This document shows, piece by piece, positions 1 to 64,000 of a DNA stretch of 64,000 nucleotides. How positions within the stretch are numbered: position 1 is the stretch's first letter; every line of letters starts with the position of its first letter. Source of the DNA: Antedon mediterranea (Eukaryota > Animalia > Echinodermata); assembly GCF_964355755.1 (NCBI RefSeq), contig NC_092675.1, forward strand, positions 27,500,912-27,564,911, written 5' to 3'. The position numbers and the translations under genes are program-made. The notes beneath the pieces are model-generated. The model saw only the letters and a program-made list of their open reading frames with translations. It was not told where the DNA came from and searched no databases.

Positions 1-231
1 ACAAGAATGGGTAAGGCATAAACGCATATTAAAGGCAAACAAAATTCCAATTTTTATCATAGAATGAAAACAGTGTTTCAATTTTTCAGACGTGAAAAAT
101 AGTCAACTTAATTTAAAAATAAATATAACATATCACAAGATAAATTCCAGATTAAACCAGTTCCAGCTAGTTGTTTATGGGTTCAAGCAAGTTTAAACCA
201 GTTTTGTTCACAAACTATAATTGTATCACAT

Positions 232-3200
232 TTATTCAATCGTGAAAGCTGTGTCAAGCAAGTTTTGTAATTCTAACAAATGCAGACTTTTGTTTCCCGC
301 TGCTGTTGACGCTTGTGCACCACGTCCAGCAAAACTGGAAAGAAAGAATGACAGTTTAATAAAACTCCTGGATGGTATGGCAATGAATAGAAAATAAATA
401 TGTTTACGGTGAAAAATAATACAATACATTGAACTTTCCCAAAACTGGACATTCTTTGCTTTGGCTCAAAAAGTTGATGTGTAACAAGTAAACATGAACT
501 TAAAATCAAATCAAATTACCTGCAGAGACGTTCCCTTTGAAGGGCCGTATGAATACGAGGCTGCACATATGACCACGCACCCATGTTCTTGTGTTCTTCT
601 TGGGCCCAGATAATTCTAGCATTTGGATACTTGTTGGCTTCTTCCGTAACCATGTCGTAGGGAAATGGTGAAATCTTTAAAAAAATATCAAGTGAATTAA
701 GTAGCAATTAAAGAAAGGTGTTTTTGTACAAGCTGAGGACCATTTCAATCATGATAAATAATTATTTTAAAAGTTTACCTGTTCAATTGTAGCTATAGCA
801 ACCTGTTCTGTTAACCCTTTAATTTCTCGTTCCTTAATTAGATTGTAGTAAACACGTCCAGAACAAAAAATCAGATTTTTAACCGACTCTGGGTTACTGG
901 CAGCCACTCCGCTCTCTGGTAAAACTCGTTGGAACGATGTTCCTGATAAATGAAATGTGTATAAAAGTCAAGTTCAACGATGGTCTTAGAGCATCATATT
1001 ACATTATTTCTAAAATAATTCTAGTTTACCGGTTTATGAAGGACCCTATCGGAAACAAGTCTAAGGACTAACTAGTGTTATCCTTGGTGTGCAACATCTA
1101 AATAATAAAATAACAATAATATAGTACATTCTAAATAACAATACACTATTCTCTAAAAACCAGAAACTTTTAGTTTAGCCTAAAGTGTCCGATTTTCTTA
1201 AAGTCTGATTTTCAAAAAGCAAACAACAGCAAAAGGCAAACAGATGTAGGACTTTGTGGACATTGGCATTTGTACATTTGTAAAATTAGGCTTTGAGAGT
1301 TTCCTTTTATCAGGGAATCTAGTACTGTATCCAACATATGTATATAAGTATGCTCTTTTGAACTTCAATTACTTTTAATTAACGCCCGTATTCTTAAACC
1401 GGACTTTAGTCGTAGTTCGAGCTAAAACTAAAAAAATGACGTCATTTTAATTCATAAACCGAACTTCAACTAAATCACCGACTAAATCAAGCCAACCTCG
1501 ACTAAATCGAGACGGATTTTGATCGATTTTTTTAGTCCTGGAGGGGGCAGGCTAAATGGTCGACTAAATGGTTTTTAAACGATGTTTATAAAAAACGTAA
1601 CAGTCATTGAGTTGTTATATTGGCCAGATATTGAAGAATGAAATATCTATATTTATATTAGCTTAATTAAATATACATTGGTATAAGTTATAATAATGAA
1701 AATCATCTTTATTTACAACTGTATACAAATTACATTATTTTCTTCGCGCAAGTCCGACTTGAACTACGTCACGCCATAGCGACAATGGGAGATGCGGCAA
1801 TTCACCACGCGATGGAATGTTTAGGGGGCCTAGCGCTTTCTTGTCACGATAGGAAGTGCGTGGTTCGTCGCAATCATACTTTGTTGGAGGCCTAGAAAAT
1901 ATGAAAGTTACCGTACCGCCATGGTTCCTAAATATATTTTGAAGATTTTCTTTGTTGTTAATCAAAAGTACTTCACTGTTAAATTAATACTGATCTTGTT
2001 CTAATAATTAACGATTAAAATTATTTTTCATGTATATAGTCCTGATGCGTAAAAAGTTTTGTAAGAAAATGGAAAGTGATATCAATGCGCAAAATTTCGT
2101 CTGCTCCTCAAATACTCTCTTGTCATTGGCTAATGTTTAGCCTTTGTTACCCAGACGTGTGCAACTCGACTAAAAGCTCGACTTCATTAAGTCGAACTGC
2201 AAACTTCGACTACTTCGTTTTTTCATCGAATTTGAAGTAATAGCTCGAACTACGACTTTTTCAAGTCGAACTTTGAACTACGACTAAAGTCCGGTTTAAG
2301 AATACGGGCGTAATACTTTATATTGATATATATTTCCTACCTTCTACCATCTCATCAAAGGATGATCGAGCCTCAGGTAGACGAAGCAGGCTCTTTGGTG
2401 TCATGATTATAAGCTAAAAAAAAATATTCGTTATTGATAATTTGATGTTAAGTCACATGGCTTTGGATATTTACCAATTTCATGTCATCTCATAATTATA
2501 CCTACCGGTTTTCTGAAAGACATGGCTATCTGTCGTCGCAGAACATGAAAATAATTCGCTGGTGTGCTGCAGTTAACAATTTGCCAGTTACAGTCATACA
2601 GTTGATCTATTGCAAACTTCTCATCCAAAGTCTATAAACAAAATACAGCAGCAGGCATTAGCAGTATTAACTTAATATAGCCTTTCCAAAAAATATTAAA
2701 CCATGTTCACAAACTGAGCACGGATTCAGTCCGGTAGTCAGATAACACTGCGTCACATAATGTAATACTGTGTATTCTTAAGCTTTGTCTACACTATCAA
2801 ACTATATGTGATGTGCCCATATGTATATATGATTATGTCATAGTACTACCATATTTGGTCATAGGGTGAATAAGGTGTTCATAAAAGTAAAAATGACTAA
2901 TCAATTTTGTCACTCTTGCAGATTTCTTTATCATTTCATATTATTGATAATATTATGTTATACTTTTTTTCACATTTTAATGTAAGCACTTTCACAAATT
3001 TTGGAATGGTTTTACATTTTTTTAAAGTAGAGTTCAGCTACAAAATAATTCCTTCACAGCAAAAACAAACTTAGTCACAAATTTGTCAATAAATTTTCAT
3101 GCATTAACATACCACATCTAAATTTAACAATAAAAAAATCACCGCAAATCGACAACACTAAAATATATTTCAAAGTAAAGTTATTTAACTAAAATACTTT

Positions 3201-6200
3201 TTGACATTAATGAAATAATTAGACGGATTCTGCCATCTTTCAACTCTATCCAAAACAAAAAACTATATATGCATTACAAACTAAATTATTAAGGATTTGT
3301 AGGACACAAAATTAATGTAATGAAGGGAGTTAATAAAATGGAATAATCTGTTATTTTATTTTACTGTACATAAAAAAGGTTTAAACTATATTTAGCCTGT
3401 CTATGAGGAAAAACAAAAACAAGATCAAATATTAGTTTTAAAGCAACGCAACTGTCCAAAAACTTTTTTTAATTTATTGCGCTTTTTTTAGATAAATTTA
3501 TTACCCTTACTGTTAAGCATAATAGTGCGAAGAGAACAGTCTGTGTTGTGATTTCACCTTACTAACATTTAAAACTTTATTTGATCATTAAAGCTTGGTT
3601 CCCAGTAGGACGCAACACAAAGCAATCGAGTTGAAAGAATAATCCATCATTTGTGATTACTGAGGGGTGGGAACCAAACTTTATAGTAAACACTAACAGC
3701 ACACAACCACATTACTTTTTATTCATATTCATAAAATCAGAAAGTAGACCTTGGACAGTATAAAACAAATTGCAAAGAAACCAATTATGACTTATAGTTT
3801 TAGGCCTAGAAAATGATTTGTTTGCTCTTTTTTCAAAGTAATAACAATAAATCATGTATGATACCACATAAATTACTACTGAGAATCAATATCATAAGGC
3901 TTTTAATAAATAATAATGCTGACAATCATCTAATTAAGCGACAAATCTATTCTCATCATCAGAACTATAATCAAAAGCCTACAGTACTTTATATACCTTC
4001 TTAACAGAAGCGCATAATTTAAATACAACTGTTAAAAAGGCATGTCGCTTAATTTTAAGACTGCATTATTATTAAATAAATAAAATGTTAAATGTATTAT
4101 TATGGTCCTCAAGCTTAGCTGAAAACTGAGGCAATTCAGATTAGGTCTTTCACGGATCCACAGCAACCAGCAGTACAGCGCCTACCAGATCAGCACACCG
4201 GGAGACAATCCCTACTCTTTTTCGAATAGTCTACCAAGTTCTTTAACGTGCACTGTTAAATAAACTGAATCAACGACTTTACATCCCATCCAAAGGATGA
4301 GGCAATGAGAGTAAAGCATCTTGCCTAAGGATGCAATTAGTATGTACAGATAACCTCGAACTAGCCTGATATCATTACACCATCACCCTCTGGTGTATAT
4401 ATAGCAACGTTGCTTGAACTTCGGTGATCTGACAAGAAGCAGTGTTTCAACTCAGTATGGCTGTGTATGAAATAATGCCTTATGATATTGTTTCTCACTA
4501 ATAACAATAACAATTTCTTTTTTTTCTTTGAAAAAGTCAATAATTGTAGTAGTTTCTTTACAAAGTATGCTTAGTACTGTTCTTTCATGGTATACTTTTA
4601 TGAATACCCCACTCTGCATCAAAGCATGCTATCAATACTAATTCTATTTTCCTAAAAAACCGGTTACCTGCGGTGCACTTGAGGGGATGCTTTCAGAGTT
4701 TGGATCACTTGTTGAATCATTGTATATCTCATAACAACAAAATACATCAAATATCAACAACATTTTTGGATTATATCAAAAGAAATGAACTACTGTATAC
4801 TGTTTGATTATTTTTGTTAATACTATTGTATTGTTACCCTATGGATGTCAATTCCAAATTAAAGATGAAATGAAATATATGGCTCGTACCAACATTATTT
4901 ATTTAAGTTATAATAGTTAAGTATTCAAGTATAATTGACATAGGGTACACCATTATTGCTAGTTGCTTTGATACCAAAATCAACTATAATAATGCTTTAT
5001 GAATGCTTTCGGTACTAACTATACTGTGACAGTACAATATTTAATACAATTCGAAACTGACATAAAAGATGTTAATCAGAATAAATAAATCAACTGTGTG
5101 AAACCTTTGACCCTTTTATATTCTATAATTGAAACTTTATTTTAATATCATTTCATTTTCAAAAAACAAACATCAATGCAAAGCAGAACAAATAAAGCCT
5201 CACTAAAAAGACCCACCAACCAAAGCTTCACTCGATATCAAAAGCAGTACACAATACTAGACTGTATAACAATTCACTCAATGTGGAAATTGATTAAGCC
5301 ATCCATCCCTTGAAAGATTATACAGTTATGCTCAATATGCAATACTACACTCAATACTGAATGATCCACTTATTATGTAACAGCTAAAAAAAATTTAACA
5401 TTTGCCGATAAACTTACCGGTATGACATCTGGATCATCATTGCACATTTGCAAAAACCGTTCAAGTCGGGCGCTGGAATGTTCAGGGCCCTGTGAACACG
5501 AAGAAATGAATACAAAATGGAAAAATAAAATTCTAAAATTGTTTGAATAGTGTAGTATACGTTGTACAGACCATTTAAAAATACCTCAACGAGTTTGACA
5601 TTCTTTATAGATTAAAGGAATCAACAAGTAAATACTGTTTATTATTATTGTGGGCCTATATATTTAACCTAGCGCCACAAGATTAGTAACCAAGCACCAA
5701 GCTACAGTGCCAGTACATCATACATACCATTCCTTCATACCCATGTGGTAAAAGCATGACAAGTCCACTCTGTCGGTACCACTTAGATTGACCACTTGAT
5801 ATGAACTGGTCAATAATACATTGAGCATTGTTAGCAAAGTCCCCAAACTGAGCTTCCCAGCAGACCAGAGCTTGAGGATTGGTCATAGAGAATCCCAACT
5901 CAAAACCTGTAACAAAAAAAAAAACATGTAGTAGACGCATTTAACATAAACAAGAAAACCAATACAATAGAGAGAAATGGCGAACCGCGATGACGTCACT
6001 CAAATTTCACCGAGTGGGTATAGATTGTAAACAAACCATTTCGCAACATGTTTTTGTATGGGAAATTCCGATGGGTTGAGTTAAAAAGGAAGGTAGAAAA
6101 GAACGTTTAAAACACACATAATAGCAGTATCTTTTTTTTTGCAACACCCTTAACAATTTTAATGTTATATGGGCAAATCTTAACATATTTTATTTTAATT

Positions 6201-9200
6201 TGGATTGAATTAAGATGCGTTTTTGTTATATACTGTACCCAGCTCTAGGCCCTAGATAGTTGGCCTGTATGCTGTAGTACCTCGAGCCTAGCACGGATTA
6301 TCGGTTATTATAATAATAATAATATTGGAAATTCGTTATTGCATACTGTACTACTACTACTACTTTAGCTAGGGTGCTGCTAGGCCTCTCTTAGCTAGGT
6401 AGTAAGACTAAATAGAGCATCTCTAGTAGATGTAGGCCTAGCATTAGTTTCAGCTTGACAACTGCCATTTTGTTATGTGGCTAGTGATGCTTCCTGCAGG
6501 GGGGGCTACCGCCAGTAATGAATACTTGATAACACCATTCTACTATAATACTATATAGGCCTAGTCTAATGTAGACCTACAGATATGAGATATTTTTAGG
6601 AATATGATTGTGAATGATGGATGACTTTTATACATATTTCATTGTTTTATTGTGTAAATACACAAATACAACAAGAATTATGAGCGTTACAGCAACAACA
6701 TTGGTTAGACGACGCCATGATTCACGTGTATAAACATAGGAAATGTGTCGCCCTCAACGGTTTGTTATGATTTTATACCCACTCGGATTTTAGACGTCGG
6801 TTCGCCATTTCTCTCTATTCTCTAATCATGTCTCAGTTTGGAAGTGATTCTAGTAATAAATCATTATAAACATTTATGAAAAACAGTATATGATGTTTGC
6901 AACAGTACTAGTACTATCAAAAACTGTGTTTGTATATGTATTATCACCTTGAGTATTCTCAACTTACCAAGAACAGCGAATTCTGAGAGAGAACTGTTAC
7001 ACACGGTGTAGAGAGCTTGATTTGGATACAGATTGTTGAGCGGTGTTGTACGCTTCTTATCAGCGTTTTGATCATTCAAAACATGATGACGGTGACTAAA
7101 AGAATAAACAAACAAATTTAAATAATAAAAAAATTTAAATCGTAAACTTACTACCAGTAGTCTGGAAGAGCTTATACATTTGTTCAGCCATCAATTCTAA
7201 CAAAAAAAGTAACAAACTCACCTAAATGTACCTCTTTCAACATCCTGGCCACTAAGCCTTATATGAATACCTTCCTTTAATAGTGAGCCAAACGCCATTG
7301 CTTCTCCAAGAGCCCAGTCAACAGTGCGCTTGGATACAAGATCGGTACGTGCTTTTAAGGCCCGTTTTAAACCTAGAAGGAGAGAACAAGTCAATAACTA
7401 TTTTCTTTTCTGCTAAGTAAGTGTTACCCGGGATAGTATAGAACTATAATATCTCTATGTACGTTTTCCCAACTATGTTCAAAGAAAATTTAGTAGTTAA
7501 AACATGGCCATATACTGTACCTAACTTTTTTATGCATTTACTATTTTTTTTATTCTGCATGTACTATAATTCATTGACTTTTTGCTAAATGTTACTGATA
7601 ACAAGAATAATATTTAAATTTTAAAATACCTCCATGTACTGTGAAGCCATCTGGAATACTACCAAAGGCATTTCCTATGTAGTTCAAAGTTTCTTCGTCA
7701 ATTCCGGTGGCTGGGTATGTCCGCTGCTCAGCTCGGTTAAAGAATCCTGTGAAGAAATCATGAACCCTAAACTATTATACAATGATTAAAATTATTATCA
7801 TCTGTAAAATTGGATTAAAAGTAAGATGACTGAAGCTATGAATATGACGAAGATCATTTAATAACTAGAAAGAATATTAATAGTAAGACTACCAAAATGA
7901 ACTACCAGTGAAGTACTTCTGGTGAAGAATTTGACAGTACAGTGAGAACATGACACATGACTCTGACAGTTCCTACAACCTGTCAAAGATGTTGAATTGT
8001 GTCTATTCTGACAAAGCAGACAAGAGGAATCAGGCAATGGAGGCAGTAAAAACTATCAAACTTTATGTGACGAAAAAATGTGATGTGCCCATATATAGAC
8101 ATGATCTCATATCACTACCATATTTGAGCATACTACTACCATATTTGGGCACATCACACATTTTTTGTCAAACAAGTTTGATAGTGTAGACAGAGCTTAA
8201 TGGGAATTAAAGTTCTGGCACCATCTTAACTATAACATTTCAGCTACCATTCTAACAATGTGCAGGGTTGTGGTTGGCAACTGCTGTAGTAATATCAAAA
8301 AGGGATCAGAGACTGATGCTGAATAATTACCAGTCCATGGTGAATCAAGCCAGTCGACATTACTAGTCTTGGTCACCAGTTTAGCATCAAGGTACGACTC
8401 TTCACATATCTTGTCATAGGTCGCTTGTTCCTCCTGAAAGAAATCAATTACTCCTAACGTAAATATCGCAAAATATGATTTAGACAATGTCTTTCTAGTA
8501 TAAAGCTTTATGTTATAACAAAATTCTTCTATTTCTAAAGTCTTGTCTACACTATCAAACTTTATGTGTTGTGCCCATATATGGACATGATGATGTCATA
8601 TCACTACCATATTTGGCCACATCACACTATTTTTTGTCAAACTAGTTTGATAGTGTAGACAGAGCTTAATTTTAGGAAATATATGGCACATAATAATACC
8701 TGTATGTTCTAACATCTACTTTCAGTAGTGCAAACAAATGAAACACTAATGGATAGATTCACAGATCAATGAAGTGATAAAGTATGAAAAAATAACAATT
8801 ATGGAGTATGACTTTGGTTTAATACGATACCTCAAATTCTTGTTGTGTCATAACCCCTTCCTCAATCTTTGCTTCAGCATATTTCTTGAGTACGTTCTTG
8901 TGATTGCGAATTTTTTTGTACATGAGTGGTTGTGTAAACATTGGTTCATCCGTTTCATTGTGACCATTACGACGATAACAAACCTTGCGGAAAAACAACA
9001 AAGATTCATGTTTATTTGAACTATGCATATTTTCTGTTTGCGTTTCTAAAGCTCTGTCCACACTATCAAACTTCATGTGACAAAAAAAATGTGATGTGCC
9101 CATATATGGACATGATGATATCACCACCATATTTGGCCCATCACACTTTTTTTTGTCAAACTAGTTTGATAGTGTAGACAGAGCTTAATACAAGTTTATA

Positions 9201-12200
9201 TTCATTAAACTTACAAGATCAATCACTACATCCTTTCCAAACTCGCAACGCCACTCGGATGCCACATTACAGACATGCATGACTGCTTCCGGGTCGTCAG
9301 CATTCACATGAAAGATTGGTGCGTTGACCACACGTGCAACATCCGTGCAATAAGGTGAAGAACGGCTATGTCGAGGATCAGTGGTGAATCCAATCTACAA
9401 TAAAGATAACATTGATTGGTTGAATTCAATGACCATTGTGTTCAATGCTCCTAAATTATACTATATTATAACACACCTTGTATTATGTGTCATTCAGTAC
9501 CAGTTCTTCTGCACTGAAAGTGATATTAAAGGATGATATTGTATACAGCTTATTGTAAAACATTCTAAAAATACTGTGTAATGCAAGGCTTGCGCAGTCA
9601 AAAACTAACCTGTAGTGTACGCTGACTTAAAATACCCCATTTAACACACCTGTTCAGGCAAGGTTCTGATCCGGCGCTGGCAAATCAAATAGACAGTCAA
9701 TGTTTCATTTTCATGTGGCTATGCACATACTATGGTGCATAGCCATGTGGAGAGTCGTAAAAACAAAACATTTATGTTTTGAAGACTCTTTATTGTGTGA
9801 ACACCAGTGAAAGGGTATTTTGGTTATATACTATGGCCAAAATTACAAACTCACCTGGTTGTTGACGACAACATGAATAGTTCCGTGGGTTGTGTACTCA
9901 GGAAGATCAGACAAATGGAAAGTTTCATACACAATCCCTTGTCCAGCAAAAGCTGCATCTCCATGCAGCAAGATACTCATAACCTAGTTAAAGAAAAAGA
10001 AAAAAAATAAGAATGGCATAACAATATAGCACTGAATAATTACATAGTCTTCAGCATTCCATTAAAGATAGATTAATTGAATAAACATTAAACTAGAAAA
10101 GTAGGTAATGATTCTGATATTGATTCAATGATATTGAAATTATTATTTGCATACAATAAAATTAAACAATTTATTTACAACAATAGTTTAGCACTTAAGG
10201 GTCTTTCACACCTGTTCAGACACGGTTCTGGTCCGACACCGGCAAATCAATTTGTATTACAATGCTTCGTTTTCACGACCCGCCATGTGGCTATGCGTCA
10301 AATCAATATGCATGTAGCCTGAAAATGAAACATTGATGTTTGATTTGCGCTGGACTGAAACCGTACTGGAACCGGTGTGGAAGACAAAAGAAGAATTGGC
10401 ATACCTTCTTTCCGTCTGTATCTCCCTTGTAGAATTGCATAGCTCTTGTTTTACCCTGCACTACAGGATCAACAGCTTCCAGATGTGATGGGTTTGCTAC
10501 AATCGCAATGTGGATGTTCTTGTTACTAATGTGATTATGGCGATCATGAGCCATTCCAAGATGGTATTTAACGTCTCCAGAGCCCTAAGGAATTACAACA
10601 AGCAACCATCAATTAATAATCAATTAATCAAAAAACAAGATCTACCTTCTGACAAAACAGTGAGTGTCAATGACTAAAAGTGATTAAAACTCTGTCTACA
10701 CTATCAAAAGGTACTGATGACGGTAGTGATATGATATCATCATGTCCATATATGGGCACATCACATAAAGTTTGATAGTACAGACAGAGCTTAAGGCCTG
10801 ATTGGTCTACTCCTTCAACATTCAAGATAGAAGTGACAGAAAAAAACAAACTATAAAATAATTTCACTTACTTCATCCGATGCCTCAAGCTTCGAGTCAA
10901 ACTGACTGAAAAGCTGCTCAAGTGGTTTTCTTGCGACATTTGCAAGAACATTGAGGCGCCCTCTATGGGGCATCCCAAGATTGAATGTTTCTACACCCTT
11001 TTCACTGCACACGTCAATAATGGTTTTCAAGGCAGGCACAAGTACTTCACAGCCTTCCAATCCAAATCGTTTTTCAGCAGACCATTTGCGGGCAAGGAAT
11101 TCCTCAAATCTGAAAACATTAAAAAATCAATGTTAACTATTATATAAAGAATGGAAACGATTCACACACTTTGAATTAGGTTTTGGATTTAAATGCTATA
11201 AATATGTAAATGGGGATTAACCTACGACTTGCAGCCTACATGGGCTGAATGAACCAGTACACCGGGGTAACCCCCAACTCTTCCGAAAGATGTACTGGAC
11301 CTCCAGTTTTAAGTTCTTATCCGAAAAGAACAATCACCAGAACAATGGTCGAGGAGTGTCTTGAACCTGCCGATTGCATAGCTATTATTTGCAGCACCCC
11401 TTAACCACTCGGCCACTCGACTCAACAAAATAATGGCTCTGGCCGATGAACATTCTGATGCAATGCTTAGATATGTTAGCTAGTGAACAAATTTGATATT
11501 TACATTTTTGCCCCTTAAACCACCAACCTTGTAGAACGGATGAGACGCTCTAGAATCAACCGCTTGTCCATCTTGGAGAAGTTCATCGACCCCGGCATTT
11601 CAAATCGCTGTCGAATCCAGTCACACTTGTAGCGGTCATTGATAAACATGTACTCCACTCCAATAGATTGACAGTAAGTTTCCTGAGACACGGACATGAA
11701 TAATAAGACAAGTTTCATTTTTTATTTTTAATAAATGTTTATAGAAATCAAAAGTGAAACATGCAAGGATACACATAGCAAAGGCCAAGTTTCATTTTTA
11801 ACAACATTTTAAATTTTTGTTTTGTAAATTTCAGTTTTAATTTCTTCCAAATTGTACTGTGGTCAAATTCACCATTCACACTCCGTAAACACAATTTAAC
11901 AATTATCCTAATGCAATTAATTCAGCAAAATTCTAAGATAGTTATTGACGTATAAGTGAAATCTCACTTTGTGTGAATACGGTAATTGATCGCTAAAAAT
12001 ATCCTGCTCAAATGTCTTTGAACAAATCACACAAATATGCAAAATTGGATGTGGACTGGACTTTATTGGGGATTATATTATAGGTATGATCTAAATAACA
12101 CAAGAAATTAATTCTTATAATGTTTATGGTACAATTGTCAGCCTGTTGGTGATCTGGAGGTCATGGGTTCTAGTCCATCTGAGAATTTCTTGCAAAGTCA

Positions 12201-15200
12201 ATTTTACCTAATATTAACTACAATTACATCGGAGTAGGACAAAAATAACGGTAGACATTTTTTATAATTTTTTTTTTCTCTTTCCACTCTACCTCCAATC
12301 TTCGGATGATCTCTTTAAGTGGCAACGCTTGCTCATTACCACCAATGAATGTTGTCCTCGGCAACCTGAAAATACTGTCCATATCTTTCTCTTCTATTTT
12401 TGAAAAATGTATTGGAAATAAAATATTAAATATTAATAAATTGTTACCTAATGAATAACAAAATGCTGTAATTCATTAAATCTTTAATTAAACAGAAAGT
12501 AATCAAATTTCAATATATCATATTACAGTTGTTATAGTATCATAATCGAAATTTAAAATACAGTATAAACACATGGTAGGTATAGGCAATGAAAGCAGCT
12601 AAATGTCCTTCACAAATCGGTGTGCAATATTTTCCAGTTTAGATGTATTTTACAGACACTGTATGGTTCTGTGTGTGTGTGTTTTTTTTGTAGTTATATA
12701 ACTTATATAGGGACAAGCAAATGCAAATGAATTCCTTTGTTTTGTAGATATATCTTATCATTTTGTTTGTCCTTCATTTGTTGATGTGTCATTAAAAACG
12801 TCTTGCTGTGAGTGAGTGAGTGAGTGAGTGAGTGAGTGAGTGAGTGAGACAAGCACTAAGCTTCCAAATGTGTTCAGCAGATTTGAATATTAAAAGTGGA
12901 CCAAAAAATATTTATTAAGACATTTTTATGAAAGAACAATGATCTAATCATAGAGATATTACTATCTCTATGATCTAATTTATATTACAACTTCTTTTTT
13001 TTATATTCATATAGATATTATTATTTATATATTAATATTAGTAAGTAGGCCTAATATGCTAATTTCTTGTTGATTGGTGATCATTTTATTTTTAGTGCAA
13101 TTAAAATCTATTGTTGGTTTCAATTAATGAAGTTTATGAATTGCATTTGAGTATGATTTTATTTATTTTATCATTATTATCTCATTTGTTTTTTATGGCG
13201 TTTCTGCTGCATAAATGGCAAATTGATTTCTGCTAAGATTGCTTTCGAAAAAGCCAATCAGTGGGTTGTCGTTGAGCAAAACGTTCTAATTGCCCAAAAT
13301 GCAATCACTCGGGCAATCAAACAGTTAAGACATTATAATAATGTATACAAGGTCAACCGCGGTCAATCAAATTATTATCAAAAAATTTATATTTTGCATT
13401 CAGTTAAAAATTGCAGTGATAAATGGAGTGCAGTATAAATTTTGCGGGAAAAAAAAGAAACATTTTTTAAATACTATGTCAGAAAAAAAAGGCTTCCCAG
13501 GGTCTTGCGCAAAATTTACAAGAGTGTTTTTAAAGCTCTGTCTACACTATCAAACTTTATGTGGTTGATGTGTCCATGGACACGATGATGTTATATCAAT
13601 TAAAAATTTGGGCACATCACACTTTTTTTGTCAAACTAATTTGATAGTGTAGAGTCTAACCACCTTATTTAAATATTATTCTGAGAATGCCATTGAACAA
13701 GTATTTAAAATTTCATCCAGTTTGTTCATCCCAATAATTTGGTTATTTGCTTACACTAACAGCACAAAAGGCCTTTAATTTAAGACTGTTTTGTTTTATA
13801 GTGAGTTTATAATTGTTTAGCTTTTCTATTTTTTTATCTACTAACTAGAAAATCTTTTAATTCATTAATATAAATTTTGTATTTATTTATTTTTTTCAAT
13901 GTATAATTTTCATACGGCCTCGTGGAAGAACACATTTTGTTGTGAACGAGCCTCTGTTTTAAAATAAAGATTTTATTATTATTATAATTAATCTACCCAA
14001 TATAATTCAATATCCGATTCCAAGGATCTTTGATTTAAAATACAGCATGATGGAAGGACATCATAATACAATAAGTTATCCATTGTACATGTCGTTTATA
14101 TTTCACACAAACTGTATGTGCAATTCTGAATTTCAATCATACAGGTACTGTACGTCATTCGCGATCTGTGTAAACCTGTTTACGTCAAGAACCTTGTTGA
14201 AATAAAACGGTTATTGATTTCTAAGCAGAATCACACATTTTCTCATTAGACAATTACAGAATGTTTTCAATTCTGTCTACAATAAAACTAGATTAATCAC
14301 AGAGGAAAGCTTGCTACAAGTTTATTAATTTTATTCATTATATACTGTAAGTCATAGTGATGCTGATTTTAAAACTCATTTCATAATATGTACAGTAAGA
14401 ATAAAATTTTTTATTATACCGTATATTATGGGCATATGGTAAAGAAAAAACAAAAAAATAAATAATATATAATCAATAACATTTTTATGCTTGGTAATTA
14501 TTATCAAAAAATAAAAAAACAAATAAACTGGTAGAATTTGTTATGCAAATAGCACAATTACACTAAATATAAAAAACATAATTTGTGTTTGTAATATTTT
14601 TTTATTATGTATTGTGGGGTAAAAATAACTATAATGTGGGATGAAAATAAGGAACCAACGTGCTGTGTAATGTAGTTGTTTTAGAGTGCAGAAAATTAGG
14701 CACAACAAAATGTAAAAACAAATAGTTAGAAACATGTATATTTCATGCACATCCATAAATTAATGTGTAATATAAAATTAACATAAAAATAATACATGCA
14801 TGCAAAAAAGAAAAATTAAAATTGATTGACTAAAAAAAAATACTGTGTGTGATACCTCTTACCTAGTTTGTAATTTTGCACAATTAGTTCGGGAGGGGTC
14901 TCGGAGTCGAGGTCAGCACAGTTGATTGCTAGCGGATCTAGGTTTGCCATGTTATGTCCGCGAATCTACGAGACGAAAGGCATAACATCAAACACATAGC
15001 CATGCCCATATAAAAACAGTGGGGGCACCATATGGAATATCATAAGTGTGGTTAAATTGCCCGACAAGATCAGAAACTCTGGTGTGGTGTTGTAGTGTAT
15101 GCTTCCAGACTCCACAACTCAACATTAAAAAAAAACAAATTACACACAACCACCACTATTTGTTTCTGAAATTGTCTTAACTGATGTACTGTACAGCTAC

Positions 15201-18200
15201 CACCCTGCATCAGTTTCCCGATAGAACTCCTGCTATAGATTTGAGTGTAACTGTGAGTTTGTGTGCATTTGACAGATTCCACCAAAAAGTTTAGTAAAAG
15301 CTGACGTAAAATGTTAGTACACAAAAAAATCATGTGACATTTAAATATCCTATGATACTGATAATAATAAACACTGTAAAATTATAGATGAATTATTAAT
15401 ATCAAATAGAGAGTGCAACATATAGTATTAAAAATAAAATTAACATGAAGGACAGATACGATGATATACTGCATACTAAATATATACAGTACAGATATCA
15501 AAACATATAAATGGATTATTATATCACAAAGAACAGATAATACAGTATTATATGATTATTATTACTGTAATAAAATTTTAATATCTTAATAAACAACAAA
15601 TGTATTTAAACGAACCTAAAAAAACTGGGGTAATATGCTTCAGTTATGAGTTATACTTTTACAGCAATGTACTTTTCTTACAGTAGTTGCCCCACCATTT
15701 TTTATTTTTATGTGTTGTATTGTTGTTGTATTATTATGCTGGTCGAATAAGTAAAAGAAATGATCAATGTCCTTGTACTATTGTAACGGTAATAATGCTT
15801 TAAATAATAGCACACAAACCAATATCGGCTTTGTAGGCTATGAGTTTTGCTTACCTGGATAAACCAACATTGTTCCTTGAAAAATAGAAAATTCATTGAA
15901 CACCCCTCTCCATAAAATGGTATAGTTGAAAAACCATGCCCCCAATGGGAGAAGATGCAGGTTTATTTAGGAAGCTCAGCAAAGAATAGAAGATATTTAG
16001 TACAATATTTAAAGCCCCATTCCCTACGTTTTTTAGATCTAATTTAAGATCACAAACTATATTTAATGTAAAAATAATACTATATGGTCCTATTGCGATA
16101 ACTTTTTTCGTCTTTAAACGGTTAAAAATGTGAAAAATAAATCGATTCTAATAATTATAGCGGCCCGCTATAAATCCCCAAATGCATTGCGCGCGGATTG
16201 ATATTTTTGTTTTTCACCTGTAATTCGCCCACTTTTCGATCGATCGTGAAGCCAAAACAAATGGAAGACTCCTAACTTTTCAGCGAAAATACCGGGTTTT
16301 CCCCAATTTGTATCAGCGGAGTCTGGCAAAAATAGAAAGACAATTAATGCAGCAACTATACAACGTCAGGCTAGGTATATAGCTAGCGTACGATGTTCGT
16401 ACGTTATCGATGTTTACCAGCTAGGCCTACAAAACTAAGCCTAGCTAGGCTAGGCCTAAGACCGTCCACGAGAGGTCGATCGCCGCGAGCTACTTAGGTA
16501 GTGCATTGTTTCTCACTTTTTATCATAATTTACCATAAAACGTACATTTAAGACAAGGAATGACATGGTTTAATGTTTTTAAAGTGATATATATGTATTA
16601 TTTTCCAAAAAACGTCCAAAATTGCAGGGAAGGGGTCTTTAACCTACAAACATGTTATTACTTTTGAATTTTTCTACTTGTTTCCAACAGTATCTTGTAT
16701 GTTACTGTTAGCAGAGGTGCAAAACAGGATGACATTAAAGTTTGATGAATGCATAAAAGAGTTTATGGGTGCGCAGTCAAAATAATTTGATATCTTAATA
16801 TCATATTACTGTATTTACTGTATAATCATATGAATATTCAACAACAACAAAAAAACCATGGTCAATGTTATTGGCTCACAATAATCCATACAACTAAATA
16901 AGCACGTCACCTAGTTTGGCCGTCGTCCCAATGCCCTAAAGGCACGTATTGTAATCATTGTGTTACGCATACCATTACCAGGTACAGTACTTATATTCGT
17001 GCTAAAAAGGTCAAATTCTATATTAAAAATGTATTGTTCCCCTGAATATTGTTCTTGAATATGCCATTTTAATGTCATATAATAGTTATCCACTTTGAAA
17101 AAAAATTGAATAAAAAAAAACCTGAAAAAACTATACAGTAATTTAAAGAAAAAATAGTCAAATTGGCTGCCACTGCCAGCCAATGGGTTTTTGGTTGATT
17201 TTGACCATTTATTTTGTCACCACTTTATATTGTTTATTATCATTAATATATTATTATTATTATTATATTATACGATTTAATGTGTAACTACGGCATGTTG
17301 ACCTCGGCCCGTACAACATGCTAAAAATTAAAAGATTAGATGTGTTTAAATTTAGGGTGTTGTATAAACACAGCCCAAGACCTACAATATAGTAGATCAT
17401 CGGAAAACAACATATTTTTGGGAATTAGTGCTATAGTTATTCTACTATAACGAACCAATAACTGGTATAATATTAATATCATTACTATACAGTACTATTT
17501 AAAAATATTGTAGAGTACAGTATTACTATTACTGTAGTTACAGTATGACAAATTATAATTTTTTTTATCATTTAACAGAAGTACAGTATTTGTAATCACT
17601 AGTAATAAATGTAACCATATTGAATTAAATAGTAATTAATACATCATGAATTAATATTAATATTATTAATGATGATAAATGTTTTTTTGTACAGCAAAGA
17701 CAAATTTTAAATTATTTTCAGTGACACAAATGTTTTAGTTTTATTTTACATTATAAGAATTTCATATAGTTCATCTCTAAAAACATATTTTTATAATAAT
17801 TCTATGAACATTGTAATAATAGACAGGTGTGGAAATTCTCATCCTAATCGGCTAACAAATTAACCAAGCACAGTTGTTCAAATGAATAAACATAAAATTA
17901 TCTTTATGCTCTATTGTAGTAATAAAAATGTGCTTTAAGAACTAAATTTAAATGCTACTGTATTGTTGTAGTATAATAAAGGACAGTAAAGCGTGGTTCC
18001 CACTAGCGACGCAACACAAGGACATAACGCAACGCAAGTGAATTGACCAATCACACGCGATGGCTTATTCGCTTGTGATTGCTAACTGTCTATAACTTCG
18101 CTTGTCATTGGTTAAAACGCTTGCGTTGCGTTTACGTCCTTGCGTTACGTTCTAGTGGGAACCAAGCTTTAAAAGTACATGGTTCTATGCAGTACCAGGG

Positions 18201-21200
18201 CATATTACACAGTAACACTGCCAGTAACAATGACAGTGTGTACAAAACTATTGTAATCAATACAATGTTATAATATTACATGTCGAATATTCCCCTAAAA
18301 TATACTGAGTGACAAAATATTTGCATGCTTTAAACTAATTACAATCAGTTATAAATGTTATCTGCAAGATGAACTTTTTTTAATGTTATGGATACGTTTG
18401 TATAAATAATACAGAGTACAGTACTATACGTTAAATTCATTTTCCATGTGCCTTTGTAAAGACTGTCTTTTACTGTATACGTAAAAAAAAAAACCAGCTT
18501 TTGTGACTGTGTACAATTTGAAACGAATACTGTTATGCTGCATAAAATAAACAATAAAAGAAATGTCACATGAGCATCAAACTACAACAAAATTGTAATA
18601 AAGATCGTTTTCTATGTTTTTACAACACGTGGCATTCTAATTTACAATATTGATCTTGGAATCTACTATTTCACACTAACACAATCTTCTGGCAAAACTA
18701 CTTTAATGCTCCAATGGACTAAAGGAGATTCACTGAAATGTATACCATTTTGTTATGTACTGTATTAAATTGAAATGCGGATTTCTATTCCTATGCTAAC
18801 TTCATAACAAGTCGACCACATCATTTTAATTAATTTAGTTTAAAACTATTATTAATAATTATTACTAAAGTATAATCTTCTAAAAAGTCTGATTTTTTTT
18901 TTAAAGTCTTAAATTTCAAAAGTAAGTTTAAGTAGTAGTTTCAAGTTTAGTTTCAAATTAGCGCATCTGGAACTGAAAAAACATTGTGGAAGAAATACTG
19001 ATTATGGAAAAATAGTGATGAGGTACAGTATTTACTACCATCATCGGAGTTCCTCTCACACTCAAATCAATTTTATTTCCACAATATTATAACATACATA
19101 CAGTATAATAAATGCAATGAAGTATTCATGTGAGAGAGGGGGGGGGGGGGGAGAGTCATATAAGTTAGAAAGACTTTCAGTTTGACCCACCCAAAGATAT
19201 AACATTATTAAATACGAATACGAAAAAGAGAAAAAAAAATATATATATACATAAACTAATAATAAATAATAAAAAACAAAGCTACAATTTCTATTTAAAT
19301 CATATTATCCGACCTTAACTGGTTTTATAGAATTTATATATTTAACGTTCATCATATCTTGAAAGTAAATAGTTCTTGTAATGTATACTAATTTAAATTT
19401 AGAAGTTGTAGATACATTTTTAATATCTACATGAATTGAATTCCATAATTTAGCTCTTTGGTATTTAATAGAGTTCTTGATCAAACTGTGTGTACATTTT
19501 AGTGGTTTACATATTGTCCTCAAATTTAACTAGTTTTCTGGCCTGTGTCTCTTTTTGAATTTTGCTTGTATTTTAAAATTGTACATATATTAGCATGTTG
19601 AACTTGTGTGTATATATTGAAATTATATTTTAATATTTTAGTTTTGAATTTTACAAAATCTGGAAATGTTATCACAATTTTAAATTTATAGTAATTTTAT
19701 ATAATTAATTTTTTATGATAATATATTTTTGTACTGTTTGTTTTGTATTCTCGAGGGCCCAATGATAAGCTTTGCTGGATGGGCTACCCTCATGAAACAT
19801 GGTTCAATAAAAAAATATTATAGTAGCAAAAATCTACGAAATGCAAGTCATCCTTGTAAACAATACAATTATTCAAATTCGCCTTTTGCGTTTTATGACT
19901 AACAAACATTTCTTCTGCAACATCCTTTTAATGGATTACATTTTACAGCACTTTCTTTAAATAGTTTAATGTATTTATTAATTTTTTTGAAGTGAGACTT
20001 TTCATTTCAGATAAATTCTTTAGTTCAATTCAAGTGTTTTCATGGAATCAATTACTGTAGACTTATTAGTTTGGATCACTGCACATAAAACCATGTGTTT
20101 TATGTTTAGAAGAACTTTAAAAACATGTGAATTGTGAATGCTATGTTTATTGTACATTGGCTATTGTAAAATATCGCCATATTAATGTCGGTCGTTATCA
20201 GAAATTTGCTTAATTGTCTTTTCTTTTCCAGCCCCTCAACTGAAGTTGCATGTTAAGAATTTTTTTAAAGAAAAGATGGTTTGCACTAGTTTATTAGGGT
20301 AATTAGTGATAAGTAATTTAATAATTTCATTTCCACTTTTCAGCAAAACTTGAACATATTGGGCCGTTGTGTGAATCAATGTTTTGTTGAATCGTTTTTG
20401 GTGTGAATGCCTGAATTTCCTTCGTTGTTCAATACACCAGGATTGAACATCTGAATGCACTTCGCTTCTATCAAAACGTACCATATTTGGGTACATCACA
20501 CTTAATTGTCAAACTAGTATAATAGTGTAGACAGAGCTTAACAACCTGTTGTTTACAGGTAGGGTCAGAAGGTCACCCTTGGCCAAACATTTATTTCTTA
20601 ATTGTATTTATTATTATCCATAGGGCAGTAAGATTGTTTTAAATAACTTTCAAAACTCTGGAGTGTTTACAGGATTGGTGTGAATTGGAACTCTTTTCTA
20701 GACGATGACAATGTTATTACCTAGGCTAGCACTTTGGAGACAATTCAGTGTTTTTCAGAGTTCATTCACAATGTAAAAAAAATAAGGGGTATTAATATTA
20801 CAGTACTCTCAATTTCTCAAATCAGTTTTATCATCTGTTTTCTATAAAAACTTAAATACAGTAGTACTAGTAGTAGCCAGAGATTTTTTGGTATCCAAAA
20901 TAACTTTGCACTACGAAAACGAACGTCCCACAAAGCAACAACGTCCTACAAAAGCAACAATATTTTACAAAGGAATGAATAACCTTAACCTACTGTAGTA
21001 TGATTCTTAAGACTGTATTCTCAGTCTTTGATCCAACACAAAGGATGTCAAGGTAAATGCCATGGAGGAAATGCAGTTTATGTTCTAATCAACAGACCAT
21101 TCTCAAACACAAAACAATCTCCCGCAATCTTTATCTATTTCTACTGCGAAATTGCAATAAAAGTATGTTTTATTGTACTTTTAAACTAAAGTTGTCTGGT

Positions 21201-24200
21201 GGTAGTGGTTTTTGGTGGGAAAATATTGTAAATCTTTGAATTTATCTTGACAATGGTAAATGAAGTTAATGATTATAAATACTGATAGTATTGAGAGATG
21301 TTGTCTTTTTTGTAGGAAAAAAAAGGTGGGGCCTACAATACTATAACAGTAAAAGTATGACAGGGATGTAGAGAGATACGTTACAGTGGAAAAGACAAAA
21401 CTATACTAAAAGGTTTTGTGTATCCAGAACAGAATGTTGAAATTATACTGTAAGGGGAATAGATTTGAACAGATTTTTTAAAAAACCATTTGTGAAGTTT
21501 TTTAGCTGCTTTCATAATCTATAGAAAATTTAAGAAAAAGACTCCATTATTTTGTTTACCAAATTTATAATCGGTCATGAGAAGTTCTGGTGGTTTTTCG
21601 ATACAAGCATAACTGATTTCTAAAGGGTCCAGGGCTGCCAGGTGATGCCCCCTAATCTGTAAAAAAATCATCCTGTCTTGTTAAACAATACATCATCAAC
21701 CTTATACAGACAATTGAAAGTATTCCAAATGCACACTCTAATTTCAGTAGAAATTAGTAGTTTAATTCAGGTTAATTAATAATATCTTCAGTAATATTAA
21801 GTTTATACAGTACTAACTACTACTGAACTCTCTCAATATCAGATTCTCTGAAAAACTCTTCCAACACCAGGGGTGGATTGCTATAAAACAGTCTTAACTG
21901 ATGGTCTTAACTCCCCGATTAAAGCCGGCTTTATCAGATAGACGGTCTTATTAAAGCCACTCCTGATAGACCATTGCTATAAACCAGTCTTAGATAAGAC
22001 CGCGTAAAGTAACAAATTGAGGGCGTACTTTGCGCGTAGAATACCAAATAAGGTAATGTTCGTCACGCTTGTTCAATTCACAATCATAACAGTACGTACA
22101 TTTCTACGCGAGAAAATCCATTCTAGGCCTATATAACAATAAAATCACCATTATTATTTGATTTAACACTTAAAACTCGTTCAATTGGTTGTCTTTGACG
22201 ATAAATAATACGTAAAAGCAACAAAAAGAGAGGTTTAACTTATAAGACTGTTTTAAGACTCCTTCGAGTAGGCTTTAATTTTAAAGACCGTTTACAGGTT
22301 AGACCGCGGTATAGCAATGGTCTATAATATAAGACTACTTGGTACGTCACGAATTATAGCCGGCTAAGCGCTAAGACCGGTTATAGACCGCTTATAGCAA
22401 TCCGCCCCAGACTTGAGGTCCAAAACGAAAAATACATTTAGAAATATACCAGAATTTCTAGAAAGCCAGCCCAACAGTATCTGGTATTGGGAGAGTTACA
22501 ATAGGTCTTTGTACAAAAAGACCTACAGTATGTGTATTGTAGTGGTAGTATGGCAGACTCTCTGTATCGTACCATTGTTTAATTTTAAAAGAATTCCTGA
22601 AAAGCGGTATTTAAAATGATACAATGAATGAATGCAGACTGAAACCAGTCAATGACGGACTAATGTTCTCAATCATGAGGACGTCTAACAAAACATATAA
22701 CATTGAATGAGAAAGAAAGAATGCGTAGCCAACCTGATATGAACGAATGATGGCCTGCACACTCAGATGATCCTCAATCACTTGGCGATCAAATGTGGGA
22801 GATTGTGTTAGACTGCCTCCTGTTGGAACAACGCTCATCACCGATGGTGGCGCTTGATAAGCGGTTCCAGGTGCGGCACCCTTTTCTGCATTCCGGAAGA
22901 AAATATCCCACGACTAGAAACAGAAAAAATATGAATTTTAAATTATGTTCAGTAATCTTGGATACAGTAATAATAATAATATTAATTTCAAAAGTATAAA
23001 GAAAATGAATTAATGTAATTTATACAATATATTGTATTGTACAATAACAAATTACGCAGAGACAACTTTACAAGGTAAACCTTAGATTCAAGGTGCTCTG
23101 AAAACAATTACAATATTTGTTCATACTTTTTTCGTTATCCATCTTTGACAATATGCTTTCCAAAAGGTTTTTTCATTTTGTGTATTTAAGAAAGGATGGT
23201 TTGTTATTTTGTCAATAAACAATAAAAAAATACTGTATAAAACACATTTTCCTAATTTACCCCAAAAAAGATGTACACATCAAAGAATAATGTACTGTAT
23301 ACATTTTCATTACTGTATTTAAAGAACAAATATAAAACAATTCTTTTCACACCACAGTACTCTTCATGACATTATTATATATTGCCATTAATAACAAGTG
23401 TCATTAATAAATGATTGTTTTGCATATTGGCATTTACCATCAGGTATAAAAGGTTAATAACATTATGAAAAGACACCTCTTTATTTAGAAGTCTTCTGCG
23501 CACATTCCATATGGTGTACTGTGCAGTGAATCAAACAATATGCTTAAAATCATTAGATTTATATAATAATATATAATACAAAAACATCAAACAAATTAAA
23601 TTTTATGATCATTCTCAAATTCTCATCTCATCTCATAGCCTATTTCACCCACTGCTGTGTGAAGGCCTCCTCCAGCTGTTTCCATTTAGTTCTGTTTCTT
23701 GCCGGTCTTTTCCATTTCCATGTACGTTGTAATGTTGTCACGCCATCTTCTTTTTTGCCGTCCTCTTCTTCTTCTCCCTGTCCTCGGCTGCTATTGTACA
23801 TCAAAGGTGTTGTTTCCATGTAAATTTTATTATTAAATTATCTGTCTCTGTTTGAAAGGTAACTAAATATTATCATGACTTAATGTCTTGTTACTAAGTC
23901 TGTGTGTACATGTAGTATGTTCATAATATTGAAATCCAGTAAATTTATCACAGTACTGTACCAACATTGGTGAGTGAGTGTGGCCGAGCTCTTAAGACAG
24001 TGGAACCGTAATCCATAGCCATAACATCGGCAAGGCTTCGAGGCTCACTCGCTCCTTGGTTCTGGTGGTAGAACAAGTCTTCTCGGATAAGGACTATAAA
24101 CCGTAGGTCCAGTGTACTGTACATCTGGCTCATGTGCACTTTAAAAAACCTAGTACATATTTCGAGACGAGTAGGGGGTTACCCCGGTGTACTAGTTCAT

Positions 24201-27200
24201 ACATACACACTGTCGTGGACAGAAGTGATGGCGCCGTAGTTGGCTGTCGATGACACGATGTGACCCTTAGGGGAGAAGAATGTTGTTGAAAAGATGTAAC
24301 ATCTAAAGTCCACAGTGCCTTTGATCACTAATTGTTGCTGGAACTGGCGCTTTACAAATTTGTATATTATATTATTATTAAATGAGAATGTTGATACTGT
24401 AATAAGGTATATATTGTCTAAAAGTTTTTGCATGACAAATAAACTGTCAGGTTTGCGGTACATGCGTTTAAAAAAAAGAAATTAAGTATGGCTGAGAATG
24501 TCTCGATGTTGGTACTACAGTATGATCGAGTAAATACTCTGGATCTACAGTTACCGTATTATGCAAATAAGTGTAGGTCAACCAAGCCAATTGACCTTTT
24601 TGATCTTTGACCCCTAGTACCTACAAATAATATCAGAAAACTGATCTACAGGTGGTAAGATTCCCCCAACAATGTACATATAACTAATCTACGATTATTT
24701 ACTAAATTCCTAGGTTTGTTTATTTATTTATCTTAGTCCTAGACAGAATTACTTTAATACCAAACTTTTTCTAAAAGAAAAACATCAATCCAAAATCATT
24801 GCATCATATACCGCTGTGGGACTACAGTACAGTATTCATGAGCACATGGCTTTCTTGAAAAAAATGAAAGCTACCTACAGTAGTACTGTATATTACAGTT
24901 TACAACAGTTCAAAAGCAAAGTTACAATAGTGAGCGCACAGTATAACACAACTGAACACACCGTGTTACCAACGTGTTAGGACATACTCAGTAGAGTCAT
25001 TCAAATCATCTTCATTGATTAATATTGACACGATGCTGTCGACGATAATGCATTTCATTATAAACGATTGGTCGTTTAATATCCAACAAGACTTTCTATC
25101 AACTGTGACATTAATTTGGCTAACATTATCAGCTAACAAACCTAGTAGGTGATACAAAACTAGAATTAAAATGCTACCTGTACGGGTTAAGATTGAATTT
25201 TACAGCTAAGCGCTCTGTCTACACTACTGTCAAACTTTATGTGACAAAAAATGTGATATGTCCATATATGGACATGATGATGTCATACCACTACCATATT
25301 TGGGCATACCACTACCATATTTGGGCATATCACTACCATATTTGGGCACATCACACTGTTTTTGTTTTCACAATGATTTTATGACAGATGTGTCTACTCT
25401 ACAATATGGTACTTGATCTAACGTATGGCATTCCTACTGCACAATACACTCTGTACAGATTAATTGGTATCGTGTTTTAGTTTTTTTAATCAGTGTACAG
25501 TATCTTGATAATACAACAATATTTACCTAGTACATTGCATAAAAACCTGAATGGAAAATTACATTCTGTACATTATCATTATTTAAATAAGGAAGTGAGG
25601 GAGGGACTTGTGACATTATTGCTGAACAGTTTATAAATGCTAAATCCAGATTTGCATTAATCAATTCTTTGTTGATAACTTGTTGTTGATAACTTGTAAT
25701 TATAATTAATTATAAACAAATTAATCTACAATAATTGTAAAATTTAAAAATTATAATCTCAATCATTTCTGTATAGTATTATTAATAATATAGGACTTAC
25801 TTTATAGGTCTGTGTCTTTATAGGTTTATAGGTATTTTATAAATAAAATTATATTTAGGAGAAAAAGTAAGTTCTAATTTTATAAAGTGGAAGGATCATT
25901 AAAATATAGTAAGATTCATTAGGCTGCCTGAGATTGTTTCCTTAAACTTTCGATAAGAGGACATCAGGTGATGACTGAGCTTGACTATGCTAAATGTCTC
26001 ATCATGAGGAAGTGATCATTTCCTTGGACAGTTCTGCTGCACACACAACATTGCACTGTACACAAATTGAGAACATTTTTTTAAAGAAAGTAACTCAGTC
26101 AGGGGCCAGTCTCTACAGCAAGAAATCGATTTATAGCCCTTGAATAAATTAGTGAATGAATTCGGCAGAAGACATACAGTACATTGGTCTACAATATCAA
26201 ACTTTATGTGATAAAAAATGTCACGTGCCCATGGACATGATGATGTAATATCATATTTAAGGATATCACTACCATATTTGGGCACATGTATCACACTTTT
26301 TTTTTGTCAAACTACTGTAGATGATAGAGTAGACAGAGCTTTAGAAATAGAAATAGAGAAAGTAGAAAAAGGGCACAGCCCAGGGTCATTCATTAATCAG
26401 CAATGAACCAAAGTATATTTGTTGTTGGTGGTATACAGTAATTCAGAACAAAGTATTGGTTATCCAATTGTTTATCTCTAGTTTAAAGGTCATTAATTAT
26501 ACATTCAAAATGAATAAGTTCAGCAACAGAATCAATATATAGCAAAATTGGCTGTTTTATTCTACCATCTTTAATTAAAAGTTTTACCAAAGGTTATTTG
26601 TACTGCACTGCAGGCAAAGAAAGCTCCAATGGTTCCATCATAATATATGATGACCAATTCATATTTCTGGACTCTACTACCTACAGTGCCCTTGACTTTT
26701 ATTAGTACAGGGTGGTGTATACTATACTCTATCCTATCAACAGCGACATGGAAAAAGGTAAGGAATATTGGACTAGCATGTGAGAGGCATGGGTTCCAGA
26801 CTTGTCTGTGATCCTAAAATGAAAGATACTATACATCAAGACAATCATTGTAGCAGCCGCTCAGCTGGAAAGTTCCCAATATTAGTCCTTCACAAAAACT
26901 TATTTCTTGGCCAACTACCAGCAAATCTTTCCAAAAATCTGACACAGATGAGCGGCAATTTACTTTGATGAATGGCTTGATTCAAACTGACATTTCGTAG
27001 AATACAATAGTATTGTTGGCAAAGAAGTTGTGAAGCTCCATGTGTAACATGTTTTGCTGCCATCTTGTATAATATTACAGTATAAGGAAACTTGGCTGTG
27101 CCTTAAGAACTATAACATACACAAATCAATAGTAAAAGGCTTTAATCAATTAAACATCGTGGCTGAGTAAACCAAAATACATACCTTATGTACACTTTGT

Positions 27201-27394
27201 GGATTTTCTAACCATGATACATACATTTCCTCAACATAATTAGAACTGCTACCATTAAGGAATGGTTCTGTGGCAACAGGCGCAACATAATATCGAGGAA
27301 ACTGAAGTCTTTCGGCACAATGCCGTGGCCAGAACGTCCTATTTACATTGGCCAATTGTCGGCTTTTATTTAAAACTGTCTTAATATGTTGCAT
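232..27394 (-). CDS. OGDH: 2-oxoglutarate dehydrogenase E1 component, mitochondrial (21 coding exons, 999 aa with the 103-nt exon or 997 aa with the 97-nt exon)
   Basis: Exons in transcript order: 27185-27394, 22734-22913, [21560-21656 or 14863-14965], 12293-12393, 11528-11682, 10872-11109, 10405-10584, 9855-9983, 9215-9394, 8831-8983, 8331-8433, 7630-7746, 7222-7372, 6968-7095, 5728-5906, 5418-5489, 2506-2631, 2341-2413, 779-942, 520-674, 232-334. All are GT-AG and sum to 3000 nt in frame. Motifs: [36 protein letters not shown], ThDP-binding [54 protein letters not shown]. The basic N-terminus fits a mitochondrial presequence. Confidence 0.96.
1383..2310. mobile_element. non-autonomous PIF/Harbinger-type DNA transposon (MITE)
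   Basis: It has a perfect 36-bp TIR (CGCCCGTATTCTTAAACCGGACTTTAGTCGTAGTTC), TAA on both flanks, and subterminal CGACTAAA repeats. Confidence 0.88.
4095..4464 (-). mobile_element. 5S rRNA-derived SINE (SINE3-like) with CORE-like and Deu-like central segments
   Basis: The head ACAGCCATACTGAGTTGAAACACTGCTTCTTGTCAGATCACCGAAGTTCAAGCAACGT resembles the 5' half of 5S rRNA. It is followed by TCCTTAGGCAAGATGCTTTACTCTCATTGCCTC and then GGATGGGATGTAAAG..GCACGTTAAAGAAC..TTCGAAAAAGAGTAGGG..CCCGGTGT. Confidence 0.7.
5966..6819. mobile_element. non-autonomous TIR element, superfamily unclear
   Basis: It has a 22-bp TIR (AATAGAGAGAAATGGCGAACCG) plus an inverted subterminal CCGAGTGGGTATA motif. Confidence 0.8.
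8052..9185. mobile_element. three copies (8052-8197, 8539-8666, 9050-9185) of a ~135-bp hairpin MITE family AGCTCTGTCTACACTATCAAAC...GTTTGATAGTGTAGACAGAGCT
   Basis: It has a 22-bp TIR and TAA flanks. Further copies lie at 2781-2860, 10688-10791, 13534-13653, 20478-20538, 25210-25398 and 26186-26340. The listed span also includes two OGDH exons. Confidence 0.85.
10199..10385. mobile_element. short imperfect-hairpin MITE (related copy at about 9643-9785)
   Basis: The ends GTCTTTCACACCTGTTC and GAACCGGTGTGGAAGAC are inverted, and the ACACCTGTTCAG..GGTTCTG..GGCAAATCAA segment is shared by both copies. Confidence 0.6.
11230..11423 (-). mobile_element. tRNA-derived SINE, same family as 23972-24380, internally deleted
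   Basis: The head is GAGTCGAGTGGCCGAGTGGTTAAG with box B GGTTCAAGAC. The GGATAAG..GGTCCAG and GGGGGTTACCCCGGTGT segments are shared with 23972-24380. Confidence 0.7.
12808..12848. repeat. (GTGA)n microsatellite
   Basis: About 10 perfect units. Confidence 0.95.
14863..14965 (-). CDS. OGDH: OGDH mutually exclusive exon, downstream variant (103 nt): [34 protein letters not shown]
   Basis: The acceptor is cctttcgtctcgtag and the donor is G/gtaaga. Phase is 0 in and 1 out. It carries CADLD at the position of the vertebrate DADLD motif. Confidence 0.92.
16013..16638. mobile_element. TTAA-targeting non-autonomous DNA transposon (Kolobok-like)
   Basis: TTAA flanks both ends. The imperfect TIR is AGCCCCATTCCCTAC / GCAGGGAAGGGGTCT, giving AG..CT termini. 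Confidence 0.65.
17990..18168. mobile_element. 179-bp palindromic MITE (other copies at 51272-51450, 59772-59917 truncated, and a fragment near 3592)
   Basis: Termini are AGCKTGGTTCCCACTAG with TWA flanks. The copy at 51272 is near-identical and inverted. Confidence 0.85.
19100..19530 (-). mobile_element. 3' remnant of a CR1/L2-group LINE
   Basis: [15 protein letters not shown]...SKFK is a typical RT C-terminus, followed by a T-rich UTR. Confidence 0.6.
21560..21656 (-). CDS. OGDH: OGDH mutually exclusive exon, upstream variant (97 nt): [32 protein letters not shown]
   Basis: The acceptor is tttttttacag and the donor is G/gtaaac. Phase is 0 in and 1 out. It is paralogous to the 14863-14965 exon but lacks the acidic ADLD motif. 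Confidence 0.88.
21871..22407. mobile_element. Harbinger-type MITE
   Basis: The TIR is GGGTGGATTGCTATA / TATAGCAATCCGCCC, the TSD is CAG, and GGTCTTA/TAAGAC motifs repeat internally. Confidence 0.8.
23617..23820 (-). mobile_element. 3' remnant of an RTE-like LINE
   Basis: It encodes [15 protein letters not shown]...[20 protein letters not shown] across a frameshift, followed by a (TGAGA)n tail. Confidence 0.7.
23972..24380 (+). mobile_element. tRNA-derived SINE with Deu-like core
   Basis: Box A is TGGCCGAG and box B is GCTTCGAGGC. The core is GGATAAGGACTATAAACCGTAGGTCC..GAGTAGGGGGTTACCCCGGTGT, and the tail is LINE-like, ending in (TTA)n. Confidence 0.75.
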
Positions 27395-28079
27395 TTTTAA
27401 AAATTAGTCCTTTGTGGCGCACCACAATTTTTAAAATCAAGTCTTTTTTGGCAAAAAGGGTGTTTTCCTGGTCTCTCCAGCTTGGTTGAAGGTGATACCC
27501 TCAACGAAAAAAAAAAGGATTTCTGGTTAAGTTGTCTTCCAAGAAAATCAACACTTTTAACATCAGCTTCACAAATAGAAATGGCTGCTTGATGTTAGTC
27601 TATTAATGAAAAGAAATAAAGAATGTTTTAATATTTTTAATATGTTAGGTCTCTCTTTATTAAACTTTATTATTTAGGCCCCTATTCTATACCTACCTAT
27701 TGTAATTGTATATTAAAGTTAATATTATTAAGTTATGCCTAAGCTAGACTAAGACTAGCCTAGAGGCCTTAGGCCTAGGCTAGTGATAAATCACTAAACT
27801 AAACTACACGTACTAAGCCTAGGCCTAGGCATATATTAAACATCGTCTCTAAAGACTAGGCTAGGCCTAGGCCAACAGAATCAGTTTTACCGGTAGGGAT
27901 ACAGCAAACGCGAATACTTCCTTGAACTATTGAGAAAAAATACAGGAAGCTGGCCTAGCCTAGAAAATAGAGGAGCACAACTATCGATTCAGAATATCAA
28001 CTATTACGGGTTTCTTCAAATCTATTTTGACGAGAGTTTATTTAAGTAATAAATGATAACTTAAAGCATGCTCACTTAC

Positions 28080-28190
28080 GATTTAAAATCTTTTTGCCTC
28101 TGCAATTAACGTTTGAACTCGGTGTAGTTACTGCAGTGTTCTAGGCGTACACATTCTTTCCATCGAATTCGCGCAATCTGAAATTCTTTG
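28080..28190 (-). other. OGDH: probable non-coding first exon of OGDH (exon 2 acceptor at 27600; exon 2 = 27185-27599)
   Basis: There is a consensus donor AATC/gtaagtga at 28079 and a pyrimidine-rich acceptor tttatttcttttcattaatag at 27600-27620. The transcription start is approximate. Confidence 0.55.
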
Positions 28191-28615
28191 ACCTTTACCC
28201 TTATGACGTAAACAACTTAAGTTTTGTGCCGGAAGCTAAGTTTGTTCTTTATTTAACTAGGAAAACCGGTGGGTTTTTATGCTTCTTGGTATTTCGTTTC
28301 GTCACTGAAAATATTGTTGTTTTCAATTCACATAGGATGATACATAACCACTTGTACTTTTCTTTATTTTGTAAACAGTAAACAAATATCTGGGATAAAT
28401 TAATATTTATTTGAGGTGATCGTTGTGCGACGAAGCGTGATAAAAAGTGGGCGTATAAAATGATAAAGTTTCATTGGTTATTGAACTTTTCTAACTTTGA
28501 ACGCTGGATATATTTGACTTACCGAGCATGTGATTCTTCTATTGACTTTCAAACACTCGTGATGTCATTTCTGTCATATCATTTCTGTCATTGTTATGCA
28601 GTTGACCTTCATGAA
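28185..28615. promoter_or_regulatory. bidirectional promoter region shared by OGDH (minus) and the SLC15A4-like gene (plus)
   Basis: It lies between divergent donors at 28079 (minus) and 28632 (plus). Motifs: TNAAGGTCA-type sites at 28189-28197 and 28603-28611, TGACGTAA at 28204, CCGGAAG at 28229, GGGCG plus TATAAAA at 28449-28460, and ATTGG at 28473. Confidence 0.55.
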
Positions 28616-29107
28616 GCGGATTTATTAAATCGTAAGTAAGCCTACTAGAATTCAACTTAATATTAAAAGCATAAAGTAGTGTTACATTGATTCTTTACAC
28701 TTGTTTCTAATCGGTTGTACTTTATAAATATGTACGACTACAAGACCTGCTCTACAGACGGACTTTGCACTTTCTTTTCATACAATAAATGTTGATATGT
28801 TTATAAGTCATATCACAAATACAATGTTATATACAATGCTACAGGTAATTGTCGAGTATCAGACGTCCTGACAATGTTAATAAAAGTCAATGAAATGTCT
28901 CTACAGTCCTACCATAGGCCTATATACAATTCATGCATATCAAAACAACTGGAAATTGTTACTTATTGTTAATTGTTAAATTAGGTATTATGTCGGGTTA
29001 TTTCGAACTTTAACGGGGGGGGGGGGGGGTTCTCTATTCTAAAATCACAGTTTGAATAAATTCTAAAAATAAACATATTTCTTGACAGGTCTGCTTATGT
29101 AGCAACT

Positions 29108-32100
29108 ATGGCATCGGAAACGGCACCACTGCTAAAAGACATGGCAGACGACTCACAGGCAAAAAAGAGTGTATCCTTGACGCAGTCAGGACGAATGCAT
29201 ATTGTACTCTGTATATTATGCTGTGAACTATGTGAAAGATTAACATATTACAGTATTGTGGCTAACTTGGTGGTGTACTGCACAAATAAGTTAGGTTATA
29301 CAAGTGCTGATGCGGTCACCGTCAGCCTTGTGTTTTCCGGGACATCTTATTTTGTTCCTGTCTTAGGAGGATGGGTTGCGGACTCAATCTCAGGAAGATA
29401 CAACGCCATTTATGGCAGTTTGCTCATTTATTTTGTAGGTGAGTTGATTGAAAACTCGTTAAAAATACAAATGAATAAATTTCATTATTATAATTTGTTA
29501 TTCTTTACTGTATTAATTTATTATAAAACTTAAATTCATCATTAGTCGCCTGCAACGCGACCCTACAGCTCACTATGTCGGTCGGTTGGTCGGTAAACAC
29601 TAATTTAAGCACGCGACTGAAGCCATGTATAAGGCCTTGTTTTTATACAGTTCATCATTTAAAAGAATAAAATGTATGTTGTATATTATTACAAAGTCCT
29701 TTTAGGTATCAAAACCATTCAAGTTTATAACCATTCCAGTAAATAAGTAAATGTCCTATAGGCCTAAAGACCCAAGTCCCACTATGCTCATAATAACTAG
29801 CATAGACCGTGATTAAAACCACATATCATTATACATTTGAGAAAAACGCCGAACAATTTACAATTTTTAAAGTAGTTTATTTATGTAAGCTGCTTTGACG
29901 GATTTCTTTCGATCTTTGAGTGTTTTTCTTACTTTCGTAAATCTTTGATTGACACCGACGATGATAAACATCGCATATGTTTCGTTATTGCTCCAAACAA
30001 CATCATCATCATCAGTACAATAAATACGATCTTCAATGTTTTAGCTACAATATAATATTATTTCTCTACATACGGGACATTAGTTATATGTTCATTATAT
30101 GTTTATACAACATCCTGTAAAAGAGCACATGAGTAGACTATAAGAGCCAAATAACACCAAACGTTTTTTTTTTGGCTTAATTCACGTCCAGATGATCACT
30201 AAAAAAGACACAATTCAACTCTCTATTGTGCCAGCACTTTTATTAATTTATTCATAAGCTGAGCAGATCACAAAGAGAAAGTAGTATATTTCACAAAAAC
30301 ATAAAAACTATAGTTTGGTTTTGCATTCGTTCTAGAAATACCAATCTGTTTGAGGCCCACTTTAATCAAACAAAACAATATTTTACAAAAATTAAGGCCA
30401 ATTATATTAAGATAAACATTTTAAAAAAAAATGAAATACCATTGAAATGATGAACATTTTTGTAAAATTGCTTCCTACTGACGTGTAACCTGTGAATATT
30501 AAAAATACATTGATTTTATTAAAATTCCTGAAAATTGGTTTGATTATTACATAAATACATTTTTTTGCTATATATTGTAATACATTTTTACAAGGAAAGT
30601 AGGTTTGCTTTTGAAATTAATTGTAAAAAAAAAAACATTTTTCATATCATAGTTGAATCAGGAAAATCTCACTCTTCCCTTGCTGTATAGTAATTTCATT
30701 CAGAATTCATCTTTACAATTTCAAGGATGATCACAAAAATGTAAACGTCAACTTAGGCCTTAATGGTATACCCGTACCAATCATTATAATGTTAGAGCTG
30801 TGTGAAATACAGTAATAATAACAGGTTTACTATCATTCAAAAACAGTTAACAATTGAAACAATTAGTTGCTGGTATGATTATTGTACCTGTATCATCAGG
30901 TCACTACATATTTTAATATACACTCAATTAGTTCACTTTTGGAAAGCTTTGTTGCACAGCAACATGAATGAAGCATGCAACAATGAGGAATTACTGCTTC
31001 TCTCAAAGACACATGGATCCTGCAGTACGTCTGACAATGAATCGACGATCTTTTCCCACAAAGACAGACGCTTGGTCGTCATGTGCATCCTTTTTTGTGA
31101 ACTCTGTGAACGGCTAACCTACTATGGTATACTTGGCAATCTGATCTTGTACCTGACGATAGAGTTGGAATACAGCAGTGCAGACGCTTCCACTATATCA
31201 ATGGTTTGGACAGGTGTCGTCTATACCATTCCTGTTTTTGGTGGCTTTATAAGTGATTCGATGTTAGGAAGATTTAAAACAATAATTTACTCTCTGATTA
31301 TCTATGCAGTTGGTAAATATTGTGTGTTGTAATTATATTTGTTTAGTTTATATTTTAGGAGGAATTATGAGGCATTATATTGTTTGCCTGCAGAAGGAAC
31401 AAGAACAAGTTATTACAGGGTGACGTAGTCATACGGCAACGCAATATAAATATACATAGACAACAAAGTGTTATATAACTGTTCTTATTCTTTCAGGAAC
31501 CGTTGTACTACCTTTAATATCAATAGATTATGGGACACTACTAGATAGTGGAGCTGAACTTACGCTGTCTCAACAACGGGGATTTTATATTTTTGGTCTT
31601 TGTTTAATTGCTATTGGGACAGGCGGTATCAAATCAAATGTTGGGCCGTTTGGTGCACAACAACTTGAGGATCTCGGAGAGGGTGCTATACAAACGTTTT
31701 TTAATTGGTAAGAAAAATGAGTGTGTATGCTAATAGCTAATAGGTCTCTTCCTAAGTTACTGGCTGCGTGGGTTGCTTTGGAATACAACACAGAATCCTT
31801 CAGATAAGATGTAAAGATGTTTGTCTGTTTTTGTCAATAATAATTTTACAATAAATTGTTTAAAGGATGGTAAGGAAATAATAGTAGAGTAAGGTTTGTT
31901 AAAGAGTACACCAACAATTCCTAAATTGCTACAGAAATATGGAAAATTGTTGTGGCATTCCCACTTTTTCTACATACTGCCTTTTTTATCAATTACATGG
32001 GCTATTTGTAGTCTAAACCGTTATACGAATATTTTTGATATAGAAGATATTAAATAATAAAACTATCTTGTACTTCGTATCTTTAAAGGTTTTACTGGTT

Positions 32101-35100
32101 TATCAACATTGGAGCAGCGATTGCTTACTCTTTAGTTGTGTATGTCCAACAAGAGATAAGCTTTGCATGGGGTTACACAATACCAGCAATATCCATCTTA
32201 CTGTCGATCGTGGCTCTGTTGCTTGGCAGAAACAAATATATAACAATGCCCCCAGAAGGTATGGAAAATCAGATTAATTTCAGTAGATTATTCAATTTTA
32301 TTTTTCTGGATTTCTAAATGTGTCTCCTGTGATTTGTATGTTTTTATACATGTGATCTTTGTGGGGTTTTCCCACAGTATCTGTGTGGCTTTGCAGGTGA
32401 TCTCTGTGTTTAATTGATCTTTGTAGGATTTCCAGTTTTTTAGACAATAATCCCTTCTTGTAGTAATGGGACTCAAGGACACATACTTGAATACAAATTC
32501 TTAAAATCTAACTCTTGTATACATTTTCAAAAAATGTCTCACTCTCGCCTGGCACAATTAAATGTTCTCCATACTCAATATTATATAATTATTTATTCTG
32601 GTTTATTTTTCAGGTAGTATATTAACTAGAATATGTAAAATTCTTTGGCAAGCAATTTCAAAATGTTGTGGCAGCAATAGTTCTGACGATATGGAAATAA
32701 AGAGCTGTTTAGATCGTGCAAAGCAAGAAAATGGAGGCTCGTTCCTCACTGAGCACGTAGAACAAGTGAAATGCTTAGCTAGAATAGTACCCGTGCTGTG
32801 TTGCATGATAATGTACTGGACAATATATGCACAGGTAAAGTTTTAAGTATAATACATTGTTAATAACTAGAAGTAGCCTAGCTTACAAATAGCCATTTCA
32901 TATTTTCGCTGTGGTCTGCGACATACAACATTTCTTCAATCTGGTTTTCCACATATTTTCATTTTGATAAGCACTATTTTACCATAATCAGAACATTCAG
33001 TTTCATACAGATGATGTATTGTTATCTTATCACCAATACTCAAGATTTTTAGTGAAAGTGAAACTCTATTTCTTCTGCTTTGTATATTTTAGATGCAAAC
33101 AACATACATACTACAAGGAGAGAGAATGAACCTTGTATACAATAGTTTCACATTTCCTGTTGCGTCTTTAAGTCTGTTCAACAATTTTAGCCTTCTTTTA
33201 TTGATTCCAATCATGGACACTCTTGTATATCCTTATCTGGAACGCAAAGGCTATAACTTGACACTGCTAAAGCGAATTGGTAAAATCATGTTTTTCTTTG
33301 TTATGCGATAAATACTATTATTAGGGGCCTGTTATTAATTAGCCTATTTGTATTAATTAAATTGTATTGACAAATAATATTCACAATATTGATACAGTGT
33401 ACATACTAAATCAATTAAAAACGCAAACAAATTATATCTAAATTAATATTTAATGCCTATTATTCTCAAATTGAAATCAGGAATAGGCTTTTGATTTATT
33501 TTTGATTTTGATATAGTAAAGTAGTCTTTAATGTATGTATCGTGTGCTACAAGTTGGCCAAAGATAAGGTCTGAGATATTCTGTAAAGTATAGTTTTTAC
33601 ACTGTAGGGCCTCATCTATAATATTGTTATAATAATTGTATTATTATTATTATTTCTCATAATTTAAAATAACTTATTTGTTTAGCTTTAATAGCTGTTT
33701 ATTGTAATACTCAAACTAATTTTAAAATTTGTTTAGGATTTGGAATGTTCTTAGCAGCAGTGTCAATGGCAGTAGCTGCTGGTGTGGAGGTCGCCAGGAA
33801 AAACATAATGCAAGATGGTGGATACAACACTCAAGTGATTGCCAATGCGTCGTACAACGCTTCCACGTTGTCAGTTTTTGCACAAATTCCGCAGTACTTT
33901 ATAGTTGGCGCTAGTGAAGTCTTTACGAGTATTACAGGTTTGTATATTTGCATAGTGTTGCACTCTTACCAGGCCCATTTGACAAATATAACAATTCTCT
34001 ACAATACATGTTGTGTACAGTTGGTAGTGCTGCATTGGCTGCAATACTATACAGTAGAGGATCTTTTCCGAATTTCCTCAGTAATGTCAGATCATAAACA
34101 TTTTACCCATAGTTACATAAAATGTGTTACTATGTGTATTTTTTGTGACGGTTTACAATCCACAATTTTCAAGCTATTTTTACGAATAAAAGTATATTAT
34201 TATACCATTATAATTGTACGTATACCTTGATGAATATACCATGTTTACGGTACTTGTTGAATATCGACGCGCCGCTAAAGCTGATTAAAATATGTAACTT
34301 CATTATCAGCTGAAATATTAAATAGAACTGTATTTCTCTCTGTAATAAGATTGCGTTGTCTGATTTATTTTGGTTTGTGCTTTTTTAGGGCTAGAATTTG
34401 CATATTCACAGTCGCCAAAGGCTTTACAAGGAGTTGTTATGGGGCTCTTTCTCCTAACAACAGGCTTAGGAAGTTATGTTGGTTCATTACTCGTAATAAT
34501 TGTTAATGCTGCAACCAAAGGTAATTATCAGTGAAATAATTATAAGAAAAGAGCATCAGATTTTAAAAGTTTTCAATTACTGTCATGTGCAGTAGTGAAA
34601 ACGAAAATTTATACCTACCTTCTATATATAAATTTACGTAAGGGCAAAATTCGGTAAATCTCGGTTTATTTCTAGAATTTCTACTCGATGGTATATAAAG
34701 TTGGTTCATACTTTCGGTACTGATTTTAACCATCTGATGTAACCCTGTTTACTAATTAAATTGAGTTAGGTAATTAGTTATTGACGATTAAAACGAATTT
34801 AGGTTCAACGATTTGCCCCAAATAGGGGTGTTTTCCGATCGTGGTATACACTGTCTAATGGATGTCCATCTTGAAAAATACCCGCCACAAAAATACGAGG
34901 AGGCTTCGCATTTTCCTATCTCCTCCTACGATAATTGTTTTTAATAGCTGAAAAATGTTGAAGACAGGCCGATTTTCTTTAAAAAATACTATTTTGATAG
35001 ATTTAATATACGATTATACAAATGTATTGATTTGCGATGAATGGAACATTCCAATCTCTGTTTCACAAGTGTCTATTCCCTCAGGCGTCGTAAAGGCAAG

Positions 35101-36633
35101 TACAGTACTGTATACTCGAAATTCGATCCATTTTTGTTTTCAATCTGTGCTGCAGAGGTTGGATATAATTTTTTTTTAAACGGATAATGAGCTAGCGTTT
35201 TCACTCGCCGTATATTATGTACAAATCTTTATTATTGCAGTTAAACCACCCACATCATCACCTTTCCCTCACTGGCATGAGTAGCGTTGTAAAACCAGTA
35301 GAGAATAGGCCTACGGTACATCACATGCCCTAAACGCAGAACAACTTTGGTGGGTAGGGTAGGAACCAACTTAAGTATGAATTGGCTCTAAGAAACAATT
35401 GAAAACCATTAGGCCTACTAATTAAGTTGAGTTAGATAATTTAATATTTATTGACGATTAAATCGAATTTATGATTTTCCCCGAATAGAGGTGGTTTTCA
35501 AATTGTTTTACATTATATTATAAACATATACACGTCGTAGTGATGTATCGTTACATGTGCTGTACTATTTCAATCGACTAGGACGGTGATAGTTTCAACA
35601 AAGTATTACATCGCAATGTTTTACTGTGTTTAGTGGTATATTATTTGTAAAACATGAAAGCAATTAATATTTCGTTACTAAATGGATAAAGAATATATTT
35701 TAACATTGTTCCTCTTTGCACCCATCCTCTTCCCCATCCCTCAACCCTAATGTTACATACAAAACACAAATTAAGTTTGTTTAAATTTGACTTAAACAAT
35801 TGGTCTTATTTTGTGACAAGTTTCTCTTTCGGAAGTAATAGGGTGCTAATTTTAGTTGAGTACATAAATCACAGTGTCTATTTATTCGTTCCTGTACACG
35901 ACATGTATTATTGTCCTGCGGTACGTACATTTGAAATCGCCAGTTTTTTAACGCTGAAATTATTATGTATTCGAGAACCATCTGTGGGCACGACCTAGAT
36001 GGTACGCGAGCGAAGCGAGCGTACCATCTAGTCGTTTAAATTAAGGAAGAGTGAAATTCTTCCCAGGTTTCAATGAACTGTTTTGTATCGTTATCAACCA
36101 ACAGATAATGAACATAATGATTAGGTTGAGTTATTGACATTGAGTTATTCAATTATTTCCTCCAGGGTAATTAAATACCCTGGAGGAAATAATTGAATAT
36201 CACCCACAATGCTAAATAATATAATTGAGAACTATCTGTCGTAGTATGTGTGGGTGAAATAGGTGGTATGTTTAGGGAACTATACTCATACTTTTTACAC
36301 AGTAAATTTCGAAATGTAGGCCTAATTTGTTAAATATTTGTTTTATTTTCAGGCCACGAATGGTTTCCAGATGAAATCAATGAAGGTTATATAGAATATT
36401 ATTTCATATTACTATCAGTAATGATGATAATAAACTTGGGTATATTTTGCATTGTTGCGCATTATTATACATATGTGCAGTATGGTATATTGAACCCTGA
36501 ACCTCCACCAGACTACGGCGCTGTTGGTAAGAATAGTGAATCTCCCGATATTAAATTGAATGGTGAGGGATTTGATCAGCGGGATAAGGCTGTCTTGTTA
36601 AAGGATGGTAGCTTGTCTGAATCTGAAATATGA
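29108..36633 (+). CDS. SLC15A4: SLC15A4/PHT-like proton-coupled oligopeptide/histidine transporter (POT/PTR family), copy 1, about 577 aa
   Basis: Exons: 29108-29438 (or alternative 30964-31312), 31497-31707, 32089-32258, 32614-32834, 33093-33279, 33737-33937, 34389-34520, 36353-36633. All are GT-AG and sum to 1734 nt in frame. Motifs: ELCERLTYY (ExxER), GGWVADS..GR, GTGGIKSNV, WFYWFINIG, QIPQY..G.SE, LEFAYSQSP, and an N-terminal ETAPLL dileucine. A non-coding exon ends at 28631 and splices to 29089. Orthology to SLC15A4 versus SLC15A3 cannot be resolved by eye. Confidence 0.9.
29542..29641 (+). mobile_element. miniature DINE-1/HINE-like element
   Basis: It has an AGTCGC..CGCGAC subTIR, a (GTCG)n microsatellite, a second CGCGACT, a short GCC..GGC hairpin and a CTTGTT end. 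Confidence 0.6.
30964..31312 (+). CDS. alternative paralogous first coding exon (exon 1b) of the SLC15A4-like copy 1
   Basis: It reads MNEACNNEELLLLS...ELCERLTYYGILGNL...IIYAVG. It ends in the same phase-1 donor (G/gtaaat) as exon 29108-29438 and encodes the same TM1-TM3 region. Confidence 0.85.
34621..36031 (+). mobile_element. non-autonomous Helitron-like element in the last intron of copy 1
   Basis: It starts TCTATATATA and ends with a GC-rich hairpin CTAGATGGTACGC..GCGTACCATCTAG followed by T. A segment is internally duplicated (34761 and 35428). The 5' boundary is less certain. Confidence 0.65.
36146..36199. repeat. perfect 24-bp inverted repeat with a 6-nt loop
   Basis: TATTCAATTATTTCCTCCAGGGTA-ATTAAA-TACCCTGGAGGAAATAATTGAATA. 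Confidence 0.9.
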
Positions 36634-37559
36634 TACTGCATCAAGACGCTGGAATATTGTATAACCAGAGAAGAATGAAATTACATTACAATTTCACTCT
36701 TCCCTTGTATAACATGCATTGTGGTGCATGATTCATTCAATGTTGTCATCAATCAATATGAAGTTTGTAAGAGCCATCTAATAAAGCTAATAATGTTGTT
36801 ATGTGCCTCGTTTTCAATGTGTTCAAGATGCAGACGCTTTAATGATATGTGTGCTTAGGTTAATGTTATTACATTCTTCTCATTTTTTTTTTATGTTAAA
36901 AGTTTGGATTTTAACTTACGGTTTTGTAAACAAACATTTTTTAAGGTAACTATATTGTTATAATGTTACATAAATTTATATTTTAATACTTAGTATTGAC
37001 AATATATATATCTATACAATTAACTTTCTCAAAGTACCGTACATTTACAGTTTTGATTAATAGTAGCCTCATGCTACACCTAATGTGTCAAATACAGATA
37101 AAAAAACGACAAATATGGTAATATATTTTATGAATTGTTATCATAGAACATTAGGCCTATACGGTATCATGCAAATTTGATAATTTATATAAACTGTACA
37201 TATTTTATCTTAATAAACAACTCCAAATAATTTATATTTGATCGTGCTTGTGCAATTCGTTTGTGCCTTGTAATATTAATTAATTATATTTAGAAATTTA
37301 CTGATATATATAAGTTGAGAATAATAAATTTATACAAACCAAAAGATTGTGTTTTTAAATATTGAATGAGATTTTAATACGTCCTGTAGGGTGTTTTACT
37401 GTATAAAATGACCTGGAGTGTGTTAAATTTGTTTCAAATCGCTCATACTATGTCCTATAAAAATATGTTACTCTTTTAAATATAAATAATAATAGGCCTA
37501 ATAATAAAAATAATAAATATTCAACTTTTCTGTAAAAAACAATGTATTGATGTCGAGAT

Positions 37560-38118
37560 ATTAATAGTTTATTGCGTTAAAGATCTGGCTCCCATCCCAC
37601 AGAGTCACATATAAAAAAGCCATACTGGTTTTTAAATGTCTCAACAATTTGGCAACCCCGGGCATGACAAACCTATTCACTCCATTACCTCAAACTCGTG
37701 AAACGAGGCAGTCAACAACTATGAAGTTGAAGGTCCCTTTTGCGGAAAAGGAAAGTTACCTCACGAGTTTTTGTGTAAGTGGGGCAAATATATGAAACAA
37801 TTTGCATATCGACTTGAGAACCGAGACGCCTGTAAATGTTTTTAAATCTAATTTGTATGATACAATTCATTAAGTACAATTAAGACCTTACTGTGCTCAA
37901 AATGAGAGGAGCTACGTTGCCCTTAAATTGTAATTGTATCCGAATTTATTGTTGTATTATTATTGATTGTATTTTTTCCCCCATATTTTTATTGTTATAC
38001 ATTATTAACTGTGTGCTATTGCTTTTGTACGTAAAATGCAGGGCCCCAATGGAAACCAGTTTTTAACTGTTTGGGACACCCTGGGTAAATAAATGTAAAT
38101 AAATAAATAAATAAATAA
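37560..38118 (+). mobile_element. 3' remnant of an L2/Crack-like LINE
   Basis: It encodes a degenerate LRWLP..ILVFKCLNN...SF..SGA.IWNNL C-terminus, followed by a gggcccc..ccctg hairpin and a (TAAA)n tail. Confidence 0.75.
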
Positions 38119-38644
38119 TCATTGTTACGATCAACAAATGGCATGTAATTGGCAATTGAAGCACAATAACAACAATACAACAAGAAAATACCAATTGGTG
38201 AGTGACTGGTGAATTACGTGTACACTTTGGTCTTGCAATCTTCAGTCATTTCGTTTTCTCTTGGTAAACTGTTTCTGACTATTTTATTGATTCTATATTA
38301 AATGATTTTGGCTCTCCACTATGTAGCTACAAAAAGGCCTATTCCAATCGTTGGCGGTAAATGATCGTACAGGAGTCCTCATCCACGAAAAAGCTAATTG
38401 TTTCCAATTAGCTTTGGCTAACTTGATCAATCTGATAGGAATTTGGCCACTCGACCAGCAAATGTTTGAATTCCCCAGAAAAAATCTCACCTTGTGATTG
38501 GTCTAATTAAGAGCAATTTACAAGCAGTGACAGCTGCTTTATTCACAGTCGGTGAGACATCTGTAACAGAATAAAACTTAAATAAAATAACGAAAAATAT
38601 GATTTGAACCCGGGTCTGAATACGTACTGTACAAATGTTTTTTT

Positions 38645-39098
38645 AACAATGTTTTTAGTTTTCTTTCCAGAATGAATAACTTACAAGCCGCCAAGAAGTG
38701 GTGTAGTATATTGACGAATCCTGTAGAAACTATAGTTATAGCGATATTGACGAAGCAGACCCACTGCAAGATGTATGCATTCATTCATTCATTCATTCAA
38801 TCTTTTATTTCGGAATCTCTGGTCCATAGAAAGTAAAATTCTATACTAATAAATTAAAAATAAACTAAGACTGTACCGTACTAATTACTACTCATCTCAG
38901 GATGGCATTCCACATGGAAAGCATCTTTGACTTATAGGCCTATAAAACGTTGCCTATAATCATTCAAGTCTATAAGCTCATATCCATTCTGCACACGTTC
39001 TGCTATTAGCCCCTCGCCTGAAAGTTCAGTCCTAGTGTGTCGATCGTAGAGAAAGAATGTTGTGAGTTATGCATGTTTGTTATAGCATACCAGCCAAA
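38645..39098 (-). pseudogene. relic first exon of a further SLC15A4-like duplicate
   Basis: 38974-39098 matches the start region of copies 2 and 3 (aagctcatatccattctgcacac versus aagctcatacccattctgcacac). 38645-38770 matches 58500-58610 (agcgatattgacgaagcag..cactgc) but is frameshifted. No downstream exons were seen. Confidence 0.75.
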
Positions 39099-39912
39099 AC
39101 TTTATTAGTTTAAATTCCTTTGATTATTATACGCTTTTAGCTCTCCATAGTATACTTACAGTATCAGCCTGTACAATAGTTCCATACGTTACATATTGTA
39201 CAAGGGCTTATTTACCACAAAGAGACTTATAATTGGTCTTGATGGTACGATTACTCTATTCCTTCTTTCATTTGATACTGTTTATACAAAGTAATTATTA
39301 ACGACAATTGTCATGATTAGGCCTATTATTATGTAATTCTCTTTATTACTAATTGTCACAGACGTATTCATTCATCGACAAGTTCTTATTTTGATTGAAT
39401 GACTTCAGTTCAGTCCAAAATAGATTCAATAGGACTTAAAACGTACAGTGACCAATTAATTATCTTCAAGGAAGAGTAACATTTCACTCCTCCTGGTATA
39501 TTTAAAAGATATTTAATAAAATCTATTAGTATTTAATAATTTGATATGGATGTAGGTTTCATTCTTGTATTTTACATCCAGCATTAGATTCAATGTGGTA
39601 TTACACTTGTATCCGAGTTCACATTCACTGAATTACTAATGAAAAGATTGCACATTTTGGTGGTGCACTAAAGTTTAGAAAATTGGAACAGCTACATTAT
39701 TTTAATGGAGGATAAAGTGTGGACGAGGCAGACACCAAGACTAACTGTTGACGCGATGTTTCTATAATTTCTGGTATTATAGTCACTTGATTATAGAGTG
39801 TTGTTGAAAGCAGAAAGGGGTATTTTTACATAGACGTCAACTACTTTTCTTGCCGCAGCGGTAAGGCACGCATGCGCACCGTGCCATTTCCAGCCTCGAC
39901 TTCATATCCTGT

Positions 39913-42900
39913 TCACATTTCGTACTCAGTCAGCAGCTTCTCCTGCAACGAAAGTACTTTATCCCGCCAACATATTAATTTATCAATCTTCATATCTGTA
40001 AATGAAATGTCTTCTTTATAACCGATTTCGTCATCCGGTGGTTCTGTAATCGGAATTGAGTTGTTTGCGTACGTATAATAATGTCCAATTACGGCAAATA
40101 TTCCCGTATTTACGAGCAAAAGAACGGATAACAGGATGTAGTAGCGTTCTAGATAACCGTCGTTGATTTCATCTGGATACCATTCGTGACCTTTATATTA
40201 AAACAAATTTAAATATTAAATTGTTAATAATTGTTAATGAGAGCCAGTTCAATCTGGAAAGATCGGGCGAGGTTATACGGATATACGACTATCTGTATAA
40301 AAAATATGTAAATTGTTCTATAATTATTCATCATTACCCTTTGTTACAGAATTGACGACAATGACCAGTAAAGAACCTAAATAATTTCCTATAGCACTAG
40401 TAAAGACAGACACTCCAAGCAAAACGCCCTGCAACATCTTTGGAGCTTCTGAATATGCAAACTCCGTACCTATAAAATAAGTCACTCTTTACAATCAATA
40501 AAGCTGGAAAATGTTTATAATAGGACTATAAATGGTTTAGATCTTTGTTACAATCAAATAATTCTGTACAATTTTATACTTACGAGTATTGCATGTAAGA
40601 ATTTCACTTGCGCCAAAAATAAAATATTGTGGAATTTGAACGAATACTGACATAGTAGACGCATTGTATGACGCATTGGCAATAATTTGTTCTTTATATC
40701 CACCGTTATCCATAATGTTTTTTCTACTAACTTCAACACCGGCGGCCCCTACCATTGCTATGGTACCTAAGAACATCCCAAATCCTAAAATATAAATGAA
40801 ATTGTAATCCTTCTTAACTTTTAAAAATAAATGTCTTTATATAATATAAAGAACAACACGCATTTTATAGTATGTAAGCGATTGGGAAACGTTGCCAGTG
40901 TAGGCCAGTTTGACACACTACGTATTGCTGAGATTTCATCGAGCTTAGTAAATTAATAAAATCGCAGTATGTAGTTAAATGGCCTTTCTAGTTGTAAATA
41001 CAGTACCATTCTCTGTTATACGAACTATAGTTTAGCCTAATCTCCACTAGCAACTTTTGCAGACTGTTTCGGATTTCGAACTTTGACGTTGGTGGCGTAA
41101 ATATTTTATTTGATTGTACGCAGAATTGTCAGCAAGATAATTATAACGCTTATTATCTAATAGTAGATACTGTAACTTTCTTATTTCTGACAGTGATACG
41201 TGGGAGTACTACGTACGTTATTATAACCTTTAAGTTGTGTTAATGTTCTTGACTTGGATATAAAAATTATTTGTTAGGCTATTTAGTTAAGTGTTTCGAT
41301 CAGCTAATTGGCCATAAGCCTGCCTAGCCTAGCTAGCCCTCGTGTAGTGCTACTAGTAGTAGTTTGACTGTATGTATGTATCTGCTATGCTGTTTTGCGG
41401 GGTTGTTTGCACACGCAGCTGTGCTGCCTTGTGCGTGTTTTCATTGAGTTTATTTGTGTTTCAGACTTTACCGAAGAATAAAGAACGGTTAAAGCAACTA
41501 CCACGAGTTTGTGTATCATTGTCCGAACTAGTAAAGTGTAATCCCTTAATAATGGAGGAAAATACGTTCGTCGACCTCAGCTTCGAAGAGCTCGAGGTCA
41601 AACACCGTTCGTTTAAAGGTCATCTAACGAGGGCAAGGGACCGTTTTACCCGTGTTCTCGACCGAGACGAACCGGAACTGGTTAAAGTGGCATTCGACCA
41701 TATACAAAAGAAAATTCGAAAGATAACCGACTTACTTGATGCTATGGATGTTGTCAAACCACCTGATGAGACTAACACTACTACACGTCTACATGCAGAA
41801 CTAATGTCAGCAGCTGATGACGTGGAGAAAAAATATCAAGAGTACAGAAGGTTTTCAAGGAATGAGCAAACCGCTCATTCTTCCCAAGGTGAGCCAACTG
41901 CAGCAGGAAAAGATGAAGAGATGATAAAATTAATTAAAGCTCAGTCTGACATGGTGGCACAGCTTACAATAAAATTGAACGGAAACGGCTCAGACAACAA
42001 ACGGCCTTCAATTAAAACACCAGGACTCCCAGCCCCACGGTGGGATGGATCTCCAAGAAACTTCCATTCTTGGCATGTACGAATTGACCAATACTTCGAA
42101 TCTGCTGGTATTAAAGGTGACCAAGAAAAATTGATGATTTTGCTCAATGGTGATGCGTTACCCAAATCTATTCAAGATCATATTGCTGATTGCTGTTCTG
42201 TTGAAGGTGATAATGGAGCTTGGGCTCGTCTGAAGGAAAAGGTCCCGACTTCAGCTATTGTTCGTGATGTTATTCTGACACTTCAGATGTTGAAGCCAAT
42301 GAAGTCAGCAACAGCAAAGGAAATGCGGCCTGTTTTGAATGGACTCACAGACTTTGCAAGACGAATGCGTGAACTTGGAAAAGAATTAGAACTCTCATCG
42401 TCAGTAGTTGTTGAACTAGCGAGTCAGAAAATCGATGCTGAATTAAGTTTCGAATACATGCGGCAGATAAAGCAAGATGAGCCGACAATACCAAGTTTGA
42501 TCTCATTCTTACGAAGTGAAACGGAAGCAAGGGAACGTCGAGAGCAACCTCATATGTTTGGCGATCAAAATGCATCTACTCATCACATTACAGGACAAAT
42601 TAGTACACTTGAAAATACTACCCAATTCCCACCGAAATCTAATTTTAAAGGTGCTGAAACTAGCACGGATGATTGTCCTTTCTGCACTGACCACTCACGT
42701 CACTTGATTATAAAGTGCCCTAATTTTAACTCAAAATCTAACGAAGAGAGACGGTTAATGATAATGGAAGCTAGAAGATGTTTCCTATGTTTTCGCACAA
42801 ATCACAGTGCGTTCAGATGCCCCAGACATGACAAAAAACGCTGCTCTGTATGTCAACTATTTCACCACCGACTGATTGCTTGCCCACCCAATCGCACTTT

Positions 42901-45900
42901 GAGAATTAACAACGCAGATGGTTTCTGTCAAAGCCAAATGTCACCAAAAACACAGGCGGGAGCGAACACAAATCTACGGCCAATTGTACACCACGAAAAC
43001 CAGGTAGGAACCAACTTAGGTCAGAATCCATTCATATATTTGCCAGCATCAACTAACCAAACTGTTTCAAATATGAATTTAGATAAAACGTCAATAAATT
43101 CACCTCAGATAGTTCAGGCGGGAGCAAACCCAAGTCTACGTCAGACTGTAGCAGGGCCCAGTCAAAATCCATTCGTGTCTTTGCCTCCATCAACGAACCA
43201 GACAATTTCGAAAATGAATTCGACGAGGCATGCCGAACGTCGTCGCTACTCACCGACTACATATGTCGAGATACAAGACAACGAGGGCAATTGGCAGAAA
43301 GCTGTCGCATTCTTTGATAGTGGTGCTGATACCACTCTGGTCAAGTGCTCCACCGCTGAAAGTCTAGGCTTAAACGGACTGCCCTTTGTATTTACTTAGT
43401 GCAAGGTATCAACTTCGAGTCAGACCACTACAGGAATTGAAAGCATACGACTTGGTTGCAATTAGTGTACAAAAGCCTGCCCATGATAGCCCATCTGTTG
43501 GCGAAGATATCTTTGACGAACACCCTCATTTAACGGTAGTTAAAGAACATTTGCCTGCGGAGGAAGCCGAGATCGACTTACTCATTGGATACGACTATCA
43601 AAGTCTTACTACACCACTGAAAACAATACGTTCATTAACTGATCCTGATACATCGCCAACTGCGGCAAAAAGTGCTCTAGGTTGGACAATTATTGGACAA
43701 ACCATTCCAAAGCCAACTTCCAATGTCATCAGCCACATCACAAACGTAACTTTCATGGACGACTCCCAGCTTTTATATACATCCGATGTCATTGGAGTTA
43801 AACCAACAACCTTGTGTACATGTACAGATAAGGAGATCGCTGAATCTCAGTTTATCAAACATTGTAGAAAAAATCTCCAAATAAATGAGAAGGGCCGCAT
43901 TACCGTGGAAATGCCATGGAAGGATGGATTTCCTGAGTCTCTAGACTGTAATAGAGTACAAGCCGTGACGAGGATGATTTCACATGAGGCTAGGTTGCTA
44001 AAAAACAAGCAAATCAATGACTACAATGATGAAATTCAAGCTCTCCTTGACAATGGATTTACGCGTGAGCTTACGCCAAGTGAAGACAGAAATGAAGGAT
44101 GGTACCTTCAACACCATGCTGTCCATCAGCAACACAAGACAACGAAGATTCGAATTGTATGGAATTCCGCTGCTAAGTTTAACGGGTTGTGTCTCAACGA
44201 CGGATTCCACAAAGGGCCAGATTTCCTAAACTCACTTGTGACATGCTTTCTATACTGGCGGAAGTACGGAATTGCCATAGCTGGAGACGTTCGGAAGATG
44301 TTTAACCAGATTGCATTATCAGTGCGTGATCAAAAGTTTCATCGTTTTGTCTGGCGATTTGGTGATACCTCAAAGGATATTAGGTATTTTCAGTGGTTGC
44401 GTTTGCCGTTTGGGGACAAACCAGCACCGGACATTTCTATGATGGCCGTTCGTTTACTAGCTGAGGCTAACGCCGATTCAGATCCTATAGGGGCTCTTAG
44501 GATCAAAGATCGTATGTACATGGATGATATAACCGACTCATTTACAAAACCGAACGATGCAGTTGAGGCAGTTGAGCAGGTTACTCGTATTCTAAGAAAG
44601 GGATCTTTCGAAATCAAAGTGTGGCATTCTAACCATCCGATGGTAGACCAGTGCCCTGAAGAGAAGCACACACGTGTTTTAGGCCACTTGTGGAATAAGC
44701 TAGATGACACTGTAACAATTCAACTTGATAGATTCGATGAAGAACAGACTCCACTTACCTAAAGAAAAGTTTCCAGTCTTGTTGCCAGGTTGTGGGATCC
44801 ATTAGGAATGTTGAGCCCTGTGAGTATTCGTTATAAAATTGGACTCCAGGAGATTTGGGCAGCTAGGCTTGATTGGGACGACGTGTTTGATGATGAGCAA
44901 ACAACTATGTGGAAAGGTTTTATAAAGGAGATGAATCATCTTGTGGGATTCGAAATTCCACGTCAGCTAACGCCTGAGGATTCTATTGCTTACCCTCAGT
45001 TACACTGTTTCAGTGATGCTAGTGAAGCTGCATTTGGTTCTGTCATCTGGCTGCGTTGGGATACCCCAGCAGGAGTTAAATTGACATACGTTATAGCAAA
45101 GGCTCTAGTTGCACCGTTAAAGAAAAGATCAATTCCAAGATTAGAGTTAACTGCAGTTGTTGTCATGGCTCGACTCGCTAAACTTGTCTTAGAAGTGGTA
45201 GGAGATGTTAGTCTATGCAAGTTCTGGACCGACTCGAAAGTTGTCCTGTCTTGGGTTAGGTCACCCGCCAGGACCTTCAAACCGTTTGTGTCTGCTCGTG
45301 TTCAAGAGATTCAGGATACACTTCCAACATTTATTGATGACTTATGTTACATCCCTTCTAACATCAATCCAGCGGATTAGTTAACCAAGCCAATATACCC
45401 AAGTGACCTTCAGAAATGGATTCAAGGCCCAGATTTTCTTTTTCAAAGTTCTAACCAATGGCCAAACTATGAACCCGACTATGACACAGAGTTAAAACAA
45501 ATGGTTGTAAAGGAGTACACAACGGAGTCTCTACGCAAAACGAATTATGTTACAGCTGTCAGAGGTAGGCCTACATTTGAAGACCTGTTGGTCAACACCG
45601 TGTCAAATTGGACTAGGCTGGTTCACCGAATAGCATACTGTCGTCGATTCATTTTAAAAAGGCGACCAGAAACCCTCTTTTTGACTGCCGACGAACTGCA
45701 AAGGGCTGAATTTTCACTCTTCTACGTTTCTCAGCGCACTGCGAACGATCGTTTGGATGCTTGGAGTACTAGAAAGCTAAACCCTAAAGTGGACGAGAGT
45801 GGTATGATAAGGGTCGAGGGAAGACTTAACAAGCTTCATATCCCTGAACAACAAAAACGGCCGATTCTTCTTCGTAGAGGATCATTTCTGGTAGAGTTGT

Positions 45901-48900
45901 TTGCCAAATATATTCATAAGACGATTGGTCATCAGGGATACCGAGTGGCTGTTGCAAGCACATTTAAACGTGGAATTTACATACTCGGAGGACCCAAATT
46001 GTTTAAAGATATTGCTGCCAAATGTATGTTCTGTCGAACTCGACGTAGGAGTTTACTTAGCCAACAAATGGGAGAACTTCCCAGTTTTAGAGGCGATCCG
46101 CATACACCACCCTTTTGTAACGTAGCTCTTGATTTCTTTGGACCGATTTCTATCAAGCTCACTCGTAATACCAATACAGAAGGTAACATTCTGATAGTGA
46201 CCTGCATGACCACACGAGTTATCTCATTAGAATTAGTGGATTCTCTATCATCAGAATCATTTATTAATGCTTGGAGACGATTTGTCTGCTCGCGGGGGAT
46301 CCACCCAGTAACCGCCTTTAGTGACCATGGCCGCAATTTCGTCGGCGCTCAGCAGAAGTTGAGAGATTGGATCAAATCATGGGACGAACTAAAATTAAAG
46401 ATGGAATTCAGGAAAACCAATACATCTTTCGACTGGCAGTTCAATACTCCTTACGCTTCTCACATGAATGGAGTTGTCGAATCGCTTATAAGGAGTTGCC
46501 GTAAAGGTCTAGATGCCGTAGTCGATTACCATCATCGCCGTTTTAGTGCCCTTGAATGGCAGACTATTTTGAGTGAAGTGACTTATCTTATAAACTCACG
46601 ACCATTGTTTCCGGATGGGCCTGATCCACTTGAATCACCGCCAATTACTGGTAATGATATTCTATTTCCACATGGACAACCCGTACTCTTGCAACCGAAC
46701 TTGGAAGTGGTAACGAATCAGAAGAGTATTGTCGACATCGCACAACGACGTGTTCATGCATTCTGGGATTGTTGGATGTGTTATATGCCACCTCAATTAG
46801 TACAACGTTCAAAGTGGTTTCACCCAAGAGAAAATTTGCAGATTGGAGATTTAGTGCTAGTACTGGAACCTGGATTAAAGGGGGTTGCAGCACCACGTGG
46901 ACATTGGCGACGGGGAATAGTTGTGGATGTGAAGCCAGGGAAGGACAATCTCGTTCGGAAGGCCATGATTAAAACTGTTGAAAGATCGAATATAAGTATT
47001 AAGGAAAGGCCTGTACATAAGTTGTGTTTGATTGCAACTGTGGGAGAACTTAACCACGGGTTTTCTTCTAAATAAGGAATGCTTTATTATGTAACTACTT
47101 GAGTCGTGAACCTTTAATTACTGCATTTAATTTTAATTAATTTGTTGTGGTTATTTTTCGAAATCCTTTATGTACTGTGACTCATGTCAATTTGTCACGA
47201 GGCGGGAGTGTTTCGGATTTCGAACTTTGACGTTGGTGGCGTAAATATTTTATTTGATTGTACGCAGAATTGTCAGCAAGATAATTATAACGCTTATTAT
47301 CTAATAGTAGATACTGTAACTTTCTTATTTCTGACAGTGATACGTGGGAGTACTACGTACGTTATTATAACCTTTAAGTTGTGTTAATGTTCTTGACTTG
47401 GATATAAAAATTATTTGTTAGGCTATTTAGTTAAGTGTTTCGATCAGCTAATTGGCCATAAGCCTGCCTAGCCTAGCTAGCCCTCGTGTAGTGCTACTAG
47501 TAGTAGTTTGACTGTATGTATGTATCTGCTATGCTGTTTTGCGGGGTTGTTTGCACACGCAGCTGTGCTGCCTTGTGCGTGTTTTCATTGAGTTTATTTG
47601 TGTTTCAGACTTTACCGAAGAATAAAGAACGGTTAAAGCAACTACCACGAGTTTGTGTATCATTGTCCGAACTACAGACTCTGAGTTCACCACTGATAGG
47701 AGTTTGTTGTCCATTGGCGAATGGATGTTTTACAGTGTAACAAGACTACAATGATTATTTTGATTCACTGAATTTAACTGTTAAAAACAAACATTGGAAA
47801 CATTTTCTTGCCAAAATTCGAGTTTACAAGGCAGGAATTCAATTTCATTATCTGGACATCATAAACTTTCAAATTGTGGTAAACTAGGAGTTTGTAAACA
47901 AAGCTTGGTGAAATATAGGCCTAATAGTTTGACTAGGCTTAACACGTGCAATGTTGACATCTATGAAACATTAAAAAACTTACCCATCCGCTTAAGCTGC
48001 GTCAGTTTGAAACCAAAATACTCACAAAATGGATATACTACAGTATCCATCAACGGAATCAAAAATAAAAGACTAATTTTATTGAAGACACTAAGCGATG
48101 CAACGGGAAATGTGAAGTCACCGTAGACCAGGTTCATTCTTGCTCCTTGAAGGACAAATGACGATTGCATCTAAAGTGAAATGAAGGCTTAAATATTAGT
48201 CATCATCATCATTAAATCATAGTTTCAAATCAAAGAATGCATCAATGTTTTGGAACTATAAATAACTACCTGCGCATAACCTATAATAAGTACCTGCGTA
48301 TAAACTATAAATAACTGCCTGCGCATACCTGCGCATCATAAACTATAAATAACTACCTGCGCATAAACTGCAAATAACTACCTGCGCATAAACTATAAAA
48401 AATTACCTGCGCACAAACTATAAATAAACTACCTGCGCATAAACTATAAATAACTACCTGCGCATAAACTATAAATAACTATCTGCGCATAAACTGTAAA
48501 TAACTACCTGCGCATAAACTGTCGCATAGAAAGCTGTACCAAACAGCACTGGTATAACTCTCGCCAAAACTTTCACTTCTTCTACATGGTTACTTCGGAA
48601 AGTACCTCCATGTTCTTCCTTAGCCCGGTCAAGAAAACTTGCATTTTCTGCATTACTTTTGCTGCTACGACAGGAATATGAAATTGCCTGACCAAGAATG
48701 TTGAATATTCTGGTCAGTATGCTACCTGCAAGTAAAAAAAACACATTTTATTTTAAAACCAATTTATCTATAAAATCTAACAATGAATAAAAATGAAATA
48801 TTCAACAGACTATACTCTTTTACTGATTATAGAGGAATTGGAGTTAGTACTCTATCAAATCATATCTTGAATTTTGCGTTAAAGTGGACCAAAATGGAAT

Positions 48901-50389
48901 AAAGTATAGCAGTATTTCCCCCTAATGTTGCAACGTGTTGAAAACAGACCCGTAACTCATTGACAAACCAGTCCCGTCGAAAAAGCGTCGCTTAAAATTA
49001 CAGGGCAAATTATATGTGTCTTGCGTTAACGTGCCCTATAGCGGGAACCAAGCTGGTGCGACTCACCTTCTGGTGGTGTTGTTATATATTTTTTTCTTCC
49101 AGCCAACAAAGCTAGGCCAGCAAATATTATAGAAACAGCTGGAATTGTATAACCCCAAGCAAAGCTGATCTCTTGCTGAATATAAACCACAATAGTGTAA
49201 GCAATAATCGATCCTATATTGCTAAACCAACAACACCTGAAAGACATTGAACACAGTAAAAATATTAATTAAACGGAATTCGCAGATTATTATTTTGTAC
49301 AAAAGTTAGCGTCTTTTTCATCTATGGTACCGTACCAAAGCTATTCACTAAAATACACATTTACAATCAGTTGCACTCATTCAATTACAATTTTGTAATA
49401 ATCATTTTTTGGTAAAATATTTTATTTAATTTATGTGCAGTGGTAGTTTATCTATCAACTACTACGGTACATTATTTTAAATTTCTAAAACAAATATTGT
49501 CTTATTTTACCAATTAAAATACGATTGTAGAAACCCATCTCCCAAGTCTTCAAGTTGTTGAACGCCGAATGGGGCAACCGTTGTGTTGATGCCTCCAGAT
49601 CCGATAGCAACTAACGATAACGCTGATATATACAATATTCGCTGTTCAGATAAAGAAAGTCCTCCGTCGATCAGATTATCATAATCAATTGCGGCTATAG
49701 GTAGAATAATTGTACCTAAAAGAGTTTACATTAGTTAGGACGTCCCATTATAAAATTTGACCTAATCGAATTTCTTGTTAATAAATCAAATAGGCCTCTA
49801 TTAAAAACCGCTGTTTGTTTTCGAATAAAAGCTGAGGTGTGATTAGAAGCACTATCAAAAGATTAAAAAGGTGTTTTTGAGATTTAAACTGTCTCTCCAC
49901 CTTGACGAATGACGTTAATTAACAACTCCTATACTATTAGGTATCGTAAGTGTGTTCCAGCTGCGTCAAAGAATGAACTAACTTATAAAAAACAATCAAT
50001 TAGGCCTATAAACACTTACCGACTCCATAAATAAATAAAGACCAAAATATTGTTTTGAGTTTGCCTAAGAAAGAGTCACTTATAAGTCCACCAAGAAGGG
50101 GTGTGGTATAGACACACCCCGAAAAAAGGAGAGATATTGAACACGCTGTCACACTGCTATATTTCAGCTCGATAGTTAAAAATGTTACCAGATTTCCAAC
50201 AATTCCATAATAAGTTAACCGCTCACAGAACTGAGACAGGAGAATGCACAACACAATAAAGTAACGGTTACTGCTGATAGAAACGGGCTTCTTCTTGCTA
50301 TCTTCATTCTCCAAACTTGAATAAGAAAATCTTGTATTTGAAAGAAGCAATGACTTCTCATCTGCGGTGAAATCCAAGCTCATACCCAT
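39913..50389 (-). CDS. SLC15A4-like transporter, copy 2 (intact 586-aa ORF with divergent coupling and binding residues)
   Basis: Exons: 50020-50389, 49511-49715, 49067-49236, 48508-48725, 47984-48170, 40584-40784, 40338-40469, 39913-40190. All are GT-AG, sum to 1761 nt and contain no internal stops. A BEL element sits in intron 5. Confidence 0.85.
41065..41530 (+). repeat. 5' LTR
   Basis: It is identical by eye to 47209-47674, with TATAAAA near 41259 and AATAAA near 41477. Confidence 0.95.
41552..43399 (+). CDS. BEL/Pao gag plus N-terminal protease
   Basis: Motifs: PRWDG..NF..W, CPFC..H..C, CFLC..H..C, CSVC..HH, FFDSGADTT. The ATG is at 41552; the earlier ORF-track start lies inside the LTR. 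Confidence 0.85.
   Translation: MEENTFVDLSFEELEVKHRSFKGHLTRARDRFTRVLDRDEPELVKVAFDHIQKKIRKITDLLDAMDVVKPPDETNTTTRLHAELMSAADDVEKKYQEYRRFSRNEQTAHSSQGEPTAAGKDEEMIKLIKAQSDMVAQLTIKLNGNGSDNKRPSIKTPGLPAPRWDGSPRNFHSWHVRIDQYFESAGIKGDQEKLMILLNGDALPKSIQDHIADCCSVEGDNGAWARLKEKVPTSAIVRDVILTLQMLKPMKSATAKEMRPVLNGLTDFARRMRELGKELELSSSVVVELASQKIDAELSFEYMRQIKQDEPTIPSLISFLRSETEARERREQPHMFGDQNASTHHITGQISTLENTTQFPPKSNFKGAETSTDDCPFCTDHSRHLIIKCPNFNSKSNEERRLMIMEARRCFLCFRTNHSAFRCPRHDKKRCSVCQLFHHRLIACPPNRTLRINNADGFCQSQMSPKTQAGANTNLRPIVHHENQVGTNLGQNPFIYLPASTNQTVSNMNLDKTSINSPQIVQAGANPSLRQTVAGPSQNPFVSLPPSTNQTISKMNSTRHAERRRYSPTTYVEIQDNEGNWQKAVAFFDSGADTTLVKCSTAESLGLNGLPFVFT
43386..47075 (+). pseudogene. BEL/Pao pol (RT, RNase H, integrase) in a single frame broken by TAA at 44760 and TAG at 45378
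   Basis: ORFs 43386, 44790 and 45501 share one frame. The stops interrupt conserved LTKRK and NPADL contexts. The frame is shifted relative to gag-pro. Confidence 0.88.
47209..47674 (+). repeat. 3' LTR
   Basis: It is preceded by a polypurine tract and followed by the CAGAC TSD. Confidence 0.95.
48254..48520. repeat. 25-bp minisatellite (about 10 units, AACTATAAATAACTACCTGCGCATA) derived from the exon 4/intron 4 junction of copy 2
   Basis: The reverse complement of the unit is AGTTTATGCGCAG/GTAGTTATTTAT, which is the exon end plus the donor site. Confidence 0.92.
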
Positions 50390-51271
50390 TCTGCACACTT
50401 TCTAATACCAGTCTTTCGTTGAAGATACAGCATAAATCTGTCGGTTGTGGAGAGTATTGCGAGAATAAATAAGGTAATAATGCATGAGGTTCATACTGTC
50501 AGCCAAATCCAGCTTTCATCAGGCCGACATTTCCTTAATTATTACCGTATACAATTTTCCTTAATTACAGCCATCTGTACAAAAGTTACAGTATGTTTTC
50601 TACACGACATGTAAAGTAGATTTTTCATCGGTTGCCATTTCCTCCTGCTGGTAGGCCTATGCTACGTAATGTCAATATATATTTCGCGATAAACAAACAT
50701 TTTAATTGTCTAGGTTCTGAAATGTGTTTCTCTTAAAATTAGTAAAAAGATAAATATGTTCGGTACATATGGCGTTTTATACGTATAATAATTTAGCTCA
50801 GAGACAAAAATTGCAACGCCGACCAGTGGACTGGCACATATTTCGTTTCATACCTATAATAATTGAGCTCAGACAAAAAATTAAAACGCCGTCAAGGGGA
50901 CTAACATAAAAAGGACAAAATACAGACTTAGTGCAATATCATGTGCAATGCGATACTTTTGATTGATTTAATCATTACAGAAGTATAACGACGACAAGTT
51001 ATTCTATATTTATCAAACAATTTCAGTTTAGGCTGATATTGAATTTGTAAAAGTTTGCATGCGTACAAACAGCAGTAACAATAGTTTTGACCTGTTGTAA
51101 ATCTCTACTTCTCATTTCTTTAAAATCGCAATGAAGCAAACATTTCCAACATTTAAAATAATAAACTATATAAGCTACATTTTAAATTAATATTATTTTC
51201 GTCTTACATTTGATACTATTTTAAATCGTTATTATTATTATTATCTTATTATTGGATGATAATTACTCTTA

Positions 51272-51450
51272 AGCTTGGTTCCCACTAGAACGTAACGCAA
51301 GGACGTAAACGCAACGCAAGCGTTTTAACCAATGACAAGCGAAGTTATAGAAAGTTAGCAATCACAAGCGAATAAGCCATCGCTTGTGATTGGTCAATTC
51401 ACTTGCGTTGCGTTACGTCCTTGTGTTGCGTCGCTAGTGGGAACCACGCT
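51272..51450. mobile_element. 179-bp palindromic MITE, same family as 17990-18168
   Basis: It has a TTA TSD on both sides and is near-identical to 17990-18168 in reverse orientation. Confidence 0.85.
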
Positions 51451-51898
51451 TTAGAGTGTTATGTAAAAACACTTCATTCACAAATATTATAACTAATGAT
51501 AAAGTAAAGTAATGTACTAAAATATTATCTATTTATAATAAAATAATTTTAAAATAGGCTTCTACGTCACGTGTCATATAATCCTTGTTACAGTTACAGT
51601 ATAATATGAACATTCCGAGAAGAATAAATATTGCTACTAATACAACCATTATCTATGGCAAGGCACTTGGTTGGTATAGATAGTGCTTTTGTGGAGGCCG
51701 CCCGTATCGTAGGAAGATGTAATTAAAGTTTAGATATAAATCTAAAGTTGAAATATAGCAAGCAAGCTTTTCATGGACGATACAATTACGTCAAATCAAG
51801 AATGATTAGATGGTACATTCCTTTATTCCCAACCATTCGTGGTTTGACAAAGACATTGTTCTCAATTGCCTCTGTTTACCTCACTGCCATCTTGCTGT

Positions 51899-54800
51899 TC
51901 ACATTTCGTACTCAGACAGCAGCTTCTCCTGCAACGGAAGTACTTTATCCCGCCAACATATTAATTCATCAATTTTCATATCTGTAAATGAAATATCTTC
52001 ATTATAGCTGATTTCGTCATCCGGTGGTTCTGTAATCGGAACTGAGTTGTCTACATACGTATAGTAATGTCCAATTACGGCAAATATTCCCGTATTTACG
52101 AGCAAAAGAACGGCTAACAGGATGTAGTAGCGTTCTAGATAACCATCGTTGATTTCATCTGGATACCATTCGTGACCTATAATTTTAAAATAATAATTGT
52201 TTTTGTTGCCTCTTTTACATATGTACATATTTATATTAACTTTTTTTTGTATGTATTTTGGTGTTTATATATATTTTAACAACTTAATGTCACAGAGCCC
52301 ACACATTATTGTCATTAGTGTGACTCTTCGTAGAAACCTTAAAATTTTCACCGATGCCCCTGTCACACGTATGGAATCTGGACGAATTCTTTTCTTTGAA
52401 TCCATTTTTATATAAACGTATCGTAAACCACATTTATTTGTCAACAAGATACGAACCTTTTGTTGCAGCATTAACGATGATGACCAGTAAAGAACCTAAA
52501 TAACTTCCTAGGCCAGCTGTAAAAAGAAACAATCCAAGCAGAACGCCCTGCAACACCTTTGGAGCCTGTGAATATGCAAACTCCATCCCTAGAAACGGAA
52601 CATAACACAAGCTTGTAATTTTCTCTTGCTATAAGAAAGAATTAACAGAAATTGTGCACGTGAATCGTGATATTTAGCTTAAAATTATTTTTATTACACT
52701 CACCAGTAATGCTTGTGAGAATTTCACTTGCGCCAAAAATAAAATACTGTGGAATTTGAGCGAATACTGTCATAGTAGATGCATTGTATGACGCATTAAC
52801 AATAATTTGATCTGTATAGCCACCGTTATCCATAATGTTTTTTCTGCTAACTTCAACACCAGCGGCCACTATCATTGCTATGGCACCTAAGAACATCCCA
52901 AATCCTAAAAATAAAACAAATTAAATTTTAATTTGCTAGTAAGTCTATATTTTTAACTTCAAGCAAATCCCTTTGGCCATTTCGATGTAGTCCTGAAGCT
53001 CAAGTACCTCTTTTCAAGGAATCTGTGAGCGGATTTGGTGCTGACTACATTATTACAATATAGTGTCCACCACTTCAGCCTTACCAATGCCTAGGTGAGA
53101 TCATGGGAATGTTGACCGACAAGTACACTATATTAAAATCCAATGTCAAATAATAGTGCTTGCCTTCTAAGCCCAAGGTCCTGGGTTCAATCCTGACCTA
53201 GTACCAGGGTTGTAATTCACGACTCTTTCAACTCCACTCCCAAGCCTAAAATGAGCCTTATAAGCACGGTAGTTTATCCATCCTGTAATTGACGAGTTTT
53301 CTTGCGTATTCGTGATATAATAATATATATCAAAAAAATACGATTCGGGTCCGTTATTGGAGACCTTTCTCATTTGGTATGGAAGGGATTTAAGACAACT
53401 TAATCAGTCAATCAATGAAAGGTTACAATGGTTTGAAAACCTCTAAGTTACAAGGATGATGTAATTTCATAGGCGTATTCATATATTGGTATAGGCCTAA
53501 AGCTAGAGTTTAAAACCAGGTTTGGTAAATAGTGTAGACTATCTATTAGGCTACTCTTCTCAGGTGAAAAAAACAAATCATCTTACCCATCCGCTTAAGC
53601 TGCGTCAGTTTGAAGCCCAAGTAGTCACATAATGGATATACTACAGTATCCATCAACGGAATCAAAAGCAAAAGACTAATTTTATTGAAAACGCTAAGCG
53701 ATGCAACGGGAAAGGTGAAGTCACCGTAGACCAGGTTCATCCTCTCTCCTTGGAGAACAAATGAAGTTTGCATCTGGAATAAAAGTACTTTCATTGTAAT
53801 ATATAATAAGTAATATACTATAACTCGTGTTCTTTCTTTCCTTTCATCAACATAGTTACGAATTATAATAAATCATCCTAATTAAACAGTTGTTGGTACC
53901 ATACCCAGTCTTCTTCGACGTATTCGTCACTAGTCATCATTTATAACTCACAGCTCAGAGATCTTAAGCAGAAAACCAAGTATGGCGTGCGAAGCTCAAA
54001 AATATAGTACCGTACCTGCACATACACTGTCCAGTACAACATTGTACCAAACAGCACTGGTATGATTCTTGCCATCAATTTCACTTCTTCTACATGCTTA
54101 CTTCGGAAAGTACCTCCATTTTCTTCCTTTGCCCGGTCAAGAAAACTTGAATTTTCCTCATCAGGTTTGCAGCTACTAGACGAAATTGCTTGACCAAGAA
54201 TGTTGAACATTCTTGAAAGTATGCTACCTGCAATTGACAAATATTGTTTTATTTTAACAATTTAAAAATGTGTAACATTATGAATAATATAAATTCAAAG
54301 TCAAACTACTGAAAGCATGACAATGCTGTGGCGGAATCTCAAATGAGATACAAATTGAACAAGAAAGATAAATAAACAGCCATGGCTAATGAGAGTACTT
54401 TATTACGAATAATAACTTTAAACGTTTCCTTATAGTCCAAAAAAACATTTTTTGGTGGCGTGGGATATAAATACGAGGAAACGCAATCACAATCGATTGT
54501 TCGGATGGATACATCATTTGATTATTATTATCAAATTATTTTCGCTATATCGTCCTTGCATTGTCACCTAGTACGACTCACCTTCTGGTGGTGTTGTTAT
54601 ATATTTTTTTCTTCCAGCCAACAAAGCTAGGCCAGCAAATATAATAGAAGCAGCTGGAATTGTATAACCCCAAGCAAAGCTGATCTCTTGCTGAATATAA
54701 ACCACAATAGTGTAAGCAATAATCGATCCAATGTTGATGAACCAATAATACCTGAAAGAATGAAACATTATTTTGCCATAAGAGTAGTACTGCTATAAGT

Positions 54801-56004
54801 TTATCAGCTAAAATATTTATCGGTATTGGTTCTCTTAGTTTAGGACCATAATTCATCTATCCGTCATTTTGGGTGTATATATATAATGTATATATTTCAA
54901 AATGTGCGCAGCAATATTCTTGCCATAGGTTTACAGTTTACATTATTTCAAATGTATACTTTTCGTACCAAATCATAGTAATTTTAGAAGTTTACAAATA
55001 CCAATGTTCTTACCAATTAAAATAAGTTTGTATAACGCCATCTCCCAAGTCTTCAAGTTGTTGAACACCGAATGGGGAAACCGTTGTTTTGATTCCCCCA
55101 GTTCCGATAGCAACTAACGATAAAGCTAATAAATACAATATTCGCTGTTCAGATAAAGAAAGTCCTCCGCCGTTCAGTTTTTCGTAGTCAATCGAGATTA
55201 TAGGTAGAATGATTGTACCTACAATAGTTCAAATAGATAGAATTTTACTATTATTAATTTAATCAGTAATTAGTTCAACCAATGTATAAAAGTATAAGGG
55301 AAGTTGGTTTTGTGATGATAAAATGTGGCATATTCTAGAAAACTAAGCTTAGACATACTGTAATAATGGCATAATCAAATCAATATCAAAATACCATACG
55401 AATTTGCAGAGGTAATTTCAAATATATATTATATATATAATAGATTAGGCAGGCCAAACATGGACTAAAAATAGAAGGCCAACGCTTCAGATTCAAATTC
55501 AGATAATATTTATTTAGATAATAATGAATGAATATATACAAAATAGAAAAAAGATATTAAAGTGAACATAGATAAAGCAGTAATTGGTAGTCATTATTAT
55601 CATGGATCCCTTCTAGAAGTTAAAAACTTGACTCGTAGGGACCCACAACAAAACACATTACTAAAAAAATAAAAATAAACCTAGAATATATAATTATATA
55701 ATTTAGGATAAAAAATTACAGTATAATAACATAACTAACATCTTCTTTATAAAAATTATTTAAATTATATTTCAATAGTTTCATGATAATTATAAATGAA
55801 ATAAATACCGATATTGGTAAATGAAAAAAATATGTATACATAAATTATAATTTCATTCAGAACATGTATTTCTCTTTTCAATTAACAGAGTTTGTAAAAA
55901 AACAATTTTAAATAAGAGAGGCGAACCCCAGAAAGTGTAAACTTGTGGTGGGCTGCCAAAAAACAAAAAATATCAAAAAAATCATTAAAAAAAACCAAAG
56001 TAAA

Positions 56005-56042
<38 letters not shown>

Positions 56043-58839
56043 ATTGAAAATATCAATGAAATTTGAATTAATATTATTTAGGATTCAGTGATTATATGTG
56101 GATAATAGATGCCTTTTTAGCTTAAAAGTTTTTTTGTTGGCGATTCAGTTATGTATTTGGGTAAGTTGTTCCAATATTTTGGCCCTGAAAACTGAATGTT
56201 ATGTTGGAAAGATAGTGTTTTGTGTAATGGAATATGTATTTTATTTGAGGTTCTTGTGTTATGACTATGATAGTTGAAATTGAATTTGAACAGGGGTTGA
56301 AATTGAGCGGGGATTAGGGAATTTAACCAAGAGTATACAAAAATACATTGTTGAAGGCAATTTATATCGTAAATTTTTAAAAGGGAAAGGGATGCAAACA
56401 ACGGATCTGAGTGGGCTCTTGGAGGCGAGTCTGAAATGTTTCTAATACATTTTTTTTGTAGTAAAAGAAGTTTGTTTAGGTACGAGAGATAAGTGTTCCC
56501 GCAGACAATATTGCAATAGTGGAGATAAGGAAGAATAAGGGAGCAGTAGATAGTACGAAGGATGTTTTGAGGAATAAATGCTGAAAGTCTAAAAATAATA
56601 CCAGAACTTTTAGATATTTTGTTTTCGATTTCGTTAATATGGGCTTTCCAGGTCAATCTACTATCTAAATAGACCCCAAGAAATTTTGTTTTATTCACTA
56701 ATGGTATTTGGTAAGTGCCAAACTGGAGTTGGTTTGGGCATCCTACTAGTGGTTTGGCCGAATTCCGAAAAATCATAAAATTGCACTTCTTAAAATTTAC
56801 GGAGAGCTTGTTTGCAGAAAAGTAATCAAGGATGCTGGGTATGCTATCAATGGTAACTTTAAGGAGCGAGTCTAAATTTGTGTCAGTATATAGGAGGGTG
56901 GTATCGTCTGCATATAAAAGGAATGAAATTAAATTTGAGGATCGGTAAATATCATTTATATATAGCAAGAACAGTAGAGGGCCTAGCAGGGATCCTTGAA
57001 GGACTCCACATGTAATGGGTTGGAGATCGGATATGGATTGTTTAAATTTAGTGCATTGGTAACGGTTGGTCAGATAACTTTTATAAAGATTATACGCAGG
57101 GCCACGGATTCCATAATTAAATAATTTTGTCATTTAGGATATCATGGTCTATTGTGTCAAATGCTTTGGAGAGATCGATAAAAAGGCCAATTGCTAATTT
57201 GTTTTTTTCAAATGCTTGTACAATCTCGTTTGTTAATTTAAGAAGTGCAATAGATGTGTTATGATTCTTAAGGAAGCCAAATTGATTTTTGTATATTATG
57301 TTATTCTGCTGAAGAAATGTATATGTTCTGTCATAAATAAGACGTTCAAGAATTTTGGAGAAGATTGGCAGAACTGAAATGGGGCGGTAATTTCCAGGGT
57401 CGTGTTTATCACCGGATTTGAAGATCGGGGTAACTTTTGCTAACTTGAGACTATCGGGAAAGAAACCGTTTGATAAACATAAGTTAAAAATATAGCATAG
57501 GGGATCTGATATTTGATGAATAACTTGTTTGATAATAGATGGACTTATATCATCAATGCCAGGGGATTTGTCATTTTTGAAATTTTTAACTAAGTCGATT
57601 ATCTCATCGCTGATAACAGGACTGAGAAATATAGAATTTAGGATAGGAGGGGGAAGATAAGTTTTGTAGTTTACATTAGAAGTATTAATGTTTGATGCGA
57701 GATTAGGCCCAATATTTACGAAATAATTATTAAAGTGGTTGGAAATTGTAGTAGGGTCATCTGTAAGATTACCCCCGCAGTCAATTACAGATTCACCGTG
57801 ATCACTCACTACACGTTTTTTAATTAAGGTGTTTATAATTTTCCAAGTACCTTTAATGTCATCTCTTTTTTGGTAAAATTGATCTTCATAATAATCCTTT
57901 TTAGCTTTTTTTATTACAGAATTTAGTTTATTTCGAAATTTTTTGTATTCAATTATATTTCTATTAGTTGGGAATTTATGTATATACATTATATATAGTA
58001 TAGATTAAAGATTGCAATAATAAACAACAACTAATATTTTGTGTAAACATAAATAGTATGAGTATAAATAATGATAATAAGCATATTAACTAAGCACAGT
58101 ATAATATTTAGATATATAATGATTCTTTAACTTTTTTCGGAAAGTAAATAATGATATTGACGTTTTGTTATTTGGCGGGATATGATTCCACAAATTAAGA
58201 CCCGATATAGTTATAAAAAATTTAGTTTTAGTAAGTCTAGCAAAAGAAAAAATAATGAGAAGTTCTTAAATTGTAATTGTGAAATTTGGTACGTTTACAG
58301 AGCATATCAATCATAGAAATAGGAAGTTGGTTTTTAAAATAATTAAACATAAAACTGGCAACTTGAACATTGTGGACGCTATAGCATGGTAATGGTGAAA
58401 AGGATGACAATGAATTCGAATGGATTAAAACTATATTACATTGTACGAATAATTACAAACAAGTACGCTTACCAATTCCATAAATAAACAATGAACAAAA
58501 TATTGTTTTAAGTTTTCCCAAAAAAGAATCACTTATAAGTCCGCCAAAAAGAGGTGTGGTGTAAACAAATCCGGTAAAAACTAGCGATATTGACGAAGCA
58601 GCCGCACTGCTATAGTCTAGCTCGATTGTTAAATACAACACAAGATTTCCAACGATTCCGTAATAAGTTAACCGCTCACAGAGCTCACAGAGTAGAATAC
58701 ACAAGACAACAAAGTATCGGTTACTGAAAGAATCGGGTTTCTTTTTGTCCTCTTCATCTTCACAACTTGAATAAGTACATTTTGTATTTGAAAGAAGCAA
58801 TGTCTTCTCATCATCGGTAAACTCTAAGCTCATACCCAT
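51899..58839 (-). CDS. SLC15A4-like transporter, copy 3 (583 aa)
   Basis: Exons: 58473-58839, 55014-55218, 54582-54751, 54016-54227, 53587-53773, 52704-52904, 52457-52588, 51899-52176, summing to 1752 nt in frame. ELCERLTYY, GTGGIK and WYYWFINIG are retained, with a DEKTLL dileucine. Confidence 0.9.
55487..57989 (-). mobile_element. 5'-truncated non-LTR retrotransposon (CR1/L2/Crack-like RT) in intron 1 of copy 3
   Basis: Motifs: NYRPISVLP, QFGF, FIDLSKAFD, GVLQGSLLGPLLF, YADD, KFLGV. There is a single-base frameshift near 57130 and no endonuclease domain. The T-rich 3' UTR ends in a hairpin (55605-55645), AATAAA and short CTGAAT repeats. Confidence 0.9.
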
Positions 58840-60112
58840 TCTGCACACTTTATAATATCAGTCTTTATTGAAGGTAAAGTCTAGGTCTGTCGATCGCGGA
58901 CAATATTCCGATGCTAAATTGGTTAATATGCAAAGTTCATGAAATAACTACCAGCCAAATATTTAATTATATATTCCTTTGGGTAGAATACAGCTCGATT
59001 ACCATAACATATTAAGTACAGGTCATTGTTTCACTTATTTCACTAAATAATTGTTATTTTGTATATTCTTTGTTTTGTAACAATAGTAGTTAATATTAGT
59101 TTGAACAGATTATACATAACACATTTATTTTCGACTGATAATAAAATGTATGTATACGTATGATAAATTCGTTCGCAATATGAAATTTTATGTCAGGATC
59201 ATCTTTAGAAATACGACAGCACTTATAAACACAAAATATATAAATGTAAAAAACAAGGTAACGTAACGTAACGTAAAATAAGACAAACAAAACAAGTATA
59301 ACAGTACAATGACCGAACAAGGTGAAAATCAGACACACAGCCTATTCAATTTGAATTTATTATTATATTTTGTAATAATTAGCAATCTAGATCATCATAC
59401 GTACAATAGTACACAGCAAGTTTAAATAATTTATGTCCAACATAGAAAATTAAGTTACTTAATTAAAACAAAAATGAAAATTAATAATTCAATTATTTTT
59501 CTAATACGATTCACTATTATTTTGACTAATAAAGCATGGACGATATCACAATGCAAGTTTTACGTAATTTTGTATGTACCTATATTGTGTTTATAATAAT
59601 ACGGGCAGTGATACCCGCATATCTTGATTAACACATGACATTTGATAATAAAAATGGTGGCTGATATTGAATTGTTTAAAAAAAAACTTTTTTTCTTTAA
59701 AATCGAAATGAAGCAAACATTTCAAACATTATGTAAAAATTGTAAATAATAAACTATATAAGCTACATTTTACTAGAACGTAACGCAAGGACGTAAACGC
59801 AAGCGTTTTAACCAATGACAATCGAAGTTATAGATAGTTAGCAATCACAAGCGAATAAGCCATCGCTTGTGATTGGTCAATTCACTTGCGTGTTGTGTCG
59901 CTAGTGGCAACCACGCTTTAGAGTCGATGATCGTTATCTAAAAACACTTAATAATAATAATAATAACAGGATTTTTTTTAGCGCACATACCACTCAAGAG
60001 TGCTCAAGGCAAAAAAAAAAAAAACAAAAAAAAACAAAAACAAATCATACAAATGCCTGACAAATAAAATGCAATTTCTTTGGAGGGTCCCCATCCGTTC
60101 TCGTTCTGTCGC

Positions 60113-61060
60113 GGTCCCGGACGCGATTTTTTTTTTCGTACATAAGTTGGGGACCCCCTCATGAAACGTCACAAAATAAACATGAATAATTCATCAGTTA
60201 AATTTTCTTGTTCCGGGTTCACCCAAGCGTATAGTGATTGTATAGTATTGTGATTACACAAGTGGGGTACGATTCTAGGCCTATCTCCGCTGTTGTTGCG
60301 GCGTGCGATTTCATAGAAGAATAGCGGCGTTTTGTGTGGATTGTCGAAATAATCAGCCTTTAGTTTATGATGTTTTTAAATAATTTATTACTAAAGAATT
60401 ACGTGTTAAAATTATAGTTTCTATTAATACTATTAGGCCTAATTATTAGTCTCTAAACTCATGTCTATTCTAGTAGTAGCTGTGTGGGTGTGTGTGACGT
60501 GTGTGTGTTAGGTATGACCAAAGATAGTTACACTATCTTTGGTATGACACAATCCGAGTAATAAGTCAGCAAAATTAAACAATAAACATTACACAAAAAT
60601 ACATTTTTTATTCTCGTGGGTTAAATCTTCCCATCTCATGTGTTCATATACGCGCATTTCCTCTGAGTACATGCATATTGTTTGATAATAAAATAGCAGA
60701 ATTAAAGAAATACAGTACACAAATTATACACATTCTTTATTCTTGTGGGTCTAAGCTTTCTTTGGGCTATGTCCAATGAATTACTACTTAGTTCAATGTC
60801 TTGCCCAGCTGTCGATTAGCCTCGACTCGACAAATTTTGTGTGAAGAAGAGTGCGCGAAGGCAATCGCGTGAATTGACTTAGAATCCTAGGCCTACTGTT
60901 GAAAGTATCGTATCGCAGTTGTGTAATCACTTCTTGTTGCTATACGCTTGGGTGTACACAGAACAACAAATTTAACTGATGAATTATTCATGTTTATTTT
61001 GTGACGTTTCATGAGGGGTCCCTAACTTATGTACGAAAAAAAAATTCGCGTCCCGGACCC
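60113..61060. mobile_element. foldback-like element with ~120-bp inverted repeats, nested in a SINE/LINE-tail insertion (about 59950-61105)
   Basis: 60113-60235 and 60938-61060 are reverse complements. The whole 59950-61105 block is missing from the paralogous position near 51470. Confidence 0.75.
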
Positions 61061-61545
61061 CTACCTAGGTGACCAAACAAAGGAACAGGATACGCATTTG
61101 TCTTGACACACTTCATTCACGAATAATATAAAACTAATGATAAAGTAAGGTAATGTACTAAAATATTATCTATTTATAATAAAATAATTTTAAAATAGGC
61201 TTCTACGTCACGTGTCATATAATCCTTGTTACAGTTACAGTATAATATGAACATTCCGAGAAAAATAAATATTGCTACTAATTACAACCATTATCTATGG
61301 CAAGGCACTTGGTTGGAATAGATAGTGCTTTTGTGGAGGCCGCCCGCATCGTAGGAAGATGTAATTAATTTAAATATAGCAAACAAGCTTTTCCTGGACG
61401 ATACAATCACGTGGACATCAAGAATGATTAGATAGTGCATTCCTTTATTCTCAACAGGTCTTTCTTTTCTTTCTTTCGTGGTTTGACAAAGGCATTGTTC
61501 TCTTCTGCCTCTGTTCACCTCTTAGGCCTACATTTTACACCCTGT

Positions 61546-61823
61546 TCACATTTCGTACTCAGACAGCAAGTTCTCCTGCAACGGAAGTACTTTATCCCGC
61601 CAACATATTAATTCATCAATTTTCATACTTGTGAATGAAATATCTCCATTATAGCTGATTTCGTCATCCGGTGGTTCTGTAATCGGAACTGAGTTGTCTA
61701 CATACGTATAGTAATGTCCAATTACGGCAAATATTCCCGTATTTACGAGCAAAAGAACGGCTAACAGGATGTAGTAGCGTTCTAGATAACCGTCGTTGAT
61801 TTCATCTGGATACCATTCGTGAC
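61546..61823 (-). CDS. last exon of SLC15A4-like copy 4 (gene continues beyond the window)
   Basis: GHEWYPDEINDGYLERYY...LLSEYEM* is nearly identical to 51899-52176. The window ends on the gttcgt donor of the preceding exon, matching 52451-52456. Confidence 0.85.
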
Positions 61824-62012
61824 CTATAATTTAAAAATAATAATATTTAATGTTGCCTCTTTTAGATAATGTACATTTTTATATTAACTTGTATTTTTTG
61901 TGTGTTTTTCACTTGTAATTTTATATGTTTTTATCTATATACACCTTTTTAAATATTTTATAAATTGTACATCACATGCAATTTTACTACTGCCAGTTGT
62001 GATTGTTTTTTT

Positions 62013-63607
62013 AGGTGATCATTTAGAATAAAATGATCACCTATTGTTATTGTATGAAATCTTTATTCTTCTTTTTCTTATTCTTATTATTTATTTCTCT
62101 CTGTACAAATTTGTGTAACAATTATCTCAAAAAGTTTAATGTAAATGATTACCAAAATTTTACAATGTCTTTCAAATACTGTAACTTAGTCCTAATAAGC
62201 TTTTCAGCGTGATCACTCATCCATGACGTCGCGTATACGCCATTTTGTGAAATCACATTGTCAATCATATCTCCATAATTCATTATCACATATTAATGAA
62301 ATTCACTACACGTAAACTTCAGGTCAAAGGTAAAAGTATTAGCAAATAAAAAATTGCGTGTTTCAAGGTCATGCGCGTGAAATCGCGCATTAAAATTTTA
62401 AAAAGCTCAAAATTAAGTTTTGATCAATTTAGAGCATGAAATAGGCCATTTGCGTGTTTCAAAAAATTACTGCGCAAAAACATATTTTTGGCTACGCGAG
62501 TTTTAAAAAGCGTAAAAAATAAAATTTGATGTATACATCACATTCTACTCACAATCCTTAGTACATTCTCCAACTTTGAGTCCATTCCGACTTAAAATAA
62601 CGCTATACAAGCACGGTAAATATGACAAAATGCGCACATTAAATGTACAAAAGTGCTAAAAATGGTAAAAAGTAGGGCCTTTTTAAAATGAATATAACTT
62701 TTCAGAATGAAAGGTGACCCCAATTTTTTTAACTTATTATGGAAGCCAATGAGTTGTATAAATAAATGTATATACACAGTAGACGTACAAAATGGTATGA
62801 CGTCATCATTTGGCCACATGAATTTTGAAAATAGGGGTTTTTCCCCTTTTGTCATAGACCACCATATTCAACAGAGCGCAACTCGCTTATCTGTTATCGA
62901 TTTTCTTTTAATTTTTAACACATTCTACCTCAACCAATTATGTTACTTATAAGTTGCCAATATTTTCTTTTGGATAACGTTATCATGTCTTAAAATTTAA
63001 ATAACGGTGGTTACGTAATTTTACCTACAACGTATATTTGAATACCTTACAGCTCTTCTGAATTAAAGTTGACCTCGATGTTTATAATTTAGTATGATAG
63101 CTGGTGAAATGTAGATATGAATTCATACAAAAATTAAGCCTATCAGATGTTGTGACGTTATCATATGGCCAGTTGAAGTTAAAAAGTAGTTTTTTCATAT
63201 CTTTCGTAAAAGTTATACAATTTTTAAAGAGCGCGCACAGCCCTTCTACGTGCCAAATTTTCTTCCAATTGTTATATTTTATTGCTAAATTCATTATTTT
63301 TCAATATTGTTGTCCACAAGTTTTTTTTGATAATGTCATTAGTGCCAAAAACTTAGAACATGATGTGTGTCCGTAATTTCACCTATGCTACACTGTATAT
63401 AGATATACACAGTACAGTATATACTGTACATATTGTATTATGGCATATAATAGGCACAACTCAGCACTATAAGCGTATAATAGGATGGCATACATCAACA
63501 TTTTCCGATTGTATGTTAACATACGTGCATGTTTCAAAAATATGAATGTCAATAAAATGATAAAAATGATCACCTATAATTCGTCAAAGTGACGAATTAA
63601 ATTCTAG
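62013..63607 (+). mobile_element. Helentron-associated non-autonomous element (HINE/DINE-1-like)
   Basis: The 5' end has a palindromic subTIR AGGTGATCATTT..AAATGATCACCT followed by a TTC/TTA microsatellite. The 3' end has the subTIR (63564-63575), the hairpin TAATTCGTCA-AAG-TGACGAATTA and CTAG. It is inserted in a T-run and is absent from the paralogous intron of copy 3. Confidence 0.8.
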
Positions 63608-64000
63608 TTAATAAACTTGAATTTGAATTAAAATTTAGAATTAGTTGATATTGATAGTTAAAACGAACACGAATGATATAACTATCCAGAAAAGGATTTC
63701 ATTTATCTTCTTTGATGTAATTTTGTATGAGATTGCCCACTTTTTTTTGTAAAAATGAAAGGCGTCTCTAAAAGCAACAACTAAAATAAAACAAACATTC
63801 GTCTTTATATTTACTTGTTTATATATTTTTTAAAAACTTAATGTCACAGAGCCCACACTGTCAGTGTGACTCTTCGTAAAAACCTTACATTTTTCACCGA
63901 TGGTCCCCTGTCACACGTATGGAATCTGGACGATTCTTTTCTTTTCATCCATTTTTATGCAAACGTATCGTAACCAACATTTATTTGTCAAGATACGAAC

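What the first reader, a model, noticed from the sequence alone, without database searches (positions are those of the whole stretch)
39913..50389. Intact SLC15A4-like paralog with coordinated loss of the ExxER/K proton-coupling network
Seen: copy 2 has a full ORF and canonical splice sites, yet several conserved residues differ from copies 1 and 3. TM1 ELCER becomes QFCER, TM4 GTGGIK becomes GSGGIN, TM5 W(F/Y)YWFIN becomes WCCWFSN, TM7 YWT becomes YAT, and TM10 TSITG becomes TCNTR. In exon 3, three of the four amino-acid differences from copy 3 fall in the TM5 motif, while the last exon is nearly identical between copies. Known: the ExxER motif and the TM4 Lys couple protons to peptide transport in POT/PTR proteins, and some plant NPF members lacking ExxER/K are not proton-coupled importers. 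Inference: both charges are neutralised (E to Q, K to N), which looks like neofunctionalisation to an uncoupled carrier, a new substrate or a signalling scaffold rather than decay.
Basis: partly seen in the sequence, partly recalled or inferred. Interest (0 to 1): 0.78.

Follow-up and report, generated by a model that had tools for sequence, protein, structure and literature searches.

The report
Feather-star peptide transporter with rebuilt pocket
A tandem copy of a feather-star peptide-transporter gene keeps an intact reading frame but has changed many normally fixed residues of its cargo pocket, including two proton-coupling charges, so it likely works as a proton-independent carrier of a different cargo, although its expression is untested.

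Summary
Copy 2 (50389-39913, minus strand) is an 8-exon, 586-aa SLC15A4-like gene with GT-AG introns and no stop, in a crinoid tandem array. All five motif changes are real. The coupling network is only half lost: E53Q and K167N, while E56, R57, Y61 and E444 stay. The changes are not spread like decay: 16 of 94 conserved positions changed in cavity helices against 0 of 49 elsewhere, and 4 of 11 literature pocket residues against 6 of 98 others. Simulated neutral decay rarely leaves the frame intact (at most 0.5%). Positive selection is not shown: pocket-face omega is about 0.9 and the branch-site test is null, so release of constraint fits equally well. The exon-3 clustering looks like a gene-conversion boundary. 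No RNA run was listed, so expression is untested. Best reading: an uncoupled lysosomal carrier with an enlarged pocket (0.45). Plant NPF2a/NPF7 and bacterial DtpC are precedents, so this is a new variant of a known kind.

The parts
50020..50389 (-). Copy 2 exon 1: start codon, N-terminal dileucine-type motif at residues 10-15, TM1 with E53Q (E56, R57, Y60, Y61 kept), TM2, start of TM3
   Evidence: PDB hits are SLC15/POT
49511..49715 (-). Copy 2 exon 2: TM4 with T163S and K167N; T163S and three neighbours are shared with P0002, K167N is not
49067..49236 (-). Copy 2 exon 3: TM5 motif Y193C, Y194C, I197S in the first 24 nt; the remaining 146 nt are almost identical to copy 3 (likely conversion tract)
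48508..48725 (-). Copy 2 exon 4: inter-bundle loop and TM7 with W316A (two-base change)
   Evidence: identical in a second sample over 48362-48723
48254..48520 (.). 25-bp minisatellite that repeats the exon 4/intron 4 junction, giving 9 extra donor-like sites; use of any leads to a stop 12 codons after the exon
47984..48170 (-). Copy 2 exon 5: end of TM7 (E331A), TM8, start of TM9
41065..47674 (+). BEL/Pao-type LTR retrotransposon in intron 5, antisense to the gene; two identical 466-bp LTRs (41065-41530, 47209-47674), 5-bp target duplication; coding region interrupted by a frame change near 43390 and in-frame stops at 44760-44762 and 45378-45380
   Evidence: Pfam DUF1759, RVT_1, Peptidase_A17, DUF5641
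40584..40784 (-). Copy 2 exon 6: TM9, luminal hairpin, TM10 with E444 kept, S448C, I449N
40338..40469 (-). Copy 2 exon 7: G451R (codon split by intron 6), M452T, Q458E, TM11 with F471S, L472V, G476A
39913..40190 (-). Copy 2 exon 8: TM12 and C-terminus, stop codon
51899..58839 (-). Copy 3, canonical sister paralog, 8 exons, 583 aa, 82.5% identical to copy 2; exons 1-7 match database protein P0001
29108..36633 (+). Copy 1, canonical older paralog with two candidate first coding exons (29108-29438 and 30964-31312); exons 2-8 identical to P0003
61546..61823 (-). Last exon of a fourth copy that runs off the window end

Best explanation
Copy 2 is an intact tandem duplicate of an SLC15A4-like gene whose cavity-forming helices carry nearly all of its excess amino-acid changes, and it likely works as a proton-independent (passive or exchange) carrier, predicted to sit in lysosomes and to move a different cargo through an enlarged pocket. 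Shown: intact gene, location of the changes, kept scaffold, kept E56/R57/Y61/Y319/E444/E453 and a dileucine-type motif. Inferred: without E1 and the TM4 Lys, alternating access continues but is no longer driven by protons, as in PepTSt mutants. Loss of bulky side chains (Y193C, Y194C, I197S, W316A, F471S) would widen the pocket. The new Arg451, two turns below E444 on the same helix face, would replace the positive charge of the lost Lys. In a lysosome a downhill exporter needs no proton coupling, as MFSD1 shows. Expression, localisation and cargo are untested.
For: Changes private to copy 2 (copy 1 = copy 3): 36 of 263 in cavity helices, 3 of 98 in scaffold helices, 8 of 222 in loops; copy 3 has 4, 2 and 9. 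Conserved sites changed: 16 of 94 versus 0 of 49, p=0.00075; 15 of 79 versus 0 of 34, p=0.003, when only sites near a synonymous difference are kept. Literature pocket set: 4 of 11 versus 6 of 98, p=0.009. Branch omega 0.27-0.42, above background 0.14 (p=1e-4) and below 1 (p=0.005-0.026). Neutral-decay simulation leaves frame and splice sites intact in at most 0.5% of 1500 runs per setting. Introns of copies 2 and 3 are unalignable and exon 1 has dS 0.66 with dN 0.13, so the copy is old and was long constrained. Synonymous divergence is higher in cavity helices (0.40) than scaffold helices (0.14), an island pattern (PMC3728101 passages). E22Q and Lys126 substitutions keep counterflow in PepTSt (PMC3419923). 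Plant NPF2a members without the motif are passive carriers in tandem clusters (PMC6288477). W-to-A at the TM7 site occurs in abalone and plant homologues.
Against: No omega above 1: pocket-face estimate about 0.9 (roughly 0.45-2), branch-site lnL -4601.96 at omega 1 versus -4602.09 at 2, so drift of a pocket that no longer matters fits as well. The helical-wheel test for cavity-facing position is borderline (p=0.04-0.15). No copy-2 protein appeared in three searches that found copies 1 and 3 and P0002. A very young LTR element sits in intron 5 with two AATAAA on the gene strand per LTR, and the intron-4 donor is multiplied. The island pattern can also come from selection in copy 3 alone. Some NPF7 members without the motif are still proton-coupled (PMC12780319). 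The outgroup is distant (dS about 1.7) and conversion blurs branch estimates. The finding was picked because it looked intact and changed, so p-values are optimistic.
Confidence: 0.45

Rival explanations
1. Copy 2 is now silent or dying: either it once specialised and has recently lost use, or it is an early pseudogene partly patched by gene conversion.
For: Absent from the protein database although its neighbours are present; brand-new LTR insertion and donor minisatellite; omega outside the pocket also raised to about 0.35 against 0.15; neighbouring model P0002 looks broken.
Against: Pure decay is unlikely: intact frame in at most 0.5% of simulations, 0 of 49 conserved non-cavity sites hit. 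Copy 3 also carries a 2-kb retroelement in intron 1, so intronic insertion is not special to copy 2. One contig suggests an allele without the LTR element (record 25; letters not shown).
Confidence: 0.25
2. Copy 2 is a folded but transport-dead pseudo-transporter, kept as a dimer partner, regulator or docking site, so the scaffold is constrained and the pocket drifts.
For: Pocket-face omega near 1 with a constrained scaffold; vertebrate SLC15A4 forms dimers and has a transport-independent docking role.
Against: E444, R57, E56, Y61, Y319, E453 and Y456 are all kept. The Lys that copy 2 lost is needed for TASL binding in chicken PHT1, and a second docking residue (Phe501 equivalent) is also changed. 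No partner is known in crinoids (TASL being vertebrate-restricted is recalled, not tested).
Confidence: 0.2
3. Copy 2 is still a proton symporter with rewired coupling and altered specificity, using E56 and E444, like bacterial DtpC/YjdL.
For: DtpC works with Q at E1 (QxxEY) (PMC9309889, passages); some NPF7 members couple protons without the motif; E56 and E444 are kept; E1 is non-acidic in 25 of 131 diverse relatives.
Against: DtpC pairs Q1 with loss of the Arg, whereas copy 2 keeps the Arg, and E1-to-Q in the usual motif abolishes uptake. The TM4 Lys is also lost, and its primary amine is required for proton-driven uptake in PepTSt.
Confidence: 0.1

Closest known systems
SLC15A4/PHT1 (vertebrate lysosomal peptide/histidine transporter) and its invertebrate homologues
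   Same: Copy 3 (82.5% identical to copy 2) has SLC15A4 as best sequence and fold match; copy 2 nests with crinoid SLC15A4-like proteins; R44, Y48, Y82, F203, Y343, E473, E482 and Y485 equivalents are kept.
   Different: E1, K180, W340, F500 and F501 equivalents are changed; an Arg is gained in TM10; among 75 animal homologues none has more pocket departures (5 versus a median of 0).
Plant NPF2a (NAXT) and NPF7 subfamilies
   Same: Duplicates that lost ExxER/K charges; NPF2a are tandem-clustered passive nitrate or chloride carriers; NPF7 also lacks the TM4-TM10 bridge (PMC6288477).
   Different: They lack all motif charges, copy 2 only E1; they are broad old clades with measured function, copy 2 is one young lineage without function data.
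E. coli DtpC/YjdL (atypical POT)
   Same: Natural E1-to-Q change with altered specificity (PMC9309889).
   Different: DtpC loses the Arg and remains a proton-coupled transporter; copy 2 keeps the Arg and loses the TM4 Lys.
MFSD1 lysosomal dipeptide uniporter
   Same: Lysosomal MFS peptide exporter without ExxER and without proton coupling (PMC10990142): a model for how copy 2 would work.
   Different: A different family; not derived from SLC15.

Membership tests
POT/PTR2 (SLC15) family | PTR2 profile match | tested here: met
   5 of the 6 copy-2 exons scanned hit PF00854 (two above the gathering score, exon 4 none); exon 1 had no Pfam hit but hits SLC15 structures
POT/PTR2 (SLC15) family | 12-helix MFS fold | tested here: inconclusive
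   Modelled for copy 3 exons 1-7 only (pLDDT 90, 11 TM segments, TM-score about 0.8 to SLC15A4); copy 2 itself was not folded; 35 of 37 conserved Gly/Pro kept
SLC15A4-like clade | Phylogenetic placement with SLC15A4-like proteins | tested here: met
   Quick tree (careful tree unfinished): copy 2 with copy 3 and P0002, SH-aLRT 100, inside a crinoid clade, 100; 30 rows, no vertebrate SLC15A4 row
Canonical proton-coupled POT | Complete ExxER motif in TM1 | tested here: not met
   QxxER
Canonical proton-coupled POT | TM4 Lys | tested here: not met
   K167N
Canonical proton-coupled POT | TM10 Glu that binds the peptide N-terminus | tested here: met
   E444 kept
Canonical proton-coupled POT | Proton-driven peptide uptake | not testable with these tools
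   needs a transport assay
Pseudogene | Disabling lesion (stop, frameshift, splice loss) | tested here: not met
   none in 586 codons or 14 splice sites
Pseudogene | Omega near 1 spread evenly | tested here: not met
   whole-gene omega 0.27-0.42, uneven
Pseudogene | Not expressed | tested here: inconclusive
   no RNA holder listed; no copy-2 protein record
TASL-type docking receptor | K180, Y82, E473, M497, F501 equivalents | tested here: not met
   K180 and F501 equivalents changed, M497 already Leu in copies 2 and 3

The most novel reading that the evidence does not exclude
Copy 2 is an expressed animal SLC15 that has left proton-coupled peptide symport for passive transport of a non-peptide cargo, with a TM10 Arg taking over from the TM4 Lys: an animal counterpart of the plant NPF2a/NPF7 shift, caught beside its 82%-identical canonical sister, with the order of steps partly readable (T163S before K167N).
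Probability: 0.2. Interest if true: 0.75.

Novelty: new variant of a known kind. Interest (0 to 1): 0.45.

Why it matters
Animal SLC15 proteins are treated as obligate proton symporters; uncoupled, new-cargo versions are known from plants. A natural pair that differs at about 100 residues, one canonical and one with a rebuilt pocket, would let swaps show directly which residues tie protons to cargo in the SLC15A4 branch, whose own transport activity is disputed (PMC13372010, passages). If copy 2 is silent, it is an ordinary fading duplicate.

Tried and rejected
Expression: no RNA holder listed (5 runs, 2 studies); the one run guessed to be RNA carries intron 4 and behaves as DNA; no evidence either way. 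No whole genome is held, so copy 4 and orthologues could not be read as DNA. Three protein searches covering 67-2000 aa around exon 1 and 273-872 aa around P0001 gave no copy-2 record (one search listed 120 of 232 hits). Branch-site test: one search gave p=0.077 and one search gave omega 1.0, both from poor convergence; replaced by the profile, which shows no positive selection. Helical-wheel facing test borderline. Contig depth was not used as copy number. Careful tree did not finish. Earlier-findings look-ups returned nothing. Literature searches found no report of this gene or of an animal SLC15A4 paralog without ExxER/K among the listings seen. Rejected: assembly error, the exon-3 cluster as proof of selection, the LTR insertion as proof of decay (copy 3 has its own insertion). 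No complex prediction was run: no partner is claimed.
Full report
What is there. The window is AT-rich animal DNA with a tandem array of SLC15A4-like genes. Copy 3 exons 1-7 match database protein P0001 and copy 1 exons 2-8 are identical to P0003; both are labelled Antedon mediterranea, a feather star. Copy 2 has 8 exons on the minus strand from 50389 to 39913, 586 codons, no internal stop and 7 of 7 GT-AG introns. It is 82.5% identical to copy 3 (481 of 583) and 58% to copy 1. In a quick tree of 30 rows, copies 2 and 3 and P0002 form a clade on a long stem (0.79) inside the crinoid group; the terminal branch is 0.21 for copy 2 and 0 for copy 3 (the careful tree did not finish).

The observation. 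All five motif changes are real. E53 and K167 are invariant among the 75 animal homologues P0004-P0078 where a residue is aligned. The network is only partly lost: E56, R57, Y60, Y61, Y94, F190, Y319, N351, E444, E453 and Y456 are kept. A dileucine-type motif at residues 10-15 is kept (its role as a lysosomal signal is from PMC10990142, and from recall).

Intron 5 holds a 6.6-kb BEL/Pao-type element (41065-47674), antisense, with two identical 466-bp LTRs and a 5-bp target duplication, hence very recent. One contig has 24 unlaid letters just before the junction, which hints at an empty allele (record 25). A 25-bp minisatellite repeats the intron-4 donor nine more times, each leading to a stop. 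No copy-2 protein came up in three searches. Gene conversion has acted: introns are unalignable, yet synonymous divergence runs from 0.66 in exon 1 to 0.11 in exons 3 and 8 (heterogeneity p=6e-5; longest identical run 79 nt, p=0.011). In exon 3 the first 24 nt carry three replacement and three silent differences and the remaining 146 nt only two, so that cluster alone proves nothing. P0002, probably the fourth copy, is copy-3-like except at four positions in TM4 where it equals copy 2 (I153, S154, S163, A171) but keeps the Lys between them. The simplest reading is that K167N arose after that tract was shared (inference).

Decay or remodelling. Whole-gene omega on the copy-2 branch is 0.27-0.42, above background (0.14, p=1e-4) and below 1 (p=0.005-0.026) in a three-sequence codon model with a distant outgroup. 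Using helix limits from a model of copy 3 (TM12 limits set by eye from the alignment; the cavity versus scaffold split of MFS helices is recalled), changes private to copy 2 number 36 of 263 in cavity helices, 3 of 98 in scaffold helices and 8 of 222 in loops, against 4, 2 and 9 for copy 3. At sites at least 80% conserved, 16 of 94 changed in cavity helices and 0 of 49 elsewhere (p=0.00075), and 15 of 79 versus 0 of 34 after keeping only sites near a silent difference (p=0.003; 0.02 with a stricter filter); 57 of 583 columns with poor depth were left out of conservation counts. With pocket residues taken from chicken PHT1 (PMC10502012, passages) plus the motif, mapped by hand through the alignment, 4 of 11 highly conserved pocket sites changed against 6 of 98 others (p=0.009). 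Simulated neutral decay to the same number of conserved hits needs about 72 substitutions and leaves the gene intact in at most 0.5% of runs. Pure decay is therefore unlikely. But omega on the 70 pocket-face codons is about 0.9 (background 0.06), the rest about 0.35, and the branch-site profile peaks at 1 to 2 with no gain over 1. Adaptive change and release of the pocket cannot be told apart. The helical-wheel test is borderline.

How it would work. In PepTSt, E22Q and Lys126 changed to Arg, His or Gln abolish proton-driven uptake but keep counterflow (PMC3419923, passages; Asn was not among them). The motif and the TM4 Lys-TM10 Glu pair are also needed in PepTSo (PMC5740623, passages) and NPF2.11 (PMC4675897, abstract); MD on PepT2 ties E53 protonation to inner-gate opening (PMC11265797, passages). 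In PHT1 the Arg and Lys clamp the peptide C-terminus and the Glu the N-terminus. Copy 2 keeps the amino-end anchor, loses half of the carboxyl clamp, loses bulk on TM5, TM7 and TM11 (about 600 cubic angstroms over 15 hand-picked sites) and gains Arg451 on the E444 face. The likely product is a passive or exchange carrier for an amine-bearing cargo other than the usual di- and tripeptides; MFSD1 shows that a lysosomal exporter can be a uniporter (PMC10990142, passages). All of this is inference; confidence 0.45. Rivals: silent or dying copy 0.25, transport-dead partner 0.20, rewired symporter 0.10.

Comparison and novelty. It belongs to the POT/SLC15A4-like family by sequence but fails two defining features of a canonical proton-coupled POT. 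Loss of these charges has precedent: 62% of 2383 plant NPFs keep the full motif, NPF2a members are passive, NPF7 lacks the TM4-TM10 bridge (PMC6288477, abstract, section 9 and first part of section 15), some NPF7 remain proton-coupled (PMC12780319, passages), and DtpC has Q at E1 (PMC9309889, passages). Among 150 unnamed 50%-cluster representatives, 131 could be scored: 25 lack an acidic E1, 7 lack a basic TM4 residue and 5 lack both (p=0.003 for co-loss, not corrected for overall divergence), so the double loss is rare but not unique. I saw no paper on this gene or on an animal SLC15A4 paralog of this kind in search listings; no supplements were read. Verdict: real, non-random, new variant of a known kind, expression unknown; interest 0.45.

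Noticed in passing
window 29108-29438 and 30964-31312 (+): Copy 1 has two paralogous first coding exons, each with start codon, dileucine-type motif, ExxER and a phase-1 donor; database protein P0003 uses the upstream one. Possibly mutually exclusive N-termini covering TM1-TM3.
   Followed up: partly
window 56117-58004 (-): LINE-type reverse transcriptase fragment in intron 1 of copy 3, on the gene strand, split over two frames (Pfam RVT_1).
   Followed up: partly
window 41065-47674 (+): BEL/Pao element has identical LTRs yet two in-frame stops in pol; LTRs begin TG but end TA; gag starts about 20 nt after the 5' LTR.
   Followed up: partly
window 51264-51453, 17987-18177, 59772-59952: A roughly 190-bp self-complementary repeat (MITE-like) with extremely high contig depth in all four runs laid.
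   Followed up: no
window about 8200-22900 (-): Exons of a 2-oxoglutarate dehydrogenase E1-like gene (Pfam E1_dh at 10854-11126; gene name recalled from the sequence).
   Followed up: no
P0001, P0002: The database model of copy 3 stops in intron 7 although exon 8 is intact; P0002 (likely copy 4) skips part of exon 1 and ends out of frame, and is a mosaic of copy 3 with a copy-2-like TM4 patch.
   Followed up: partly
P0098, P0103, P0116, P0119: The four rows that lack E1 (plant NPF8-like) all also replace the TM5 Ile by a polar residue (Q, N, S, S), as copy 2 does (I197S); they may be one clade.
   Followed up: partly
P0056, P0069, P0077, P0108: Abalone SLC15A4-like proteins carry the same TM7 Trp-to-Ala change and other pocket departures while keeping ExxER and the Lys: a second animal pocket-remodelling lineage.
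   Followed up: no
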